This document shows, in pieces, positions 1 to 64,000 of a DNA stretch of 64,000 nucleotides (positions within the stretch are counted from its first letter, which is position 1; each line of letters starts with the position of its first letter). The notes beneath the pieces were generated by a model. The model saw nothing but the letters and a program-made list of their open reading frames with translations, was not told where the DNA came from and did not search any database. The DNA comes from Clostridia bacterium (lineage in GTDB: Bacteria; Bacillota; Clostridia; Oscillospirales; CAG-272), in contig JAGASP010000068.1 in assembly GCA_017621695.1 (NCBI GenBank), forward strand, positions 3,858 through 67,857. Reading direction: 5' to 3'. The position numbers and the translations under genes are program-made.

Positions 1-2
1 TG

Positions 3-242
3 CCTGCCGAGCATATCATCGGCGAGCATTACCGCTTGGGATCTACCTGTGCTATCTTGTCGAGGAGCTTTTGCAATACTGCTTTGATGGATGATCCGGA
101 CGAGGTTTGCACTGTTTTCCAAAAGGGAATTCGTGAAATACGTGATTTTGAAGAAGAATGTCAATCTTATACGAACTGGCTTTGGAACAACCACTATGAG
201 ATGCAGAAAATTGTTACGACAATTTCGGAGAGTATATCGTGA
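3..242 (+). CDS. 3' end of a gene truncated by the window edge (unknown product)
   Basis: Frame 3 is open from the window edge to TGA at 240-242 (...EHIIGEHYRLGSTCAILSR...TISESIS*). The stop overlaps the GTG start of the next gene (GTGA). No motif recognised. Confidence 0.4.
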   Translation, partial: PAEHIIGEHYRLGSTCAILSRSFCNTALMDDPDEVCTVFQKGIREIRDFEEECQSYTNWLWNNHYEMQKIVTTISESIS

Positions 243-1144
243 AGCTATTGATTACCGGTGCCTGGCACCCTACAGAGAAACAACTGTGTAGCCTTCGGGA
301 GATGGGGCATGAAATCGTATTCATGCCTGATGAGAAAGCTTCTTTGCCGCTTTTGTATGAGGAAGTGGAGGGTGTCATTTGCAACGCCCTGTTTCTCCAC
401 CATCCTATAGGGAAATTTAAAAATCTTTCCTACATACAAGTCACCAGCGCGGGTCTTGACCGCGTGCCCATGGACTATGTGACAGAGAAAGGCATCACCA
501 TCCGCAATGCCCACGGGGTGTACAGCATCCCTATGGCGGAGTATGCGCTTTCCTCGGTGCTGGCGATCTATAAGCAAACCGACCATTTCCGTGTCGCTCA
601 AAACGACCGCCGCTGGGACAAGCATCGCGGCTTGCGAGAGCTGTACGGTAAACGGGTCTGCATCGTAGGGTGTGGGAGCGTGGGATCTGAGTGCGCCAAA
701 CGCTTCGGCGCTATGGGTTGCGAGATCGTGGGTGTGGACGCCTATCCCCGTGAGGATGCGCATTACACCGTCATGCTCCCTGTGGCAGCGTTGAACGACG
801 CTCTGATGACCGCCGATATTGTGGTGCTGACCCTCCCTCTGACTCCCGAGACCCATCATCTGATGGGGCGTGAGCAGTTGGAGCTTCTGCCCGAGGGATG
901 TGTGCTGGTCAATATCGCCCGCGGCGGCGTGATGGATACCGAGGCTCTGATCGGAACGTTGGAAACGCGGAAGGATCTGATCGCGGTGCTGGATGTCTTT
1001 GAGACGGAGCCCCTGCCTCCCGAAAGTCCACTATGGACACTACCCAATGCGGTATTGACACCGCACAATAGCTTTGTGGGGGAAATGAATGAGCAACGCC
1101 TGTTTAATTTGATAGAGGAGAATTTTTTTCATGAATCAAAATAA
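239..1144 (+). CDS. D-isomer-specific 2-hydroxyacid dehydrogenase family protein (NAD-binding)
   Basis: 301 aa. Rossmann motif IVGCGSVGSECA. NIARGG ... VFETEP ... TPHNS gives the Arg/Glu/His pattern of D-2-hydroxyacid dehydrogenases. GTG start overlaps the upstream stop. Confidence 0.85.
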   Translation: MKLLITGAWHPTEKQLCSLREMGHEIVFMPDEKASLPLLYEEVEGVICNALFLHHPIGKFKNLSYIQVTSAGLDRVPMDYVTEKGITIRNAHGVYSIPMAEYALSSVLAIYKQTDHFRVAQNDRRWDKHRGLRELYGKRVCIVGCGSVGSECAKRFGAMGCEIVGVDAYPREDAHYTVMLPVAALNDALMTADIVVLTLPLTPETHHLMGREQLELLPEGCVLVNIARGGVMDTEALIGTLETRKDLIAVLDVFETEPLPPESPLWTLPNAVLTPHNSFVGEMNEQRLFNLIEENFFHESK

Positions 1145-2711
1145 GATCATGGAGCTGGTCAAGGATAACGACTATTTGAAAAACAAGTTGTTTTTTAAAG
1201 GCTTTATTCTGACAGACGATCTCGGTATAGATGGCAGCGGTTATCCTTTTTTTGGAAACTGGATTGTGACGTCCATAGGCTCGCGATATGTTCTCTCCGT
1301 GCACCCAAACCAAACATTCCATGTGAAGACCTTTGGAAATGATCTGACCATAGGCCTTGTGGGACATGCATATAGTCCCACGGACGGCGCTGTCGACGAG
1401 ACGAGTATCTTGGATGATCTGTCTCAAAAATACTTTGAAAGAAAACAGTTTTTTGATGTTGTTAATCAATTGACGGGGTGCTTTTTCTTGTTCGTGGCAG
1501 GAAGGGATAAGGTCGAATTTTTAAGTGATGCTTTGGGACTTTATTCTGTTTTCTATGCCGGTCTGCGAGATCATATCTATATTACCGCGCACTCAAATTT
1601 ATTAGGAGATCTGTTGGGCTTGAATGAGATGCCCTTCGTTACCAAGCTCAAAACCTGCAAAACCTTCAAATATTTTGGCAACCAACTTCCCGGAAATATT
1701 ACCAGGTTTGCCGAGGTCTGGAGATTGAACCCCAATCACTACGGGACGACTGAGGGCGGGAAAGTCCGGCAGCTCCGCTTTTATTGGCCGCATTCACTGG
1801 ATATGAGCAGCGAAGAAATCTGTAGCGAGCTGATCGGGCTTCTGCAGAAAACGGCGGACGCGATCTCGAAAAAATGGAATCGCCCCGCGCTCTCCCTGAC
1901 GGGCGGCTGTGACAGCAAAACGTTTTTAGCGTGTGTCAGCCATCGTTATGAGGATTTTTTGTATTTCAGTTACGATTCACAACCCAATGAATTGCCCGAT
2001 GCCCAAGCGGCAGCATCTATCTGCAAGGCATTGGGGATTCCGCATATTTTTTACAAAATTCCGTATGAGGATGAAGCTTTTGAACAAATCGAAGGAGTCA
2101 AAGACGTTCTGCTATGGAACGGCGGAGATGTGCGCTATAACAATCCAAACGATGTACGTAAGCGGATCTATTTGGATCATGTACACGATTTTGACGTGGA
2201 GATCAAATCTTGGGCATCTGAGGTGGGAAGAGCTCGCTATACGAAACGGTACAATGGAAGACGGCGTTTCGGAAAGAAGCCTACGCCGAGAAAATGCACG
2301 ACCTTTTATAAGTTCCTCTTTTTTAATCGCGTGCTTGTGAACCGTTGTGATCGTGTGTTCAAGGAATATCTGGAGAAGTTTTTTGAGCAGGATAAGGAAA
2401 GACCTATTCCATGGCAGGATCAGTTCTATTGGGAATGGCATTGGCCCAGTCGCGACGGTGTCAATCTGACTTGTGAACAGATCTATTCCAACGATATTAC
2501 AGTTCCCTATAATAATAGGCGCGTGCTGGAGCTCCTATTGAGTGCCTGCGAAGAAGATCGCATCAACGACGTGATCTATACCAAGATCAGAGATCGTCTT
2601 GATCGACGCATAGATCAAGCCTCAATGACGGTTGTTGATGTCAATCACACTAATAAGAGAGCGATTCTTGAGGATTTATACTATATTTTTAATAGACTCC
2701 TTCCGTATTGA
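1131..2711 (+). CDS. Asparagine-synthetase-like PP-loop (ATP pyrophosphatase) protein lacking the N-terminal Cys nucleophile; putative amidoligase for glycan modification
   Basis: 526 aa. GAGGAG RBS lies 10 nt before ATG 1131, and there is a 14-nt overlap with the upstream gene. Central PP-loop-like motif ALSLTGGCDSKT (compare SGGxDS of AsnB). The N-terminal segment LTGCFFLFVAGRDKVEFLSDALGLYSVFY resembles the AsnB glutaminase fold. The protein begins MNQNK, so there is no Cys2. Confidence 0.7.
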   Translation: MNQNKIMELVKDNDYLKNKLFFKGFILTDDLGIDGSGYPFFGNWIVTSIGSRYVLSVHPNQTFHVKTFGNDLTIGLVGHAYSPTDGAVDETSILDDLSQKYFERKQFFDVVNQLTGCFFLFVAGRDKVEFLSDALGLYSVFYAGLRDHIYITAHSNLLGDLLGLNEMPFVTKLKTCKTFKYFGNQLPGNITRFAEVWRLNPNHYGTTEGGKVRQLRFYWPHSLDMSSEEICSELIGLLQKTADAISKKWNRPALSLTGGCDSKTFLACVSHRYEDFLYFSYDSQPNELPDAQAAASICKALGIPHIFYKIPYEDEAFEQIEGVKDVLLWNGGDVRYNNPNDVRKRIYLDHVHDFDVEIKSWASEVGRARYTKRYNGRRRFGKKPTPRKCTTFYKFLFFNRVLVNRCDRVFKEYLEKFFEQDKERPIPWQDQFYWEWHWPSRDGVNLTCEQIYSNDITVPYNNRRVLELLLSACEEDRINDVIYTKIRDRLDRRIDQASMTVVDVNHTNKRAILEDLYYIFNRLLPY

Positions 2712-2733
2712 TCCACAGAAAGGTTGATTTCCA

Positions 2734-3855
2734 TTGAAAAAGGTTCTTTTAGTTGCTACCGTACAAAGTCATATTTGTCAATTTCATCGCCTGCTTGCTG
2801 ATCTTCTCCATGAACATGGATGGGAGGTTCACGTGGCGGCTCGGGACAATTTGATTGAGAAAAACGGGTTGCAATTGGATTTTGCAGATCAGGTTTTTGA
2901 TGTCCCGTTCTCGCGTTCTCCCAAAAGCAGCGATAATCTGAAGGCGTACCGACTGCTGAAGCGTATTGTTTCGGAGGGTTGCTATGATGTGATCCATTGC
3001 AATACGCCTATGGGAGGAATCATCACGCGCCTCGCCGCCCAAAAAGCGCGGAAGCAGGGAACGCAGGTATTTTATACAGCCCACGGATTCCATTTTTATA
3101 AAGGTGCACCAAAGAAAAACTGGTTGTTCTATTATCCTGTGGAAAAATGGTTTTCACGAAAGACTGATAAATTGATTACCATTGTTGACGAGGATTTTCA
3201 GACTGCTTCGAAAAACTTCCATTGTCCTGTATTCAGGATTCACGGTGTCGGGGTTAACGAAAAACGATATTTTCCCGCGAATGAAGAAGCTAAAGCTGCC
3301 TTGAGAGATGAGATGCATTTTGGCCAAGGGCAGAAGATCATTCTTTGTGTCGGAGAGCTTTTGCCGAATAAGAATCATCAGATGGCTATTCGAGCCATGG
3401 TGGAGATCGTGAAGCACTTTCCAGATGCTATGCTCCTGATTGCAGGTAATGGGCCTGAAAAGGAAAAGCTGATTGATTTGATCGCTGCGCTGGATCTTCA
3501 AAAAAACGTCACGCTGTTGGGATATGTGACTAATTTGCAGGATTATCAGAAAGCGGCCGATCTCTTGGTGGCGTGTAGCATTCGTGAGGGGTTGGGCTTG
3601 AATGTCGTGGAGGCTATGATGTCCGGCAACCCTGTTGTGCTGTCCGAAAACAGAGGCCACCGAGAGCTTATAAACGGCGGTAAAAACGGTTACATGGTTG
3701 CTACCAATGACGACAAGCAGATGGCAGAATGTGTAATAAATATTTTTAAAGAAGCAGAAACAGCACGGATTTTTTTTGATAATGCGATTGCCTTTTCAAA
3801 ACAATATAGCTTTGAAGCAGTCAAACAGGAATTGGAGAAAATATATGAAATTTGA
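2734..3855 (+). CDS. Glycosyltransferase, GT-B fold (family 4/1)
   Basis: 373 aa with a TTG start (MKKVLLVATVQ). C-terminal motif REGLGLNVVEAMMSGNPVV is typical of GT4/GT1 transferases. Confidence 0.85.
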   Translation: MKKVLLVATVQSHICQFHRLLADLLHEHGWEVHVAARDNLIEKNGLQLDFADQVFDVPFSRSPKSSDNLKAYRLLKRIVSEGCYDVIHCNTPMGGIITRLAAQKARKQGTQVFYTAHGFHFYKGAPKKNWLFYYPVEKWFSRKTDKLITIVDEDFQTASKNFHCPVFRIHGVGVNEKRYFPANEEAKAALRDEMHFGQGQKIILCVGELLPNKNHQMAIRAMVEIVKHFPDAMLLIAGNGPEKEKLIDLIAALDLQKNVTLLGYVTNLQDYQKAADLLVACSIREGLGLNVVEAMMSGNPVVLSENRGHRELINGGKNGYMVATNDDKQMAECVINIFKEAETARIFFDNAIAFSKQYSFEAVKQELEKIYEI

Positions 3856-4840
3856 CGTTTCGGGGCAACATGCTTTTGAACCGATGGTATCTATTGTTAT
3901 CCCTGTTTATAACGGTAGTAACTATTTGAAAGAGGCTATTGACAGTGCCCTTTCGCAAACCTATGCAAATTTTGAAATTATTGTGGTGAATGATGGCTCG
4001 AGGGATCAGGGAGCTACTCGCGAGGTTGCTCTATCCTACGGCAAGCGAATCCGCTATTTTGAAAAAGAAAACGGAGGCTCCTCGTCTGCCTTGAATATGG
4101 GTATCGCAGCTATGACCGGAGAGTGGTTCTCTTGGCTTAGTCACGATGATCTGTATACACCTGCGAAATTAGAGGAGCAGGTCAAATATCTGGAGAGGCT
4201 TCAGCTTTCGAATGAAGAATTGCCCAACCAGATTCTTTTCGCAGCCTCCGATCTGATCGATGGTCGTGGCCGAACTATTCGTCGTGCGAAGAAAAAAGAT
4301 TGTGAAACGATAGCGCGGTTTCTATGGGCCATGAAGGGTAACGAGTGTCTCATCGCAGAACCAACAAAATATACTTTTCACGGTTGCTCCTGCCTCGTGC
4401 ACAAAAGCGTGTTTAAGACTGTCGGAGTGTTTAATGAAGATCTGCGGCTTTTAAATGACCTTGACCTTTGGTTTCGTATCTATGCGGCGGACTATAAGAT
4501 TCATTATTTGCCCGAGGCATTGGTTAAGGGACGTATTCATGAAAAGCAGGTGTCCAAGACTATTGGATATTCCTACCATAATCCGGAGCAGGAAATGTTT
4601 TGGAAAAGAAGCATGGACTGGCTGATGCTTCATCACCCTGAAAACCGGCAGCTGTTTTTTCTGTATGGCCGCAATGCCTATTTGAAAACGAGAAATGATG
4701 ATGGCGATCGTGCGTTTGCGTACCTCGCTTCTGTCCAACCGTCCCAAAGGGTTAAACTGTTTTTTTTGAAACGAATATACAAGAGTCGTGCGGCCGCACA
4801 CACGCTCATAAAGAAAGTTTATTTGAAACTAAAAACGTAA
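3845..4840 (+). CDS. Glycosyltransferase family 2 (GT-A fold)
   Basis: The ORF track opens at 3776. ATG 3845 (MKFDVSGQ...) gives the usual GT2 N-terminus VSIVIPVYNGSNYLKEAIDSALSQTYANFEIIVVNDGS. There is an 11-nt overlap with the upstream gene. Confidence 0.85.
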   Translation: MKFDVSGQHAFEPMVSIVIPVYNGSNYLKEAIDSALSQTYANFEIIVVNDGSRDQGATREVALSYGKRIRYFEKENGGSSSALNMGIAAMTGEWFSWLSHDDLYTPAKLEEQVKYLERLQLSNEELPNQILFAASDLIDGRGRTIRRAKKKDCETIARFLWAMKGNECLIAEPTKYTFHGCSCLVHKSVFKTVGVFNEDLRLLNDLDLWFRIYAADYKIHYLPEALVKGRIHEKQVSKTIGYSYHNPEQEMFWKRSMDWLMLHHPENRQLFFLYGRNAYLKTRNDDGDRAFAYLASVQPSQRVKLFFLKRIYKSRAAAHTLIKKVYLKLKT

Positions 4841-4857
4841 AGGATGTATCTTATTTC

Positions 4858-5988
4858 ATGATTCCATATGTTCTGCTGATGTTTGTTCCCCTGTTGTTTT
4901 CCTTCATTTCTTTTTCTGCAGCATTTACGGAATACAACGGTAAATGGTCTGTCAGGATCGGAGCGAAAAAAGAAATCCTCGATCATAGCTGTTTAATCCC
5001 AGTGTTTTTCGCCATGTTTATTGCTTTGCTGGCTTTGAGGGATGAAACTATCGGACGAGATTTAGCAAATTATAAGAGTTATTTTAACTATTATTCGTCT
5101 GTTGACATTAAAGAAATATTTAAGGAAAAGGTTGATATCCTATATTGGCTGTTAAATTGGTTGGTTGGGAGATTCACAGATAATTATCAGGTCTTTTTAG
5201 CCATCGTGGCGTTGATCACGGTATTGCCGATGGCTAAGGTCTATAGCGAAGACCGGCAACATGGCTTTTTAAAGATCGTTTTGTTTATGAATATGACGAC
5301 CTTTATCATGGTGTTCTCTGGCTTGAGACAATCTATTGCAATAGCCATGGGGGTTGTCGCATATGAATTTGTAAAAAGAAAAAAGCCGTTTCTGTTCCTT
5401 CTGTTTGCGGCGATCGCGATGGGCTTTCATCACACAGGGTTTATGATACTTTTGCTTTACCCGCTGTATTATATTACTTTTAAAAAAAGGCATTTATGGT
5501 TTGTTATTCCGGGTGTTTTGATGGTGTTTGTTTTTAACAAGCCTATCTTCACTTGGGCGACTAATCTTTTAAATTCATTTTGGAACGGCAGATATAATGT
5601 AACGATCCGAGATACCGGTGCTTATACTACACTGTTTTTGTTTTTCTTATTTGCTGTTTTTGCCTATGTTTTGCCGGATGAACGGAAAATGGATACGGAG
5701 ACGCACGGGCTTCGAAATATTCTGTTGGCAGCTCTTATTTTACAATGTTTTGTACCGGTACATGCACTGGCAATGCGAATGAACTATTATTTTATTATTT
5801 TTATTCCATTATTGATCCCCAAAATTTTAACGAATGTCAAAGACAGTATGCGGGATATAGCAGGAATTGCTAAAGTTGTTTTGGTGGGATTTTTTGTTTT
5901 GTATTACATAATCGATATTTATATACAATGTCAAACCGGAATTACTGCACTGGACACTTATCCCTATATATTCTATTGGGAAAGTTAA
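4858..5988 (+). CDS. EpsG/Wzy-type polysaccharide repeat-unit polymerase (integral membrane)
   Basis: 376 aa with about 10-11 hydrophobic helices and no soluble domain. The overall pattern resembles EpsG-family polymerases. Very AT-rich coding sequence. Confidence 0.7.
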   Translation: MIPYVLLMFVPLLFSFISFSAAFTEYNGKWSVRIGAKKEILDHSCLIPVFFAMFIALLALRDETIGRDLANYKSYFNYYSSVDIKEIFKEKVDILYWLLNWLVGRFTDNYQVFLAIVALITVLPMAKVYSEDRQHGFLKIVLFMNMTTFIMVFSGLRQSIAIAMGVVAYEFVKRKKPFLFLLFAAIAMGFHHTGFMILLLYPLYYITFKKRHLWFVIPGVLMVFVFNKPIFTWATNLLNSFWNGRYNVTIRDTGAYTTLFLFFLFAVFAYVLPDERKMDTETHGLRNILLAALILQCFVPVHALAMRMNYYFIIFIPLLIPKILTNVKDSMRDIAGIAKVVLVGFFVLYYIIDIYIQCQTGITALDTYPYIFYWES

Positions 5989-6013
5989 ATAAAGGAACCG
6001 GAGAGAACAAGCT

Positions 6014-7198
6014 ATGAGGATTGTGCAAATCAATGCGACCTGTGGCATAGGAAGCACAGGAAATATCTGCATGGATATCAGCAAACTGTTAACGGAACGC
6101 GGCGTGGAAAATTATATCTTGTTTAGCGGCCAAACTAACGGATATGACAAAGGCATTCGCTGTGCTGATAAAAAATATATCCGTTGGCAGGCGGGCAAGG
6201 CAAGACTGCTTGGTAATTACGGTTTTAATTCAAAAAGGGCAACGAAACGGATGATCGCAGAGCTGGAACAAATTAAGCCGGACATTGTCCATCTGCATAA
6301 TATCCACGGCCATGATTGCCATTTGAAAATGCTCTTCGAGTATTTTAAGGAAAAAAGGACGAAACTTTATTGGACGTTTCACGATTGCTGGGCTTTTACA
6401 GCGTACTGTCCGCATTTTACCCTTGTCAAATGCGAAAAATGGCAAAACGGTTGCGAAAAATGCCCTCTCTATCGAAACCACAGCTGGGTATTTGATCGAA
6501 GCCGCGTGTTGTACCAAAAGAAAAAATCTTCGTTCACAGGTCTGGACCTGACCATTATTACACCTTCCCAATGGCTGGCAGAGCTTGTAAAACAATCCTT
6601 TTTGAAGGATTATCCCGTGACTGTAATCAATAACGGTATTGATCTGACAGTGTTTTATCCTATGGAAAGTGATTTCCGAGAAAAATATGAAATCCCACAG
6701 AACAAGACGGTGCTTTTGGGCGTGGCATATGGTTGGGATGTTCGCAAAGGCTTGGATGTGTTCGTTGCGCTTTCCCAAAGGCTGGATCCTACGGAATATC
6801 AGATCGTTTTGGTGGGAACCAATGAAAGCATTGATCAAAAACTGCCACCCAATATCATTTCTATTCACCGCACTTTGAACCGTCAGGAGTTGGCAGGTAT
6901 ATATTCCGCTGCGGATCTGTTTATCAATCCCACTCGAGAGGACAATTTCCCAACGGTCAATATAGAATCGCTTGCTTGCGGTACCCCTGTTTTGACCTTT
7001 CATACGGGCGGAAGCCCCGAAAGCATTGACGCCAAAACGGGAGAGGTTCTCCCTGCGGAGGATATCGCGTATTTGAAAAAACGCATTGAAAGCATTCGAA
7101 AGGAAGGTACATATTCCAAAGACGATTGTGTGCGAAGAGCACAGCAGTTTGATAAAAATGTCAAATATCGAGAGTACATGGATGCTTATGGTATTTAG
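6014..7198 (+). CDS. Glycosyltransferase family 4
   Basis: 394 aa. N-terminus MRIVQINATCGIGSTGNI and C-terminal NPTREDNFPTVNIESLACGTPVL motif match GT4 (WcaC/EpsD-like) enzymes. Confidence 0.85.
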   Translation: MRIVQINATCGIGSTGNICMDISKLLTERGVENYILFSGQTNGYDKGIRCADKKYIRWQAGKARLLGNYGFNSKRATKRMIAELEQIKPDIVHLHNIHGHDCHLKMLFEYFKEKRTKLYWTFHDCWAFTAYCPHFTLVKCEKWQNGCEKCPLYRNHSWVFDRSRVLYQKKKSSFTGLDLTIITPSQWLAELVKQSFLKDYPVTVINNGIDLTVFYPMESDFREKYEIPQNKTVLLGVAYGWDVRKGLDVFVALSQRLDPTEYQIVLVGTNESIDQKLPPNIISIHRTLNRQELAGIYSAADLFINPTREDNFPTVNIESLACGTPVLTFHTGGSPESIDAKTGEVLPAEDIAYLKKRIESIRKEGTYSKDDCVRRAQQFDKNVKYREYMDAYGI

Positions 7199-7282
7199 CT
7201 TATTTGTCAAGCCAAAGCTTTCCCCGACCTCGGTCGGTTTACATAGATCGCATCCCCTTAAAAATATGCAAAGGAGAAAAAC

Positions 7283-10200
7283 ATGAAAAATACGAAATTC
7301 ATCAAAGTTATGGCTCTTGTACTTTCGGTCGTTATGCTTTTGGGTATGATTCCCGTGGGCGCATTTGCCGCAGAAACAGAATTTGTATCTGAAACTCACG
7401 ACGTGTTCTCTTCGACCACTTCGACCATTGCCCCCGGCGTAACCCAGAGTATTAACTACGCCTATTCCAAGGACGGCAAGCAGATGGTTTATTACGTAGC
7501 CACTGCTGATGTCACCCGTGATGATGTTGTGGTTCAGACATCCTACAAAGAGCAGTATGTCAACAGCAATTTCGGCATGGAAAAGCTCACCAACCAGATT
7601 GCTTTCGCTGACAAGCTGTACACTGACCCCACGAGCGATCGCTTTATCAGTGAAAATTATAAGGTCGTTGCAGGTGTCAATGCATCCTTCTACAACATGA
7701 CCACCGGTCAGCCCTCCGGCGTGACTTACCTGGACGGCATTCGCATCGGTGAGTCTGCCTCCTACAACCAAATTTTCGCAGTCAAGAAGGATGGTTCTGT
7801 GTATATTGAGTATACCAAGAATCTGGAGGATGCTGACTACGACGAGATCTGGCAGGCTGTCGCAGGCTCTCAAATGCTGGTTTACGAAGGCCGGGATGTT
7901 ACCAAGAACATCAACGGTTCTTATAACACCGATCGCCACAGCCGTACCTGCGTGGGTGTGACTGCCGACGGTAAGGTCGTTGTCATGTCCTTGGATGGCC
8001 GTCAGGAGCCCTTCTCCTGCGGTGGTACTATGCACGAGCTGGCCCAGATCATGCTGGAGCAGGGTTGTGTGACAGCAATCAACCTGGACGGCGGTGGATC
8101 CACCACCTTTGCTGCTCGTCAGGAGGGTGAAAATGACGTTACCATCGTGAACCGTCCCTCCGATGGTTCCGAGCGTTCTATTTCTGCAGGTCTGATCATC
8201 GCCTCCCTGGCAGCACCCTCCGACAAGTTCGACCGTGCTGTTCTGACCGCTGAGAACACCTACGTGACCCCTGGCTCCACCGTGAAGGTCACCGCAGCCG
8301 GTGTTAGCCCTGCCGGTACCGCTGCTCCCATTCCCGAGGATGTGGATTGGCAACTGGCTGACAGCAAGTATGGTACTGTCGAGAACGGCGTGTTCGTTTC
8401 CAACGGCACTGTCGGTGCAGTTGAGATTCAGATGACCTACGGCGGCGCCGTTGTCGGCTCCACCATTGTCAACGTGGTTATTCCTGATACTCTGAAGTTC
8501 AACAACTCCTCCGTCACCGTCCCTTATGGGAAAACTGTCAAGATCGGTCTGACCGCTACCTTTGGTCTGAACGAGGTTGCTCTGAAAGATTCTGATATCG
8601 CCTTCACTTTGAGCAATACCGCTATCGGTAGCTTTGACGGCCTGTCCTTCACTGCCGGTGCTGAGGGTATCGCGGCTTCTACCTCCGAGGTGACCGCAGC
8701 ATTCACCTTTGCTTCCGAGATCACCGCTACCGCTACCCTGAAGCTGGGTAAGGGTTCTCAGGTCATCTTCGACTTCGAGAACGGCACCACCGGCGGTCTG
8801 GTATTCTCCGAACCTGCAGGCACTCAGTACAACTATGTATGGCCTGAAAGCAACCAGTGGGTTGTTACCGCCGAGGAGGGTAAGGTCCACTCCGGCAACT
8901 ATGCTATGAAGGCTTGGGTCAACTACTCCAACTCCTTGGAGTCCGGTTACCAGAAGACCTCTCTGGTCGGCCCCACAGTTCCCATGATATTCGAGAACGC
9001 TACTCGCGTCGGTATGTGGATCTATGTGCCCGAGGAGGCCGTAGGCGTGTGGGCTCGTTGGACCATTCAGGGTGCTACCGAGAAGGATGCCAACGGTGAT
9101 TACAAGTGGTCCGGCGTGACCGGTCAGGATATGGATGATACTGCCGGCGGTACTGGTGTTATCTCCACCTTCCAGGAGTCCGGCTGGCACTACCTGTCCA
9201 TCGACACCTCTGCATACACCGCTATAAGACTGCACTCCGGCGCGATCATGCAGTTCTACATTTCCGACCGTGACGGCTCCGCCTACGGCTACGACGCTTC
9301 CGATTATTCCAACATCACCGGTAACTTCACCTTCTACATCGACGACATTACCATCGACTACTCCGAGGCTGTGGACGACAGAGACGCTCCTAAGTTCTCC
9401 AGCGTTGTCTATGCCGATGAGTTCACCAATGACGCTCCCGAGCTGAATGGTCAGACCACCAAGTCCAACGTTTTGTCCTTCACCGCTACCGTAGCTGATA
9501 AGGTCGCTGCCAACGCAACCGGCCTGAACCCTGCCTCCGCTAAGGCTTATATCGATGGCGTTGCCGTTGACTTCACCTACAGCGACGGCAAGATCGCTAT
9601 CACCGATGTGAAGCTGGCTGACGGTAAGCACACCGTTAAGTTCACCATCTGCGATAATATGGGCAACTACAGCTCCGTGATCCGTGAGATCATCGTGAAC
9701 GCCGGCTCCGATATCGCAACCGTGAAGATGGTTCCTCACGACGCAACTCTGGACCGTATCCTTCACGGCTCTATCTACTACATCGACCTGGTCGCTACCG
9801 ATATTGACACCGCCAAGAGCGTTGCCTTCTCCATCGACCTGGATTCCCTGAGCACCTGGCAGCTGGATCACATGGATCTGGCCGAGGGCTTCACCGCTAC
9901 CTACAGCATCGACGCTGACGACAACATCGCCACCGTCGTGATCACCCGCACCGGCGCCGTTGTGGCCGAGGGCGAGGCTGTTCTGGCTTCCATCCCCGTT
10001 CGCGTCTGGCAGTTGAAGACCGGCTACACCTATCCCAATGGTACTCAGGCCGGTAAGCCCGCATTCACCTCTAAGCAGTTCCGCGACAAGAAGGAGTTCT
10101 GGAGAATCTCCCTGATTGCTGACGTCGAGTTCGGTCAGCTGACCAACCTCGATGACACCACCACATCCTTCACCAGCAACGGTATCTTCGTGGATACTGA

Positions 10201-11770
10201 GATGTGGGCAGAGGATGCCGACATGATCGCTACCGAGGCTGGACTGGCATACTACAACAACTGGAACGGCGGTCACGTCCACTCCGCACACGCAGTCGAC
10301 GATCTCGACGCTACCTGCGATACCGCCGGCTACACCGGCCGCACCTTCTGCGACGTTTGTAATTCCGTTGTGGATTGGGGTACCACCATCCCCGCAACCG
10401 GACACACTTACAGCCTGGTTGACGGAGAGTTCAAGTGCGTGGATTGCGATGCTGACCTGGGCAACTACACCGGTATGGTGTACGATGACATCGCAGAGGT
10501 GTATCGCTATCTCATGTTTGGTCAGGTCAGCGCCGGCTGGTTCATGGTTAACAACGAGTGGGTCTATATCATACCCGAGACCTTCGCAGCTGCTCAGGGT
10601 AGCGTGACTACCACTGACGGCATTACTTTCGACTTTGTTGACGGTAAGGTCCAGGGTCACGTCTGGGAGGACTGGTACGTTTACAAGAGATGCTGGTACG
10701 GCCCCGACTATTATAAGAATACCTCCAAGAACGTTAAGTACCTTATGGTTGAGCTCGACGGCGAGATTTACTTCTTCAACAGTGCGGGTTGCATGCAGAA
10801 GGGTCTGGTTGTTTCCCACGAGTCCAACAAGTTCGACTTCTTCTGCTACGATTGCGGTACCGACGGTAAGGGTGTTCCTTACACCGGCGTTGCCGAGGAT
10901 ATGTACTTTGAGAATGGTCTCCAGCAGATGGGTCTCCGTCTAGTCAAGGTAGAGGAGAATCACTACTTTATCACCGCCTCTAATCGTTTAGCATCTAACT
11001 GCACGGTTGAGCTTGGGTCCGAACTGACCGGTTTGGTATTTGCAGACGGTAATGTCTACTTCGTCGAAAACGGCGTCGCAGTTGCAAAGGGTCTGGTACA
11101 GGATGCGGAAGGTAACTTCTACTTCATCAACAGCACCAAGAAGGCTGTTGAGAACACCTGGTATGCCTTTAGTGCTTCCGGCACCAACGGTCTGAATGTC
11201 AAGCCTGGCAGATACTACTTCGATGCCAATGGTAAGATGGTCGATCCTATTATTGAGGAAGAACCCGAGATCCCCGTAGTCAAGGAGGGCTTGGTCTTCG
11301 AGGAAAACGGCGACATCCAGTTCTATGAGAACGGTGTGGCAGTTGCCAAGGGTCTGGTACAGGATGCCGAGGGTAACTACTATTTCATCAACAGCACCAA
11401 GAAGGCAGTGAAGAACACCTGGTACGCATTCGCTGTTTCCGGTACCAATGGTCTGGATGTCAAGCCTGGCAGATACTTCTTCGAGGCTGACGGTAAGATG
11501 GTCATTCCCGAACCCGAGGAGCCTGAGACTCCCGTAGTCAAGGAGGGCTTGGTCTTCGAGAAAAACGGCGACATCCGGTTCTATGAGAACGGTGTGGCAG
11601 TTGCCAAGGGTCTGGTACAGGATGCCGAGGGTAACTACTATTTCATCAACAGCACCAAGAAGGCAGTGAAGAACACCTGGTACGCATTCGCTGTTTCTGG
11701 TACCAATGGTCTGGATGTCAAGCCTGGCAGATACTTCTTCGAGGCTGATGGTAAAATGGTTCTTAACTGA
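7283..11770 (+). CDS. Secreted multidomain wall-associated protein with phosphodiester glycosidase (NAGPA / 'uncovering enzyme'-like) domain and C-terminal cell-wall-binding repeats
   Basis: AAGGAG RBS and signal peptide MKNTKFIKVMALVLSVVMLLGMIPVGAFA. The NAGPA (PF09992/COG4632-like) pattern is VAGVNASFYN ... RTCVGVTADGKVVVMSLDGRQ ... AINLDGGGSTTF. A long Ig/CBM-like middle region follows. There is a Cys-rich segment (CDTAGYTGRTFCDVCNS ... KCVDCDA). The C-terminus carries YYF/DGKM-type wall-binding repeats. The gene is clearly GC-richer than its neighbours. Confidence 0.85.
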   Translation: MKNTKFIKVMALVLSVVMLLGMIPVGAFAAETEFVSETHDVFSSTTSTIAPGVTQSINYAYSKDGKQMVYYVATADVTRDDVVVQTSYKEQYVNSNFGMEKLTNQIAFADKLYTDPTSDRFISENYKVVAGVNASFYNMTTGQPSGVTYLDGIRIGESASYNQIFAVKKDGSVYIEYTKNLEDADYDEIWQAVAGSQMLVYEGRDVTKNINGSYNTDRHSRTCVGVTADGKVVVMSLDGRQEPFSCGGTMHELAQIMLEQGCVTAINLDGGGSTTFAARQEGENDVTIVNRPSDGSERSISAGLIIASLAAPSDKFDRAVLTAENTYVTPGSTVKVTAAGVSPAGTAAPIPEDVDWQLADSKYGTVENGVFVSNGTVGAVEIQMTYGGAVVGSTIVNVVIPDTLKFNNSSVTVPYGKTVKIGLTATFGLNEVALKDSDIAFTLSNTAIGSFDGLSFTAGAEGIAASTSEVTAAFTFASEITATATLKLGKGSQVIFDFENGTTGGLVFSEPAGTQYNYVWPESNQWVVTAEEGKVHSGNYAMKAWVNYSNSLESGYQKTSLVGPTVPMIFENATRVGMWIYVPEEAVGVWARWTIQGATEKDANGDYKWSGVTGQDMDDTAGGTGVISTFQESGWHYLSIDTSAYTAIRLHSGAIMQFYISDRDGSAYGYDASDYSNITGNFTFYIDDITIDYSEAVDDRDAPKFSSVVYADEFTNDAPELNGQTTKSNVLSFTATVADKVAANATGLNPASAKAYIDGVAVDFTYSDGKIAITDVKLADGKHTVKFTICDNMGNYSSVIREIIVNAGSDIATVKMVPHDATLDRILHGSIYYIDLVATDIDTAKSVAFSIDLDSLSTWQLDHMDLAEGFTATYSIDADDNIATVVITRTGAVVAEGEAVLASIPVRVWQLKTGYTYPNGTQAGKPAFTSKQFRDKKEFWRISLIADVEFGQLTNLDDTTTSFTSNGIFVDTEMWAEDADMIATEAGLAYYNNWNGGHVHSAHAVDDLDATCDTAGYTGRTFCDVCNSVVDWGTTIPATGHTYSLVDGEFKCVDCDADLGNYTGMVYDDIAEVYRYLMFGQVSAGWFMVNNEWVYIIPETFAAAQGSVTTTDGITFDFVDGKVQGHVWEDWYVYKRCWYGPDYYKNTSKNVKYLMVELDGEIYFFNSAGCMQKGLVVSHESNKFDFFCYDCGTDGKGVPYTGVAEDMYFENGLQQMGLRLVKVEENHYFITASNRLASNCTVELGSELTGLVFADGNVYFVENGVAVAKGLVQDAEGNFYFINSTKKAVENTWYAFSASGTNGLNVKPGRYYFDANGKMVDPIIEEEPEIPVVKEGLVFEENGDIQFYENGVAVAKGLVQDAEGNYYFINSTKKAVKNTWYAFAVSGTNGLDVKPGRYFFEADGKMVIPEPEEPETPVVKEGLVFEKNGDIRFYENGVAVAKGLVQDAEGNYYFINSTKKAVKNTWYAFAVSGTNGLDVKPGRYFFEADGKMVLN
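11020..11767 (+). repeat. Three in-frame tandem repeat units (periods 261 and 258 bp) at the 3' end of the NAGPA-domain gene
   Basis: Units start at about 11020, 11281 and 11539. Each encodes VKEGLVFE.NGD..FYENGVAVAKGLVQDAEGNYYFINSTKKAV.NTWYAF.VSGTNGLDVKPGRYFFEADGKMV. Units 2 and 3 differ at only about 6 positions over about 225 bp. Unit 1 is clearly more diverged. Confidence 0.9.
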
Positions 11771-11933
11771 CCGATGAAGTGATTTCATAATCACTTCTGA
11801 CCGATAGGGCGCAGGGTGCTTCAGCACCTTGTGCCCGAATAAGAAATCTGTTCTGGGGGACTTTCCCATGGAAATAGGCTCAATATTTGGTTTGTTTGTC
11901 ATTGATACATTCGGGTTTTTATAGGAGGGGAGA

Positions 11934-12920
11934 ATGAAAATTGATTTTGTTGTGCTTTGGGTGGATGGTGCTGATTCTGAATGGAGAAAGCAGAAGAGTT
12001 TCTACACCGGAGTTCCATATGTCGAAAATGACATACGCTACCGCGACTGGGAAATTTTTCACTATTGGTTCCGTGCTGTAGAGCAATATGCTCCTTGGGT
12101 CAACAGAGTCTTTTTGATAACCTGTGGTCAAATCCCCCAATGGTTGAACACCCAACATCTTAAGTTGAAGTTGGTTTTTCACAGGGATTATATGCCGGAA
12201 GAATATTTGCCGACATTTAGCTCACATCCCATAGAATTGAATTTGCATAGAATTTCTGACCTTTCAGAACATTTCGTGTATTTTAACGACGATATGTTTC
12301 TGAATGCTCCTGTCCAAGCGGAGGACTTCTTTCGCGACGGGTTGCCCCGTCTGAGCGCTGTGCAATCCTTATTCGTCCCGATGGACCTTGGCAACTCGTT
12401 TCCTCATATCATGTGCAACAGCACTGCTTTTTTAAATACTCATTTCAAAAAAAAGGAAGTTATCAAAAAAAATCCAGAGAAGTGGTTTACTCTAAAATAT
12501 GGGAAAGGTCTTTTGAAGAATATATACTTTTCCATTGGACAGCACGGCTTTTCTGTTTTGCAGAACTATCATATGCCGTCTCCAATGTTGAAATCTACCT
12601 TTGAAAAGGTTTGGGAAATGGAGCCCGGAATTCTCCATGAAACATCTCTTCGCAAACTGAGAAGCGAAAAGGACGTGAACCAGTATATCATGAATTATTA
12701 CGATATAGGAACTGGAGGCTTTGTCCCTCGAGATCCACGGGAAGGAATGCTCTATGAGGCGGGACATAATAGCGAAGCGTTGTATCGTGATTTGCTTGAA
12801 GAAAAACATAAAATGATTTGTATCAACGATACAACATGTCATGATTTTGAGGGAGAAAAGCGAAAACTGATATCTGTTTTTGAAAAGAAATTCCCTCAAA
12901 AATGTTCTTTTGAAAAATAA
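11934..12920 (+). CDS. Stealth-family protein (capsular hexose-1-phosphoryl transferase type)
   Basis: 328 aa with a GGAGG RBS. MKIDFVVLWVDGADSEWRKQK is CR1-like. RAVEQYAPWVNRVFLITCGQIPQWLN ... LPTFSSHPIELNLHRISDLSEHFVYFNDDMFL is CR2-like, as in SacB/XcbA and GNPTAB. Confidence 0.8.
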   Translation: MKIDFVVLWVDGADSEWRKQKSFYTGVPYVENDIRYRDWEIFHYWFRAVEQYAPWVNRVFLITCGQIPQWLNTQHLKLKLVFHRDYMPEEYLPTFSSHPIELNLHRISDLSEHFVYFNDDMFLNAPVQAEDFFRDGLPRLSAVQSLFVPMDLGNSFPHIMCNSTAFLNTHFKKKEVIKKNPEKWFTLKYGKGLLKNIYFSIGQHGFSVLQNYHMPSPMLKSTFEKVWEMEPGILHETSLRKLRSEKDVNQYIMNYYDIGTGGFVPRDPREGMLYEAGHNSEALYRDLLEEKHKMICINDTTCHDFEGEKRKLISVFEKKFPQKCSFEK

Positions 12921-12984
12921 GAAATCTACGTCGAATCATTCGATTGAACATAAATACTCAATTACGCTATAAAGGAGGATATAC

Positions 12985-14112
12985 ATGAATATTGTATTCG
13001 CATCTAATTATTACAATCATCATCAGTCCTCTATATCGCAGGAACTGAACAGACTAACAAACGGTGAGTTTTCCTTCATTACCACTATGTCGGTGCCGGC
13101 ACAGAGGCGGGCATTGGGTTATACTGAGATGACCGAATCCTTTGTTTATCATTGCGAAAATCAAGAAGAGACTTTCACGAAGGCCGTACAGTTGGTGGAT
13201 GACGCAGATGTCGTGATAGTGGGAGGCACGTTGGAGCAATTACTGAAAAACCGAAAAAAAGCAGGGAAATTGATTTTTCGATGTTCCGAGCGACTTCTGA
13301 AGAACGGCTTCGAACCGCTGAAGTATCCGTGGCGCTTCTATAAATGGCATAAGAATATGCCATCCAAGGCAAACGTCTATATGCTCTGTGCCAGCGCCTA
13401 TACCGCGTCGGATTATGCGGCCTTCGGTATGTATCGAAAAAAAACCTACAAGTGGGGTTATTTCCCCGAGACCAAGTACTATGAGAATTCCAAGGGACTC
13501 ATTGATCAAAAGGATACTACCCAAATCCTGTGGTGTGGCCGGTTTCTGGATTGGAAGCATCCCGATGATGTGTTGACGGTAGCGAAACGCTTGAAGGACC
13601 AAAATTACAACTTTCATATCAATATCATTGGCGCCGGTGAAATGGAAAATACGCTAAAACAATTTGTTCTAGAGAACGACTTGTCAGAACAGGTATCGCT
13701 TTTAGGTTCCATGTCCCCCGAAAAGGTTCGCGAGCACATGGAGAAGTCGGGAATCTTCTTGTTCACCTCGGACAGAAAAGAGGGATGGGGGGCTGTTTTG
13801 AATGAGGCCATGAATAGCGCTTGCGCCGTTATTGCCAGTACGGAAGCGGGTTCCACGCCATACCTGATCCGCCAAGGAGAGAACGGTCTGACTTATTCGT
13901 CATGCAAAGTTGATGAATTGCTTGAAAATGTAAAATACTTATTGAAGCATCCTGAGGAGCAAGCTCGGCTGGGGCAGGCTGCCTATGAAACGATCACGAC
14001 AGAGTGGAATGCGGACATTGCGGCTGAAAGGCTGGTTGCCTTGGCTACTCGAATATTGAATGGCGAAAAATATCCGGATCTTTATTCGGAAGGTCCTTGT
14101 AGCAGAGCATGA
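12985..14112 (+). CDS. Glycosyltransferase, GT-B fold (family 4/1)
   Basis: 375 aa with an AAGGAGG RBS. C-terminal motif is SDRKEGWGAVLNEAMNSACAVIAS. Confidence 0.8.
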   Translation: MNIVFASNYYNHHQSSISQELNRLTNGEFSFITTMSVPAQRRALGYTEMTESFVYHCENQEETFTKAVQLVDDADVVIVGGTLEQLLKNRKKAGKLIFRCSERLLKNGFEPLKYPWRFYKWHKNMPSKANVYMLCASAYTASDYAAFGMYRKKTYKWGYFPETKYYENSKGLIDQKDTTQILWCGRFLDWKHPDDVLTVAKRLKDQNYNFHINIIGAGEMENTLKQFVLENDLSEQVSLLGSMSPEKVREHMEKSGIFLFTSDRKEGWGAVLNEAMNSACAVIASTEAGSTPYLIRQGENGLTYSSCKVDELLENVKYLLKHPEEQARLGQAAYETITTEWNADIAAERLVALATRILNGEKYPDLYSEGPCSRA

Positions 14113-14179
14113 TTCTAAGAATAATTTTGTTGATCCTTCTGTGTGGGCGTGAGCATTGAATCATTCGGAGGATATGGTT

Positions 14180-15235
14180 ATGAAGAAAATAAAAATTGTA
14201 ACTTATTGTTCATGGACAAGTATTGGATCAGTTCTTCAATCTTTGGGACTAAAAAAAACATTAGCCGTAATTGGATACCAAAGCTCAATTTGGTTAAATA
14301 GAGAGGATAATGCTTTTGCCAAAACCAGAGTTCATTCGGTCAAGAGCTTTTTTAAACGATCTTTTGAGGTCGTGACCCATCAGCAAAGACAAAAAACTTA
14401 TCAAAAACGCATGGATTTTATATCCCGAAATATTGACCTCGAATATTACTCGACTTACAGTGAGCTTGAGTATATGGCGGCTCAAAATGAGACTGATGTT
14501 ATCCTAGCAGGAAGCGATCAAATATGGCATCCCGATCATTGCAATCCCGTATTTTTTCTCGATTTTGCCTCCAATAAAAAGCGTGTTTCCTATGCTGCCA
14601 GCATGGGGAAGACCGAGATCCATCCCGATAAGCGGGCTTTGTTCGGACAATTGGTCAACAATTTCGATTCTATTTCGGTCAGAGAAGAAGCCTGCGTTTC
14701 GGCCATTCGGGACTTTACCGACAAGGATATATCCGTCCACATTGATCCTACATTCCTTGTAGCTGCTGATGAATGGCGAAAATACGAGGTGGCGTACATG
14801 ATCCGTCGGCCGTATATCTTGCTTTACATGCTTTATTGGAATAAAGCATGTAAAGACAAGATCAAGGCGCTGAAAAGGAAGACGGGATTGCCCGTGTATG
14901 CGATATCGAACGGTTTGTCGGGCGTATATGCGGATACGGTGTTGTATGATGTGGGTGTGGAAGAGTTTCTGTGGCTCGTCGATCACGCCGAATACGTGGT
15001 CACATCATCCTTTCACGGGGTAGCTTTTTCGGCGATCTTTAATAAGAAATTTGCTCCGATCATCAATCCGTCTGTGCCTTCTCGCATCGAAAACCTCCTT
15101 CGCACGCTTTCACTTCCTGTGGTAGATATTGAGGATCTGGCCGCCGCTGATGTTTGGAATTATGCAACCGTAAACGACTTGATCGCGCGCGAAAAGGAAA
15201 GAAGTATGGAATATTTGAAAAAGGTGTTGGAGTAA
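14180..15235 (+). CDS. Polysaccharide pyruvyl transferase family protein
   Basis: The ORF track starts at TTG 14156. GGAGG at 14167-14171 favours ATG 14180 (MKKIKIVTY...). GSDQIWHP and SSFHGVAFS motifs match PF04230 (CsaB/WcaK/EpsO-type) enzymes. Confidence 0.8.
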   Translation: MKKIKIVTYCSWTSIGSVLQSLGLKKTLAVIGYQSSIWLNREDNAFAKTRVHSVKSFFKRSFEVVTHQQRQKTYQKRMDFISRNIDLEYYSTYSELEYMAAQNETDVILAGSDQIWHPDHCNPVFFLDFASNKKRVSYAASMGKTEIHPDKRALFGQLVNNFDSISVREEACVSAIRDFTDKDISVHIDPTFLVAADEWRKYEVAYMIRRPYILLYMLYWNKACKDKIKALKRKTGLPVYAISNGLSGVYADTVLYDVGVEEFLWLVDHAEYVVTSSFHGVAFSAIFNKKFAPIINPSVPSRIENLLRTLSLPVVDIEDLAAADVWNYATVNDLIAREKERSMEYLKKVLE

Positions 15236-16384
15236 ATGAATATATCCTCTTTTGAAAAATGCGCCAATTGTGGGGCTTGCTACAGTATCTGCCCAAAGGC
15301 GGCCATTTCCATCCATCGGAACGCCTTATTCTATGAACCAAAGATAGACACCGAGCTGTGTATTGATTGCGGTGCGTGTGTCAAGGTATGCCCAGTCAAT
15401 CAAGAGATTACCGGGGTGTCGCCCATATCTGCTTGCGCTGGCTGGCACAAGGAAGAAGACGTGGTGCTGAACAGTTCCAGTGGCGGTGCGTTTTACAGCC
15501 TTTCCAAAGAGATATTGGCGCAGGGTGGTATTGTATTCGGTGCGGCGTACGCAGAAGACTGTAAGACGGTAGAGTTTGTTTCTACGGATGACGTCTCTCT
15601 AAAAATGTTGCAGAAAAGTAAATATGTTGAGAGCTTGGTAGGAACAGCATTTCAAAGGGTTAAAGCTGAGCTTGAAAAGGGAAGAATCGTTCTTTTTTGC
15701 GGCACCCCCTGTCAAGTGGCAGGGCTTAAACTCTTTTTGAGAAAAGATTATGAGATGCTTTTGACCTGTGATTTTGCTTGCGGAGGCTTGCCGTCACATA
15801 AGATTTATCAGAATTACTTGCGTGAGCTGGAGTTGAAATATCATGCTTCGGTAAAAAGCATCGATTTTCGTCCGAAAACATATGGGTGGAAACAGCATGC
15901 TATGTGGGCAACCTTTGAAAACGGGAAAGTGTATGACCGCCTTGGTGCAGAGGATCCCTATTTAAAGAGCTTCCTTTTCGGAAAGCTTACGGTTCGTGAT
16001 TATTGTCTGGAGTGTAAGTTTTCAGATCGCCACTTGTCGGATATTACCATAGCCGATTTTTGGATGCATCATAAGCTGTCTGCACTTGAACATGAAGACG
16101 GAATTTCGCTGATTTTGTGCAACACCGAAAAGGGAGAGAAGGCCGTGAACGGTATCAAAGAGCAATTTGTTTTTGAAAATCTGGACGTAGCGAAGGTATC
16201 TTATAATCATAAAGAAACGAAAACGTCCGCGCAGGACAAGGCCAAACGCATCGATTTCTTGAAAATCTATGAGGAAAACGACCTGTCGACTGCCTGTAAA
16301 CGCTTTTTTCATAGCTCACTCAAAAATAAGATCAGAAACCGTATATCCATGATAATCCACCGACGATCAAGGGGTGGGAAATGA
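15236..16384 (+). CDS. FrhB/FpoF-like (coenzyme F420 hydrogenase/dehydrogenase beta-subunit family) flavoprotein with 2x[4Fe-4S] ferredoxin domain
   Basis: 382 aa. Ferredoxin motifs are CANCGACYSICP and CIDCGACVKVCP. These are followed by SSSGGAFYSL ... FCGTPCQVAGL, typical of the FrhB family. The ATG directly follows the upstream TAA. Confidence 0.75.
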   Translation: MNISSFEKCANCGACYSICPKAAISIHRNALFYEPKIDTELCIDCGACVKVCPVNQEITGVSPISACAGWHKEEDVVLNSSSGGAFYSLSKEILAQGGIVFGAAYAEDCKTVEFVSTDDVSLKMLQKSKYVESLVGTAFQRVKAELEKGRIVLFCGTPCQVAGLKLFLRKDYEMLLTCDFACGGLPSHKIYQNYLRELELKYHASVKSIDFRPKTYGWKQHAMWATFENGKVYDRLGAEDPYLKSFLFGKLTVRDYCLECKFSDRHLSDITIADFWMHHKLSALEHEDGISLILCNTEKGEKAVNGIKEQFVFENLDVAKVSYNHKETKTSAQDKAKRIDFLKIYEENDLSTACKRFFHSSLKNKIRNRISMIIHRRSRGGK

Positions 16385-17904
16385 ATCAGAAAAAAGTTGG
16401 TGTTTTAATTTCATATTTGAATCTTGCGATGGGCATGGTGTCCAACGTTTTTCTGGTGCCGTTATTGATCGCCTCCCTTGGTGATGTGGATTATAGCTTG
16501 TATAAGGTCATGCAATCCTTTGCGGGACCGCTGTCTATGTTCCATCTGGGCATTTCTACCATTGTCACGCGGAGCGTTGTGAAATGTGCTACGTGTGAAG
16601 ACTATATGGAGAAAGATAAGAAGAACACACTGGCGCTTTCATTATTGGCATCTGTGGTCATGTCTTTGTTCGTCATGTTGGCGGGAATCGGAATGTACTT
16701 TCTTCTTCCGTCTATGTACGGTAACACTTACACGGAGGCAGGTATCGCTGTCGGACAAAAGCTTTTCTTACTCTTTGTTGCTTCTACGGTGTTTCATATG
16801 CTGACGGATGCTTTCAGTGGATGTATCGTTGGGCATGAACACTTTGTGGTCAGTTCGATGCTGCCTTTGATGAAAACGGCATTGAAGATCATTCTTTATA
16901 TCGTGTTACTCAAGTGTGGTATGGGCGTCGTTTGGGTTGTTGTAGTGGACCTTATTCTGTCCGTTTCTACATTTTCGATTACCGCGTGGTATGCCATGTT
17001 CATTCTGCGTGAAAGACCGAGGCTTTATCGATTCGACAAGCGGCAAATGATGGAGATCCTCTCTTTCGGTGGGGCGATTCTTCTTCAAACCTTTGTGAAT
17101 CAGGTTAACAACAATGTGGATACCATGATCCTTGGTATGTATATTGAAGATAAAATGGTCATTACTATGTATTCATCTGCCTTGGCCATCTACGGGATCT
17201 ATAATTCCTTGATATCTGTTGTGACAAATTTCTTTTTGCCCAGAGCGACCAAATTGGTTGCCCAAAAGGCTTCGGGAAAAGAATTAACCGATTTCGTGAT
17301 TCATCCGGGTCGGTATCAAGCCATTGTCGCTGTTGCGTGTGTCTTTGGATTTGCCTTGTTTGGCCGGAATTTTATTTCGATCTGGATCGGCACGAAGTAC
17401 ATGGACGCTTATTGGATCATACTCATGCTGATGATCCCGGTTACGGTTCCTTTGGTGGAGAATGCCATGATCGCCGTGTTGGATGCAACACTTAAGAGGA
17501 TCTATCGCTCTGCGGTGCTTGTAGTCATGGCTGTTATCAATGTGATCGCTTCAGTGTTGATGGTGCAAGTGCTGGGTTTTTGGGGTGCTGCCATCGGAAC
17601 GGTTGCCTCATTGGTGATAGGGCACGGCCTTCTGATGAATATTTATTACGCAAAAGTATTTCACATTGAAATCGGCAGAATGTTTGGCGCTATCTTTAAA
17701 GGGATCCTATCGGCGGGATTGGCTACGACAATTTTTTGCTTGCCCCTTGCTTTGTTTTTGCCTGATACGTGGTTATGTTTTGCTGTGAAGTGTGCGCTTT
17801 TTTTGATCGTCTATATGATATTTTTGTGGCTTTGGGGATTCAATTCATCCGAAAGATCTATGCTCAAAAGCATTTTGGGCAAGCTGCTTAGGGCTAAGAC
17901 GTGA
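16381..17904 (+). CDS. Wzx-type polysaccharide flippase (MOP superfamily)
   Basis: 507 aa with about 14 hydrophobic helices. ATGA overlap with the upstream gene. It is the last gene of the glycan locus. Confidence 0.8.
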   Translation: MNQKKVGVLISYLNLAMGMVSNVFLVPLLIASLGDVDYSLYKVMQSFAGPLSMFHLGISTIVTRSVVKCATCEDYMEKDKKNTLALSLLASVVMSLFVMLAGIGMYFLLPSMYGNTYTEAGIAVGQKLFLLFVASTVFHMLTDAFSGCIVGHEHFVVSSMLPLMKTALKIILYIVLLKCGMGVVWVVVVDLILSVSTFSITAWYAMFILRERPRLYRFDKRQMMEILSFGGAILLQTFVNQVNNNVDTMILGMYIEDKMVITMYSSALAIYGIYNSLISVVTNFFLPRATKLVAQKASGKELTDFVIHPGRYQAIVAVACVFGFALFGRNFISIWIGTKYMDAYWIILMLMIPVTVPLVENAMIAVLDATLKRIYRSAVLVVMAVINVIASVLMVQVLGFWGAAIGTVASLVIGHGLLMNIYYAKVFHIEIGRMFGAIFKGILSAGLATTIFCLPLALFLPDTWLCFAVKCALFLIVYMIFLWLWGFNSSERSMLKSILGKLLRAKT

Positions 17905-18001
17905 TTTGAATAATACTATTGTGAAATTAAATCAATTACACAGTGCGGGGACTTTTGGGGAGTATAAGTCTGTACTGATACCGCACTTGCAGGAGGTTAT
18001 C

Positions 18002-18997
18002 GTGGAAAAATGCAAGGTGAAAAAAGTATTATTTTTGTTGATAATATGTTTTCTTTGGATGCTAGGGCTTTTTCTCCCCTCCTGCACCCCCCGCGAAACC
18101 GTCCTCATCTACACCAGCGCCGAGGACTACCGCGTGGAGCATATGCGGCAATGCCTGAACGAGCAGTTTCCCCAGTATAATATCGTGATCGAGTATATGC
18201 CCACGGGAAATCACGCGGCCAAGCTTCTGGCAGAAGGGAAGAGCACCGCTTGCGATATTACATATGACTTGGAATATACCTACCTTTCCAGACTGGAGTC
18301 CGAAGGGCTTTTGGCGGATCTTTCCTCTTATGACTACTCGGTCTTCTGCGAGGACGTTTGCAAGAGCAACTGCTATATGCCGGATTATCGCAACGGCGGC
18401 GCCATCATCATCAATCCCGCCGTCCTGGAAAAGCATGGTCTGGACAAGCCTACCTGCTACGACGACCTGCTGGATCCCAAGTACCGCGATCTGATCTCCA
18501 TGCCCAACCCCAATTCCTCGGGCACAGGGTATATGTTCCTGTTGGCTATGGTCAACCGGCGTGGCGAGGATGAGGCCTTCGCTTACTTTGACAAGCTTTC
18601 CGAGAACGTGTTGCAGTTCACCTCCTCGGGCTCGGGTCCCGTGAACGCCTTGATCCAGGGTGAGGTCGCCATCGGTCTCGGCATCACGGGCACCGCCGTG
18701 AACGCCATCAACAACGGCGCTGAGCTGGAGATCATCTTTTTTGAAGAAGGCTCCCCTTATGCCTTGTACGGCCAGTCCATCATTAAGGGAAAAGAAACCA
18801 GACCCGCCGTCAAGGAGGTTTTTGACTATCTCTACAGCACCTACGGCTACCTCAACTGCGAGCTTTTCTACCCGGAGGCCATCTACGAGGGCAAGAGCTT
18901 TTCGGTGCCCAACTATCCCGAGAATATTTCCTATTGCGACATGAGCGGGGATACTGCCGCTACCAAGGAGCGTCTGCTGGCAAAGTGGACGCACTGA
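18002..18997 (+). CDS. ABC transporter solute-binding (lipo)protein, PotD/Fe3+/2-AEP-like family 1
   Basis: The ORF is open from 17906. AGGAGG at 17991-17996 plus 5 nt favours GTG 18002. That start gives VEKCKVKKVLFLLIICFLWMLGLFLPSC, which is signal/lipobox-like. Motifs include VLIYTSAEDY and PNPNSSGTGYMFL. Confidence 0.75.
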   Translation: MEKCKVKKVLFLLIICFLWMLGLFLPSCTPRETVLIYTSAEDYRVEHMRQCLNEQFPQYNIVIEYMPTGNHAAKLLAEGKSTACDITYDLEYTYLSRLESEGLLADLSSYDYSVFCEDVCKSNCYMPDYRNGGAIIINPAVLEKHGLDKPTCYDDLLDPKYRDLISMPNPNSSGTGYMFLLAMVNRRGEDEAFAYFDKLSENVLQFTSSGSGPVNALIQGEVAIGLGITGTAVNAINNGAELEIIFFEEGSPYALYGQSIIKGKETRPAVKEVFDYLYSTYGYLNCELFYPEAIYEGKSFSVPNYPENISYCDMSGDTAATKERLLAKWTH

Positions 18998-19107
18998 CCG
19001 TCGCTCTTCACGACTCCTTCATGTAAGAAAGGGATGATTATGAAAAGTCTTTGTGGACAACCTCAGGCCAAGCCCGACACGCTGCTCCGTGCAGGGGGGG
19101 AGGATCT

Positions 19108-20694
19108 GTGAAAAACATACAGTCTAAAGAAAACGCAAGGCTGTGGATCATTCCCGCCTTTCTCGGCTTGATCTTTGCCGCCTCTATCCTGGCTCCCCTT
19201 GCCTGTATGTTCTTCAACATAGACGGCGCGAGCTTGAACAAGGTGTTTTCCAAAGGCGAGTTGCCGACGGTCATAGGCAACTCGCTTCTGTCGGCTACCC
19301 TCACCACCCTGGTTTCTTTGACCCTTGCATATCTGCTCGCGCTGTGCACCGAGCGGAGTGCCATGCCCAGCAAGGGCTTATTTCGTGTGCTGATCACCCT
19401 GCCGATGCTGATCCCTTCGGTGTCCATTGGCATGGGGACGGTGCTTCTTGGCGGCAATAACGGCTTGCTGATCAATCTTTTGGGGATGGACAGTACCCAC
19501 GTGTACGGCCTTGTCGGTATCGTTTGGGGCTCGGTCATGTATGCCTTGCCTGTGGCCTATCTCATGATCTCCAATATTCTCAAATATGAGGACTGCTCCC
19601 CCTACGAGGCCGCACGGGTTTTGGGAATCAGCAAGTACCGTCAGTTTGCCGCCATCACCCTGCCGTATCTTAGGAAGCCTATGATCGCTGCGGCCTTTTC
19701 GGTGTTTACTCTGTCGTTTACCGATTACGGTGTCCCTCTGATGGTGGGTGGAAAATTCAAGACTTTACCTATGGTCATGTATCAGGAGGTCATCGGTCAG
19801 TTGGATTTCGGGCAGGGAAGCGTGTACGGTGTGATCCTTCTGACCCCTGCCGTCATTGCCTTTCTCTTGGATCTGCTCAACAAGAACCGTGCCAACGGGT
19901 CTTTTGTGATCCGTCCCTTTGAGCCGCCAAAGCAGACTTTACGCGACGGTGCCGCTTTTGTTACAACCCTGTTTTTGACGATCTTGTCATTGTTGCCCAT
20001 CCTGTCCTTTGCGGTGCTGGCCTTTGTCAGAAAATACCCCGCGGATCTGTCCCTGACCTTTGACCACGTGTTCAAGACGTTGCAAATGGGCGGCGGGAAG
20101 TATCTTGTGAATTCGGTCATCATCTCCCTTTGCGTGTCGGTGATCGGTGTGATCCTCTGTGTGCTGTGTGCCTATTTTTCGGCTCGCGCCGTAAGCGCAA
20201 TGTCCCGCTTTCTGCATCTGGTGGCCATGGCCACCGCGGCCATCCCCGGCGTGGTGCTGGGACTTTCCTACGTTCTGTTTTATAAGAGTACACCGCTCTA
20301 CGGAAGTCTTGCCCTTTTGGTGATCGTCAACACCGTGCATTTTTTTGCGTCACCCTACCTCATGATCTACACCTCTTTTTCAAAGATCAATGAAAATCTG
20401 GAAGCCGTAGCATCCACCTTGGGCATCGGCAAGCTTCGTCTCCTCAAAGATGTCCTGTTGCCAACCTGCAGACAGACCGTAGCGGAGATGCTGTCTTTTT
20501 TCTTTGTCAACTGCATGATGACGATATCGGCGGTGTCCTTTTTGGCCAATACCTCCAACAAGCCCATAGCCCTCATGATCAATCAGTTTGAGGCGCAGGC
20601 GCAAATGGAGGCCGCAGCCGTGGTGTCTCTTTTGATTTTGACGGTCAATATCGCTGTCAAGGTAGTGACATCCTGCATCAAGTCCGAGAGATAG
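19108..20694 (+). CDS. ABC transporter permease, fused two-domain type (FbpB/ThiP-like)
   Basis: The ORF is open from 19051. GGAGG plus GTG 19108 gives VKNIQSKENARLW. There are about 12 TM helices. Two EAA-type loops are present (SPYEAARVLGISKYRQFAAITLPYL; NLEAVASTLGIGKLRLLKDVLLPT). No ATPase gene follows. Confidence 0.8.
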   Translation: MKNIQSKENARLWIIPAFLGLIFAASILAPLACMFFNIDGASLNKVFSKGELPTVIGNSLLSATLTTLVSLTLAYLLALCTERSAMPSKGLFRVLITLPMLIPSVSIGMGTVLLGGNNGLLINLLGMDSTHVYGLVGIVWGSVMYALPVAYLMISNILKYEDCSPYEAARVLGISKYRQFAAITLPYLRKPMIAAAFSVFTLSFTDYGVPLMVGGKFKTLPMVMYQEVIGQLDFGQGSVYGVILLTPAVIAFLLDLLNKNRANGSFVIRPFEPPKQTLRDGAAFVTTLFLTILSLLPILSFAVLAFVRKYPADLSLTFDHVFKTLQMGGGKYLVNSVIISLCVSVIGVILCVLCAYFSARAVSAMSRFLHLVAMATAAIPGVVLGLSYVLFYKSTPLYGSLALLVIVNTVHFFASPYLMIYTSFSKINENLEAVASTLGIGKLRLLKDVLLPTCRQTVAEMLSFFFVNCMMTISAVSFLANTSNKPIALMINQFEAQAQMEAAAVVSLLILTVNIAVKVVTSCIKSER

Positions 20695-20780
20695 AAGAGC
20701 TGGCGGATAATTTTTACACGTGGAGAACCGACGGTAGCCGTTTTTTCGCGGGTGTCCTGCCTTGCAGGGGGATCGTATGG

Positions 20781-20812
20781 CAAAAAGAAAACCCCCGAGG
20801 TATCCTCGGAGG
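20781..20812 (-). terminator. Intrinsic terminator of the XRE/small-protein operon
   Basis: Minus strand reads CCTCCGAGG-ATA-CCTCGGGGG followed by TTTTCTTTTT. It lies about 80 nt downstream of the 79-aa gene stop. Confidence 0.6.
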
Positions 20813-20893
20813 AAAGCAAGGCCGTTTGTGTTGGCGTAATCCTTTCATTTTATATAATTTTCCTTCCCGCTTTTTTGAATTTCGTGAAGGAGA

Positions 20894-21133
20894 TCAACCC
20901 TCCATGAAATCCTCGACAACGTCCCCAAGATGGATCGGGGACAAGTCTAAATCATTACACCTCTGAACCAAGTTTTCAAGCCTTGATCTGTCAGAGGTGA
21001 TATCGTGAACCGCGGATATAACGGTGACGGTACCGTCCGTATCGGCGTCTGCAAAGATCGCGATGCCGTAGGAGATACGCAAGTGACCGTTCCAAGCGTA
21101 GCGCTCTTCAACGAGCCCATAGGTGATATTCAT
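20894..21133 (-). CDS. Small hypothetical protein (DUF6514-like by recollection)
   Basis: 79 aa with an ATGA overlap with the upstream XRE gene. No signal peptide. The pattern YGIAIF ... DITSD ... LENLVQRCNDLDLSPIHLGDVVEDF resembles a small clostridial family. Function unknown. Confidence 0.55.
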   Translation of the reverse strand: MNITYGLVEERYAWNGHLRISYGIAIFADADTDGTVTVISAVHDITSDRSRLENLVQRCNDLDLSPIHLGDVVEDFMEG

Positions 21134-21405
21134 GTCGCTTTCATTTCCTTTTCATATTGCTCTTTGAATTTGGCCTTTGCTGCAAAGAGAAAACGTTTCG
21201 AATCATCCTGCATATCCGGCAGGATGACGGCGGTCAGCGTTTTGCACATGGTGCAGACTGTTTCGATATCCGAATAACAGCTTTCGCTCATGGCAAGACG
21301 CCTGTCCATTTCCTTTTGGGTAAGGCCTAAGCGATCACGTGTGGTGATCGCGAGTATACGAAGCTCCTCCTTTAAAAGTTTCTCTTTTTCATGTCTCATA
21401 GTCAA
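21130..21405 (-). CDS. XRE-family helix-turn-helix transcriptional regulator
   Basis: 91 aa. HTH segment is LGLTQKEMDRRLAMSESCYSDIE. Confidence 0.75.
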   Translation of the reverse strand: MTMRHEKEKLLKEELRILAITTRDRLGLTQKEMDRRLAMSESCYSDIETVCTMCKTLTAVILPDMQDDSKRFLFAAKAKFKEQYEKEMKAT

Positions 21406-21650
21406 GCCCTATTCCAACACAAACTAAGAAAATTCAACAAATTAAGCCGACTGTTTGGAATCGGGCATACCTATGGTTCGACATGATCAGAGAAAACACA
21501 AAGCAGAGCCTGGAAATGCGACGTGAAGGAACAGACCATCCTTTAAAAATCCGGAGAACCTTTGAAATCTCAGCGGACAAGCACTGAAAAGATTTTGGAG
21601 GGAATTTCGGGGAATCTCTTAAAAGACTGTCAACGGAGGAACAGAGCAAT

Positions 21651-22244
21651 ATGCTGATGATACTCGAGCTCATCCAGACCATTGAGAATGATGACGAACG
21701 GGAAGTAGTCGAGCGGATTTTTCATCAATACTATAAATATATGATGGCCAGAGCCCAAAGCATTCTCAATAACCATCATGATGCGGAAGATGCCGTCATG
21801 GAGACGTTCTGCCGCATATCCGAGAACGTGAAGCAGTTTGTGCATCTGGAAAAAACGGAAACCGCCGCGCTTGTCAGTATTTACACGCGAAACGTTGCGA
21901 TCAACCTATACAATCGCAAAAAGAAGCAACGGGAAATATTTGATATGAGCGGAGAGATAGAGTCATGTCAGGCTTGTGGAGATCCTATGTCGGGAAATCC
22001 GCAAGCTCTTATTGTTGACGACGAAACCGTTGACATTGTGTACAACGCGCTTGACCGATTGGAGGCCAAATACAGGGATGCCATTGTACTCAAATATTAT
22101 AACCACTTGAAGAACGTGGAAATTGCCAATATATTGGGGCTGGAGGTAAATACGGTCAACAGCCATATATTCCGAGCAAAAAGCAAGCTCAGGGAGATTC
22201 TGGGGGAGGAAGGGTATGAAAGAATTACATATGGAAAAATTTGA
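21651..22244 (+). CDS. RNA polymerase sigma factor, sigma-70 family (ECF-like/clostridial group)
   Basis: 197 aa. Region 2 is DAEDAVMETFCRISENV ... IYTRNVAINLYNRKKK. The region 4 HTH is YRDAIVLKYYNHLKNVEIANILGLEVNTVNSHIFRAKSKLREIL. Confidence 0.8.
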   Translation: MLMILELIQTIENDDEREVVERIFHQYYKYMMARAQSILNNHHDAEDAVMETFCRISENVKQFVHLEKTETAALVSIYTRNVAINLYNRKKKQREIFDMSGEIESCQACGDPMSGNPQALIVDDETVDIVYNALDRLEAKYRDAIVLKYYNHLKNVEIANILGLEVNTVNSHIFRAKSKLREILGEEGYERITYGKI

Positions 22245-22917
22245 TGCTCTGCTTTCGCTGGCATCGGCCGAATGTGTCAAGGAAGAAGCCGAGGCTTTTC
22301 TGTCGGCGGATATCTCGGAGATCGGGGACAATCCCCAAATGCTCCGAAAGGTGTTAGGCGGATCCCGCAAGGGCAAGTGGCACACCGTCAAGATCATTTT
22401 GCTGGTTGCGCTGCTGTGTATGTCCATTGCGTTCACCGCCTGTATGCTTGTGCCTGAGATCAGACAGGCGATCTGGAATGTTTTGGTGCGGGGTCATGAC
22501 GACCACGTGGAGATTAACTTTGAAGAAAACAGTGAGAAGAACAGTATAACGCCTGTGGCGGAATACCCGAATACGATTGAGAAAAAGATGGAATTGACAT
22601 ATGTGCCGGAGGGGTATGCCATAAATGATGAGCGTTTATCTCCAATACAGTATTCGATTGGTTATAGCAACAGCAAGGGAGAATGGAAATTTACGATTTC
22701 GCAAAGTGTTATAGACATTATTGATTCTTTTGTCAATGAATATGAGGGAAAAATTTCAAGTATTGAAATTGATGGCTTTGATGCGATTTTGATAGAATGT
22801 AATGAAGGCAGCTTTTCTCACAAACTAATTTGGCAGGACGATCACTACCGATATATTGTTTGTGGATATTTCCCTTCCACAAATGAAATCATTAAAATTG
22901 CAGAAGGAGTTATATAA
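22216..22917 (+). CDS. Putative anti-sigma factor / DUF4367-like single-pass membrane protein
   Basis: 233 aa with a 29-nt overlap with the sigma gene. One TM helix (VKIILLVALLCMSIAFTACMLV). The extracytoplasmic C-domain is of the type commonly paired with such sigma factors. The 3' half is AT-rich. Confidence 0.6.
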   Translation: MKELHMEKFDALLSLASAECVKEEAEAFLSADISEIGDNPQMLRKVLGGSRKGKWHTVKIILLVALLCMSIAFTACMLVPEIRQAIWNVLVRGHDDHVEINFEENSEKNSITPVAEYPNTIEKKMELTYVPEGYAINDERLSPIQYSIGYSNSKGEWKFTISQSVIDIIDSFVNEYEGKISSIEIDGFDAILIECNEGSFSHKLIWQDDHYRYIVCGYFPSTNEIIKIAEGVI

Positions 22918-22943
22918 AAACAAAATCCGACTTGATATGATGT

Positions 22944-23369
22944 TTATTGCGAGCATGTGCGATATTTAGTTTTGGAAATGGTTTCATCGACATTATTTCT
23001 TGTAACGGTAAAAAAGTAATCAGCCCGATAATAAGCACGATTAAAAGCGTTAAAGCGGCAACTTACCAATGTGCTTATTCCATAATAGGTATCATGTTCT
23101 TCGCCTACAAGAACCCACGAATCTCCGACTTGTCTGTATACATATATGTCTACGACAATTTTATTAACACCTGGTTCTCCGATTACATTTGCTTCGGCAT
23201 ATCCGTATCCGTCATCAAGAAACGATAGTGCTAATGTTATAGCCGCCGTATTTTGCCAATTCGGTTCCACATCCGGCTTCACCACCGCTGCCTGAATCGG
23301 CACAGCCATGCAGAGGAGGAGCGTCAAAACGGCCATAGCTACCGCTAACATCTTAAAACGTACTTTCAT
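22944..23369 (-). CDS. Secreted hypothetical protein
   Basis: 141 aa with signal peptide MKVRFKMLAVAMAVLTLLLCMAVPIQA. No recognised domain. AT-rich and convergent with the anti-sigma gene. Confidence 0.6.
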   Translation of the reverse strand: MKVRFKMLAVAMAVLTLLLCMAVPIQAAVVKPDVEPNWQNTAAITLALSFLDDGYGYAEANVIGEPGVNKIVVDIYVYRQVGDSWVLVGEEHDTYYGISTLVSCRFNAFNRAYYRADYFFTVTRNNVDETISKTKYRTCSQ

Positions 23370-23508
23370 TCTTTTTTACCTCTTTTCTTAAATATACCGC
23401 GCGGCAGATCGCCTGCTTTGCACGGTTCATACATACTAACAAACGAATCCCCAAAAAATTGCAGAAAAACAGAAAAATTTTTTCTTTTTTGAAAATGATA
23501 ACAGAAAA

Positions 23509-23552
23509 GGGCTGCTCAAATGCGTCTGGTCATTTGAGCAGCCCTGCTTTTA
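23509..23552 (-). terminator. Strong hairpin, possible (bidirectional) terminator/insulator
   Basis: GGGCTGCTCAAATG - 8 nt - CATTTGAGCAGCCC forms a 14-bp perfect stem. It is followed by TTTTCTGTT on the minus strand and TGCTTTTATT on the plus strand. Confidence 0.45.
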
Positions 23553-23605
23553 TTCCATACTTGCGGTGACTGTGCCGATTTTTTGCGTTGCTTTATGGGT
23601 GAGAT

Positions 23606-23658
23606 AAAAAAACCTTACTAACCCGCCTACTATAAAAAGTAGGTTCAAATTAGTAAGG
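23606..23658 (-). terminator. Intrinsic terminator immediately 3' of tRNA-Gln
   Basis: Minus strand reads CCTTACTAA..CCTACT-TTTTAT-AGTAGG..TTAGTAAGG followed by TTTTTTT. It starts 3 nt after the tRNA CCA end. Confidence 0.55.
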
Positions 23659-23660
23659 TC

Positions 23661-23735
23661 TGGCTGGGATGGCCGGATTTGAACCGACGGATGCGGGAGT
23701 CAAAGTCCCGTGCCTTACCGCTTGGCGACATCCCA
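23661..23735 (-). tRNA. tRNA-Gln (anticodon UUG)
   Basis: Minus strand: TGGGATGTCGCCAAGCGGTAAGGCACGGGACTTTGACTCCCGCATCCGTCGGTTCAAATCCGGCCATCCCAGCCA. Acceptor stem is TGGGATG/CATCCCA. Anticodon stem is CGGGA/TCCCG with loop CTTTGAC. T-loop is GGTTCAAATCC. The CCA is encoded. Confidence 0.92.
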
Positions 23736-23752
23736 ATATGATGTACCGTAGT

Positions 23753-23781
23753 ATTGTACCACAAAATCATTTCTTTGTCAA
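23753..23781 (-). promoter_or_regulatory. Sigma-A promoter of tRNA-Gln
   Basis: Minus strand reads TTGACA - 17 nt - TACAAT with a TGn extension (TGGTACAAT). The -10 element ends 17 nt upstream of the tRNA 5' end. Confidence 0.6.
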
Positions 23782-23864
23782 GTCCTGTTTTGAGAAAAGC
23801 CTGCATTTTGAAAACAAAAAGTGTAGGGAACCTCTAAACTGCCGCGCGGTGTGGCCGAGGGGGC

Positions 23865-23893
23865 TTGACAATTTTCGGAGAATGCGGTATAAT
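23865..23893 (+). promoter_or_regulatory. Sigma-A promoter of the marR-ABC exporter operon
   Basis: TTGACA (23865-23870) - 17 nt - TATAAT (23888-23893), located 60 nt upstream of the marR ATG. Confidence 0.6.
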
Positions 23894-23903
23894 GATTAAC
23901 ATC

Positions 23904-23914
23904 TTAACGGTTAA
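23904..23914. promoter_or_regulatory. Palindrome TTAAC-G-GTTAA, candidate MarR operator
   Basis: Perfect 5+1+5 palindrome, 11 nt downstream of the -10 box. An extra TTAAC half-site lies at 23896-23900. The position fits autorepression by the adjacent MarR. Confidence 0.35.
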
Positions 23915-23953
23915 CCTCTTGACTTTCAACTATTTAACAGGAAGGGTGTTTAC

Positions 23954-24421
23954 ATGAAGAAAAACTGTCAGCATTGCTCAACTCCCGAGGGCATGGCCAT
24001 GCATCTCTTCATCCGCGTGTCGCATATGCATCATGCGGCTATTGAAGGGCGTGTCATGAAGCTGGGATTTCACCACAGCCAGCATCGTATGCTCATGCAC
24101 TTGGCGAAATATGAGCACATCCCGTCGCAAAAGGAATTGGCGGACGCCATGGGTATCACCCCTGCCGCCGTGACGACGACCCTCAAGCGCCTGGAAAGGG
24201 AAGGGTACATCACCCGTACCGTCACCGACGAGGACAATCGCCGCAATGAGATCCGCATCACCGACGCGGGACTCAAGGCCATCAACGAAAGCCGTGTCCT
24301 GTTTGACTCGGTAGATCGCCAAATGTTCAAAGGCATTTCCGAGGACGAGCTCAAGGCGTTTACGGCCACCTTGGAACGGATGAGAGATAACCTTGGCGAA
24401 GAAATTTCTCGCGAAGCATGA
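23954..24421 (+). CDS. MarR-family transcriptional regulator
   Basis: 155 aa. Winged-helix pattern is SQHRMLMHLAKYEHIPSQKELADAMGITPAAVTTTLKRLEREGYITR ... DNRRNEIRITDAG. Confidence 0.85.
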   Translation: MKKNCQHCSTPEGMAMHLFIRVSHMHHAAIEGRVMKLGFHHSQHRMLMHLAKYEHIPSQKELADAMGITPAAVTTTLKRLEREGYITRTVTDEDNRRNEIRITDAGLKAINESRVLFDSVDRQMFKGISEDELKAFTATLERMRDNLGEEISREA

Positions 24422-24437
24422 TCGGAGGTGCAGGATT

Positions 24438-26282
24438 TTGAGTAAGGATAAAACGCAGAATCAGCTGAAGTGGCGCAAATACGTAAAGCCCTATTTGCCC
24501 TACTTTATTTTAGGCCCGCTATGCATGATCATTGAGGTCATCGGCGAGGTGCTTCTTCCCTTGATCCAAGGGTATATCATTTTCGGCGTGTACGGCGACG
24601 CCTCCAAAATGCCCGCGTGGCTTGCCAAGGTGTATGATCTTCTGGGCACGCAATCCTCCTTTATCGTAGCGCTGGCCGTCGGCATGGTGCTGACCGCTGT
24701 TCTCATGATGATCGGCGGCGTGGGCGGTGCGTATTTCGGCGCCAAGGCATCCGTCAATTTCGCGGCAGATCTTCGCGCTGATGTATACCGCAAGGTGCAG
24801 AGCTATTCCTTTGCCAACATCGACAAGTTCAACACGGGCTCCCTGGTTACCCGTCTGACCAACGACGTGACCCAACTGCAAAACTTCGTCAACACCTTGC
24901 TCCGTATGGCACTTCGCGCACCGGGTATGTTCATCGGCGCGCTCGTCATGGCCATCGCCATCAAGCCCGACCTTGCGGTGGTGCTGGCGGTCGCTCTTCC
25001 CGTCATGCTTCTCTGCATTCTGCTCTTTATGAAGCTGGGCTTCCCCCGCTTTACCGCCATGCAGGCGCGCGTGGACGGCCTCAACGCCAACGTGCAGGAA
25101 AGCATCACCAACATCCGCGTGGTCAAATCCTTTGTGCGCGAGGCGCATGAAAACCGTCGCTTCGCTGAGACCAACGCCAATCTGAAGCGCGCGGGTATGC
25201 GTGCCGTGGGCGTGGTGATCCTCATGTCTCCCCTCATGACCCTGATCATGAACTCCACCACGCTGGCGGTTTTGTACTTCGGCGGACATATGGTGCTGGA
25301 TGGCAATATGGAGATCGCACAGCTCTCTCCCTTTGTGACCTACATTACCCAGATCTTGTCGTCTCTTATGATGGTGACCATGCTGTTCATGCAGTTCTCC
25401 CGTGCCATGGCCTCTGCGGGACGCATCAAGGAGCTGATGAACGAGGAGAGTGACATCAACGATACCGCCGCGGCTCATCCCGAGCTTTGCGTGACGCGCG
25501 GCGAGATCGAATTTCGGAACGTTTCTTTCCGCTACTATAAAAACAGCGAAGGAAAGGTGCTCGATGACGTGAGCCTCAAGATTCCCGCAGGCTCGACGGT
25601 GGGTATCATTGGTTCTACGGGCTCGGGCAAGACCACCTTGGTTTCCATGATTCCCCGTTTGTACGATGCGGATGCGGGCGAGATCCTGGTGGACGGCGTC
25701 AACGTCAAGGATTACAGCCTCTACAACCTCCGTGAGGGCGTGGGTATGGTGTTGCAAAAGAACGTGCTGTTTTCGGGTACGATTCTGGACAATCTCCGCT
25801 GGGGCGATGCTACTGCCGACATGGCGGCCATTCGCCGTGCGGCGGATCATGCGCAGGCGGACGGTTTTGTGACATCGTTTAAGAATGGGTACGAGTCTGA
25901 TCTCGGTCAGGGCGGCACCAACGTATCCGGCGGCCAGAAGCAGCGCTTGTGCATTGCCAGAGCCTTGCTCAAAAAGCCGAAGATCCTCATTCTGGACGAC
26001 TCTACCTCTGCGGTGGATACCGCGACCGAGGCAAGGATCCGCGAGGCCTTCCGCACCGAGCTGGCGGATGCGACCAAGCTCATCATTGCCCAGAGAATCT
26101 CCTCGGTCAAGGATGCCGACATGATCGTCGTGGTCAACGAAGGCCGTATCACGGGTGTCGGTACACATGACAGCCTGCTTGCTTCCAACGAAGAATATAA
26201 AGAAATCTATGATTCTCAGATGTCGGGAGCAACCGCTCCTGTCGGGCAGAAAGCCCACGCCGAAAAGGAGGTGAATGCATAA
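24438..26282 (+). CDS. ABC exporter, fused permease/ATPase subunit A (multidrug-type heterodimer)
   Basis: The ORF is open from 24393. GGAGG at 24424-24428 plus 9 nt favours TTG 24438. Six-TM domain, then Walker A GSTGSGKTT, signature VSGGQKQR and Walker B ILILDDSTSAVD. Confidence 0.9.
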   Translation: MSKDKTQNQLKWRKYVKPYLPYFILGPLCMIIEVIGEVLLPLIQGYIIFGVYGDASKMPAWLAKVYDLLGTQSSFIVALAVGMVLTAVLMMIGGVGGAYFGAKASVNFAADLRADVYRKVQSYSFANIDKFNTGSLVTRLTNDVTQLQNFVNTLLRMALRAPGMFIGALVMAIAIKPDLAVVLAVALPVMLLCILLFMKLGFPRFTAMQARVDGLNANVQESITNIRVVKSFVREAHENRRFAETNANLKRAGMRAVGVVILMSPLMTLIMNSTTLAVLYFGGHMVLDGNMEIAQLSPFVTYITQILSSLMMVTMLFMQFSRAMASAGRIKELMNEESDINDTAAAHPELCVTRGEIEFRNVSFRYYKNSEGKVLDDVSLKIPAGSTVGIIGSTGSGKTTLVSMIPRLYDADAGEILVDGVNVKDYSLYNLREGVGMVLQKNVLFSGTILDNLRWGDATADMAAIRRAADHAQADGFVTSFKNGYESDLGQGGTNVSGGQKQRLCIARALLKKPKILILDDSTSAVDTATEARIREAFRTELADATKLIIAQRISSVKDADMIVVVNEGRITGVGTHDSLLASNEEYKEIYDSQMSGATAPVGQKAHAEKEVNA

Positions 26283-28213
26283 TGGCTGCAAGAGATCTTC
26301 AGGAATTGCAAAAAAGATATGCCTCCCTCGGAAAAACAAACGGAAGAGGCCCGGGTGGCCCCGGAGGTCCCCGCAGAGGCGGTCCTCGCCCCCAAGGCAA
26401 GCCCAAGAATACCAAAGCAACCGTCAAGCGCCTCATGGCCTACGTTGCCGCCTATAAGGCGCGGCTTATGATCGTGCTGCTGTTTATGCTGCTCAACACA
26501 TTGACATCGGTCGCGGGCAGCTATCTCTTGCGCGACGTGATCAACGCGCTGGATCGCACCGTCGATCCGGGGAAAAGCATCCTTCTGCGCTTCATTATGC
26601 CGGATGCCGTGGCCGCTGGTGTGCTGACCGATACGGAACGACTTTACTGTCTGGGCATCATCCTTTTGGTGCTGGCGGCCATATATGCCGTGGGTATCGT
26701 GTCGGTGTTTTTGCAGGCGCGGCTCATGCTCAAGGTGTCGCAAAGCGCCGTGGAAAAGCTCAGAAATGATCTGTTTCAAAAAATGCAGACGCTCCCTGTG
26801 CGCTATTTCGACGCGCATCCCACGGGAGAGCTTATGTCCCGTTTTACCAACGACATTGACAACATCGACATGATGATCAACAGCACCCTCACCAACCTGA
26901 TCTCGGGTGTGATCACCCTCGCGGGTACGTTTGTCATGATGATCTATACCAACATCTGGCTGACCCTCATCACCGTGGCCTTTGTGCCTCTGCTGTCCCT
27001 TGGCGGCGCGGTGATCGCCAAACGCTCTGCCAAGTATTACAGCCAACAGCAGGCGGCGTTGGGCGCTGTCAACGGATATATTGAAGAATCCGTCACAGGC
27101 AGTAAGGTCGTGAAGGTGTTTAACCATGAGGAGACTTGTCTGGAGGAGTTTGAGCTTCTCAACCGCGATATGCGCGACAAGCAGTTCCGTGCGCAATTTT
27201 ACGGCGGTGTGATGGGCCCTGTGATGCACAACATCAGCAGCATCGCGTTTGCGGTTACGGCAGGTGTCGGCGGTCTGCTTTGCGTGCTCAACGGCTTTGA
27301 CGTGGGCGGCCTGACGGTGTTCTGTAACTATTCCCGCCAGTTCTCCATGCCCATCAACGCCATCTCCATGCAGATGTCCACCATCTTCTCGGCGCTGGCG
27401 GGCGCTGAGCGTGTGTTTGCCGTCATGGATGAAGCGCCCGAAACCGCCGACCTGCCCGATGCCATTGAGATGAAGGGAATTCGCGGCGAGGTGGTTCTGG
27501 ACAACGTTTCCTTCGGATACGTTCCCGGGCAGACGGTTCTGCGCCATGTGAGCCTGTACGCCAACGCGGGACAAAAGATCGCGTTTGTGGGTTCTACAGG
27601 CGCGGGCAAGACGACCGTGACCAATCTTTTGACCCGCTTCTATGATATTGATGAGGGCATCATCACGATCGATGGGATCAATCTCCGCTCCTATACCCGT
27701 GATTCCCTGCGCGCGCATATCGCTATGGTGTTGCAGGATACCCATCTGTTTACGGGAACGATTATGGAAAACATCCGCTACGGCCGCCCCGACGCGACGG
27801 ACGAAGAGGTTGTCGCGGCGGCCAAAACCGCCAGTGCGCACAGCTTTATCATGCGTTTGGAAAACGGATATCAAACCGTTCTGGAGGGGGACGGCTCCAA
27901 CCTTTCCCAAGGTCAGCGCCAGCTCCTCAACATTGCCCGTGCCGCCATTTCCAATGCGCCCATTCTGGTGCTGGACGAGGCGACCTCCTCGGTAGATACC
28001 CGTACCGAGCGCCACATTGAGCGAGGCATGGATCGTCTGATGAAGAATCGCACGACCTTTGTGATTGCCCACCGCCTCTCTACCGTCCGCAATGCCAATG
28101 CCATCATGGTGCTGGAGCAGGGGGAGATCATTGAGCGTGGAACCCACGAGCAGCTTCTTGCCCTGGGCGGGCGCTACTACGAGCTGTATACAGGCAAGAA
28201 GGAATTGGACTGA
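26282..28213 (+). CDS. ABC exporter, fused permease/ATPase subunit B
   Basis: 643 aa. The start overlaps the upstream stop (TAATG). Walker A GSTGAGKTT, signature LSQGQRQL, Walker B ILVLDEATSSVD. Confidence 0.9.
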   Translation: MAARDLQELQKRYASLGKTNGRGPGGPGGPRRGGPRPQGKPKNTKATVKRLMAYVAAYKARLMIVLLFMLLNTLTSVAGSYLLRDVINALDRTVDPGKSILLRFIMPDAVAAGVLTDTERLYCLGIILLVLAAIYAVGIVSVFLQARLMLKVSQSAVEKLRNDLFQKMQTLPVRYFDAHPTGELMSRFTNDIDNIDMMINSTLTNLISGVITLAGTFVMMIYTNIWLTLITVAFVPLLSLGGAVIAKRSAKYYSQQQAALGAVNGYIEESVTGSKVVKVFNHEETCLEEFELLNRDMRDKQFRAQFYGGVMGPVMHNISSIAFAVTAGVGGLLCVLNGFDVGGLTVFCNYSRQFSMPINAISMQMSTIFSALAGAERVFAVMDEAPETADLPDAIEMKGIRGEVVLDNVSFGYVPGQTVLRHVSLYANAGQKIAFVGSTGAGKTTVTNLLTRFYDIDEGIITIDGINLRSYTRDSLRAHIAMVLQDTHLFTGTIMENIRYGRPDATDEEVVAAAKTASAHSFIMRLENGYQTVLEGDGSNLSQGQRQLLNIARAAISNAPILVLDEATSSVDTRTERHIERGMDRLMKNRTTFVIAHRLSTVRNANAIMVLEQGEIIERGTHEQLLALGGRYYELYTGKKELD

Positions 28214-28270
28214 CGGAATGCCTCTTTGCAAAGGCGAGCGTCTGTTCGTTCCGGCAACATAAAATAAAAA

Positions 28271-28310
28271 TCCCCGACGGACACGCATGCGGTCTCCGCC
28301 GGGGATTTTT
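28271..28310 (+). terminator. Intrinsic terminator of the ABC exporter operon
   Basis: TCCCCGACGGA - loop - TCCGCCGGGGA followed by TTTTTAT. There is one mismatch in the stem. Confidence 0.7.
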
Positions 28311-28408
28311 ATGGGATCCAAAAGGTTGTTTGCCGCAGTGCGGCGGCCATTGCTCGCGTGACATTCTCCGCAGGGAAGGTGCATCACCCGACAAGAGGTG
28401 GGTTATGT

Positions 28409-28725
28409 AAATTGTTGTTTAGCGGGGTAAACCCCACACCTCTCGGGTGTCGGATGAGCGATGGGGGTTCTGGGGGCGAAGCCCCCAGAACCTATGAGAA
28501 TGGCCGGCGGTTTCGGGGGCGGCCTTGAGCGCCCTGAATCAAATAAAAATTGTTTTGCGGAGCAAAACTTCCTTGTTTCATAAAGAGAATATTGTTTTCG
28601 TATAACCTTCTTGCGGCTTTCGCCGCGCGCCGAGGCGCTCACGGCCGCCCTCGGCACTGCCGGCCACCGCATTGAGGTGCAGGGGCTGCGCCCCTGCACC
28701 CCCTTAGGCCGCTAAACAACAATTT
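28409..28725. mobile_element. 317-bp MITE-like palindromic element (non-autonomous, no coding capacity)
   Basis: Perfect 17-bp terminal inverted repeats: AAATTGTTGTTTAGCGG at 28409-28425 and CCGCTAAACAACAATTT at 28709-28725. The arms are imperfect inverted copies of each other. Left arm: GGGGGTTCTGGGGGCGAAGCCCCCAGAACC ... TGGCCGGCGG ... GGGCGGCCTTGAGCGCC. Reverse complement of right arm: GGGGGTGCAGGGGCGCAGCCCCTGCACC ... TGGCCGGCAG ... GGGCGGCCGTGAGCGCC. The centre is AT-rich. Confidence 0.6.
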
Positions 28726-28731
28726 GTAGCC

Positions 28732-29325
28732 TTAACCCACCAGACCCTTGATCCCGCTTTCCAGCTCAGCGGCGGTCATCATACCTACCTTGTAGTTGAC
28801 GGCTTCGCCCTTGGCGTTGATGAAATACGTTGTGGGGATAGAGGATACCATATAGGCATTGGCAGCGCTGTAGGCTGTATCAAAATATACGGGGAAGGTG
28901 TAGCCGTTGTCCGCGACAAATGCCTTGACGGATGCAACGGTATCTCTCTGCCCGTCGGTCAGATTGACCATGAGAAAGACGACCTCGTCCTTATAGGTCT
29001 CGGCGGCTTGGTTAAAATCGGGCAACTCCTGCTTGCAGGGCGGACACCACGTTGCCCAGAAATTGAGCACGACAGGCTTGCCGCGGAAGTCCGAGAGCTT
29101 TACGGTGTTGCCGTCCTTGTTCAGCACCGAAAAATCAGGGGTGTAGTTGACGTTCTCGTCGGGTGTGGGTGCGGGGGGATTGTTCATTTCAGCCGTATCT
29201 TGCGCACCGCTTTGCGTGGGAGGACGCGAGAAATGCTCCTCCTCCGTAGAGCTACAGGCGGTGGAGAGCAGGCAGAACAGGATCGTCATGCCCAGAGCAA
29301 TTAACTTTAACGATAAGTTCTTCAT
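28732..29325 (-). CDS. TlpA/ResA-like thiol-disulfide oxidoreductase lipoprotein (thioredoxin fold)
   Basis: 197 aa. Lipoprotein signal LFCLLSTAC. Active-site motif WATWCPPCKQELP. Confidence 0.85.
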   Translation of the reverse strand: MKNLSLKLIALGMTILFCLLSTACSSTEEEHFSRPPTQSGAQDTAEMNNPPAPTPDENVNYTPDFSVLNKDGNTVKLSDFRGKPVVLNFWATWCPPCKQELPDFNQAAETYKDEVVFLMVNLTDGQRDTVASVKAFVADNGYTFPVYFDTAYSAANAYMVSSIPTTYFINAKGEAVNYKVGMMTAAELESGIKGLVG

Positions 29326-29337
29326 ATTTTACCTCCA

Positions 29338-30045
29338 TTATCTTTGCCACGTGCCGAGAAAGCGCATCAGCACGCGGATGGCGGTGTCTGCGGCTTTCTT
29401 GCAGAAGGTGGGATAGTCATCCGATGCATCCTCGTCGCCGCCGTCTGAAATGGCGCGCAGAATGGCGCAGGGGGTTTGGTTGATATAGCATACGTGGGCG
29501 ATCGCAGCGCCCTCCATCTCGCAGGCTACGCAGTTGTCAAACGTAGCTGTGATGCGCGCTTTGACGGCGGCGCTGCTAATGAACTGGTCGCCCGAAACGA
29601 TGGTGCCGCGCACCGACTTGACACCCTCGTGTCCGACGCAAGCTGCAAGACACGCGGTCACCTCTCTGTCGGTGGGGAAGTATACCACGTTGATGCCCGA
29701 CACCAGACCGACGGGGTCACCGAGGGGAGATGTGTCCATATCATGCTGGACGAGTGCGTCGGCGAGGGCTACCTGGCCGATGGAAAGGTCAGAGGTCAGC
29801 GTGCCTGCCACGCCGGTGTTGATGACGATGCGGGGCGCATAGGTCAAAATCATGGTCTGCGCGCACACGGCGGCAAATACCTTGCCGATCCCGCACTGTG
29901 CTACCACAACGCGGCGACCTTGGAGCATACCGCTGACAAAATCAATGCCCGATACGGTATGGGTCTCGGTGTCTGTCATGGCGGCCTTGAGCGCGTCTGT
30001 TTCGATCTTCATGGCACCGATGATACCGATTTCTACGTTGTTCAT
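29338..30045 (-). CDS. mtnN: 5'-methylthioadenosine/S-adenosylhomocysteine nucleosidase
   Basis: 235 aa. Motifs are IGIIGAMKIE, CGIGKV and ACEMEGAAIAHV. Confidence 0.88.
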   Translation of the reverse strand: MNNVEIGIIGAMKIETDALKAAMTDTETHTVSGIDFVSGMLQGRRVVVAQCGIGKVFAAVCAQTMILTYAPRIVINTGVAGTLTSDLSIGQVALADALVQHDMDTSPLGDPVGLVSGINVVYFPTDREVTACLAACVGHEGVKSVRGTIVSGDQFISSAAVKARITATFDNCVACEMEGAAIAHVCYINQTPCAILRAISDGGDEDASDDYPTFCKKAADTAIRVLMRFLGTWQR

Positions 30046-30084
30046 ATGTGTTTCTCCTTGATAGATGATGAGATGCCCGGGAAT

Positions 30085-31377
30085 TTATTCTCCCACGAGC
30101 TTGGAGAGCCGCATGAGTGTCAGACGGCGGCGGACGAAGGGGGACATTTCCCATAGCGTGTCCCACAGGTCTTCCGAAAGATCAATGTCCGTCAGGGTGG
30201 ACTTGGCACCCATGTCGGAGAGCATGGCAATGATCTCCTGTCCCGTAGGCAGGGTGCGTTTGGCCAATGCGCGGAGCTCTTCCCAATGAGACAGAAGCGC
30301 TTCGGCGGTCAGACCCTCCAAGGGATCGGGCGTATTTTCGGCGGTCAGCACTTCGTCGGCGCGGCTTGCGAATACGGTTTGGATGCGATCAATCGGCAAT
30401 CCCTCATAGCTGCGGGAATGCAGGGTTTGGGCGGGAAGGGCGAGGAGCTTGTGATAGCGATCGGCCACCAGCGCGGCCGCAACGCCTACCTTTTCCCCGT
30501 GCAACGCAGGGTTATCCTCGGTGATGACGTCCATTTCAATGAGGTGAGAGACGTGGTGCTCAGATCCCGACGCGGGACGGGAATTGCCCACCATCTGCAT
30601 GGCAAGCCCTGACAAAAGCAAGCCGTACATCACGGTTTCCACGGCGGCAGGATCCTTGGAGGCCACGGCATCCTTGCAGGCAAGCAACGCCGCCAGCGCA
30701 TCCTCCTCCAGAGAAATGACGGTTTCGCAGACATATTCGCCTGTGACGATGTGCGACACGCGCCAATCAAACAGCGCGGTGTATTTGCCCAAAAGATCCC
30801 CCACGCCCGATGCTGTCAGCGCATAAGGAGCGGCGGCCAGTACGTCAATGTCAGCGATCAACGCAATGGGCGGCTTGGCGGGAAAAGAACGCTTGACACC
30901 GTGCCACGTCATCGCCGCAATGGAGGAAAGAAACCCGTCCACGCTGGCGGCGGTGGGGACAGAAATGAAGTCCACACCCATTTGCGTGGCTACGTATCGG
31001 GTAATGTCATGTACCGTGCCTGCGCCGACAGCCACCAGAAGATCGCAGTCGCCCATTTCTTCCATCACTTCTCCGACGGTGACTTCGGTCGCGTGCAGAC
31101 CGCCCTCGGGGGTGGAAAGCGAAATGCTTTGCAGACTCCGTCCGTCGCACAGCCATTCCTCGCGCAAAAACGCTTCGGCACACTTGCCGGCTGCGGCGTA
31201 GGTGTTGTCATCCGAGATCATGACGAGATGCTTGTATTCTCCCAATGCCGAGACGGTTTCGGGGAGCTTTGAAAGAGCGCCTGATTCCATCATCAGCGCC
31301 CGAAGGGAGACAGGGTGTCGTTTCCCGCAGCTGCAGGGACGGTTCATGGTAAGAAGAGACCGAATGTTGTGGGACAT
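30085..31377 (-). CDS. sn-glycerol-1-phosphate dehydrogenase-like protein (AraM/EgsA, Fe-ADH_2 family)
   Basis: The ORF track starts at TTG 31395. AAGGAG plus 8 nt favours ATG 31377 (MSHNIRS...). Motifs are GAGTVHDITRYVA, ISVPTAASVDGF, ASGVGDLLGKYTALFDW and GSEHHVSHLIEM. Confidence 0.7.
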   Translation of the reverse strand: MSHNIRSLLTMNRPCSCGKRHPVSLRALMMESGALSKLPETVSALGEYKHLVMISDDNTYAAAGKCAEAFLREEWLCDGRSLQSISLSTPEGGLHATEVTVGEVMEEMGDCDLLVAVGAGTVHDITRYVATQMGVDFISVPTAASVDGFLSSIAAMTWHGVKRSFPAKPPIALIADIDVLAAAPYALTASGVGDLLGKYTALFDWRVSHIVTGEYVCETVISLEEDALAALLACKDAVASKDPAAVETVMYGLLLSGLAMQMVGNSRPASGSEHHVSHLIEMDVITEDNPALHGEKVGVAAALVADRYHKLLALPAQTLHSRSYEGLPIDRIQTVFASRADEVLTAENTPDPLEGLTAEALLSHWEELRALAKRTLPTGQEIIAMLSDMGAKSTLTDIDLSEDLWDTLWEMSPFVRRRLTLMRLSKLVGE

Positions 31378-31572
31378 GGTACAGACTCCTTGCAAGGCGA
31401 ATTTGCGTTATGCCAAATAACCATTCTTATTGTATCATGAAGATGGAGTCTTGTCAATAAAAAGCACTTTAAAAAGCCGGAAGGAAGAGGGGGCGCGGGA
31501 CTTTTCAGCATATTGCTCATAAAGTAGTGGCAAAAACTATAAAAATTGTCTTGAAAAACAACGATAAACCCA

Positions 31573-31601
31573 TTGACAGAAAGAGTTTCGTGTGGTATAA
31601 T
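31573..31601 (+). promoter_or_regulatory. Sigma-A promoter of rpmG-secE-nusG
   Basis: TTGACA (31573-31578) - 17 nt - TATAAT (31596-31601) with a TGn extension. This implies a leader of about 150 nt before rpmG. Confidence 0.6.
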
Positions 31602-31755
31602 GTGGTTACCTCTGCGAATGGGTCTTTTTGTTGCGCCTGAATATTTGCGCCACGAATTTTCAGCCGCCGCAATGCCACTCCGGAGGGAGGTACACACGGC
31701 AAAACCGTCCAATGCTGACGGAATTGCAAAATTTAATATGGGAGGTGCCGAAAAC

Positions 31756-31917
31756 ATGGCTAATGATGTAAGAGTCAGAGTAACTCTTGTCTGCACCGAG
31801 TGCAAGCAGAGAAACTATGACACAATGAAGAACAAGAAAAATGACCCTGATCGACTTGAGCTGAAAAAGCACTGCAAGTTCTGCCGCAAGCACACTCTGC
31901 ACAGAGAGTCTAAGTAA
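31756..31917 (+). CDS. rpmG: 50S ribosomal protein L33
   Basis: 53 aa: [53 protein letters not shown], with a Cys-x2-Cys ... Cys-x2-Cys zinc ribbon. GGGAGGTG RBS. The 114-aa version in the ORF track is an artificial 5' extension. Confidence 0.93.
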
Positions 31918-31932
31918 TTGGGAGGAAATGAC

Positions 31933-32547
31933 ATGACTGCTAAAAACATGAGCAGAAGATTTGCCCTCCTGGCGGCTGTTCTTTCTCTGCTGGTGCTCCT
32001 TTCCTTCGCCGTTGTTCCCGGCTTTGCTGCTGATGAAGCTGCATCCGAGCCTGCAACGTCCGAGTCCGTCGAAGCAACCCCCGATGAATCTGCCGCTCCT
32101 GCTGACTCCGCGGAGCCCGAAAGCGGCACTGCTTCCGAGACCGGCACAACGGCTGAAACGGGTACAGGCACAACGTCCACTACCGAAGCTGCTACGGGTA
32201 CCGAGGCTTCTACCGAGACCGGTACGACTGCCGTTACCCCCGATGCAGGTAAGAACCAGTGGAGCAAGGAAGATACCTACCGCCTGGTGATCAACCTGAG
32301 CGTTGGTGGCGTAATCGTTCTGGCTGCTGTTGCCCTGCTGATCGTATTCCGCAAGAAGATTCCCGGCTTTGTAAAGGCTTTGAAGAGCGAGTGCGGTAAG
32401 ATCGTCTGGTGCCCCAAGGACAAGCTGAAGAAGAATTCTATCGTCGTGCTTCTCACCATCGTGGTGATTGCTGTCCTCATCTTCTTGCTTGACCTCGCAT
32501 TCTCCGAGGGCTTGGTGCTTCTGAGAAATCTGATTAAGAAGATCTGA
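31933..32547 (+). CDS. secE: Preprotein translocase subunit SecE with long N-terminal extension
   Basis: GGAGG lies 7 nt before ATG 31933. The C-terminal about 65 aa are canonical SecE (IPGFVKALKSECGKIVWCPKDKLKKNSIVVLLTIVVIAVLIFLLDLAF). This core is preceded by an extra TM helix. Further upstream is an N-terminal signal-anchor plus an acidic A/T/E/S/G-rich low-complexity segment of about 95 aa. Confidence 0.8.
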   Translation: MTAKNMSRRFALLAAVLSLLVLLSFAVVPGFAADEAASEPATSESVEATPDESAAPADSAEPESGTASETGTTAETGTGTTSTTEAATGTEASTETGTTAVTPDAGKNQWSKEDTYRLVINLSVGGVIVLAAVALLIVFRKKIPGFVKALKSECGKIVWCPKDKLKKNSIVVLLTIVVIAVLIFLLDLAFSEGLVLLRNLIKKI

Positions 32548-32577
32548 GCTCAACGATAAAACCGAGAGGGAAGTATC

Positions 32578-33117
32578 ATGAGCAATATCGACGAACTGAA
32601 CGAAGGTCTGAAATGGTATGTGGCGCATACGTATTCCGGCTATGAAAGCAAGGTTAAAGCGAACCTTGAAAAAATTGTTGAAAACCGCGGTCTCGGAAAT
32701 TTGATTTTCGACATCCGCATCCCTGTCGAGACTGTCATCGAAAAGAACGGTGCAGAGGAAAAGACCGTTGAGGTCAAGGTTTTCCCCAGCTACGTGTTTG
32801 TCAAGATGATTATGACGGGTGAGAGCTGGCACGCTGTGAGAAACATCACGGGCGTGACGGGCTTTGTCGGCCCCGGCTCCCGTCCCACGCCTCTGTCCGA
32901 TGAAGAGGTGGCTCGACTCAACTTCGAAGAAGTCAAGGTGCATCTCAACTTCGCCGAGGGCGACGAAATTATGATCGTCAGCGGTATGTTCGAGGGCTAC
33001 CAGGGCGTGGTTCAATCCATCTCCGAGGATCTTCGAAAGGTTACGGTGCTCGTCAAGCGCGGCCGCCGCGACATTCCCGTGGAGCTTGATAGCTCTGACA
33101 TCAAGCTCGCAAAATAA
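32578..33117 (+). CDS. nusG: Transcription termination/antitermination protein NusG
   Basis: 179 aa. NGN domain is WYVAHTYSGYESKVKANLE. C-terminal KOW motif is GDEIMIVSGMFEGYQGVV. Conserved position after secE. Confidence 0.93.
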   Translation: MSNIDELNEGLKWYVAHTYSGYESKVKANLEKIVENRGLGNLIFDIRIPVETVIEKNGAEEKTVEVKVFPSYVFVKMIMTGESWHAVRNITGVTGFVGPGSRPTPLSDEEVARLNFEEVKVHLNFAEGDEIMIVSGMFEGYQGVVQSISEDLRKVTVLVKRGRRDIPVELDSSDIKLAK

Positions 33118-33271
33118 GCAAAGCAAACGATCGGATTGCTTTGGCGGCGTCATCCGCTCAACTGACACTTTGAAGGCGGCGCAATACCATTGAGACGTCG
33201 CCCGTGGGAGGGAGAAAATATCGCCTTTGGCAAATCTCCCGCACAAGTACCACAAATGGAGGAATTCAATT

Positions 33272-33697
33272 ATGGCAAAGAAAATTATGGGTTATATCAA
33301 GCTCCAGCTTCCTGCCGGTAAGGCAACCCCTCAGCCTCCCGTAGGTCCCGCTCTGGGTCAGTACGGTGTGGCTATCCCCGTATTCACCAAGGAATTCAAC
33401 GAGCGCACCAAGAATGACATCGGTCTCATCATCCCCGTTGTTATCACTGTGTACGCTGACCGTTCCTTCACCTTCATCACCAAGACTCCCCCCGCTCCCG
33501 TCCTGATCAAGAAGGCTGCCGGCATCGAGACCGCTTCCGCAAAGCCCAACAAGGACAAGGTGGCTAAGATCACCAAGGAGCAGGTGCAGAAGATCGCAGA
33601 GACCAAGATGCCCGACCTGAACGCAGGTTCCCTCGAGGCTGCTATGAGCATGATCGCAGGTACCGCCCGTTCCATGGGTATCACTGTCGAGGACTAA
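33272..33697 (+). CDS. rplK: 50S ribosomal protein L11
   Basis: 141 aa from ATG 33272 ([30 protein letters not shown]). GGAGG RBS at 33258-33262. The ORF-track start at 33227 is an extension. Confidence 0.95.
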
Positions 33698-33716
33698 TTG
33701 AAGGAGGAATACGGAA

Positions 33717-34412
33717 ATGGCTAAAGTTGGAAAGAAGTACTCCGACAGCGCAAAGCTGATCGATAAGAGCAAAATGTATGATCCTGCTGAGGCGCTGGCT
33801 CTGGTTTGCCAGACGTCCAAGGCAAAGTTCGATGAGACCATCGAAATCCACATCCGTCTGGGTGTTGACTCCCGTCACGCTGACCAGCAGGTCCGTGGTG
33901 CAGTCGTTCTGCCCAACGGTACCGGTAAGACCGTGAAGATCCTGGTGTTCGCTAAGGGCGACAACATCAAGGCTGCCGAAGAGGCAGGTGCAGATTACGT
34001 CGGCGGCGCTGAGTACGCCGAGAAGATCCAGAAGGAAAACTGGTTCGACTTCGACGTTGTTATCGCTTCCCCTGACATGATGGGTACCATCGGTCGTCTG
34101 GGTAAGGTTCTGGGTCCTAAGGGTCTGATGCCCTCTCCCAAGGCAGGCACCGTTACCAACGATGTTGCCAAGGCTGTTCGCGAGGCTAAGGCCGGTAAGA
34201 TCGAGTACCGTCTCGATAAGACCAACATCATCCACTGCCCCATCGGTAAGGCATCCTTCGGTGCAGAGAAGCTCCAGGCTAACTTCGATACCCTGGTTGG
34301 CGCAGTTATCAAGGCTAAGCCCGCTGCTGCCAAGGGTCAGTATATCAAGTCCTGCGTGATCGCTTCCACCATGGGCCCCGGCATCAAGATCAACCAGTCC
34401 AAGCTGGGCTGA
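33717..34412 (+). CDS. rplA: 50S ribosomal protein L1
   Basis: 231 aa: [27 protein letters not shown] ... [25 protein letters not shown]. Confidence 0.95.
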
Positions 34413-34435
34413 TTTGAGCCGAGTATTGTGAATAG

Positions 34436-34469
34436 AAAAAAGCTCTCACTTCGGTGAGAGCTTTTTTTG
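34436..34469 (+). terminator. Intrinsic terminator after rplA
   Basis: AAAAAAGCTCTCAC-TTCG-GTGAGAGCTTTTTTT, a GNRA-like tetraloop hairpin followed by a T7 run. Confidence 0.8.
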
Positions 34470-34559
34470 TTGTTTCAGAGAAAGCCAAATGAAAGGACAA
34501 GCACTCTCCCCTACGGTAGAGCGCTTGTCCTGTTTAACTTGATAGGACGGTTCGGTTTG

Positions 34560-36140
34560 TTATGTTGCCAGACCGCCGTTTGCAATATAATCTGCCAAGA
34601 GGTCTCTCGCGTATATGCCCGGTGTATAGCGCTCCACGACGGTGAGCCTGTTGGGGGCATAGGAGGAACAGTAAGTATCGGTCACGATGTAATAGGTGCC
34701 ATTGGGATCAATGCGGCTAATGATATCACTCTCGTACTCACGTCCGTAATTTACATAGTAATTATCGTTTGTGGTATTGATAAATCGCGAGAGAAGATCC
34801 CGTCCCTTGATGGAACAGAGCACCAGATCGTTGTCAAAGGGGAAGATGGACTGCAGAGTTCCGTAGGATACCTCGCCCACGCTGAGCTCATAAGGGCTTC
34901 TGACTGAAATAAAGCCGCCGCCCAGCACGATATCATAGGCGTCGTTCCAAGCCTCCACACCGGCATTGTAGTAAAGCTCGGCTATAAGATTTCTGAGATA
35001 GGTGCTGTTTCTGTGTTTCGCGTTATATCCCACGGTGCGCAGCGCGTTGCTGATCTGATCGTGATACTTCTCCAAAAGCTCGTCTACGACAGGGTCTTTG
35101 TCCTGACTTGCATATTTGCCGGCCTCCACGTATTCTGCCGTGTTGAGATGCTGATATCCGTTGGCGATGTTGAGCTGAATCTCGGCGTGGGACAGTCCCT
35201 TGTTGTCGCCACCTGCTTGCAGATGGTGAACGCCGTAGGTGTCGCGCAGGACATAACGCTGGTGGGTGTGACCCTCGAAGACCAGATCGACATAGCCGTC
35301 GGACAGGGCGGTGTCATAATAGGAGGAGAGAGCGGTGGAGGATACCGAGGTAGCAGCGCCGTAAGAGCTCTTTCCGTAGCCGTCATGGATGACATATACG
35401 ATGATATCGGCACCCTGGTTACGCAAACGTTCGGATTCTGCCTTGACAAGAGACGTCAGCTGGCTACCCGTGATAAAATAAATATCCTCGGTCTTGTCTC
35501 CCGAAATAGAGGAATAGCAGTCGCCCATCGCGCCGATGATGCCGACCTGTACCTTTCCCTTGTCGATGAGCACAGAGGGCTGACAGTAGTCTACGGGGGT
35601 GTTGTCTGCGCGCTCGTAAATGTTGATGGCGAGGAAGGGAAAATCAGCAAAGCTTTCGTTTTCCTTGATGGCATCCTCTCCCCAGTCATATTCGTGGTTG
35701 CCGAGCACCATAGCGTCAAAATCCATCTGTCCCATCCAGTCGGTGATGATCAAACCGTTTGTGTTGTTGGATTCGGGGCTGCCTTGCCACATATCGCCCG
35801 CGGACAGGAGGAAGGAATATTCGTCGGCGGCGCGTGCGGCCTTGAGATAGGTGGACATTTCGTCAAGCCCGATGTGGTTTTCGCCGTCGGCCAGCTTGCC
35901 GTGCAGATCGTTGAGCGCGTAGAAGTCCAGCGTGACGATCACGTATTCGTTGCAGGTGTCGCAGTAGCCGTCGTTGCCTTCGTCTGTATGCGCATCGTCG
36001 GCGCAGGAGGGGAGAGAGGGGGCGGTTGTGGATTCCTCTGTGGGAGGCGTTGTTTCGGTCTCTCCGCCTGCGGGAGGATACTGACAGCCCTTTAAGGTGA
36101 ATATCAGCGAGAGGATGAGTAGCAGCAGTTGCTTTTTCAT
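34560..36140 (-). CDS. Bifunctional metallophosphatase/5'-nucleotidase lipoprotein (UshA/CpdB-like)
   Basis: ATG 36140 gives lipoprotein signal MKKQLLLLILSLIFTLKGC. Metallophosphatase motifs are NDLHGK, SAGDMWQGS, GNHEYDWG and EGHTHQ. A C-terminal 5'-nucleotidase domain follows. Confidence 0.85.
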   Translation of the reverse strand: MKKQLLLLILSLIFTLKGCQYPPAGGETETTPPTEESTTAPSLPSCADDAHTDEGNDGYCDTCNEYVIVTLDFYALNDLHGKLADGENHIGLDEMSTYLKAARAADEYSFLLSAGDMWQGSPESNNTNGLIITDWMGQMDFDAMVLGNHEYDWGEDAIKENESFADFPFLAINIYERADNTPVDYCQPSVLIDKGKVQVGIIGAMGDCYSSISGDKTEDIYFITGSQLTSLVKAESERLRNQGADIIVYVIHDGYGKSSYGAATSVSSTALSSYYDTALSDGYVDLVFEGHTHQRYVLRDTYGVHHLQAGGDNKGLSHAEIQLNIANGYQHLNTAEYVEAGKYASQDKDPVVDELLEKYHDQISNALRTVGYNAKHRNSTYLRNLIAELYYNAGVEAWNDAYDIVLGGGFISVRSPYELSVGEVSYGTLQSIFPFDNDLVLCSIKGRDLLSRFINTTNDNYYVNYGREYESDIISRIDPNGTYYIVTDTYCSSYAPNRLTVVERYTPGIYARDLLADYIANGGLAT

Positions 36141-36225
36141 GTATGGATACCTCGAATGTTCAAAGTGCATATATTATAGCATGAAGTGCGGAAATTGTCA
36201 ACAATAGAAGGTGAAGGGAGCAAAT

Positions 36226-36262
36226 AAAAACCTCCTCGTGATGGTGAGAGATCACGGGGAGG
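36226..36262 (-). terminator. Intrinsic terminator after rpsT
   Basis: Minus strand reads CCTCCCCGTGAT-loop-ATCACGAGGAGG followed by TTTTTATTT. Confidence 0.65.
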
Positions 36263-36292
36263 CTTTTATGGTTTGTTTCAAATGGCCATGAA

Positions 36293-36559
36293 TTATGCGT
36301 TCATTCCGTTGAGAGCCTTGGTGAAAGCACTCTTCTTGTGAGCTGCACAGTTCTTGTGGATGATGCCCTTGGAAGCGGCAACGTCAATCTTCTTGACAGC
36401 AGCCTTGTACAGCACTTGAGCGGTGGCGATATCACCAGCGGCAACAGCTGCCTCATACTTCTTGACAACAGTCTTCATCTGAGAACGGAACATCTTGTTC
36501 TGAAGGGTCTTGGTTTCGGTAACCTTTACACGCTTCTTTGCAGACTTAATATTAGGCAT
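36293..36559 (-). CDS. rpsT: 30S ribosomal protein S20
   Basis: 88 aa: MPNIKSAKKRVKVTETKTLQNKMFRSQMKT... Confidence 0.93.
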   Translation of the reverse strand: MPNIKSAKKRVKVTETKTLQNKMFRSQMKTVVKKYEAAVAAGDIATAQVLYKAAVKKIDVAASKGIIHKNCAAHKKSAFTKALNGMNA

Positions 36560-36648
36560 GTCTTCTACCTCCTATTACAGCGAAATAATTATGTTCCAAC
36601 CCTACCTCATATGAGAGGGTATGCGGCAAGGCTCACATATACTCCTAT

Positions 36649-36677
36649 ATCATATCACAAATTCTCTTGAAATGCAA
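36649..36677 (-). promoter_or_regulatory. Candidate sigma-A promoter of rpsT
   Basis: Minus strand reads TTGCAT - 17 nt - TATGAT with a TGn extension, about 90 nt upstream of the rpsT ATG. Confidence 0.4.
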
Positions 36678-36784
36678 GAGCTTTTTCAAAGTTTTCTTGA
36701 AAAATTTGCACATCTCTCACGCTTCTTTTTGGGCAAATTGCCCATAAATTCGTGATACAGGATCGGATGGGAGCAAAAACCGAA

Positions 36785-37864
36785 TCAAAGCTCGATCAGC
36801 TCCTTGGGGCTTTGGGTGAAATCGTGGATGGTGCCGTCGGCAAGAACGGTGACCATATCTTCGATACGGCAACCATATTTGCCCTCAATATAGATGCCGG
36901 GCTCGACCGTGACCACGTGGCCGGGGAGAAGCAGCTCGCTTTCTGCCGATGCGGGGGAGAGACGGGGCGTTTCGTGGATGAAAAGTCCCACGCCGTGACC
37001 GAGGCTGTGTCCGAAGCATCCCTTGTAGCCGGCGTTTTCAATGATATCGCGAGCAACCTTGTCGGCATCGAAGCACTTCATGCCTGCGCGCAGCGCGTCA
37101 ATGGCGGAGGTCTGCGCGAGTAGGACGGTGTTGTAGAGGCGCTTCATTTCCTCGTCGGCCTTACCGATGACCACGGTACGGGTCATGTCCGAGCAATAGC
37201 CGTCCACACGCGCGCCGAAGTCCATGGTGAAAAATCCCTTTTCCAGCTTGACATCACGGGGGGTACCGTGGGGGCGGGAGGAATTGGTGCCTGATACTGC
37301 GATGGTCTCAAAGGCGGTTCCCTCCGAGCCGTGGGCGCGCATGAAAAACTCCAGCTCCAGAGCCACCTCGATCTCGGTGCGGTCGGGTGTGATAAAATTC
37401 AGGATATGCGCAAAGGCGGCATCGGTGACAGCCTGCGCGCGGGTCATGGCGGCGATCTCGTCCTCGTCCTTGTAAAGACGAAGTGCATCCAGTATGGCCG
37501 ATGCACCACTGAGAATGGTCACACCTTCAAAGCTCTCGCAAAGGCGGGTATACAGGGCGTAGGAAGCCTCAGATTCCTCAAAGGTGAGGACTTTGATACC
37601 GTGATTTGTCAGAAGCTTTTGGATGTATGCAAACATACGGGTGTCGGGCAGGACGACCTGACATTCCTCCTGATTGACAACCGTGCGCGCGGCCTCAATA
37701 TATCGAAAGTCCGTAATCAGATAGGCCGCGTCGGGCAGGACGAGCATATAGCCGTCGGTATAGGAAAAGCCTGAGAGATAACGCTGGTTGATCTCGGAGG
37801 ACACGAGAATGGCTTCGGTGCTCTTTTCCTTCATGGTGGATTGGAGCTTGGAAAGATGGGACAT
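36785..37864 (-). CDS. Xaa-Pro aminopeptidase / M24-family metallopeptidase
   Basis: The ORF-track start at 37945 lies inside the heptamer element. GGAGAT RBS plus ATG 37864 gives MSHLSKLQS. M24 metal-ligand motifs are DFGARVDGYCSDMTR, HSLGHGVGLFIHE, VTVEPGIY and RIED. Confidence 0.85.
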   Translation of the reverse strand: MSHLSKLQSTMKEKSTEAILVSSEINQRYLSGFSYTDGYMLVLPDAAYLITDFRYIEAARTVVNQEECQVVLPDTRMFAYIQKLLTNHGIKVLTFEESEASYALYTRLCESFEGVTILSGASAILDALRLYKDEDEIAAMTRAQAVTDAAFAHILNFITPDRTEIEVALELEFFMRAHGSEGTAFETIAVSGTNSSRPHGTPRDVKLEKGFFTMDFGARVDGYCSDMTRTVVIGKADEEMKRLYNTVLLAQTSAIDALRAGMKCFDADKVARDIIENAGYKGCFGHSLGHGVGLFIHETPRLSPASAESELLLPGHVVTVEPGIYIEGKYGCRIEDMVTVLADGTIHDFTQSPKELIEL

Positions 37865-37905
37865 GGTAATATCTCCTTGTTGTTGAATATTGTGAGGGGA
37901 TGAGG

Positions 37906-37997
37906 AGATACAGAGATACGAGATACAAGATACGGTTGTGGCCATATCTTGTATCTGCCGAGCTTGCTCGGCGCGTATCTTTGTATCCTGTATCTTA
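37906..37997. repeat. AGATACA-heptamer palindromic element, copy A
   Basis: Four AGATAC units lie at 37906, 37914, 37921 and 37928. A 12-nt spacer follows, then inverted TATCTTGTATCT, giving a 12-bp perfect stem (37921-37932 with 37945-37956). Next is the GC palindrome GCCGAGC-TT-GCTCGGC (37957-37972). Three more GTATC(T/C) units then run into the TAA stop of the upstream minus-strand gene. Confidence 0.85.
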
Positions 37998-39986
37998 CAT
38001 TTCGACTACTGCCATCGCCGAGCAAGAGAATCCCGGCACGGTATAGGTCACGCGGCCACCCTCATAGACAAAAGGCAGATCCGTCATAGCAGGGGCGAGA
38101 TACACCCGCTTGGGAGCGGAGGGCGTGGCCAGTGAACAGGTCACGTCGGGGGTAAAGGGCAGATCCTCAATGATCTCTGTGCCGCCGCCCCGCACCTTGG
38201 GGATGGCGTAGACCAGTTGGTGGATGAGCTGAGTGCCGTTTTCGGTTTCCTTGACTGCCACCGAGGTCACGCCGCAGGAGGGCAGGGAGGTGGTGAGGGT
38301 CTTGTCCTCCCCAAGCAGGCGGTCGATGATATCCAGCACCGCGTACTTGACGTGCACCGAGCCCTTGTCCGCATACTCGGTGAAGATGTCCCAGCCAATA
38401 TATCCGATCTGAGCAGTCACAAGAGCGGCGGGTGCGGTCTTGTCACGGTCGTAGGGGGTGTGCTGGTGAGAGCAGAAGCGGCGGGGGGCTCGGTTGAAGT
38501 AGGCGTCTACTTTGAGGTCGCGAACCTCACCGTCAAAGCCCTCGCGGAGGGACACATCGTAGTTGCGACTGTAGGTGACGTAGCTGGTCTGTCCGTTGGG
38601 CTCAAGATCGAAGCAGGGGCGCAGGTAGGCGGGGCGGTACTGCCCCTCGCCAACGAAATCCACGCCGAAGTCAAAGATGAACTTACCCTCACAGGTACCC
38701 GACTTGCCCGTGAGCAGGAGCTTGCCGCCCTTTGCGAGATACTCGTTCAGGCGGTCGCGGAGGTCGCCCGCAGGGATCTCCACGGTGTCGGGGAGGATGA
38801 GGAGGCGGTACTTGGAAAAATCGGCCTCGGGATCGAGGATATCGTAGAGGTAATGCCCCTCCAGCATGATACGGTTGGCGCCCAGATCCTGCTTGATCCC
38901 GTCGGGGAGAGCATCGGGACAGACATTACGGAAATTCTCGGCGGAAAGCAGACCGATATCGGCGGTGAGACGAGAGCCCATCAGCCAAGGCTCACGAGTC
39001 TCTACCTCGGCGTATGCCGCACCGATGAGACGGTAAGTGGCAAGATCAAACTCGCCGTCGGGGTGGAGCTGATCGCCCACCGAGCAACGCGCACCGCAGG
39101 CGTTGGCCAGAGCCGCCTCGTAGCGCAGGGCGTTCGGGTGCTTGAAGCCGCCGAACTCTCCCCAGGTGGTGTGGAACTTGCCCGTCATACCCAAGAAATC
39201 ACGGCCGAGGGTGCGTGCATAAGCTGCAGCGCGTGGGAAATGATCGTAGCCCCAGCCGCCCGTGGGGAGGGACTCCAGCTCGAAGTGACCCTGATTGCGG
39301 AACGCGATATCCCGCCCTTGAAAAATGGCACCGCCGTCGTTATGGATGATGGGCAGTCCCGGAATGATGCGCTCCACGGTTTCAGCCACGCGGCTCGTGT
39401 ATTTGTCATAGACCACGCGGGCGTACTTCCACGCATCGGCGTCGCTGTCGGGGTTAAGTCCCATCTCGGACATACCCTTGACACAATCGGGACACCAGCA
39501 GGGAACCATGCCGATGATGTCGAGGAACAGACCGTCAAACCGCCCCTTGTAGCGGGTCAGCATCTCTTCGATCTCTCGGGTGAGCTGGTCGAGGTAGGCG
39601 GTGTTGAAGCAGAGACGGTGGTAGCCCGCCTCGGTATCAAAATTGCCGCCGTAGCCGTTCTTGTCGCGTCGCAGATGCTCGGGGTGACGGATCGCATACT
39701 GCTCCGCAAGCCCTGCGGAAATGTAGATCTCGGTACGCACTCCCAGCTCCTCGCAGACAGCCAACTGCTCATCCAAAAGGTCACAGCACAAGTGGGGATG
39801 CGGAAGATTGACCTTGGTGGGATGGTAGGACCAACCGTGGTGGCACTTGGAAAACAGAGTGATCGAATTGACGTGCCCCGCTTGCAGAGCCGCCTTGAAA
39901 TTCTCGCGGGAGAAGCGAGAGCCGATGCCCTCGATGCACTCCGAGGTGTGAAAATCGAGGTGAACTTGACGGTAGGGAAGGGACAT
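37995..39986 (-). CDS. Putative glycoside hydrolase, GH42-like (beta-galactosidase trimerisation-domain family)
   Basis: 663 aa. N-terminus MSLPYRQVHLDFHTSE ... ITLFSKCHHGWSYHPT is TIM-barrel-like. The central region LLILPDT ... GGKLLLTG resembles the GH42 trimerisation domain. Specificity unknown; family assignment is from recollection. Confidence 0.6.
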   Translation of the reverse strand: MSLPYRQVHLDFHTSECIEGIGSRFSRENFKAALQAGHVNSITLFSKCHHGWSYHPTKVNLPHPHLCCDLLDEQLAVCEELGVRTEIYISAGLAEQYAIRHPEHLRRDKNGYGGNFDTEAGYHRLCFNTAYLDQLTREIEEMLTRYKGRFDGLFLDIIGMVPCWCPDCVKGMSEMGLNPDSDADAWKYARVVYDKYTSRVAETVERIIPGLPIIHNDGGAIFQGRDIAFRNQGHFELESLPTGGWGYDHFPRAAAYARTLGRDFLGMTGKFHTTWGEFGGFKHPNALRYEAALANACGARCSVGDQLHPDGEFDLATYRLIGAAYAEVETREPWLMGSRLTADIGLLSAENFRNVCPDALPDGIKQDLGANRIMLEGHYLYDILDPEADFSKYRLLILPDTVEIPAGDLRDRLNEYLAKGGKLLLTGKSGTCEGKFIFDFGVDFVGEGQYRPAYLRPCFDLEPNGQTSYVTYSRNYDVSLREGFDGEVRDLKVDAYFNRAPRRFCSHQHTPYDRDKTAPAALVTAQIGYIGWDIFTEYADKGSVHVKYAVLDIIDRLLGEDKTLTTSLPSCGVTSVAVKETENGTQLIHQLVYAIPKVRGGGTEIIEDLPFTPDVTCSLATPSAPKRVYLAPAMTDLPFVYEGGRVTYTVPGFSCSAMAVVEM

Positions 39987-40014
39987 AACGGGAAGCTCCT
40001 TTCAGTTTTTGGAA

Positions 40015-40166
40015 AGATATGAGATATAAGATACGAGATACAAGATACACGATACAAGATACAAGATACGAGATACAAGATATGGGGGGATGTATGAGGT
40101 TGAGTATATCTTGTATCTTGTATCTTGTATCCGCCGGGCTTGCACGGCGTGTATCTTGTATCTTTA
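40015..40166. repeat. AGATACA-heptamer palindromic element, copy B (expanded)
   Basis: About ten tandem AGATA(C/T)N heptamers span 40015-40083. A spacer of about 21 nt follows. Four inverted units (TATATCT TGTATCT TGTATCT TGTATC) lie at 40105-40131. These could form a 26-bp stem with one mismatch. Next is the GC palindrome CGCCG-GGCTTGCA-CGGCG (40132-40149). TGTATCTTGTATCTTTA then ends at the stop codon of the kinase gene. Architecture and orientation match copy A. Confidence 0.85.
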
Positions 40167-41054
40167 CCTGTACCACGCGGGTACGGGATTTTTCATGTTG
40201 TTATACCAAGCCAGCACGTCCCCTGCCTGCTTCAGCATGGTCTGCACCTCCCCCTCTCCGAAGGGAATCGCCCACGGGATTGAGGAGAGCATATTACTGC
40301 TGATGTACAGCGCAAGGAGCCGCCAAAACGCCATGGGTGCGGCGGTAGTCTCATCCACCCCGAAGTAGCCGTCCACCAGCCCCGTGGCGAAGATGGGAGC
40401 GGCCTGGGCGCACCAAACGATGCGGTTGAACTCCTCCCATGGGTCGCCGAAGTCGTAGCGGTCGAAGTCGATGATGACGACCTTGGGCTCCGATTCCGCG
40501 TCGGTCAGCATCATGTTGCCGATGTGGTAGTCCCCGTGCTGAAAGGTCTGGGGGCGGTCGCGGAGCAGATGTCGGTTGTCCTCAATGTAGCGCAGGAGGT
40601 AACGGTCGCCCTCAAAATGAATGGGACAGCCGGTGTACATTCTGATCTTGCGGTTAATCTTGGCGTTGAAGCGGGCCTCCCAATCGGGCTGATCGGGCGG
40701 CGCGGGAATGGAATGGATGCGGGTGAGATACGCTCCCGCGTCACGGCCCAAGCGATACTGCACCTCGGTGGGTAGGGTGGGGACGTTCGGCTCGGCGTCC
40801 ACGCCGTCGATCCATGTGTGGATCGCATAGATCCCTTCGTCGCATTCCCCGATGGCCACGGGACGGCACATGGGAATCCCCGTGGCGGCCACGGTCTTCT
40901 GGAGGTCGAAGAGATTTGCGAAACGGTCACCCCGCTCGCGGGCGGTGATGCGGAGAAAATAGGGGGTGCCGTCGGCGGTGACGGCGCGGTATTTGCGATC
41001 CCCCGACCAGCCGTAATCGATGGGGGTGAGAGATACAAAATCGGTGAGTTTCAT
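40164..41054 (-). CDS. Phosphotransferase-family kinase (APH/choline-kinase-like fold)
   Basis: 296 aa. Catalytic loop is HGDYHIGNMML (HxDxxxxN). The DFG-equivalent is VIIDFDRYDFGDPWEEF. Confidence 0.8.
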   Translation of the reverse strand: MKLTDFVSLTPIDYGWSGDRKYRAVTADGTPYFLRITARERGDRFANLFDLQKTVAATGIPMCRPVAIGECDEGIYAIHTWIDGVDAEPNVPTLPTEVQYRLGRDAGAYLTRIHSIPAPPDQPDWEARFNAKINRKIRMYTGCPIHFEGDRYLLRYIEDNRHLLRDRPQTFQHGDYHIGNMMLTDAESEPKVVIIDFDRYDFGDPWEEFNRIVWCAQAAPIFATGLVDGYFGVDETTAAPMAFWRLLALYISSNMLSSIPWAIPFGEGEVQTMLKQAGDVLAWYNNMKNPVPAWYR

Positions 41055-41088
41055 GATGTGTTTGTCGCGTAGTGCGTGTTGGAAATGT

Positions 41089-41117
41089 TTGACAATATGG
41101 GTGAATTGTGATATAAT
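41089..41117 (+). promoter_or_regulatory. Consensus sigma-A promoter of the small-peptide (toxin) transcript
   Basis: TTGACA (41089-41094) - 17 nt - TATAAT (41112-41117) with a TGn extension. This implies a 5' UTR of about 118 nt. Confidence 0.6.
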
Positions 41118-41241
41118 GTCAAACGGATACTGAAAGGTGTCCCGTAGGAGTTGCCTTAAATGGTGTGCGGTCGCTGCCTCCCTTCAGAGGAAGTCGAAAT
41201 CTTTTTCCTTCCTCAATGTCAGCATGGAGGGAGGTGATCGA

Positions 41242-41340
41242 ATGGACTTTGTTACATGGAGCGAGCTCATCTATCTTTTGATCGAACTCGTAACGTTAGC
41301 ATTTGTTATTCTGTCTTACTTAAACAGTAAAAAAAGATAA
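41242..41340 (+). CDS. 32-aa hydrophobic peptide, Hol-Tox-like candidate type I toxin
   Basis: MDFVTWSELIYLLIELVTLAFVILSYLNSKKR has one TM helix and a basic tail. GGAGGGAGGTG RBS at 41226-41236. The 67-aa form in the ORF track is an upstream extension without an RBS. A terminator follows immediately. Confidence 0.55.
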   Translation: MDFVTWSELIYLLIELVTLAFVILSYLNSKKR

Positions 41341-41410
41341 CCGCCCCTCTTCCAAAAGCGCGGTTATCTTTTAATCGTCCGAGGAAGTGACCGTTGCCGG
41401 TAGCTCCTAC
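41329..41410 (-). ncRNA. Candidate antisense sRNA (type I antitoxin), about 80 nt
   Basis: Predicted from the minus-strand promoter at 41417-41445 and the bidirectional terminator. It overlaps the last codons and terminator of the toxin mRNA. It also contains ACTTCCTC, which is complementary to GAGGAAGT (41187-41194) in the toxin 5' UTR. Confidence 0.35.
41336..41372. terminator. Bidirectional intrinsic terminator shared by toxin mRNA and antisense RNA
   Basis: GATAACCGC - 15 nt - GCGGTTATC. It is flanked by A7 (41329-41335) on one side and TTTT (41369-41372) on the other, so a U-run follows the hairpin on both strands. It overlaps the toxin stop codon. Confidence 0.65.
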
Positions 41411-41416
41411 GCCTTT

Positions 41417-41445
41417 ATGATACCACACTTTGCTTGGTTTGTCAA
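41417..41445 (-). promoter_or_regulatory. Sigma-A promoter facing the 3' end of the toxin gene
   Basis: Minus strand reads TTGACA (41440-41445) - 17 nt - TATCAT (41417-41422) with a TGn extension. No ORF lies downstream before the terminator. Confidence 0.5.
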
Positions 41446-41496
41446 TACTTTTTCGGAATTTTTCACGGCGGCGGGGATGCCGCTTTTTTGTTTGTC

Positions 41497-42369
41497 TTAT
41501 TCGCCCCTGCGCTCTGTCCAATACTTCTTCATCGCCAGCGCGTCCTCGGCCATGGTGCCGTCCGACTCGCAGATGATGCGGGGGCAGAGGTTGTCCATAA
41601 TGATGGCCTCCATCAGCGGCTCGAACTCGGGGCCGTAAACCGTATCCTCAAAGGTGACGTGGCGCTTTTCCCCTGCGTCGGTAAACTCGATCTTGGAAAA
41701 ATGGCAATGGAGATGGGTGGCGTACTCGTCGCCCAGCCTCTCCGCGATGGTGTGGAAGACCCGACGGTAGCTGTCACGGTCGGGGAACTGACCGCCCACC
41801 CCTCTCGCGTTGAGGTGGCCGAAATCCACCACGGGATGGAAGTGGGGATCCACCTTGCACTGCTCGATGACCTCGTCCAGAGTGCCCAGCTGGTTGCGCT
41901 TGCCCATGGTCTCGATGCCGAGACGGATGGGGGTGTCCCCCACGGTCTCCATGAGGCGGGCGAGGGTGCCGCAGGACAGGAGCATGGCCTCCTCACGGGA
42001 GATCTTGCCCGCGCTGCCGCTGTGGATGACGATGGTATCCGCGCCCAAAAGTTCGGCCGCCCACAGGGATTTTTGAATATAACCAATGCTGTTATTGCGT
42101 TTTTCTTCCTCTACCGAGGACAGGGAGATGAAGTAGGGCGCGTGGAGGGACATGAGGATGCCGTGCTCTCGGGCCTTCTGCCCGATGGCAAAAAGCGCAC
42201 CCTCGCCTGCCATGATGCCCTTGCCTGCTTCGTATTCGTAGGCGTCGAGGCCTTTGGACTTCAGCCAGCCGGGGGCTTGGACGGTGGCCTTCCCGCCCTC
42301 TTGCTTGAACCATTCCCCGTTGCCACCGGGGCCGAAGGTAGGGGTGGTGATTTGATTCCAATCCATCAT
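41497..42369 (-). CDS. AP-endonuclease-family-2 / xylose-isomerase-like TIM-barrel protein (endonuclease IV-related)
   Basis: The ORF-track start is TTG 42399. AAGGAG plus 6 nt favours ATG 42369 (MMDWNQ...). Metal-site-like motifs are LHAPYFISLSS, IVIHSGS, IETMG, DFGHLNA, HCHFS and CESD. Confidence 0.7.
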   Translation of the reverse strand: MMDWNQITTPTFGPGGNGEWFKQEGGKATVQAPGWLKSKGLDAYEYEAGKGIMAGEGALFAIGQKAREHGILMSLHAPYFISLSSVEEEKRNNSIGYIQKSLWAAELLGADTIVIHSGSAGKISREEAMLLSCGTLARLMETVGDTPIRLGIETMGKRNQLGTLDEVIEQCKVDPHFHPVVDFGHLNARGVGGQFPDRDSYRRVFHTIAERLGDEYATHLHCHFSKIEFTDAGEKRHVTFEDTVYGPEFEPLMEAIIMDNLCPRIICESDGTMAEDALAMKKYWTERRGE

Positions 42370-42392
42370 AATGAGCTCCTTTCGGGAGAATT

Positions 42393-42902
42393 TTACCAAG
42401 TGATGTTGTTTTTCTTCTTGAATTTTCTGATCGTTCCCTTTTCAAGCCAACGCTTGAACCTGAAAAACAGATTCAGCTTGTCCTTGATGGGGGGCACGAT
42501 GATGACCTTGAGTCCTGCGGCGTTGCCTGCCCATGCATCGGTGAGGAGCTGATCGCCCAGCATCACCGTGTTGGTTCTGTCGGTGCCGAGATCCTTCATG
42601 GCGCGAAGGAGAGATTTTTTGAAGGGCTTGCCGCTCTTCCAGTAAGCGGGAACACCCAAATTGCGGTTGAAAAGCTCGATGCGCTCTTGCTCGTTGTTGG
42701 ATATGAAAGCGATGGTGATGCCCGCATCGGACAGAGATTTGATCCATGCCGAAAGCTTGTCGTCGGGCTCTGGCTGCTCGTACGGGGCAAGCGTGTTGTC
42801 CACGTCGGAGAGCACAGCCTTGACACCGAGGGAGACAAGGAAATCCGGGGTGATCTCGTCGTAGGTTTTGAACATATAGTGGGGCATCATCATGTTTTTC
42901 AT
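42393..42902 (-). CDS. yqeG: YqeG-family HAD-IIIA phosphatase
   Basis: AAGGAG plus 9 nt favours ATG 42902 (MKNMMMPHYMFKTYDEITPDF). Motifs are AVLSDVDNTL, FISNN and MLGDQLLTD. Confidence 0.8.
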   Translation of the reverse strand: MKNMMMPHYMFKTYDEITPDFLVSLGVKAVLSDVDNTLAPYEQPEPDDKLSAWIKSLSDAGITIAFISNNEQERIELFNRNLGVPAYWKSGKPFKKSLLRAMKDLGTDRTNTVMLGDQLLTDAWAGNAAGLKVIIVPPIKDKLNLFFRFKRWLEKGTIRKFKKKNNITW

Positions 42903-43040
42903 GGTCCGGGACTCCTTTGCATCTATCTTCTTATATTTTATCATATGACAGAAAATTACGCAAGAGCTTTTGATAATTTTGGGCGGGAAAGTTTGGGCGT
43001 AAAAAAGCACCTCCCGTGAGGGGAGGTGCTGATGGTAAAA

Positions 43041-44534
43041 TTACTTGTTGACCTTTCTCAGAATGTTGGTGATGGCTCTGTCAAAGCGTCTGGCGTTGGA
43101 AGCGTATTTGGAAGAGAAGTTGTCATTGTTTCCGTTAACGCACTCAGAGAAGAGGTTGGTAAAACCAAGCTCACTGAAGTAAATTGCCATATCGTAAATA
43201 CGGTTCTGGAAGATGATATCCAGCATCTCGGCAGAGTCAGGGTCGCGGACGTTACGGCTGGTCAGCATGGTGTCGTAGTACGCAGGCTTAACGAGCTTGG
43301 CAGAGAGCACGACGAAGGTTTCGAGAACCTCTGCGAACTGCTGCTTTTCAATCTCATCCGCAATGGAGGTGGGGATGCTCAGAGTAGAGCCGATGTCATG
43401 GGTCCAGGTGTTGTAATTTTCCTGTTCCTTGCTGTACTTGGGGATCGGAACAACGCCGTAGTCACCCTCCATGGTTTGGTTCAACGCACGGAGATAGCTG
43501 GCTGCCTCGCAGTAGAAGAGGGCGCGGCCTTCCACAAATACGTCTTTGGAAAGAGCTTCATTGCCTGCGGCGGCAACGTAAGACGCGTTATTATCGTGAA
43601 CGATGGTCTGTGCCAGTTCCAGAACCTGTGTGGCCTTTTCCATGCTGTTGCCAAGGGCAAGCTCGGGGAAGTCCTTGTCCCTGCTGTTAACAATGTACTG
43701 CAAGCCCGCACCGTAGAAGAAGGTGTTACCGATGGAGCCGGGGGAGGAGAAGCCGTAGGTATCGTTGTGATCCCATGTGCCGTCACCGTTTTCTGCGGAG
43801 GCGTTCTGGATGATGGAGTTGAAGTGCTCCAGAGTCCATTCCTTGTTTCTGACGGTGGTATAAGGATCGGGGATCTGTGCCTCCTGCTGCAGGGTCTTGT
43901 TGAACATCATAACGAAGGTTACGTCGTCGTCAACGATGTTGTGGGCGCCGTTCATGAAGAATACGTTGCCTTCCAACGCGAAATCCAGTGTACCGGGATC
44001 CCACCAGGGCTGCTCGTAATCAATGTCCATGCTCAGGTAGTTGTAAAGATAACCCGAAGTGGCCATGCTCGTGGTCGTGGATGCAGGTGCGGAGATCAGC
44101 GCAAAGTCGCCCGTATTGGTTTGCGTTTCGGCAATGACCTTGCCGTTGATGCTGGGGTTGGGGGTGGGGATCGGAACGATTGTGAGATGGCAACGCTCTT
44201 CAAGAAGCGTATTTCTCTCGTAAACTGCGTCGTTGATGACAGCGGCGCTGGTCTGGTCGGTGGCTTCCTTTTCGGCTTCAATTTCCTCGGAATAGCCGGC
44301 AATGTCGCTGACGTACAGGAAACCGAAGTCTCCGCCGCCCCAGTTGATGTCAGTCAGGGCTTCCAGCGCTTCGTCGATGGGACTTTGGGTAGCGCCCTCG
44401 GCAAGCGTTTCGCCGGTGCTCTTGCCTGTATCGTTGTCTTCGTCTTCATTTTCGGTGTTGACACCGCAGGCCGTAAAGACACCGAGAAGCATCAGGGAAG
44501 CAAGAAGCAGGCTCAGAATTTTACTGAATTTCAT
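43041..44534 (-). CDS. Large ABC-type solute-binding lipoprotein (family 1, carbohydrate-type), orphan
   Basis: 497 aa with lipoprotein signal MKFSKILSLLLASLMLLGVFTAC. No permease or ATPase genes are adjacent. Confidence 0.75.
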   Translation of the reverse strand: MKFSKILSLLLASLMLLGVFTACGVNTENEDEDNDTGKSTGETLAEGATQSPIDEALEALTDINWGGGDFGFLYVSDIAGYSEEIEAEKEATDQTSAAVINDAVYERNTLLEERCHLTIVPIPTPNPSINGKVIAETQTNTGDFALISAPASTTTSMATSGYLYNYLSMDIDYEQPWWDPGTLDFALEGNVFFMNGAHNIVDDDVTFVMMFNKTLQQEAQIPDPYTTVRNKEWTLEHFNSIIQNASAENGDGTWDHNDTYGFSSPGSIGNTFFYGAGLQYIVNSRDKDFPELALGNSMEKATQVLELAQTIVHDNNASYVAAAGNEALSKDVFVEGRALFYCEAASYLRALNQTMEGDYGVVPIPKYSKEQENYNTWTHDIGSTLSIPTSIADEIEKQQFAEVLETFVVLSAKLVKPAYYDTMLTSRNVRDPDSAEMLDIIFQNRIYDMAIYFSELGFTNLFSECVNGNNDNFSSKYASNARRFDRAITNILRKVNK

Positions 44535-44582
44535 GTTTTCCTCCTGTTAAATTATGTAAGATATGGGGAAATGCTATATTAT

Positions 44583-44611
44583 ATTATACAACACGGGGGT
44601 ATTTCTGTCAA
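44583..44611 (-). promoter_or_regulatory. Sigma-A promoter of the orphan binding-protein gene
   Basis: Minus strand reads TTGACA (44606-44611) - 17 nt - TATAAT (44583-44588), about 50 nt upstream of the ATG. Confidence 0.55.
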
Positions 44612-44620
44612 TAGACAGAG

Positions 44621-44652
44621 GTGGCCTTTGCCGAAAATTCAGCAAAGGCCAC
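44621..44652 (-). terminator. Hairpin after the CPBP/5-FCL/DJ-1 operon (terminator candidate without a clear U-run)
   Basis: GTGGCCTTTGC - 10 nt - GCAAAGGCCAC forms an 11-bp perfect stem. It is followed on the minus strand by CTCTGTCTATT. Confidence 0.35.
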
Positions 44653-44724
44653 AAGTGAAGATGAAAAAAATTATGCAAAGAGACAAGGGAACGGGGTTCG
44701 GGAAAGAGGTTTCGGTGCAAACGA

Positions 44725-45720
44725 TTAGCGAATGATGTGAAGCACCACGCCGAGCATCCAGAGAAGCAGAGCACCGACGGCGGGAGGATAGGTAAACGCG
44801 TGCAGAAGGGCAGAGGGCCATCCGCGCAGGGGGATGCGGTTGAGACCCGGTGTGGAGAGCGCCGCAGGATCATCTAAAAGATCTCTTGCGCCTCTGCGTT
44901 TGAGAATGCGGGAGACTTCGCCGCAGAAGAAGGCAGAGGACAAAAGAAGCAGGGAAATGAGCAGAATGACCAGAAGGCCGATGCTGCCCGTGCTGCGACA
45001 ATAGCCCGACAAGCCTGCCTGCAGGAAAATACCGAACAGGTTATAGCCCAGATGCACGATCATGGATGCGATGCCAGAGCGCGAGACGTATCTTACGGCC
45101 GCCAGCAAAACCCCTGCAAACAGATATACGGGCAGTGCGGTCAGGTCAAAGTGCAACAGCGCAAAAAACAGCGAGGACAGGAGGGAAGCATATAAGATCC
45201 CATGCTTTTCATACTCCGCACATAAAATGCTGCGGAAGATGAGCTCCTCGCAAAAAGCGGGAAGGATGCCGTAAGCGAGGATCAAACGAACGGTAGCACT
45301 CGCCGTGCCGTCGTGGATCGAGGAAAAGGTGTCGTAAAGGGTAAAGGAGGGCTGTGCATTCATCATGCCGCAGATCAAGCCCAGAAGCGTGCATCCGCTG
45401 ATGAGCATCAAGATGGCGGATAACAGTAAAAACAGATGCGAGAGGGAGGGAGGCTTGAGCGCGAGCTTTCCCTTGAGCGCATCTCCGCGCAGGCGGATGT
45501 AGAGATAAGCGGGAATGGGAAAGATCAGAAGCTGGAGCAAAACGGTGCTCAGATATTGGTTTTCCCGTGTCAAAAAGAACGTGTCGATCAAGCGGGACAA
45601 AAGCAACAGCGCGTAGATCGCGAAGATCAGCCACGCGGTGGGTTTGCTGACGGTATGCTCACCGTGCCAAAAGCTATGAAAACGCGCCTTGGCACTTGGG
45701 CGGTTGGCTTTATGCTCCAT
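44725..45720 (-). CDS. CPBP-family intramembrane glutamic endopeptidase (CAAX protease-like)
   Basis: 331 aa, multi-TM. Motifs are EELIFRSIL (EExxxR), FFALLHF (FxxxH) and HLGYNLF (HxxxN). Confidence 0.8.
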   Translation of the reverse strand: MEHKANRPSAKARFHSFWHGEHTVSKPTAWLIFAIYALLLLSRLIDTFFLTRENQYLSTVLLQLLIFPIPAYLYIRLRGDALKGKLALKPPSLSHLFLLLSAILMLISGCTLLGLICGMMNAQPSFTLYDTFSSIHDGTASATVRLILAYGILPAFCEELIFRSILCAEYEKHGILYASLLSSLFFALLHFDLTALPVYLFAGVLLAAVRYVSRSGIASMIVHLGYNLFGIFLQAGLSGYCRSTGSIGLLVILLISLLLLSSAFFCGEVSRILKRRGARDLLDDPAALSTPGLNRIPLRGWPSALLHAFTYPPAVGALLLWMLGVVLHIIR

Positions 45721-46318
45721 GTGTGGCGATCACCTTCCTTTCATCAATGACGTAATCCACGGGGACGTCGTGGGGGTCTGCGGGGAGCAAAGAGGGGCGG
45801 CAGGCCGAAAAGGCAAGACCTACCGTAATGGGACGCAAGCCCATGGCGAAAAGCGCGGCCAGATAGCGGTCATAGTAACCGCCGCCGTAGCCCAATCGGT
45901 AGCCTCTGTCATCGAAGGCAAGCCCCGGGACGATCATGAGCACGCGTTCACTTTCAAAATGCTTTGGCATCAGCTCGGGACAGCTTGCGGGCGGCTCGGA
46001 TATGCCAAAGCGTGCGGGACGCAACACATCGGGGGTGTAGCTATGCAAGCGGCGAAAGATCATGCGGCCTTCCTTTGCATCCGTTACCGTGACGGGAAGC
46101 GCGTAATCCTTGCCCCCGAAAGCAGCTTTTTCCCAGACGGGAGAAAGATCAAGCTCGCTTTTGGTGGCGATATAGCCGCAGACGAGGGTGGCCGATGCCC
46201 AGGCAGGGAGGGAGAACAGAAAATCCCGTATGGCGGCCTCGGCGTTTGCCCGCTCGGCCGGGGACAGCCCGTCTCGCAGCGCAGCATAATGGCGGCGCAG
46301 TTCTTGCTTGTCTGTCAT
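45710..46318 (-). CDS. 5-formyltetrahydrofolate cyclo-ligase
   Basis: 202 aa: MTDKQELRRHYAALRDGL ... GLAFDDRGYRLGYGGGYYDRYL. Confidence 0.88.
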   Translation of the reverse strand: MTDKQELRRHYAALRDGLSPAERANAEAAIRDFLFSLPAWASATLVCGYIATKSELDLSPVWEKAAFGGKDYALPVTVTDAKEGRMIFRRLHSYTPDVLRPARFGISEPPASCPELMPKHFESERVLMIVPGLAFDDRGYRLGYGGGYYDRYLAALFAMGLRPITVGLAFSACRPSLLPADPHDVPVDYVIDERKVIATHGA

Positions 46319-46321
46319 GTG

Positions 46322-46867
46322 TCACGCGAGGATCGCTTCGCGGATCTTTCCTGCCGTTTCGGGGTCTTTCAGAACGCTGATGAGCTCAAAGCCGAACTCT
46401 GCGGCGGCGCCCATGCCCACGGCGGTGATGATCTTTCCGTCGCGGATGACCCGTCCGCCGATCTCCAAAGCGCCGACAAGCTCGTCCTCGAAGCCGGGAT
46501 AACAAGTAGCGCGGCGACCCTTGAGGAGTCCTCTGCGCCCCAGAATCAAGGGAGCGGCACAGATGGCGGCAAGATAGGCGTTGCTTTCGGTTGCCGTGCG
46601 GATGGCGTATGCCACAGCGTCGGAGGCATCGAGGTTGAGCGTGCCGGGCATACCGCCGGGCAGGATGATCATGTCGGGCTTGTCATCCCGCAATGCAATA
46701 TAAGCAGTATCGGTCATGTCGGCCTCGACGGTAATACCGTGCGCACCCGTGACGGATTTTCCTCCGATACCCACGGTAGAGACCTCGAGCCCTGCGCGGC
46801 GCAGAAGATCCAGCGGGCAAAGTGCTTCGGTTTCCTCAAAGCCGGCGGCTAAAAACATATAGATCAT
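46322..46867 (-). CDS. DJ-1/PfpI (ThiJ) family protein
   Basis: AGGAGAT RBS plus ATG 46867 (MIYMFLAAGFEETEAL). The nucleophile elbow is AAICAAP. The ORF-track start at 46999 is an extension. Confidence 0.85.
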   Translation of the reverse strand: MIYMFLAAGFEETEALCPLDLLRRAGLEVSTVGIGGKSVTGAHGITVEADMTDTAYIALRDDKPDMIILPGGMPGTLNLDASDAVAYAIRTATESNAYLAAICAAPLILGRRGLLKGRRATCYPGFEDELVGALEIGGRVIRDGKIITAVGMGAAAEFGFELISVLKDPETAGKIREAILA

Positions 46868-47006
46868 GATTATCTCCTGAAGGGTGATTTTTTGCTCTTC
46901 ACGCAAGCGGATGATCCGCGCGGAGAAGCTGTTATCATTATACCATTCTTTCGGGTGCATTGCAAGGGCTTTTTGTAATTCTTTCACAGAAAAATACACT
47001 TTCCCC

Positions 47007-47035
47007 TTGCAATTTCGGGGTGAATGTGCTATAAT
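47007..47035 (+). promoter_or_regulatory. Sigma-A promoter of ftsK
   Basis: TTGCAA (47007-47012) - 17 nt - TATAAT (47030-47035) with a TGn extension. Confidence 0.55.
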
Positions 47036-47113
47036 GAATTATTATGATGCATGACTATGTCTTGCCGGGCGGATGAATTGTTTCCCGTTGGGCGATACGA
47101 GAAAGGATAACTT

Positions 47114-50158
<3,045 letters not shown>

Positions 50159-50165
50159 AAATCCA

Positions 50166-50203
50166 AGCGCGGAGGGAATTTTCCCTCCGCGCTATGTGTT
50201 TTT
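50166..50203 (+). terminator. Intrinsic terminator after ftsK
   Basis: AGCGCGGAGGG-AATTTT-CCCTCCGCGCT followed by ATGTGTTTTT. Confidence 0.6.
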
Positions 50204-50267
50204 GCCTAAAAAATCCGGAAATTATATGGTTATAGTGCCGAAATCGAAAACGGACAAGAGATTTTTC

Positions 50268-50296
50268 TTGACAATCCAATGACCGTGTGATATAAT
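50268..50296 (+). promoter_or_regulatory. Sigma-A promoter of the MoxR operon
   Basis: TTGACA (50268-50273) - 17 nt - TATAAT (50291-50296) with a TGn extension. Confidence 0.6.
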
Positions 50297-50338
50297 GAAG
50301 AAAAACAATACATTTCTGTCCATAAGGAGGAAACCCAT

Positions 50339-51292
50339 ATGAGCACGCAACATATTACCCAGACCCTCACCCAAAAGCTCACCGACAACATCAGCCTTGT
50401 CCTCTTCGGCAAGGAGGCCGTTATCAAGACCTTCCTCTGCGCCTTTTTCAGCGGCGGTCACGTCCTCTTGGAGGACGTCCCCGGTACGGGTAAGACCAGC
50501 CTGGTGCGCGCGCTGGCCGATTCCTTCGGCGGCGACTACAAGCGCGTGCAGTTCACTCCCGACCTGCTTCCCTCGGATATCACGGGTATCAACTATTACC
50601 GCCAGCATACGGGAGAATTCTCTCTCCGCAAGGGCCCCGTGTTTACCAACCTGTTTTTGGCCGACGAGATCAACCGCGCCACCCCCCGTACCCAATCCGC
50701 TCTTTTGGAGTGTATGGAGGAACGCCAGGTGACCATCGACGGCGAGACACTGCCCCTTTCCGACATTTTCATGGTCATGGCCACCATGAACCCCCTGGAG
50801 TTCCAGGGTACCTTCCCTCTGCCCGAGGCGCAGGTGGACAGATTCATGATGAAGCTGCATCTCGGCTATCCCGATCTGGCAGGGGAGACCCGCATCGTGG
50901 ATAAGATCTGCACGGGGGTCAAGGGAGAAGCGGTCAGTACCGTGGCGACCCTGGAGGATGTCCGCGCCGCCCGCGAAGAGATCAATGCCGTACATATCAG
51001 CCCCGACGTGGCGGATTATATGGTGCGCCTCGTCCGTTCGACCCGCGATCACGAGAAGATCAAGATGGGTGTCAGCCCCCGTGGCGTGGTTGCCCTGACC
51101 CGCGCGACCCGTGCGTGGGCGGCCATGCACGGCCGTGACCACGTCCTGCCCGATGACGTCAAGGATCTGGCCATCCCCCTGCTGGCCCACCGTATCATTA
51201 CCCGCACGGGCAGCAGCCTCCAGCTTTCCCAGTCGAGCGAGGCATTGATCGAATATCTTCTGACCAAGGTGCCCGTCGTCCTCGACAAGTAA
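50339..51292 (+). CDS. MoxR-family AAA+ ATPase
   Basis: 317 aa. Walker A is EDVPGTGKTS and Walker B is LADEINRATPRTQSALLECMEE. Confidence 0.9.
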   Translation: MSTQHITQTLTQKLTDNISLVLFGKEAVIKTFLCAFFSGGHVLLEDVPGTGKTSLVRALADSFGGDYKRVQFTPDLLPSDITGINYYRQHTGEFSLRKGPVFTNLFLADEINRATPRTQSALLECMEERQVTIDGETLPLSDIFMVMATMNPLEFQGTFPLPEAQVDRFMMKLHLGYPDLAGETRIVDKICTGVKGEAVSTVATLEDVRAAREEINAVHISPDVADYMVRLVRSTRDHEKIKMGVSPRGVVALTRATRAWAAMHGRDHVLPDDVKDLAIPLLAHRIITRTGSSLQLSQSSEALIEYLLTKVPVVLDK

Positions 51293-51309
51293 AATCCAAG
51301 GAGGACTCT

Positions 51310-52542
51310 ATGAGTTGGTTCGTCATTGCCTTTCTTCTGGCCTTCACAGCGGTGTATTTCCTGCAAAAGAAGCGCTGGCGCAAGGTCGTGGAAACCGATC
51401 TGTCTTACCGTTTTGAATTCAGCACCGACGAGGTCTTTGCCGGAGGCTATCTGTACCTCGACCAGGTGGTGATCAACAACGGCGAGCAAACGATTTCCTT
51501 TCTGAAAATGGAGACCCTGCTCCCACAGGGACTCAAGGTGATCTTGGCCGGCGAGGATGAAAAGGGAAGGGATGAGATCGTGCAATCCGTGCAGTCGGTA
51601 TTCCTTCTGCCGCCCCACGGGCAGGTCACGCGGCGTTGGCGCGTCGTGGCCGAGACCCGCGGGCATTATACGGCGCAGAGCGTGCAGGTGCACGTCATTT
51701 CCCATGATGCCGTGGGCATGAGCACATTTTCTACCCGAATGCAGCCCGAGGTATCCGCCAAGGATCACCTGACGGTGCTTCCTGTCGCCTCCGAGTGGCT
51801 CACCCAGATGGCGCTGGCTCCCTCCTTTGCGGGAGAGCGCACCACGTCCAAGGGACTTGTACAGGATCCCATGTCCATCTGCGGTGTCCGTGAGTATGAG
51901 CCCTTCGATCCTCTCAACACCGTGGATTGGAAGCAGACCGCCCGTCTTGGCCGCATGATGGTCAAGAAAATGGAGGTGCAGCAGAATGACAGCTATCATA
52001 TCGTTTTGAATATGCAGTCTGTCATCATTGAAAAGGATTTCCCGGAGATCAGCGCGCCCGCCTACATCGAGGACTGCATTTCCCTGTGCGCCTCTCTTCT
52101 GGACAGCGCCATTCGCCGCAATATCCCCGTCCGCCTCATGGCCAATACCGAGCCGAGCGAGCTCTTGGGCGGCGGCCGCGTCCACGACGGTGCGCTGGGC
52201 TGTCATATCTTTGCCAGCGAGCAGTTCACCGACAAAAGCTCGGTCATCGAGGCCTACCGCATTCTGGCCAAGCTCCCCATGAAGCTGTCTCTTCCCACAG
52301 AGCGGCTGTTGGAGGACATCATGGAAAACCCCCATCTCTATGCGCAGGGGGGAAACATCGTGTTCGTTACCGCCTTTCTGGATCAGCGCATGGTCAATTT
52401 CCACCGTGCTATGGCCGATCAGGGCGTCAACGTGATCTTCTACGTCATGACGTCGTATCAGAATGCGCTGACGTTGCCTCCCGAGGTAGAGGCATACTTC
52501 CGTCACAGTCAATGGAAGGGAGGCTTGGGTTATGCATCATAA
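51310..52542 (+). CDS. DUF58 domain-containing protein (MoxR-associated, VWA-like)
   Basis: 410 aa with an N-terminal TM helix. The DUF58 signature region is GVREYEPFDPLNTVDWKQTARLGRMMVKK. Confidence 0.85.
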   Translation: MSWFVIAFLLAFTAVYFLQKKRWRKVVETDLSYRFEFSTDEVFAGGYLYLDQVVINNGEQTISFLKMETLLPQGLKVILAGEDEKGRDEIVQSVQSVFLLPPHGQVTRRWRVVAETRGHYTAQSVQVHVISHDAVGMSTFSTRMQPEVSAKDHLTVLPVASEWLTQMALAPSFAGERTTSKGLVQDPMSICGVREYEPFDPLNTVDWKQTARLGRMMVKKMEVQQNDSYHIVLNMQSVIIEKDFPEISAPAYIEDCISLCASLLDSAIRRNIPVRLMANTEPSELLGGGRVHDGALGCHIFASEQFTDKSSVIEAYRILAKLPMKLSLPTERLLEDIMENPHLYAQGGNIVFVTAFLDQRMVNFHRAMADQGVNVIFYVMTSYQNALTLPPEVEAYFRHSQWKGGLGYAS

Positions 52543-54040
52543 AACAGTTCGTCCCGCCAAGCTCCGGAATAAGCGCACCGTGAAACGCTCGGTTTCCAAG
52601 CTGACGGGAGAGATCAGATCCAACGCGGTACAGCACAAAAAGCTCCCCTCTACCGACAAATGGCGCTTGCGTTGGCTGAAATTTTATAAGCTGCTCGCTT
52701 GCATTGCCATTTGCTCCATCGTCATGCCTTATTTTGAGGTGCTGGTGTCGGTGGGCGCGGGTACCTACGCGACTGTGTTTACATGGATCGCGTCGGCGCT
52801 TCTCTTTGCCGCGGGGTACGGGATCCACGCAGGTGTCCGACGCTTGTTCATCAAGCCCGGCTCGGAAGAGGAATTCAGCTTTTCCTTTGAGACCAAATGG
52901 GAGTTTTCTTCCCCGACAACCCTCATTCCCTCGCTTGTGCTTTGCGCACTGGTCTCTGTCGCGTTCAGCTTTGGTGCGGGGCAGATATTGCAGGTATTGC
53001 TTTACCCTTATTACAATGCCGAGGTGGGCTTCCCTCTCATGATGATGGCCTGTATCGTTGCCTCGGTGCTGGGCGCGTTGCTCGTGCCCTTCCAGTTCCA
53101 CCAGCTCTGCTCCCTGCGCACCCTGATCGAATGCCTCTTTGCCTTCGGTGTGCCCTTTGGAATTTTTACCTTTTGGGCCAACGGTGTCAATGTATTGTTC
53201 GCGACGTGCGTGTTGGTCTATGCGCTGTGCCTGTGTATCCTGATGAATCAGGAATACGTCATCAAGCCGTCCTACTCCTCCAAAACCTGCTATGCAACGC
53301 GCGAGCTTCGTATGCAGGGAATGTCGCAGGCGGTCACGCTGTGGCTGATGGCATTTTTGACAACGATCATGATCCTTGGCCTGTTGGCCGTACTGGTGAT
53401 CCCCATTCGCTTCTTTATGTACATCGACATGAATCAGGTGCTGGATTTCCCCTTGAAGGGAATGCCTGCGCTCAACGGCGGTATTTTCTTTCTTGGCGTG
53501 GTGACGATTGCCGTTCTTTCGGTGCTTGCCATCATTCGCTTTGTCCGCCCACGCAATCTTAAGTATTGGGAGAAGATTTTGCGTGAGGTCTGGGGCAGGA
53601 TCATGGGCTTTTTCTTCCGCTTGCAGTACAGACACGGCAAGAAGAAGTACGATGATATGGATTTCAAGGAGATCGTCGGAGAACGCCCCAAGAAAACCCA
53701 CTACGTAGATACCGTTACGCAGACCCAAACGGTCACTCGCGAGCTTCCGCTGGGTTACCGTGCGTTTCTCAAAGAGCTCCACGCGCAGGGGGATCTCAAT
53801 GGGCAGTACCGTTATGCGTACGAGGTGCTGATGACGGATCTGTATCACGCCCACATCGGTATTGCCAAATGCCAGACCCCGCTTGAAATGGCCGACGTTA
53901 TTCGCCGCAAGACCAACATCCGCGAGATGGATCGTCTGACCGAAACCTTTACGGCGGTCGTTTACGGCAAGGACGGTAAGGCTTCCCAAAGCGACGTGGA
54001 TGCTGTGTGCGGAATTTTGAGAGACAGATTAAAAGCGTGA
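52532..54040 (+). CDS. Multi-pass membrane protein with C-terminal DUF4129-like domain
   Basis: 502 aa with an 11-nt overlap with the DUF58 gene. About 9 TM helices. The C-terminal region YRYAYEVLMTDLYHAHIGIAKCQTPLEMADVIRRK ... TETFTAVVYGK is DUF4129-like. No transglutaminase Cys-His-Asp core is seen. Confidence 0.7.
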   Translation: MHHKTVRPAKLRNKRTVKRSVSKLTGEIRSNAVQHKKLPSTDKWRLRWLKFYKLLACIAICSIVMPYFEVLVSVGAGTYATVFTWIASALLFAAGYGIHAGVRRLFIKPGSEEEFSFSFETKWEFSSPTTLIPSLVLCALVSVAFSFGAGQILQVLLYPYYNAEVGFPLMMMACIVASVLGALLVPFQFHQLCSLRTLIECLFAFGVPFGIFTFWANGVNVLFATCVLVYALCLCILMNQEYVIKPSYSSKTCYATRELRMQGMSQAVTLWLMAFLTTIMILGLLAVLVIPIRFFMYIDMNQVLDFPLKGMPALNGGIFFLGVVTIAVLSVLAIIRFVRPRNLKYWEKILREVWGRIMGFFFRLQYRHGKKKYDDMDFKEIVGERPKKTHYVDTVTQTQTVTRELPLGYRAFLKELHAQGDLNGQYRYAYEVLMTDLYHAHIGIAKCQTPLEMADVIRRKTNIREMDRLTETFTAVVYGKDGKASQSDVDAVCGILRDRLKA

Positions 54041-54161
54041 TTTTGTTAACGGAAAGTTCATGAATTGACGGTTAATTTTAAACATGTGAGTGTTATAATA
54101 AAGATGCTACACCTTGTTGACATTATTAACAAGGCGAATCTTAGCAATAAGGAGAGAAAAA

Positions 54162-55694
54162 ATGAAAAAAATTCTTGCTGTAGCATTGATTTTGTCTCTG
54201 CTCATGTCTTTGGCCGTTGTGGGCGCTTCCGCTCTGTCTCCCAACGTGGATGCATCTACGTGGGAAAGCCTCGAGTTGAAGGCTCTGTACGTTCAGTCCG
54301 ATGCAGATATTTACTCTGATCTGGACGAGGATTATTGGGAGTATTGGTGGGAGGACGAGGTCCCCGAGTCCGACGATGCATGGCTCATGGCCAGCACCAT
54401 CAATATGCGCGGCTTTGCCATGTCCCCCGACGGTCGCTATCTCTACATGGGTCAGCTGAACGGCGGCACCGGTGTTCGCGGCGTTGTGGTCTACGACACC
54501 CAAAAGTGTGTCGTGACCGACCTGTATTACCATTATGACGGCGAGGCCGGCTTGGAAGGGTCCCCTTATTCCTACGCCAAGGGCATTGCCGCTGATGATC
54601 GCGGTTACGTATATGTCGGCTATGCCTTCTCCCTGAACTATAATCTTGTCAATCTGGGTATTGCACAGCAGAAGGAAGACGGTGCGCTGGAAGAGGTTTC
54701 CCTGACGGCGGCTTACGCATTCGGCGAGCCCGGTGATGCCGGCGGTATCCACGTTGGTGTTAACGGCGTTGACGTTGTCAAGGTTGGCGACAGCTACTAT
54801 TGCTACGTCATGATCAATTATGACTACGATGCACTGTACTGCTTCGACGTGACCGATCCCGCTAACCCCAAGCTGAACAAGGATTTTGGTGACAACGGTT
54901 TGATCAACTTCAGCGATGATGCCAACCCCGTGGTCGCTCCCGGCTATACTCTTAAGGAAGGTCAGTATATGGACGTGGATGACGACGGTGTCATCTGGTT
55001 GGTCGTCAATACCAACGAGGGTATGGACGGTGTGATGAAGATCTCTCCCAACGGTAGCTCCTGTGTGTCCTTTGCGGAGCTTCAGGGTGTCTACTCCGTC
55101 GAGCATGAGGGTGGATTCCTGCTTTGCGGTATGAAGGACGGTTCTGCTGTGGTCGTTTTGGATGACGCTTCCTTCGAGCAGGTCGCCTCTGTTCCCGTGG
55201 TTGCCGATTACGGAGACAGAATTGTGCGTGTGCTGGTCGTAAATGACGTGCTCTTCGTGGCTGATGCCGGCAACGATACCCACGGCAACAATGCAGTTCA
55301 CGCGGCGCCTCTGACCGCTGACGGACAGGTATTCTTTGACAGCCTGGTTGCCAACTTCGCAAAGAGCGGGGAAGAGCCCGAGGAGGATTCTTCTGAGGCC
55401 GAGTCTACCCCTGCTGTATCTGATCCCGGCGAATCTCAGCCTACAGAATCCGACCCTGTAGAGTCCGGTTCTGTGGAATCCGAGCCTGTGTCCGAGTCTG
55501 AGTCTGTCTCTACTCCCGCAGAATCCGAGTCTGCTTCAGCTCCCGTAGCGTCCGACTCTGCCGAGGATTCCTCTGCCGCGGAGTCTGCTTCCAAGGCAGA
55601 AGAGAAGTCCGGTTGCGGTGCAACCGTTCTCGGTTCCGCCTCCGTTCTCATGCTCGCTATGGCTGCTGCCGTCGTTCTGAAAAAGAAGGATTGA
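54162..55694 (+). CDS. Secreted putative beta-propeller surface protein with acidic linker and Cys-containing C-terminal tripartite tail
   Basis: ATG 54162 follows a GGAGAG RBS. Signal peptide is MKKILAVALILSLLMSLAVVGASA. A repetitive beta-rich body of about 400 aa follows. Next is an S/E/P/A acidic linker of about 110 aa. The tail is AEEKSGCGATVLGSASVLMLAMAAAVVLKKKD. There is no LPXTG. Confidence 0.8.
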   Translation: MKKILAVALILSLLMSLAVVGASALSPNVDASTWESLELKALYVQSDADIYSDLDEDYWEYWWEDEVPESDDAWLMASTINMRGFAMSPDGRYLYMGQLNGGTGVRGVVVYDTQKCVVTDLYYHYDGEAGLEGSPYSYAKGIAADDRGYVYVGYAFSLNYNLVNLGIAQQKEDGALEEVSLTAAYAFGEPGDAGGIHVGVNGVDVVKVGDSYYCYVMINYDYDALYCFDVTDPANPKLNKDFGDNGLINFSDDANPVVAPGYTLKEGQYMDVDDDGVIWLVVNTNEGMDGVMKISPNGSSCVSFAELQGVYSVEHEGGFLLCGMKDGSAVVVLDDASFEQVASVPVVADYGDRIVRVLVVNDVLFVADAGNDTHGNNAVHAAPLTADGQVFFDSLVANFAKSGEEPEEDSSEAESTPAVSDPGESQPTESDPVESGSVESEPVSESESVSTPAESESASAPVASDSAEDSSAAESASKAEEKSGCGATVLGSASVLMLAMAAAVVLKKKD

Positions 55695-55711
55695 TTGCAT
55701 AAAAATACCCC

Positions 55712-55748
55712 AAAAGCGAGGGAGCTTTCAAAGCTCCCTCGCTTTTTT
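55712..55748 (+). terminator. Intrinsic terminator after the surface-protein gene
   Basis: GCGAGGGAGCTT-TCA-AAGCTCCCTCGC followed by TTTTTT. Confidence 0.75.
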
Positions 55749-55844
55749 AATATATGACATAAAAATATTCAATTTCTATTCATATTTTTGCGCTATAATG
55801 ATACACAAGTTTTTTTGACTGATCTCCACATGAAAGGAATGCCT

Positions 55845-56663
55845 ATGTATCCATATAAAATATTGGGAGACATTGACCTTTACAGCATTTTCATGCTGAT
55901 CGGTGTGCTTGTCTGCCTCGTGTTCATCCGCCTTTTGTCGGATCTTCGGAAAATGCGCGCAACGTGGACAAATCTCGCTTTGTTCAATGCCGTTTTGGCC
56001 GTGGTTCTCGGTTACGGCGGCGCAGTTTTATTCCAAGCCTTTTATAACTTCATGGCAGACGGCGTGTTTGAAATTGCCAAAAATACGGGCGCTACCTTCT
56101 ACGGCGGCCTCATCGGCGGAACCGCAATGTTTATCGTGATCTACTTTATTGCAGGTCACTTTCTCTTCAAGGACGGTTACCACATTCCCCATCTGCGGAC
56201 AGCTTCGGATATGGCTGCCCCCTGCATCACGGTTGCCCATGCCTTCGGTCGCTTGGGATGCCTCATGGCAGGCTGTTGCCACGGCGCAAAAACCGATGCT
56301 TGGTACGGTATCGAGATGAAGTATCTCGGGTATAAGGTCGTGCCCGTGCAGCTTTTTGAGGCGCTTTTCCTGTTTGCTCTCTGCGCTGTGACCTTTATTC
56401 TGTTTGTGAAAAAGAAAAAATACATTCTGCCGCTGTATATGGCTGCATATGCCATCTGGAGGTTTGTGGCAGAGTATCTGCGCGCGGATGACAGAGGCGC
56501 GACGCTTGTGGACTTCTGGTCTCCTTCTCAGCTCATCTCTGTCCTGCTGCTCTCCGGCGGTATCCTGCTTTTTGCCATCGAGCTGTGGATAGACCGCAGA
56601 AAAAAAGGAGACGGGATAACTGCACCCGAGGCAGCTCCTTCGACTCCCGAAGAGGACGCATGA
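55845..56663 (+). CDS. lgt: Prolipoprotein diacylglyceryl transferase (Lgt) family protein, divergent signature
   Basis: The ORF is open from 55788, and in-frame ATGs lie at 55830, 55839 and 55845. AAAGGAA plus 6 nt favours 55845 (MYPYKILGDIDLYSIFML). Lgt-like motifs are FYGGLIGG and AHAFGRLGCLMAGCCHG. The canonical GR(I/W)GNFxNxExxG is replaced by a Cys-rich version. A TATAAT box lies at 55794-55799. Confidence 0.75.
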   Translation: MYPYKILGDIDLYSIFMLIGVLVCLVFIRLLSDLRKMRATWTNLALFNAVLAVVLGYGGAVLFQAFYNFMADGVFEIAKNTGATFYGGLIGGTAMFIVIYFIAGHFLFKDGYHIPHLRTASDMAAPCITVAHAFGRLGCLMAGCCHGAKTDAWYGIEMKYLGYKVVPVQLFEALFLFALCAVTFILFVKKKKYILPLYMAAYAIWRFVAEYLRADDRGATLVDFWSPSQLISVLLLSGGILLFAIELWIDRRKKGDGITAPEAAPSTPEEDA

Positions 56664-56664
56664 T

Positions 56665-57528
56665 ATGAAAAATGAATTTGATTTCAGTCGTGCCCCCGAG
56701 CCGCCTCCCACGCGGGATGTGCGACGCATCGTAGCCATCGTGCTGACCCTAATCGGCATGGCCGCCCTCTTGTTTTTTGAGATCGGCAAGCCTGTTCTTT
56801 CCGAGGACGCGACCTTGCAGTCCCTCTATACCATGACCGCCACGCGCGGTATCGGCGGTATTGTGTTTTTGGCGATCCTTGTATATCTCGGATATCGCGT
56901 GATGAACCCGTTGCAAAAGCCCTTTGGAAAAGCGTTGCTGTTTTGTCTGCCTGCCGCGCTTGTGGTGGTCAACAATATGCCCATTCTCTCTATGATTTGG
57001 GGAGATGCTTACTTTGTCCACGGCGAGCCTTGGTACATCCTGTGGTTCGCGCTGGAGTGCTTTGCCATCGGCTTGTTTGAAGAGACCGCCTTTCGCGGTG
57101 TGGCACTGCTTTTGATCGCGGAGAAGAGAAGAACAACAAAAAAAGGACTGTTTATCAGCATTCTTTTGTCGTCGGCTGTGTTTGGCGTGATCCATTTAGC
57201 CAACATTCTGGCAGGCGCGTCCCCGGGCGCTGTGTTCCTGCAGATCGGGTATTCTTTCCTCATCGGTGCTATGTGCTCGGTGGTTCTTTTGAAAACAGGA
57301 AACCTGTGGCTGTGCGTGATCCTTCATGCGGTCTATGATTTTTCGGGCAATCTGATGCCCACCCTCGGTGCGGGAACCTGGTGGGATATCCCTACCGTGA
57401 TCTTTACTGCGGTACTTGCCGTATGTACCACCGTGTTTTACGTGGTGGCGTTTATTCGGCTGGATCCGCAGGAGACCGAGCGTCTCTATCCCCCCAAAAA
57501 TTCGCAAGACAATGTTAATGCAACATAA
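56665..57528 (+). CDS. CPBP-family intramembrane glutamic endopeptidase (CAAX/Rce1-like)
   Basis: 287 aa. The ATG lies 1 nt after the lgt-like stop (TGAtATG). Motifs are EETAFRG (EExxxR), FGVIHL (FxxxH) and HAVYDF (HxxxD). Confidence 0.85.
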   Translation: MKNEFDFSRAPEPPPTRDVRRIVAIVLTLIGMAALLFFEIGKPVLSEDATLQSLYTMTATRGIGGIVFLAILVYLGYRVMNPLQKPFGKALLFCLPAALVVVNNMPILSMIWGDAYFVHGEPWYILWFALECFAIGLFEETAFRGVALLLIAEKRRTTKKGLFISILLSSAVFGVIHLANILAGASPGAVFLQIGYSFLIGAMCSVVLLKTGNLWLCVILHAVYDFSGNLMPTLGAGTWWDIPTVIFTAVLAVCTTVFYVVAFIRLDPQETERLYPPKNSQDNVNAT

Positions 57529-57543
57529 GGAAAGGAAAACAAT

Positions 57544-58854
57544 ATGGAAAACCGATACTATCAGCCTGAGATTGAGACCATGTCCCATGAGGATATGCAG
57601 AAGCTTCAATCCGAAAAGCTTGTGAAGCAGGTACGCCACATCTACGATCACGTGCCTTACTACCGCGCCAAGATGGAGAAGAAGGGCGTGACCCCCGACG
57701 ACATCCACGGTATTGAGGATCTCCACAAGCTCCCCTTCATCACCAAGGACGATCTCCGTGACCAGTATCCCAAGGGATTCCTCGCCGTCGACCAGTCCAA
57801 GTGTGTCCGTATCCAGTCTACCTCGGGTACCACCGGCCGCCGCGTGGTTGCCTTCTACACCCAGCACGACGTGGATCTGTGGGAGGACTGCTGTGCCCGC
57901 GCCATCATGGCGGTGGGCGGCACCAATGAGGATGTTTGTCAGGTTGCGTATGGCTACGGTCTGTTCACAGGCGGCCCCGGCCTCAACGGCGGCTCCCATA
58001 AGGTGGGCTGTCTGACTCTCCCCATGTCCTCGGGTAACACCGAGCGTCAGATCCAGTTCATGATGGATCTGGGGGCTACCATCCTCTGCTGCACTCCCTC
58101 CTATGCTGCATATCTCGGTGAGTCCTTGAAGGAGCGCGGCTATAAGCCTGAGGATAACAAGCTGAAGGCAGGCATCTTCGGCGCTGAGCCCTGGACCGAG
58201 GAGATGCGTCGCGACATCGAGAAGTCTTTGGGCATCAAGGCCTACGACATCTACGGTCTGACCGAGATTTCCGGCCCCGGCGTGTCCTTTGAGTGCACCG
58301 CCCAGGCGGGTATGCACATCAACGAGGACCACTTCCTCGCTGAGATCATCGACCCCGACACCGAAGAGGTCCTTCCCGAGGGTGAGAAGGGTGAGCTGGT
58401 CTTCACTTGTCTCGACAAGGAAGCCTTCCCCATGTTGCGCTACCGCACCCGCGACATCTGCGTGCTGACCCGCGAGAAGTGCTCCTGCGGCCGTACCCTC
58501 GTCCGTATGAAGAAGCCCATGGGTCGTTCTGATGATATGCTCATCATCCGCGGTGTCAACGTATTCCCCTCCCAGATCGAGACGGTTCTTTTGCAGGAGG
58601 GCTATGCTCCCAACTATTTCATCGAGGTGGATCGTGTGAACAACACCGACACCCTGGACATCTACGTGGAGCTGACCGAGGATCAGTTCTCGGATACCGT
58701 CAAGGCCGTCACCGCTGCAGAGAAGGCTTTGGCAAACGCTATCAAGACCATGCTGGGCATCAACCCCGCCGTCCATCTGGTGGCTCCCAAGACCATCGCT
58801 CGTTCCGAGGGCAAGGCCGTCCGCGTCAAGGACAAGAGAAAGCTGCATGACTAA
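57544..58854 (+). CDS. Phenylacetate-CoA ligase (PaaK/F390 synthetase) family protein
   Basis: 436 aa: MENRYYQPEIETMSHEDMQKLQSEKL. AMP-binding motifs are QSTSGTTGRR and IYGLTE. Confidence 0.88.
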   Translation: MENRYYQPEIETMSHEDMQKLQSEKLVKQVRHIYDHVPYYRAKMEKKGVTPDDIHGIEDLHKLPFITKDDLRDQYPKGFLAVDQSKCVRIQSTSGTTGRRVVAFYTQHDVDLWEDCCARAIMAVGGTNEDVCQVAYGYGLFTGGPGLNGGSHKVGCLTLPMSSGNTERQIQFMMDLGATILCCTPSYAAYLGESLKERGYKPEDNKLKAGIFGAEPWTEEMRRDIEKSLGIKAYDIYGLTEISGPGVSFECTAQAGMHINEDHFLAEIIDPDTEEVLPEGEKGELVFTCLDKEAFPMLRYRTRDICVLTREKCSCGRTLVRMKKPMGRSDDMLIIRGVNVFPSQIETVLLQEGYAPNYFIEVDRVNNTDTLDIYVELTEDQFSDTVKAVTAAEKALANAIKTMLGINPAVHLVAPKTIARSEGKAVRVKDKRKLHD

Positions 58855-58860
58855 GGGAGG

Positions 58861-58934
58861 ACGCAAGGGCTCTGCCCTTGACCCGCTTGAAACCTTTTTG
58901 AAAAAAGGCTTCGGGACTCCCCAAACCCTTTAAC
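58861..58934. repeat. GC-rich palindromic intergenic repeat, copy C1
   Basis: ACGCAAGGGCTCTGCCCTTGACCCGCTTGAAACCTTTTTGAAAAAAGGCTTCGGGACTCCCCAAACCCTTTAAC. The first 27 nt after the leading A are identical to the reverse complement of C2. It contains hairpins CAAGGGC-TCT-GCCCTTG and CCTTTTT/AAAAAGG. Confidence 0.8.
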
Positions 58935-59016
58935 AAAACAGTTTGTTTTTCTCTATTGCGGGAGGCCTGTTCCTCCCGTGCAACACATATTTCTTCAACC
59001 GAAAGGAGACTATATC

Positions 59017-59454
59017 ATGGCAATCCGACAGATTTCCGTATTTGTACCCAACCAGAACGGCTCCCTGGAGAAGCTCGTTAATATTCTGGCCGAGGCGCAG
59101 GTAGATATGCGCGCCATGGCCATTGCCGATACCATGGAATTTGGTATCCTCCGTATGATCGTCAAGGGACACGACAAGGCTTGCGAGGCTCTGCGTGAGG
59201 CAGGCTATCTGGTTTCCCAGAACGAAGTCACCGCTGTTGAGATCCCTGACCAGCCCGGCGGTCTTGCAAACGTCGTCAGCATTCTGGCGGGCCGCGGTGT
59301 CAACATTGAGTATACCTACGCTTTTATGACGCGTTCTCACGGTCATGCTTGCGTTGTATTCCGCGTGGAGGACAACGAGCTTGTGGAGAACATCCTTGCC
59401 CAGAACGGCATTTCTTGCCTCAAGCACGGCGGCAACGACGAAGCTCCCTGGTGA
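59017..59454 (+). CDS. ACT domain-containing protein
   Basis: AAGGAG RBS plus ATG 59017 (MAIRQISVFVPNQNGSLEKLVNILAEAQVDMRAMAIADT). Two ACT-like halves. This is the usual partner of PaaK-like ligases in anaerobes. Confidence 0.8.
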   Translation: MAIRQISVFVPNQNGSLEKLVNILAEAQVDMRAMAIADTMEFGILRMIVKGHDKACEALREAGYLVSQNEVTAVEIPDQPGGLANVVSILAGRGVNIEYTYAFMTRSHGHACVVFRVEDNELVENILAQNGISCLKHGGNDEAPW

Positions 59455-59467
59455 TCCGCTTTATATG

Positions 59468-59503
59468 AAAATCGCCCTTGACCGCGGTCAAGGGCGATTT
59501 TTT
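59468..59503. terminator. Bidirectional terminator between convergent ACT gene and metA
   Basis: AAA-ATCGCCCTTGACC-GC-GGTCAAGGGCGAT-TTTTTT. It overlaps the metA stop codon. It shares the GGTCAAGGGC core with repeats C1 and C2. Confidence 0.75.
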
Positions 59504-60419
59504 ATTGGATCTTACCGATATCGTAAGGCGTGGTCTGATAGACATAGTAGTTGAGCCAGTTGGAGTAGAACAGGTTGGCACAGGAACGCCACGTGACGAC
59601 GGGATCTCGGGTGTCGTCATTGTCGGGGAAATAGTTGACGGGGATATCAATGGGAAGGCCTGCGTTTTTGTCGCGCATATATTCGTTTTTGAGGGTGTCG
59701 GCATCGTACTCCGAGTGCCCCATGACGTAGATCTGCTTGCCGCGTGCGGTCATGGCGCAGAATACCCCCGCCTCGGCGGAGCTTGTGATGATGCGCAGCT
59801 CGGGAACGGCCTCGATGTCCTCCCGCTTGGTGGTGGTGTGACGGGAATGGGGGACGTTGAAAACGTCATCGTAGCCGCGGAAGAGCATGGAGCGGTTGTA
59901 GTCCAGCTTATGCTCGTACACGCCGAAGAGCTTTTTCTCCAAGGGGTATTTCGGGATGCCGTAGTGGTAGTAAAGACCTGCCTGTGCACCCCAACAGATG
60001 TGCAGGGTGGAGGTGACGTTGGTCTTGCTCCACTCCATGATCTCGCAAAGCTCGGGCCAGTAGTCCACGCTTTCGAAGGGCATTTGCTCTACGGGCGCGC
60101 CCGTGATGATCATGCCGTCGTATTTCTTATGCTTGATCTCATCAAAGGTTTTGTAGAAGGCCAGCATATGCTCTTCGGATGTGTGGCTTGCCTTGTGCGT
60201 GGCGGTCTGGAGCAGCTCCAGCTCCACCTGCAGGGGGGTATTGCCGATGAGACGCGCGATCTGGGTCTCGGTCTCGATCTTCTTGGGCATGAGGTTGAGC
60301 ATAAGAATATGCAGAGGACGGATGTCCTGGGTGATGGCGCGTGTCTCGGTCATCACGAAGATGTTTTCTTTGAGAAGCTGCTCGGTGGCGGGGAGCAGGT
60401 TGGGAATTTTGATGGGCAT
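59502..60419 (-). CDS. metA: Homoserine O-acyltransferase MetA (acetyl/succinyl)
   Basis: 305 aa: [23 protein letters not shown] ... catalytic Cys in [17 protein letters not shown]. Confidence 0.9.
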
Positions 60420-60473
60420 GGTGACAGTCCTTTTCGTTTCGTATTCTGGGGAAAGGGCTAATGTATATTGCCT

Positions 60474-60575
60474 TTATTAAAAGTTTTTGGAGATGCTTAA
60501 GAACCTTTTTGTAAAAAGGTTCTTAAGCGGGTCAAGGGCAGAGCCCTTGCGGGGGTCAGGGGCAGAGCCCCTCGT
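60474..60575. repeat. GC-rich palindromic intergenic repeat, copy C2 (inverted relative to C1)
   Basis: ATTAAAAGTTTTTGGAGATG CTTAAGAACCTTTTT-GT-AAAAAGGTTCTTAAG (15-bp palindrome) CGGGTCAAGGGCAGAGCCCTTGCG GGGGTCAGGGGCAGAGCCCCTCG. It lies between the metY stop and the metA start. Confidence 0.8.
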
Positions 60576-60578
60576 AGC

Positions 60579-61853
60579 TCACGCGCGGAGAGCCTGATCC
60601 AGATCGGCGATGATGTCCTCTACATCCTCGATACCGATGGAGAGGCGAACCTGCTCGGGCTTGACACCGCAGGCGGTGAGCTGTTCATCGGTGAGCTGGC
60701 GGTGGGTAGTGGAGGCGGGATGCAACGCGCAGGAGCGGGCATCGGCCACGTGCACGACGATGTTCATGAGCTTCAGGCTGTCAAGGAACTTGCAAGCTGC
60801 CTCACGACCGCCCTTGATGCCTACGGAAATGACACCGCAAGCGCCCTTGGGCAGGTATTTTTGTGCCAGATCGTACTGGGAGTTACCGGGGAGCAGGGGA
60901 TAGTCCACCCAATCCACGCATTCGTGATTCTGCAGGAACTTGGCGACGGCCAATGCGTTGGCGCAATGCTTTTCCATGCGGAGCGCCAGCGTCTCCAGGC
61001 CGAGATTCAAAAGGAAGGCGGCCATGGGGGACATGGTATTACCCATGTCGCGGAGCATCTGTACGCGCGCCTTGGTCACAAAAGCGGCCTTGCCGAAGGA
61101 CTCGGTGTAGACCACGCCGTGATAAGACTCGTCGGGGGTGGTCAGCTCGGGATAACGACCGCCCACGTTCCAGTCAAAGTTGCCGCTGTCCACGATACAG
61201 CCGCCCACCACGGTGGCATGGCCGTCCATATACTTGGTGGTGGAGTGGGTGACGATGTCACAGCCGTACTCGAAGGGACGGCAGAGGACAGGGGTGGCAA
61301 AGGTGTTGTCCACCACCAGAGGCATCTGGTGCTTGTGGGCGAGGTTGGCGTAACGCTCGATATCGAAGACCACCAGCGCGGGATTGGCTACCGTCTCACC
61401 GAAGATCATACGGGTATTCTCGTCCATCATGGCCTCGATTTCCTCGTCGGTCATGTCAGGGGTGGCAAAGCGGACCTCAATGCCCATCTTCTTCAGGGTC
61501 ACGGCAAAGAGGTTGACGGTACCGCCGTAGATGGAGGCCAGGGAAATGATGTTCTGGCCGGCAGAGGTGATGTTCAAAACAGCGGTGAGGTTGGCGGCCT
61601 GACCCGAGGAGACCAGCATGGCACCCACGCCGCCCTCCATGTCGGAGATCTTATCCTCCACGCAAGCCAGCGTGGGGTTGGAAATGCGGGAATACATATG
61701 GCCGTCGGCCTTCAGATCAAACAGATCGCCCAGATGAGCGGCGGAATCGTACTTGTAGGTAGTGCTCTGGTAAATGGGCAGAACGCGGGGCTCGCCGTTT
61801 TCGGGCTTGTAGCCGGACTGTACGCATTTGGTGTGAATCTTGTAATTGGACAT
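60579..61853 (-). CDS. metY: O-acetylhomoserine aminocarboxypropyltransferase (sulfhydrylase), PLP-dependent
   Basis: 424 aa: MSNYKIHTKCVQSGYKPENGEPRVLPIYQSTTYKY. PLP-lysine motif is HSTTKYMDGHATV. Confidence 0.9.
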   Translation of the reverse strand: MSNYKIHTKCVQSGYKPENGEPRVLPIYQSTTYKYDSAAHLGDLFDLKADGHMYSRISNPTLACVEDKISDMEGGVGAMLVSSGQAANLTAVLNITSAGQNIISLASIYGGTVNLFAVTLKKMGIEVRFATPDMTDEEIEAMMDENTRMIFGETVANPALVVFDIERYANLAHKHQMPLVVDNTFATPVLCRPFEYGCDIVTHSTTKYMDGHATVVGGCIVDSGNFDWNVGGRYPELTTPDESYHGVVYTESFGKAAFVTKARVQMLRDMGNTMSPMAAFLLNLGLETLALRMEKHCANALAVAKFLQNHECVDWVDYPLLPGNSQYDLAQKYLPKGACGVISVGIKGGREAACKFLDSLKLMNIVVHVADARSCALHPASTTHRQLTDEQLTACGVKPEQVRLSIGIEDVEDIIADLDQALRA

Positions 61854-61880
61854 GATTTTTTCCTCCTATATACAGGGAGT

Positions 61881-61935
61881 ACGCAAGGAGGCTTTTTGAA
61901 AAAAGCCCCTTTGACCCCCAAAAACTTTTAATCAA
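61881..61935. repeat. GC-rich palindromic intergenic repeat, copy C3 (shorter)
   Basis: ACGCAAGGAGGCTTTTTGAAAAAAGCCCCTTTGACCCCCAAAAACTTTTAAT. It shares the ACGCAAGG start, the TTTTTGAAAAAAG palindrome and the CCAAAAACTTTTAAT end with C1 and with the reverse complement of C2. Confidence 0.65.
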
Positions 61936-61998
61936 TTAAGGGGTAGCCAAGTGATCAAATGCCCGATAGAGACCGGACATTTTGGGGCAAGTCGAAGA

Positions 61999-63408
61999 TC
62001 ATTCTTCGACTTGGGTCTCCACAGGCATAAAGGGCGCATTCGTCAGCTTGTCACAATGACGGTAGGCTTGCAGTCCAACTCCGTCGGCGGATGTCACGCC
62101 GGGGGCGGTGACGGTTTCCAGCGAGATGCATCCCGCGAAGCAGGAATTGGGAATGCGGGTCACATTTTCGGGGAGGGATGCGGATTTGAGATACAGACAA
62201 TCCATAAAGGCCTGTACGCCGATTTCGGAAAGTCCGCTTCCGAATTCTACCGTCTGTAAGCGGATGCAGCTGTGGAAGGCATCGTCTCCGATGCTTGTCA
62301 GACTGTCGGGCAGCTTGACGGACAAAAGCTTCTTGCAACCGTAGAAGGCGCGAAGGCCGATGGATGTGACGGTTTCGGGAATGGTGATGCGAGAGAGGCA
62401 GGACACCTCAAAAAAGGCGTTGGAGGGAATGGCGGTGCAACCATCCAAAAGAATGATCTCCTGCAGGGATGCGGGAACAAAGCCTGCTGTAAAGGTATAG
62501 GACGCAGCACCGAAGAGATAGCCGAGATAGGTGTTTTCGGTAGCACTACCGCCCACAAAGGGAAGGGTCATGGCGGTGAGAGAACCGCAGCCCTCCAGAA
62601 CACCTTCGCCGATCGACGTGACGGTGGCGGGAAGGTCAAAGCGAAGCAGAGCCATGCAGTCGGTCAGCGCACGGGATCCGATGCTTTGCAATGCGGTGTC
62701 TGCGAGGTTCAGATATTCCAGCGAGGAGCAACCCCAAAAAGCGAAGCTTCCCATGTTGGTCAGGGCTTGAGGGAGCCGTACGCAGGTGATGCTGTTACAG
62801 TCAAAGAATGCGTAGTCGGGGATACTCCGGAGCTTGTCTCCCAAAATGACGGCGGTCAGGGAATCGGGCACCTCGGAGGCGTTGATCTCATAGGATGCAG
62901 CGCCGAACAGCGCACCGAAATAGGGGTGCTCCTGCACCTCAATGACAGGGGTGCGCAGGGTTTCCAAGGCAGTGCATTTTTTGAAAGCACCCAAACCAAT
63001 GGTGGTCACGCTGTCAGGAATATAGAGGGCAGAGATGCCGGTTTGCTCGGCAAATGCGTTTTCGTCGATGACCGTGACGGGAAGACCGTCAATGCTGTCG
63101 GGCAGGACGACGATGCTTTCATCTCCCGTATAGCCTGTCAGCGTGATCTCCTGCGTGTCTTGGTTGACGCTGTAGGTCAGCACTTCGGGAGAGACGGGAG
63201 AGGCCTCTGCGAATATGGCATCCAGACGCTCTTCGTACAACTGCAGAACGCTATCCTGCATGGTACGGTCGTCAGAAAGATCGGGCAGGGTGACAGCCGA
63301 CGGATCGGCGGGGGTATATGTCGGTGCTTTGGCACAGCCGGCAAGAAGCAACGTGCAAAAAAGGGCAAGAGCGGTCAAAGATCGCAATTTCATTTTCATG
63401 TTTTCCAT
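61999..63408 (-). CDS. BspA-type leucine-rich-repeat lipoprotein
   Basis: 469 aa with lipoprotein signal LFCTLLLAGC. It carries many repeats of about 23 aa (IP.SVTSIG..AF.GC.SL..V.LP), which is the LRR_5 pattern. Confidence 0.8.
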   Translation of the reverse strand: MENMKMKLRSLTALALFCTLLLAGCAKAPTYTPADPSAVTLPDLSDDRTMQDSVLQLYEERLDAIFAEASPVSPEVLTYSVNQDTQEITLTGYTGDESIVVLPDSIDGLPVTVIDENAFAEQTGISALYIPDSVTTIGLGAFKKCTALETLRTPVIEVQEHPYFGALFGAASYEINASEVPDSLTAVILGDKLRSIPDYAFFDCNSITCVRLPQALTNMGSFAFWGCSSLEYLNLADTALQSIGSRALTDCMALLRFDLPATVTSIGEGVLEGCGSLTAMTLPFVGGSATENTYLGYLFGAASYTFTAGFVPASLQEIILLDGCTAIPSNAFFEVSCLSRITIPETVTSIGLRAFYGCKKLLSVKLPDSLTSIGDDAFHSCIRLQTVEFGSGLSEIGVQAFMDCLYLKSASLPENVTRIPNSCFAGCISLETVTAPGVTSADGVGLQAYRHCDKLTNAPFMPVETQVEE

Positions 63409-63460
63409 CCTTCAACGGTTGTCGAAAATCTCCGAACGGAGTTTGGGCATATATAAGATT

Positions 63461-63489
63461 AGTATACCACAAAACCGCAGGGAATGCAA
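63461..63489 (-). promoter_or_regulatory. Candidate sigma-A promoter of the LRR lipoprotein gene
   Basis: Minus strand reads TTGCAT (63484-63489) - 17 nt - TATACT (63461-63466) with a TGn extension. Confidence 0.45.
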
Positions 63490-63524
63490 GGGGTTTTATA
63501 ATAAAACTTGTCTGTGCCGATACG

Positions 63525-63556
63525 AAAAAAGGACTTTCCCGAAAGAGAAAGTCCTT
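63525..63556 (-). terminator. Intrinsic terminator after the partial gene at the window end
   Basis: Minus strand reads AAGGACTTTC-8 nt-GAAAGTCCTT followed by TTTTCG. Confidence 0.6.
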
Positions 63557-63569
63557 GAAGCTTTGGGGA

Positions 63570-64000
63570 TTATTCGCCCACGCGATAAAAATATCCGTTG
63601 GCGTCCTGCATGAGGGCTCCATGCACAGATTCATGGCAGAGGTGCAGGCCATCTGCCGAAATATGTCCCAGCGTTTCCCCGAAAATGCTGCAGATACTCC
63701 AAGAGGTCTGCAACACACCGCCGGCTGTCGGAGCATTCGTACGCAGAATATAGAAGCTGTGGCGCATGATAAGCCGGGTCGTATGGCTGCCGGTGTCGGT
63801 GCCTTCGGTGTACAGTACGGTTTCGTCGCCATCAAAAAAGATATAGGAGGGCTGCTTGCCGTCACGGTACAGAAGCACGTAGGTATCTCCCACGTCGGAG
63901 ATATGGGTATTGGCGTCGCATTGATACAGGATCTCCAGCGCGTAGTTATAGACGGTTCCCGTCGTCATATTGATCAAAAAGCTGTGTGTGGCGCGAAGGT
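63570..64000 (-). CDS. Hypothetical protein, 5' end possibly outside the window
   Basis: The frame is open from the stop at 63570 to the window edge. The first in-window ATG is at 63977 (MINMTTGTVYNYALE ...). No motif recognised. Confidence 0.45.
   Translation of the reverse strand, partial: LRATHSFLINMTTGTVYNYALEILYQCDANTHISDVGDTYVLLYRDGKQPSYIFFDGDETVLYTEGTDTGSHTTRLIMRHSFYILRTNAPTAGGVLQTSWSICSIFGETLGHISADGLHLCHESVHGALMQDANGYFYRVGE

Follow-up and report, generated by a model that had tools for sequence, protein, structure and literature searches.

A secreted NAGPA-family protein encoded beside a Stealth gene in a clostridial Wzx/Wzy locus, and the repeated occurrence of its orthologues with LicD or Stealth in related loci

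Enzymes of the NAGPA family act on sugars joined to a phosphodiester by the anomeric carbon and cleave the C1-O bond. In vertebrates such an enzyme works with GNPTAB, a Stealth protein, in mannose-6-phosphate tagging, where a sugar-1-phosphate is transferred first and its sugar is taken off afterwards, in a later compartment. Here we describe a locus of a Clostridia bacterium that holds both catalytic families, with the NAGPA fold and its DGGGS loop kept, and for which we propose a similar order of steps. In place of the N-glycan that serves as acceptor in vertebrates, a lipid-linked repeat unit of a polysaccharide would be modified here, and the second step would be extracellular. Both by structure and by sequence, the catalytic domain is matched best by BACOVA_00430 of Bacteroides ovatus (DUF2233, PDB 3OHG), a single-domain protein of 285-315 aa without stalk or repeats, unlike the 1495-aa protein of this locus. 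In work by Das et al. in 2013, BACOVA_00430 reportedly had about 1% of the activity of the human enzyme on GlcNAc-P-Man. We found no natural substrate reported for bacterial NAGPA/DUF2233 proteins in the open literature that we searched.

Four other systems bear on this locus. A functional analogue is pneumococcal Pce (CbpE), which sits on the cell surface through choline-binding repeats and removes phosphodiester-linked groups that LicD has placed on a Wzy-made polymer of the wall. Its fold is that of a metallo-beta-lactamase, it hydrolyses a phosphoester and not a glycosidic bond, and its gene does not adjoin licD. Oral streptococci make Wzy-dependent receptor polysaccharides whose hexa- or heptasaccharide repeat units are joined by a Stealth-linked hexose-phosphodiester, and the loci are also Gram-positive Wzx/Wzy loci with a small Stealth gene among ordinary glycosyltransferases; there, however, the phosphodiester is a backbone linker, and the searched part of that text mentions no NAGPA-type glycosidase (PMC1285062). 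The yeast LicD-domain protein Mnn14 is a proven hexose-1-phosphate transferase whose product needs uncapping: in the Mnn4/Mnn14 system hexose-1-phosphate is transferred from GDP-mannose, and the outer sugar must then come off to expose the phosphate (PMC9705852). That system belongs to a eukaryotic Golgi pathway and its uncapping is an added in vitro step outside the yeast pathway, but its chemistry gives a precedent for a like reading of the LicD-NAGPA pairs found in relatives of our locus. Finally, giant proteins of Bacillota that combine prok-TelC with NAGPA are also large and secreted, with Ig-like domains and wall-binding repeats; Burroughs, Nicastro and Aravind read them as conflict effectors, with no LicD or Stealth mentioned in the part of the source consulted (10.1101/2025.01.14.632903). 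Their helical Lipocone/TelC domain was not found in the 1495-aa protein.

The window, that is, the whole 64-kb stretch of DNA that was analysed, contains the features listed in Table 1.

Table 1. Features of the glycan locus and of the two proteins under study (positions in the window unless a locus is named).
Feature	Position	Strand	Basis or remark
Priming transferase (Bac_transf)	L005:2551-3252		upstream of the 64-kb window
GT4a, GT2, EpsG (Wzy-type polymerase)	2734..5988	+	Pfam; syntenic with L172, L174
GT4b glycosyltransferase, immediately upstream of the NAGPA gene	6014..7198	+	Pfam
Gene for 1495-aa secreted NAGPA-family protein	7283..11770	+	ORF, translation, Pfam PF09992 and Choline_bind_3
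Predicted Sec signal peptide, aa 1-29 (...GAFA/AETE)	7283..7369	+	read from sequence
NAGPA/DUF2233 phosphodiester-glycosidase catalytic domain, ~aa 36-317	7388..8233	+	Pfam, PDB sequence matches, fold
DGGGS sugar-phosphate recognition loop, D269-S273	8087..8101	+	alignments; motif role from PMC13474241
All-beta stalk, Ig-like and CBM-like sandwich domains, aa 318-1060	8234..10462	+	AlphaFold, Foldseek
Conserved His/Cys-rich motif (H998, H1000, C1012, C1023, C1026, H1041, C1052, C1055)	10274..10450	+	
C-terminal cell-wall-binding (choline-binding-type) repeats	10472..11767	+	Pfam Choline_bind_3, TRF
Two strong RNA hairpins, 11776-11797 and 11807-11836	11776..11836	+	just 3' of the NAGPA stop codon, no U-tail
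Stealth-family gene for a putative hexose-1-phosphate transferase, 328 aa	11934..12920	+	Pfam
GT4c glycosyltransferase, downstream of Stealth	12985..14112	+	Pfam
Pyruvyl transferase, FrhB-like Fe-S protein, Wzx flippase	14156..17904	+	Pfam

The original prediction had placed a NAGPA-type glycosidase and a Stealth gene inside a Wzx/Wzy locus, and Pfam bears this out. A priming phosphoglycosyl transferase, a polymerase, a flippase and glycosyltransferases lie on one strand, and besides EpsG the locus contains three GT4 genes, one GT2 gene, a pyruvyl transferase and a Wzx flippase (Polysacc_synt). The block with the pyruvyl transferase, the FrhB-like protein and the flippase is missing in a 90%-identical sibling locus (L086). 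In base composition the NAGPA gene (G+C 0.536, GC3 0.667) is close to the genome (0.529), with the Stealth gene (0.399) and the glycosyltransferases (0.37-0.46) well below it. The Stealth gene, the only one in the genome, begins 163 nt after the NAGPA gene, as had been stated. The intervening stretch (11765-11935) folds with z = -3.15 against shuffles, and a consensus scan called no terminator in it. All four Stealth regions are present in the 328-aa protein in the correct order: CR1 (aa 1-25, 34.6 bits against a cut-off of 27.2) and CR2 (35-136, 150 against 39.4) exceed their Pfam thresholds, and CR3 (213-250, 23.6 against 24.2) and CR4 (287-328, 25.4 against 27.4) fall just below theirs. These profiles support the family named in the original prediction, and the protein is a putative hexose-1-phosphate transferase.

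Next, we examined the catalytic domain of the 1495-aa protein. PF09992 matched aa 127-306 with 129.2 bits (E 2.3e-37), far over the cut-off of 25, and the motifs from which the family had first been recognized, NASFYN, SLDGRQ and NLDGGGSTTF, all lie in the domain. The AlphaFold model of aa 1-340 (pLDDT 86.6) matched 3OHG best in the PDB (E 2.9e-20, TM 0.78) and vertebrate NAGPA catalytic domains with TM 0.62-0.71; by sequence, 3OHG and 6PKU were the PDB matches. The DGGGS loop is invariant in 36 relatives (alignments A1 and A3), aligns with the loop of 3OHG and 6PKU, and includes the counterpart of the human catalytic residue D286; D269 is itself invariant. R291 and R298, 22-29 residues past D269, are also invariant in a region where the pairwise alignments end earlier or are gapped; the phosphate-binding arginine of human NAGPA is R316. 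Human E226 and T227, which contact the acetyl group of GlcNAc, appear not to be conserved: the phmmer alignment, gapped and weak in this region, puts I210 and N211 at their positions, so the sugar removed, if any, need not be GlcNAc. As judged from sequence and model, the single catalytic module of the protein is a NAGPA-type glycosidase and a good member of its family.

The remainder of the protein is of a different kind. The N-terminal ~1060 aa are kept in more than 1172 relatives. The AlphaFold model of aa 300-1070 (pLDDT 87.8) consists of strands almost throughout, Foldseek matched the stalk to multi-Ig and CBM chains solely, and neither the model nor Foldseek revealed a second enzyme domain in it; significant Pfam or PDB sequence matches to the stalk were not found. 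We considered whether this could be a two-enzyme protein of the prok-TelC plus NAGPA type, and rejected this, as the modelled part outside the NAGPA domain is all-beta, with no Pfam or PDB match. All eight columns of the His/Cys-rich motif are invariant (alignment A1), and the motif is probably a metal-binding knuckle. At the N-terminus, aa 3-27 form a helix in the AlphaFold model, and signal-peptide cleavage is predicted at GAFA/AETE. At the C-terminus, Choline_bind_3 scored 33 bits against a cut-off of 27, a glucan-binding repeat of NCBIfam matched below its cut-off, and TRF detected a 258-bp tandem repeat (2.7 copies, 89% match, 11069-11760). The ORF and Pfam thus uphold the earlier description of a secreted NAGPA protein with wall-binding repeats, through which it is probably anchored to the surface or wall.

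The architecture also bears on the manner of cutting. The DGGGS motif binds sugar-1-phosphate, and characterised NAGPA members take a terminal sugar in a pocket with D286 bound to its O6 (PMC13474241). Such a pocket speaks against a chain-cutting role, in which Stealth or LicD would set a sugar-1-phosphate in the backbone and the glycosidase would be the locus's own depolymerase, serving chain-length control, shedding or the clearing of stuck polymer as do the glycanases of many exopolysaccharide loci. We know of no endo-acting member of the NAGPA family. An Ig-like and CBM-like stalk is, however, typical of polysaccharide-active enzymes, the glycosidase is optional in LicD or Stealth loci as self-glycanases are, the linkage statistics given below would apply equally, and the consulted part of the streptococcal work ties Stealth to a backbone linker (PMC1285062). 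Taken together, we consider chain cutting unlikely.

To place the glycosidase in its genomic context we used 401 species genomes of the order. Bacterial NAGPA/DUF2233 proteins occur in 322 of them, and in 15 an orthologue of our protein lies within a Wzx/Wzy locus. Eleven of these 15 have LicD in the same locus, confirmed by Pfam; in 8 it directly precedes the orthologue on the same strand, and in 2 more it is within 700 nt. In two others (G038 and the genome studied here) the locus contains Stealth and the genome lacks LicD altogether, which brings the loci with either transferase to 13 of 15; the last two (G324 and G238) have neither in the locus, and G324 lacks both genome-wide. The P0010 locus likewise has an orthologue among Wzx/Wzy genes without LicD or Stealth. 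At the genome level, LicD or Stealth is present in 14/15 genomes compared with 95/386 of the others (Fisher p = 7e-8, relatedness ignored), and LicD is also found in 21 of 24 metagenome or assembly loci. The NAGPA-linked LicD genes are spread over at least 3-4 separate, well-supported LicD clades that are shuffled relative to the NAGPA tree, and the Stealth linkage has at least two origins, each nested among LicD-linked relatives. On these trees the association of LicD or Stealth with NAGPA is recurrent and does not come from a single inheritance.

Synteny links the two arrangements. The window has the order GT4a-GT2-EpsG-GT4b-NAGPA-Stealth-GT4c, L172 and L174 have GT4a-GT2-EpsG-GT4b-LicD-NAGPA, and L089 has GT4b-LicD-NAGPA-Wzy-GT4c, with 34-63% identity between the syntenic genes of the window and those of the three loci. 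In L089, L092, L171, L172, L174 and L194, the GT4 that precedes LicD shares 43-62% identity with GT4b. GT4c has counterparts of 44-50% identity among the GT4 genes of L089, L092 and L093; in LicD-type loci its orthologues are found 3' of NAGPA. As LicD is absent from this frame and Stealth stands 3' of the glycosidase, we read the locus as one in which one phosphodiester-forming transferase, LicD, was replaced by another, Stealth.

Seen from the Stealth side, the picture is different. The two genes are adjacent in only 2 of the 17 Stealth-bearing genomes of the order (15/17 have no NAGPA neighbour), and these two cases are independent in origin on the tree. A NAGPA domain was seen in 0 of the 80 nearest Stealth loci of other species, with ~1.0 expected by chance, and genome-level co-occurrence of Stealth with the orthologue was not significant on its own (p = 0.13). 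NAGPA and Stealth are no conserved pair, and the specific cover/uncover adjacency of the original prediction does not hold. What gains comparative support from the LicD linkage and the synteny is the broader idea of an extracellular glycosidase tied to a maker of phosphodiesters; in contrast to vertebrates, pairing with Stealth is rare in these bacteria and LicD is the usual partner.

Whether a locus has LicD, Stealth or neither, its active-site region is nearly invariant, and a substrate shared by all fits this no less well than a branch peculiar to one locus. That invariance in the face of differing locus chemistry, together with the orthologues in Wzx/Wzy loci that have neither transferase, would be accounted for by an enzyme that cuts the reducing-end sugar-1-phosphate of any Wzy-made polymer, with its LicD or Stealth neighbours incidental. 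Its substrate would be undecaprenyl-diphosphate-glycan on the outward-facing side of the membrane or the LCP-made glycan-1-phosphate-MurNAc bond, and the polymer would be freed from its carrier or the wall. That the gene resembles the genome in composition although the cassettes around it are low in G+C is consistent with this, as is the fusion, described in the part of the source consulted, of NAGPA to prok-TelC, which cleaves undecaprenyl-diphosphate head groups, in giant Bacillota relatives (10.1101/2025.01.14.632903). However, the TelC domain is absent from our protein, the priming transferases and first sugars vary between loci while the pocket does not, and such a role leaves unexplained both the repeated presence of LicD of several clades immediately upstream and the occurrence of Stealth exactly where LicD is missing in the syntenic frame. 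We therefore regard release as distinctly unlikely.

The C-terminal anchors of the family vary (choline-binding repeats, dockerin or LRR), and relatives at a greater distance (31-35% identity) are encoded elsewhere than in glycan loci. Both observations would suit a protein unrelated in function to its neighbours, an adhesin or an effector against foreign or host sugar-phosphate polymers or wall teichoic acids in general, for which a glycan locus that recombines merely offers a conserved site; the conflict-effector reading of NAGPA giants with fast-changing binding domains, in the part of that work consulted, points the same way (10.1101/2025.01.14.632903). Yet the glycan-locus clade holds its place in biosynthetic operons across at least 8 families of the order, the LicD/Stealth enrichment is strong, and no immunity-type partner gene was evident in this or the compared loci. 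Such a role seems quite improbable.

Together, the LicD and Stealth neighbours suggest that the glycosidase processes a sugar-phosphate link made by its own cluster. For the present locus the likeliest reading, at roughly even chances, is that it cuts a glycosyl-phosphate link installed by Stealth on the locus's own polymer. The 1495-aa protein would be exported and would probably stay on the cell surface through the repeats at its C-terminus; Wzx would flip the repeat unit and EpsG polymerise it; and outside the cell the glycosidase would act on the glycosyl-phosphate link, removing a terminal capping sugar and leaving a phosphomonoester on the glycan. We infer the substrate, site of action, anchoring and product in this scheme. 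Removal of a terminal cap is favoured because of the known chemistry of the family and the pocket-type site, with a cut at an in-chain sugar-phosphate as a close alternative. Own-polymer cleavage is supported by the intact family domain, the invariant loop, the lack of another enzyme domain, the LicD/Stealth linkage and the synteny. Against it stand the many Stealth and LicD genes without a NAGPA neighbour (about 149 of 159 for LicD), the loci with neither transferase, the genome-like G+C of the glycosidase gene and the two hairpins that separate it from Stealth. LicD enzymes are, moreover, best known for transfer of phosphocholine or polyol-phosphate, and cleavage of such products is not expected of a NAGPA-type enzyme. 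On the supporting side, the 25 commonest Pfam families of 12 LicD-NAGPA loci include none for CDP-alcohol or choline activation, a tally in which absence means none recurring in at least 3 ORFs.

Extended to gut Clostridia, the scheme becomes a more doubtful form of extracellular cover and uncover, in which a cytoplasmic Stealth enzyme, or a LicD enzyme that transfers sugar-1-phosphate, would cap a phosphate of the repeat unit with a sugar and a dedicated surface NAGPA-type enzyme would uncap it after export. If true, this would mean phosphomonoester-decorated wall glycans, a bacterial counterpart of mannose-6-phosphate tagging, and a natural function for bacterial DUF2233 proteins and a subset of LicD enzymes. 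We found no experimental work on such LicD/Stealth-NAGPA systems in the literature that we searched. A glycosidase repeatedly wired to a phosphodiester-forming transferase in capsule-type loci offers a concrete substrate hypothesis, and since Stealth takes the place of LicD within a syntenic frame, the substrate narrows to a glycosyl-phosphate. Even if the hypothesis fails, the family is a widespread and unstudied group of surface enzymes of the gut microbiota. If it is true, it would point to sugar-1-phosphate transfer by some LicD enzymes, would supply new enzymes for adding or removing glycan phosphodiester caps, and would show how gut Clostridia place or tune negative charge on their surface glycans, a property that bears on phage receptors, immune recognition and the anchoring of surface proteins.

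Translation and Pfam profiles bore out the coordinates, motifs and both family calls of the original prediction, in which the secreted 1495-aa glycosidase and the Stealth transferase were proposed to form a bacterial 'cover/uncover' pair resembling mannose-6-phosphate tagging. Its Wzx/Wzy setting was also found. On contig C40 of a 2.6-Mb genome (127 contigs, 91% complete), the locus genes share one orientation in a block that starts with a priming Bac_transf gene (in L005, the DNA covering the region just upstream of the window), ends with the Wzx flippase, and includes the EpsG polymerase and glycosyltransferases. Its order is HpcH-type aldolase, D-2-hydroxyacid dehydrogenase, a 526-aa protein with no Pfam match, GT4, GT2, EpsG, GT4, the 1495-aa protein, Stealth, GT4, pyruvyl transferase, FrhB-like Fe-S protein and Wzx. 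The first three reading frames overlap; they are 67-75% identical in L086, a 90%-identical sibling locus, and missing from every other related locus compared, and may yield an unusual acidic substituent. In L086 the last GT4 directly precedes a solute-binding protein, the block of pyruvyl transferase, FrhB-like protein and Wzx is not present, and there is an ABC ATPase gene with no counterpart in the window.

Features of the glycan locus, of the 1495-aa glycosidase and of further NAGPA genes
Feature	Location	Remark
Aldolase, dehydrogenase and 526-aa protein	window 239-2711 and L005:3263-4099	locus start
Antisense open frame	window 6230-10819 (-)	1529 aa, opposite the glycosidase gene
Glycosidase gene	window 7283-11770 (+)	1495 aa
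Signal peptide	aa 1-29	Sec-like, by appearance of sequence
NAGPA/DUF2233 domain	aa ~36-317	Pfam 129 bits; PDB sequence matches 3OHG and vertebrate NAGPA
DGGGS loop	D269-S273
Stalk of beta-sandwich domains	aa 318-1060	family-conserved; model pLDDT 87.8
His/Cys-rich motif		C-terminal to the stalk, ahead of the repeats
Cell-wall-binding repeats	C-terminal	258-bp tandem unit among them, 2.7 copies
Two hairpins	window 11776-11836	directly 3' of the glycosidase stop codon
Stealth gene	window 11934-12920 (+)
Pyruvyl transferase, FrhB-like protein, Wzx	window 14156-17904
Second NAGPA-domain gene of the source genome	C95 37366-38790	475 aa, contig end
Third NAGPA-domain gene of the source genome	C96 12022-14274	751 aa
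Tandem giant NAGPA genes (L175)	G030:C32:122000-141999	2572 and 2293 aa

Besides the profile match, the fold upheld the NAGPA assignment: the best structural matches of the catalytic-domain model (pLDDT 86.6) were 3OHG (TM 0.78) and vertebrate NAGPA catalytic domains. The DGGGS loop, R291 and R298 were invariant in an alignment of 36 relatives. In the human NAGPA structure (2026) this loop is the invariant sugar-phosphate recognition element and holds the catalytic Asp (PMC13474241). Since human NAGPA binds the acetyl group of GlcNAc through residues that are apparently not conserved in our sequence alignment, we assign no particular sugar as substrate. Structural neighbours of residues 318-1060 were multi-Ig or CBM-bearing proteins only, and a second enzyme in this conserved middle region, TelC in particular, was ruled out by the all-beta model and zero sequence hits. 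Giant proteins of Bacillota that combine prok-TelC and NAGPA in one core are described in the Lipocone preprint and read there as conflict effectors (10.1101/2025.01.14.632903); unlike these, the window protein has no TelC domain. The family numbers more than 1172 proteins that share the N-terminal ~1060 residues and vary in their C-terminal anchors, with named close homologues in Oscillospiraceae and Ruminococcaceae metagenome bins. Relatives in three compared loci (L183, L186 and L184, the last at G038:C32) carry 590 to ~1850 additional residues N-terminal of the NAGPA domain. These extensions, including the 590-aa one of G038 that was checked for TelC, gave no convincing Pfam or PDB sequence match; the extended relatives might be the TelC-bearing forms of the preprint. 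In the two distant NAGPA-domain proteins of the source genome the domain is central or C-terminal.

The adjacency of NAGPA and Stealth was not enriched. In a 401-species sample of the order, Stealth is rare (17 genomes, and none of 28 congeners) and NAGPA domains are common (322 genomes, ~644 matches), and a NAGPA gene lay in the Stealth locus of only two Stealth genomes, the source genome and G038; five have no NAGPA at all. Among 80 loci, 1.36 Mb altogether, around the nearest Stealth homologues (41-53% identity) of other species, an iterated HMM built from 93 diverse domains found no NAGPA catalytic domain, where about one was expected by chance. Five of these loci matched the HMM through the Ig-like stalk only, and a single-sequence phmmer search of the 80 with the window domain found no match.

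The glycosidase side gave a different picture of the proposed pair: what failed was its specificity for Stealth, and what gained comparative support was a tie of the glycosidase to either LicD or Stealth. Relatives occurred in 24 genomes of the same sample, whose neighbouring genes were scored with purpose-built HMMs, with key calls checked against Pfam. The more remote ones (31-35% identity) are not part of glycan loci; a closer clade, found in 15 genomes that represent at least eight families of the order, has its genes within Wzx/Wzy loci. LicD (PF04991) was in the locus in 11 of the 15, immediately upstream of the glycosidase gene and co-oriented with it in eight (gap of ~20-55 nt, or overlap), within 700 nt in two and 5.6 kb off in one. 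For the source genome and G038, the locus contains Stealth, and LicD is absent from the whole genome. The remaining two have neither transferase in the locus; one genome (G324) lacks both, and the other (G238) has LicD on a different contig. LicD or Stealth was present in 14 of the 15 genomes versus 95 of the 386 others (p = 7e-8, uncorrected for relatedness), LicD overall occurring in 103 of 401 genomes (~159 genes). In a metagenome scan, a single-protein query returned no relative and an alignment query recovered them; LicD was present in 21 of 24 independent loci from metagenomes or assemblies, and the compared locus P0010 was a clear exception to the linkage. In L175, from a genome of the same family, two giant NAGPA genes stand in tandem behind one LicD.

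LicD solely as the maker of a phosphocholine ligand for choline-binding repeats was ruled out here by the lack of LicD in the genome, and the anchors also differ among LicD-linked relatives. The 25 commonest Pfam families of 12 LicD-NAGPA loci (147 ORFs) included none for CDP-alcohol or choline activation, which is compatible with, and no proof of, an ordinary nucleotide-sugar donor.

The trees suggest that the association of LicD with the glycosidase is recurrent. In the catalytic-region tree, the window protein and its L086 sibling fall within a larger clade (support 99 for the nesting) that otherwise consists of LicD-linked proteins and one unlinked protein. The G038 protein falls in a separate clade beside a LicD-linked protein, indicating that Stealth linkage arose at least twice. 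Against a background of 36 unlinked LicD genes, the NAGPA-linked ones were spread over no fewer than three or four distinct, well-supported clades that did not follow the NAGPA tree, and this shuffling ruled out a single inherited LicD-NAGPA gene pair.

The window's gene order GT4a-GT2-EpsG-GT4b-NAGPA-Stealth-GT4c corresponds to GT4a-GT2-EpsG-GT4b-LicD-NAGPA in L172 (G291) and L174 (G167); L089, L092 and L171 share GT4b-LicD-NAGPA, followed in L089 and L092 by Wzy and GT4c. Gene-by-gene identity was 34-63%. The only core differences are that the window has no LicD in its 84-nt GT4b/NAGPA junction and has Stealth 3' of the glycosidase. Together with the lack of LicD in the genome, this suggests that one phosphodiester-forming transferase replaced another, Stealth for LicD, in a homologous assembly line. 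The common ground of the two is a phosphodiester formed on a glycan, by Stealth via sugar-1-phosphate. LicD-domain proteins can do likewise: recombinant Mnn14 of yeast uses GDP-mannose to transfer mannose-1-phosphate and yields a product that then requires uncapping (PMC9705852). Stealth and LicD genes also adjoin, with no NAGPA gene, in three genomes (G181:C89, G089:C56 and G422:C60), whose LicD genes group in a single clade (support 97). This and the presence of LicD in 11 of the 17 Stealth genomes indicate that the two transferases are not simply interchangeable.

Base composition in window 1-20700 is a mosaic. In G+C, flanking transporter genes and the glycosidase gene (0.536) resemble the genome (0.529), and values are much lower for Stealth (0.399), EpsG (0.369) and the glycosyltransferases (0.44-0.46). 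An enzyme acting instead on the sugar-phosphate bond that joins the polymer's reducing end to the lipid carrier or wall, and so releasing the polymer, would better account for this genome-like gene among low-G+C neighbours, for an active site that hardly varies between loci of different chemistry, and for the loci without either transferase, but it leaves the LicD/Stealth pattern unexplained, and we consider it quite improbable. Given the high GC3 (0.67) of the glycosidase gene, we read the antisense frame opposite it, of which L185 has a similar one, as a by-product and not a gene. The two hairpins behind the glycosidase gene are stable (fold z = -3.15) and lack a U-tail; they could stabilise the RNA or act in attenuation between the glycosidase and Stealth genes, where a consensus scan called no terminator.

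A full-text literature search found no paper that connects Stealth or LicD with NAGPA proteins of bacteria. The most economical reading, to which we give about an even chance, is that Stealth would give the polymer made by this locus a glycosyl-phosphate link and that the exported glycosidase would act on this link. NAGPA-family enzymes cleave the C1-O bond, with phosphate as leaving group and the terminal sugar in the pocket (PMC13474241). The same chemistry would sever polymer chains if the Stealth link were a backbone linker, as Stealth can provide in Wzy-made streptococcal receptor polysaccharides (PMC1285062); we regard this as unlikely, and cleavage at a pocket-held terminal sugar favours uncapping. 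For the polymer of this locus, the glycosidase would then remove a cap sugar and leave a phosphomonoester.

Follow-up and report, generated by a model that had tools for sequence, protein, structure and literature searches.

Three consecutive genes on the plus strand of the window, by which we mean the whole 64-kb stretch of DNA that was analyzed, encode a secreted protein (the cargo), a protein of the Lgt family and a CPBP (Rce1-like) protease. The ORF list bore out the coordinates given for all three in the preliminary description, including the single nucleotide between the lgt stop and the CPBP ATG (56663 vs. 56665). The Lgt-family frame is open from 55788, and public gene calls place its start at 55845 and its end at 56663. 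The features of the locus are as follows:

54162..55694, plus strand: cargo gene, 510 aa; ORF without a Pfam or NCBIfam match
54162..54233, plus strand: predicted signal peptide MKKILAVALILSLLMSLAVVGASA, cut before LS, without a lipobox Cys (read from the sequence)
55365..55610, plus strand: acidic Ser/Glu/Pro-rich disordered linker, residues ~402-483 (AF2 pLDDT <50 from residue 409 on)
55608..55691, plus strand: sorting tail, comprising S-G-C485-G-A (C485 codon at 55614-55616), hydrophobic helix T488-L506 and basic end KKKD
55712..55746, no strand assigned: hairpin and T-run, a perfect 16-bp G+C-rich stem just 3' of the cargo stop codon
55845..56663, plus strand: Lgt-family gene, 272 aa; Pfam LGT
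56247..56285, plus strand: Lgt signature G135-R-L-G-C139-L-M-A-G-C144-C145-H-G147 (GRLGCLMAGCCHG), from alignment to 5AZB
56665..57528, plus strand: CPBP (Rce1-like) gene, 287 aa; Pfam Rce1-like
57079..57096, plus strand: CPBP motif 1, E139-E140-T-A-F-R144, kept in 74/75 homologs
57181..57195, plus strand: CPBP motif 2, F173-G-V-I-H177, kept in 75/75 homologs
57325..57339, plus strand: CPBP motif 3, H221-A-V-Y-D225, with H221 kept in 75/75 homologs

The hairpin and T-run are likely an intrinsic terminator that sets the cargo gene apart from the lgt-CPBP unit. Classical lipobox proteins are encoded elsewhere in the window, and no second Lgt was found in its 64 kb, nor in ~1.3 Mb of related loci except for those of two distant relatives (L130 and L148).

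The cargo had been described as a secreted, beta-rich protein of 510 aa. Its signal peptide is of type I, as in every other complete tail protein, and its beta-rich character can be refined: the passenger is predicted to be a beta-propeller-like domain, based on an AF2 model (pLDDT 80) that has beta-propeller matches in the PDB. A PDB sequence search with the cargo returned nothing useful. The linker is shorter than the ~110 aa first attributed to it, as the AF2 model puts it at residues 402-483 (~82 aa). The cargo C-terminus is ...EEKSGCGATVLGSASVLMLAMAAAVVLKKKD, in which the absence of LPXTG is confirmed, and all of the best 120 cargo homologs keep the tail.

The second gene product was assigned to the Lgt family based on its match to Pfam LGT (PF01790; 101.6 bits, cut-off 24.9) and on its AF2 model, for which the sole match was 5AZB (E. 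coli Lgt; TM 0.63, E = 2e-6). Its scores against the Lgt equivalog models TIGR00544 (70 bits) and NF000778 (109.9 bits) are below the cut-offs of 118.9 and 334, respectively. The signature GRLGCLMAGCCHG aligns over E. coli GRLGNFINGELWG (G142-R143-L-G-N146-F-I-N-G-E151-L-W-G154; 5AZB) and departs from the canonical G-R-x-G-N-F-x-N-x-E-x-x-G, and in this alignment the equivalents of N146 and E151 are Cys, as had been stated. R136 and R206, the equivalents of the phosphate-binding R143 and R239, are invariant in the homolog alignment, as are Y202 and E210, the equivalents of Y235 and E243. With these residues and the modeled seven-helix Lgt fold retained, the protein looks active and we consider it a candidate diacylglyceryl transferase. 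The presence of Tyr where E. coli has H103 was also considered as a sign of divergence and was dismissed because Tyr is the usual residue in Firmicutes.

The Cys-rich signature is not the mark of a specialized enzyme but the hallmark of a large and deep subfamily of Lgt, being present in 120/120 close Lgt homologs and in every full-length sequence among the top 150 cluster representatives, whose identity goes as low as 31%. Such variants have precedents: N146C and E151C/D forms of Lgt are known from the literature and the Leptospira N146C Lgt partly complements E. coli (PMC13251419). The sole Lgt of Leptospira has no signature (PMC4758666). The Lgt of the window may be a dedicated paralog, or it may be the only Lgt of its lineage, acting together with LspA on N-terminal lipoboxes and together with the CPBP on C-terminal tails.

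The third gene product belongs to the CPBP family, based on its match to Pfam Rce1-like (PF02517; 62.5 bits, cut-off 22.4) and on the three motifs, EETAFRG, FGVIH, and HAVYD, whose reported integrity is matched by their conservation in 74-75 of 75 homologs. With its catalytic motifs invariant, the protein looks active and is a candidate sorting protease of the glutamic intramembrane type. Its best NCBIfam matches are the myxosortase models, weakly: it scored 23.7 bits against Mrt_core (NF040914; cut-off 100) and was far below cut-off for the MrtJ, MrtP, MrtS, and MrtC models. The closest curated families among 13 members of this CPBP group were MrtJ (12/13) and Mrt_core (11/13). That the CPBP falls far under all myxosortase cut-offs counts against a myxosortase-like module. 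A PDB sequence search with the CPBP gave nothing useful. Lgt-CPBP fusions were absent from the ~430 proteins collected; long Lgt ORFs in three loci (L030, L031, and L037) were rejected as fusions, their extra length consisting of acidic C-terminal extensions.

The adjacency of lgt and CPBP first noted in the window is conserved. In 75/80 GTDB species loci (Lgt identity 45-73%) the CPBP gene lies immediately downstream of the Lgt gene, the lgt stop and CPBP start mostly overlapping or abutting. Five close relatives have no CPBP and carry their Lgt gene in an ABC-F/polA/coaE context. The pair is beside ftsK in many genomes, a position that points to vertical inheritance as a core gene. Adjacent CPBP genes were found again in ~20 of 80 distant metagenome loci with a Cys-variant Lgt (gathered with a 10-sequence alignment), where the CPBP is downstream, upstream or convergent relative to the Lgt.

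The SGCG-helix-KKKD tail of the cargo is also more than a chance resemblance. A tail profile detected 32 tails at E ≤ 6e-6 among ~8,950 ORF ends, including that of the window cargo (E = 1.3e-10), and the next match was at E = 0.46. The consensus is [KED]-x-G-C-[GKA]-[SGA]-x-[VLI] followed by a membrane helix and, after it, [RK]KK[KD]D, with the Cys present in 38/38 tails and G-C in 36/38. The scan for further Cys-tail proteins that had been suggested, counted at the locus level, placed the tail on ~12 passenger families unrelated by BLAST, CBM9 and F5/8-type-C proteins among them. Judged by its sequence, then, the tail is a true modular sorting signal, as predicted. The few NCBIfam matches of the tails include the MYXO-CTERM models, all weak and below cut-off (8.3 to 11.1 bits for TIGR03382; cut-off 15.85). 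The LPXTG model TIGR01167 had no match to the window tail, and the tails were below cut-off for TIGR01167 and Rumino_NPXTG.

Several independent arrangements place tail genes directly upstream of lgt or just 3' of the CPBP gene. The expected association of tails with the Lgt-CPBP pair was borne out, in that a tail gene was present in 29/95 CPBP-positive vs. 2/65 CPBP-negative loci, both of the latter being doubtful cases (Fisher p = 8.5e-6, a value that overstates independence because the test treats phylogenetically related loci as independent). Protease and Cys-tail proteins thus co-occur as in myxosortase-type systems, at the locus level only, and the trio of cargo tail, Lgt and CPBP recurs in many uncultured gut Clostridia. 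Two features of these data are consistent with the tail being a mere transmembrane anchor, its juxtamembrane Gly-Cys having a role in, for example, a disulfide or packing, and with the adjacency being inherited synteny without function: in ~70% of loci no tail gene lies within 6-10 kb, which also counts against a sorting module, and the adjacency signal is partly a single event because 17 of the ~38 tail proteins are one orthologous family at one conserved position. We think this explanation improbable, however, as it would not account for the same tail on ~12 unrelated passenger families at several positions around the pair, distant metagenome lineages included, nor for the lack of any convincing tail in CPBP-negative loci. 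The architecture also resembles that of known cleaved Cys-type sorting signals, although the MYXO-CTERM matches are weak and below cut-off.

A role of the Lgt-CPBP pair in N-terminal lipoproteins, with the GC tails as plain, unprocessed C-terminal membrane anchors, would likewise not account for the G-C being invariant or for tail genes being strongly enriched next to the pair. Such a role for the pair has some precedent in LnsB, a CPBP-like protein that is required for lipoprotein N-acylation (PMC7387801), and in two loci (L034 and L045) lspA is within 5 kb of the pair. However, the catalytic motifs that are invariant in the CPBP here are lost in LnsB, an LnsA (NlpC/P60) partner was not noticed beside the pair, and we regard this possibility as very improbable.

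Counting against a module that includes the Lgt is the observation that the Cys-variant is perhaps just a housekeeping Lgt: in one locus (L097) it lies inside an lgt-pncB-lspA-rluD operon, its context in the CPBP-less relatives is housekeeping-like, and the place of the pair beside ftsK is conserved. It is conceivable on these grounds that the CPBP alone sorts the GC tails, that the adjacent Lgt is the housekeeping N-terminal lipoprotein enzyme of the lineage, and that any modification of the tail Cys, if there is one, is due to another enzyme. The classical lipobox proteins of the window need an Lgt, the tails follow the CPBP rather than the Lgt as such, and the JDVT-CTERM/MrtJ cassette consists of two genes only, without an Lgt (PMC11980579). 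Nonetheless, sorting by the CPBP alone would leave unexplained both the translational coupling of lgt and CPBP in 75/80 genomes and their re-linking in other orientations in distant lineages, and no further candidate lipid transferase recurs at these loci. In addition, the Cys-variant does not serve as the housekeeping copy throughout, because L130 and L148, distant members of the subfamily, each have a canonical lgt as well. We consider sorting by the CPBP alone unlikely, while giving it real weight. A further point against a module that includes the Lgt is that E. coli, whose only Lgt is canonical, supported the processing of a MYXO-CTERM tail by MrtX, so that no special Lgt is needed in that case (PMC11980579).

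Our preferred reading is that the three genes constitute a C-terminal sorting module of monoderm gut Clostridia, similar to MYXO-CTERM/myxosortase systems, with the Lgt-family enzyme as the linked candidate lipidating enzyme. We judge the chances of this to be about even. In such a module, the cargo would be exported by Sec via its ordinary signal peptide, and the C-terminal helix would first hold it in the membrane, with KKKD in the cytoplasm and G-C at the outer face, as read from the sequence. The Lgt-family enzyme would then move diacylglycerol from phosphatidylglycerol to C485, and the translationally coupled CPBP would cut just after the modified Cys, as Rce1 does after a prenyl-Cys, shedding the helix and basic end. 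The mature beta-propeller protein would be held on the cell by its C-terminal lipid, the acidic linker of ~80 residues carrying the propeller through the wall. That the Lgt-family enzyme of this locus, and perhaps those across the CPBP-linked Cys-variant branches, S-diacylglycerylates a Cys near the protein C-terminus is possible, and we hold it with less than even confidence.

The preliminary description had already proposed a lipidate-then-cut module. Its order of lipidation of the Cys followed by CPBP cleavage agrees with the published MYXO-CTERM working model (PMC11980579), and the proposal is supported in part, by the adjacency, the further tails and their clustering, while the signature as the mark of a specialized enzyme did not stand. 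Two of the three findings that it had named as speaking against itself, a lack of conserved adjacency and an absence of other tail proteins, did not materialize, because the adjacency is conserved and other tail proteins are present.

That CPBP proteases process Cys-type C-terminal signals was a prediction of 2023, and confirmation for MrtX followed in 2025 (PMC11980579). An enzyme that lipidates the Cys is required in the MYXO-CTERM model, and its authors name Lgt as the leading candidate (PMC11980579). What is new at this locus is the translational coupling of an Lgt-family gene to a myxosortase-like protease, with presumed substrates on the flanks, an arrangement recurring in many genomes that reduces the Cys-lipidation question to three genes: cargo tail, Lgt, and CPBP. 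It suggests that a large Lgt subfamily without the classical signature has a function, or a second function. If the Lgt-family enzyme does lipidate the tail Cys, it would be the first lipidating enzyme identified for Cys-type C-terminal sorting signals, filling the gap in the MYXO-CTERM/myxosortase systems, and Gram-positive bacteria would have a "C-terminal lipoprotein" route that does not depend on sortase. Cys-tail sorting would also be extended to monoderm Firmicutes. With the uncurated sorting signal, the surface proteins of uncultured rumen and gut Clostridia, many of which bind carbohydrates, could be annotated better.

Several known systems share features with this locus. Like LPXTG proteins sorted by sortase, the cargo is a secreted surface protein with a three-part C-terminal signal after a long linker; however, its tail has neither an LPXTG nor an NPXTG motif, a sortase gene was not noted at the locus, and the protein is predicted to be attached to membrane lipid instead of peptidoglycan. 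In eukaryotic and archaeal CAAX processing, as proposed here, lipidation of a Cys close to the C-terminus precedes cleavage after that Cys by an Rce1-family (PF02517) protease. Unlike CAAX proteins, the window Cys is followed by ~25 residues with a membrane helix rather than three, the lipid donor enzyme would be Lgt (diacylglycerol) rather than a prenyltransferase, and the reaction would occur on the extracytoplasmic face.

The Lgt-LspA pathway shares with the window the Lgt fold and conserved Arg pair, an outer-face Cys with small flanking residues beside a hydrophobic helix and, in our proposal, the subsequent removal of that helix by a dedicated intramembrane protease. It differs in that the window helix is C-terminal, in the opposite direction, the motif is G-C-[GKA]-[SGA] instead of L-[AS]-[GA]-C, a CPBP takes the place of the aspartic LspA, and the product would bear its lipid at the C-terminus. 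The Lgt of Leptospira and MSMEG_5408 of M. smegmatis resemble the window Lgt in having Cys for N146 and in the loss of the PROSITE Lgt signature, but they are treated as main or minor N-terminal lipoprotein enzymes, and there is no report of either being coupled to Cys-tailed proteins or a CPBP protease.

The myxosortase family, which includes JDVT-CTERM/MrtJ, Synerg-CTERM/MrtS, and CGP-CTERM/MrtA in addition to MYXO-CTERM/MrtX, differs from the window system in several respects. The MYXO-CTERM hosts are diderm Myxococcota, whereas the window host is a monoderm Clostridium, with no outer membrane or T2SS step, and the basic cluster of the window-type tails is Lys-rich (RKKD/KKKD), not Arg-rich. 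Neither the window tail nor the CPBP reaches an NCBIfam cut-off, and the translational coupling of an Lgt gene to the protease is not described for the known systems. In both, however, the cognate enzyme is a CPBP glutamic intramembrane protease, encoded beside its targets in the case of MrtJ as for the window CPBP, and MYXO-CTERM/MrtX shares with the window a three-part tail of an invariant Cys in G-C, a membrane helix and a basic cluster, for which lipidation followed by cleavage is proposed.

ORF reading placed three genes in the window where the preliminary description had put them. These genes, and a hairpin associated with the first, are:

54162-55694, + strand: cargo gene, an ORF encoding the 510-aa secreted surface protein
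55712-55746: perfect 16-bp hairpin with a T-run, 3' of the cargo stop codon
55845-56663, frame open from 55788: Lgt-family gene, 272 aa, placed by public gene calls and homologue coverage
56665-57528: CPBP gene (Rce1-like protease), starting one base past the end of lgt

Based on the hairpin and T-run after its stop codon, the cargo gene is probably a transcription unit separate from lgt-CPBP. A classical signal peptide (MKKILAVALILSLLMSLAVVGASA/LS) opens the cargo, which ends in ...EEKSGCGATVLGSASVLMLAMAAAVVLKKKD, a tail made up of a Gly-Cys motif, a membrane helix and a Lys cluster. AF2 modeling predicted a beta-propeller-like passenger (pLDDT 80), a disordered linker of ~82 residues ahead of the tail, and an Lgt fold for the Lgt-like enzyme. 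There was no Pfam match to the cargo; the Lgt-like protein matched LGT (101.6 bits) and the CPBP protein Rce1-like (62.5 bits). The NCBIfam Lgt equivalog models fell below cut-off for the Lgt-like protein (TIGR00544, 70 bits versus 118.9). Profile-to-PDB alignment paired its GFGRLGCLMAGCCYG with E. coli GAGRLGNFINGELWG, bearing out the earlier claim that Cys occupies the equivalents of N146 and E151.

Upstream of the cargo gene, genes for a MoxR-type AAA ATPase (AAA_3), for a DUF58 protein and for a multi-pass membrane protein of 502 aa, whose end matches DUF4129 weakly, form an operon (50339-54040) between ftsK and the cargo gene, a position held among relatives only in the closest genomes (L007-L010). 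The window itself belongs to a metagenome scaffold, and the source is an uncultured gut Clostridium. Its G+C falls to 0.40-0.46 at 2000-8000, 12000-18000 and 22000-24000 and is ~0.55 elsewhere; these low-G+C stretches may be acquired islands, and a tRNA-Gln gene (23661-23735, - strand) lies inside one of them.

We drew 80 loci from GTDB species genomes with an alignment of Lgt-like proteins, the best 80 of 521 matching genomes, all of which were uncultured Clostridia or Oscillospiraceae MAGs with 45-73% identity. A scan of ORF ends in these loci revealed many proteins sharing the tail ending, and a tail profile recovered 32 tails at E <= 6e-6 among ~8,950 ORF ends, the next match having E = 0.46. 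A consensus drawn from 38 tails reads [KED]-x-G-C-[GKA]-[SGA]-x-[VLI], with an invariant Cys (G-C in 36), 23-32 residues from Cys to end, and typically a terminal [RK]KK[KD]D. The preliminary description had proposed a proteome scan for further tail proteins; run on the locus ORFs, it returned ~12 passenger groups unrelated by BLAST once the C-terminal 110 residues were taken off. Carrier length varies between 335 and 1,931 aa, and CBM9 or F5/8-type-C domains are present in some; complete carriers all begin with a type-I signal peptide and lack a lipobox. Each of the 120 top homologues found for the window's cargo (52-96% identity) also keeps the tail. Among NCBIfam sorting-domain models, none reached cut-off for the tails; MYXO-CTERM was among the few matches, all weak. 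The shared consensus, the unrelated carriers and the lack of a curated model together point to a modular Cys-type C-terminal sorting signal that is as yet uncurated.

Two loci (L026, 1-11156; L036, 3803-17396) have three tail genes each, encoding proteins of 342 to 1,931 aa on both sides of lgt-CPBP, so that the candidate sorting pair sits within a small island of surface-protein genes. Read outward from the membrane, the tail motif ([VLI]-x-[SGA]-[GKA]-C) resembles a reversed lipobox with one extra residue, a likeness that is only suggestive.

The adjacency of lgt and CPBP, whose conservation in relatives the preliminary description had also proposed to check, recurs in 75 of the 80 GTDB genomes, with a CPBP homologue directly downstream on the same strand. 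The closest in-frame CPBP start mostly overlaps or abuts the lgt stop (commonest offsets -4, -8, -1, +1, and +7). In many genomes the pair is immediately 3' of ftsK, and tail genes are inserted between ftsK and lgt or positioned past the CPBP gene. The catalytic motifs E139-E140-x3-R144, F173-x3-H177 and H221 are kept in 74-75 of the 75 CPBP homologues. An NCBIfam scan of 13 CPBP members gave matches to MrtJ (12/13), Mrt_core (11/13), MrtS, MrtP and MrtC (3 each), and ABC_perm_CPBP (11/13), with the myxosortase models and ABC_perm_CPBP all far under cut-off.

Metagenome contigs were then scanned with distant Cys-variant Lgt members and 80 loci were analysed. About 20 of these have an adjacent CPBP gene in several orientations: upstream (L125, L131, and L140), convergent (L107, L112, L126, L128, and L129) or, in others, downstream. 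Further tail proteins lie beside distant pairs in L109, L121, L132 (KKSGCGSF...SRRK), L107 (two) and L112 (one). Across the 160 loci, a tail gene is close to lgt in 29 of the 95 with CPBP and in 2 of the 65 without it (Fisher p = 8.5e-6, a value inflated by shared ancestry); in one of the two CPBP-negative cases the contig stops right after lgt (L091) and the other is a false positive (L101). Despite that inflation, the several arrangements and the ~12 cargo families argue for a repeated tail-pair association. A reading of the tail as a simple anchor, with its adjacency to the pair as inherited synteny, is very unlikely, given the ~12 cargo families and the recurrence across distant lineages. 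It is highly improbable that the pair serves N-terminal lipoproteins, as does the CPBP-like LnsB, since the CPBP catalytic motifs are intact and tails are associated with CPBP-positive loci.

When 1.84 billion cluster representatives were searched exhaustively, the 150 best relatives, reaching down to 31% identity, carried GR-x-GC-x3-GCC-[YHF]-G wherever the sequence was full-length. The Cys signature thus marks a large, deep Lgt subfamily and is no local oddity. The sorting idea is partly supported: its system and components hold up well, but its argument from a divergent signature fails, and the chemistry it proposes would be as yet hypothetical. Lgt variants with N146C and with E151C/D have already been described, Tyr is normal at the H103 position in Firmicutes, and an N146C Lgt from Leptospira gives partial complementation in E. 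coli (PMC13251419); the sole Lgt of Leptospira lacks the PROSITE signature (PMC4758666). Some Lgt-like proteins have Ala/Pro/Glu-rich C-terminal cytoplasmic extensions of 120-250 aa (L030, 9989-11557; L031, 6326-7879; L037, 6261-7427), none of them a fusion to CPBP. A galactokinase-like domain continues some Cys-variant sequences (P0139 and P0144) and a galK-like gene lies just 3' in L072 (11773-12939); either genuine fusion or an error of gene calling may account for this.

Whether the Cys-variant is the housekeeping Lgt or a paralogue was addressed from three distant loci:

L130, 5992-12750: Cys-variant and canonical lgt (GRWGNF/YFNQE) <6 kb apart, the canonical gene adjoining pncB and lspA
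L148, 6001-12779: Cys-variant and canonical lgt (GRWGNF/YFNQE) <6 kb apart, the canonical gene adjoining pncB
L097, 5893-9841: Cys-variant lgt first in an overlapping lgt-pncB-lspA-rluD string

As L130 and L148 each encode both types (canonical GRWGNFFNQEVYG and GRWGNYFNQEAFG), the Cys-variant can exist as a genuine paralogue, and the three arrangements suggest an early tandem duplication with differential loss afterwards. In five close relatives of the window's Lgt, the CPBP gene is absent and lgt is flanked by an ABC-F ATPase gene on one side and polA/coaE on the other (L051, L068, L072, L077, and L084; ~9950-11400 each; 46-48% identity). Gene order in most of the five is ABC-F ATPase, lgt, small membrane protein, polA, coaE, and no tail proteins were found near lgt. 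No second Lgt was found in the 64-kb window, which encodes classical lipobox proteins, and these require ordinary activity of Lgt and Lsp in the organism. Two of its N-terminal lipoproteins are at 61999-63408 (- strand; LLAGC lipobox; LRR_5 repeats in public gene calls) and 43041-44534 (- strand; FTAC lipobox). The evidence is thus mixed, and we place the odds of a second lgt in this clade's genomes at roughly even. That CPBP alone sorts the tails and Lgt is merely housekeeping is rather unlikely. A sorting role for both enzymes is compatible with either a sole Lgt or a dedicated paralogue; translational coupling of even a sole Lgt to a non-LspA protease suggests that this protease cleaves Lgt products of a second class.

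Lgt S-diacylglycerylates Cys, and Rce1-type proteases cleave after a lipidated Cys. This analysis establishes the sequence features, the conservation of tail, pair and catalytic residues, the modeled Lgt fold and the statistical association; beyond these, based on the two chemistries and the published MYXO-CTERM model, we infer that the Lgt-family enzyme would transfer diacylglycerol onto C485, the cargo tail Cys, that CPBP would cleave after the modified Cys, and that the cargo would remain attached via its C-terminal lipid. The MYXO-CTERM model has MrtX as proven, gives its lipid transferase as "unknown" and calls Lgt "a leading candidate" (PMC11980579). The literature searched yielded no account of this tail or of a paired Lgt and CPBP, and NCBIfam 20.0 has no model for this tail or system. 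With three genes, which enzyme lipidates Cys-type C-terminal signals becomes directly testable. The Clostridia system would work similarly to MYXO-CTERM/myxosortase; however, it fails every membership cut-off of that system, its host is monoderm, and a genetically coupled Lgt is added.
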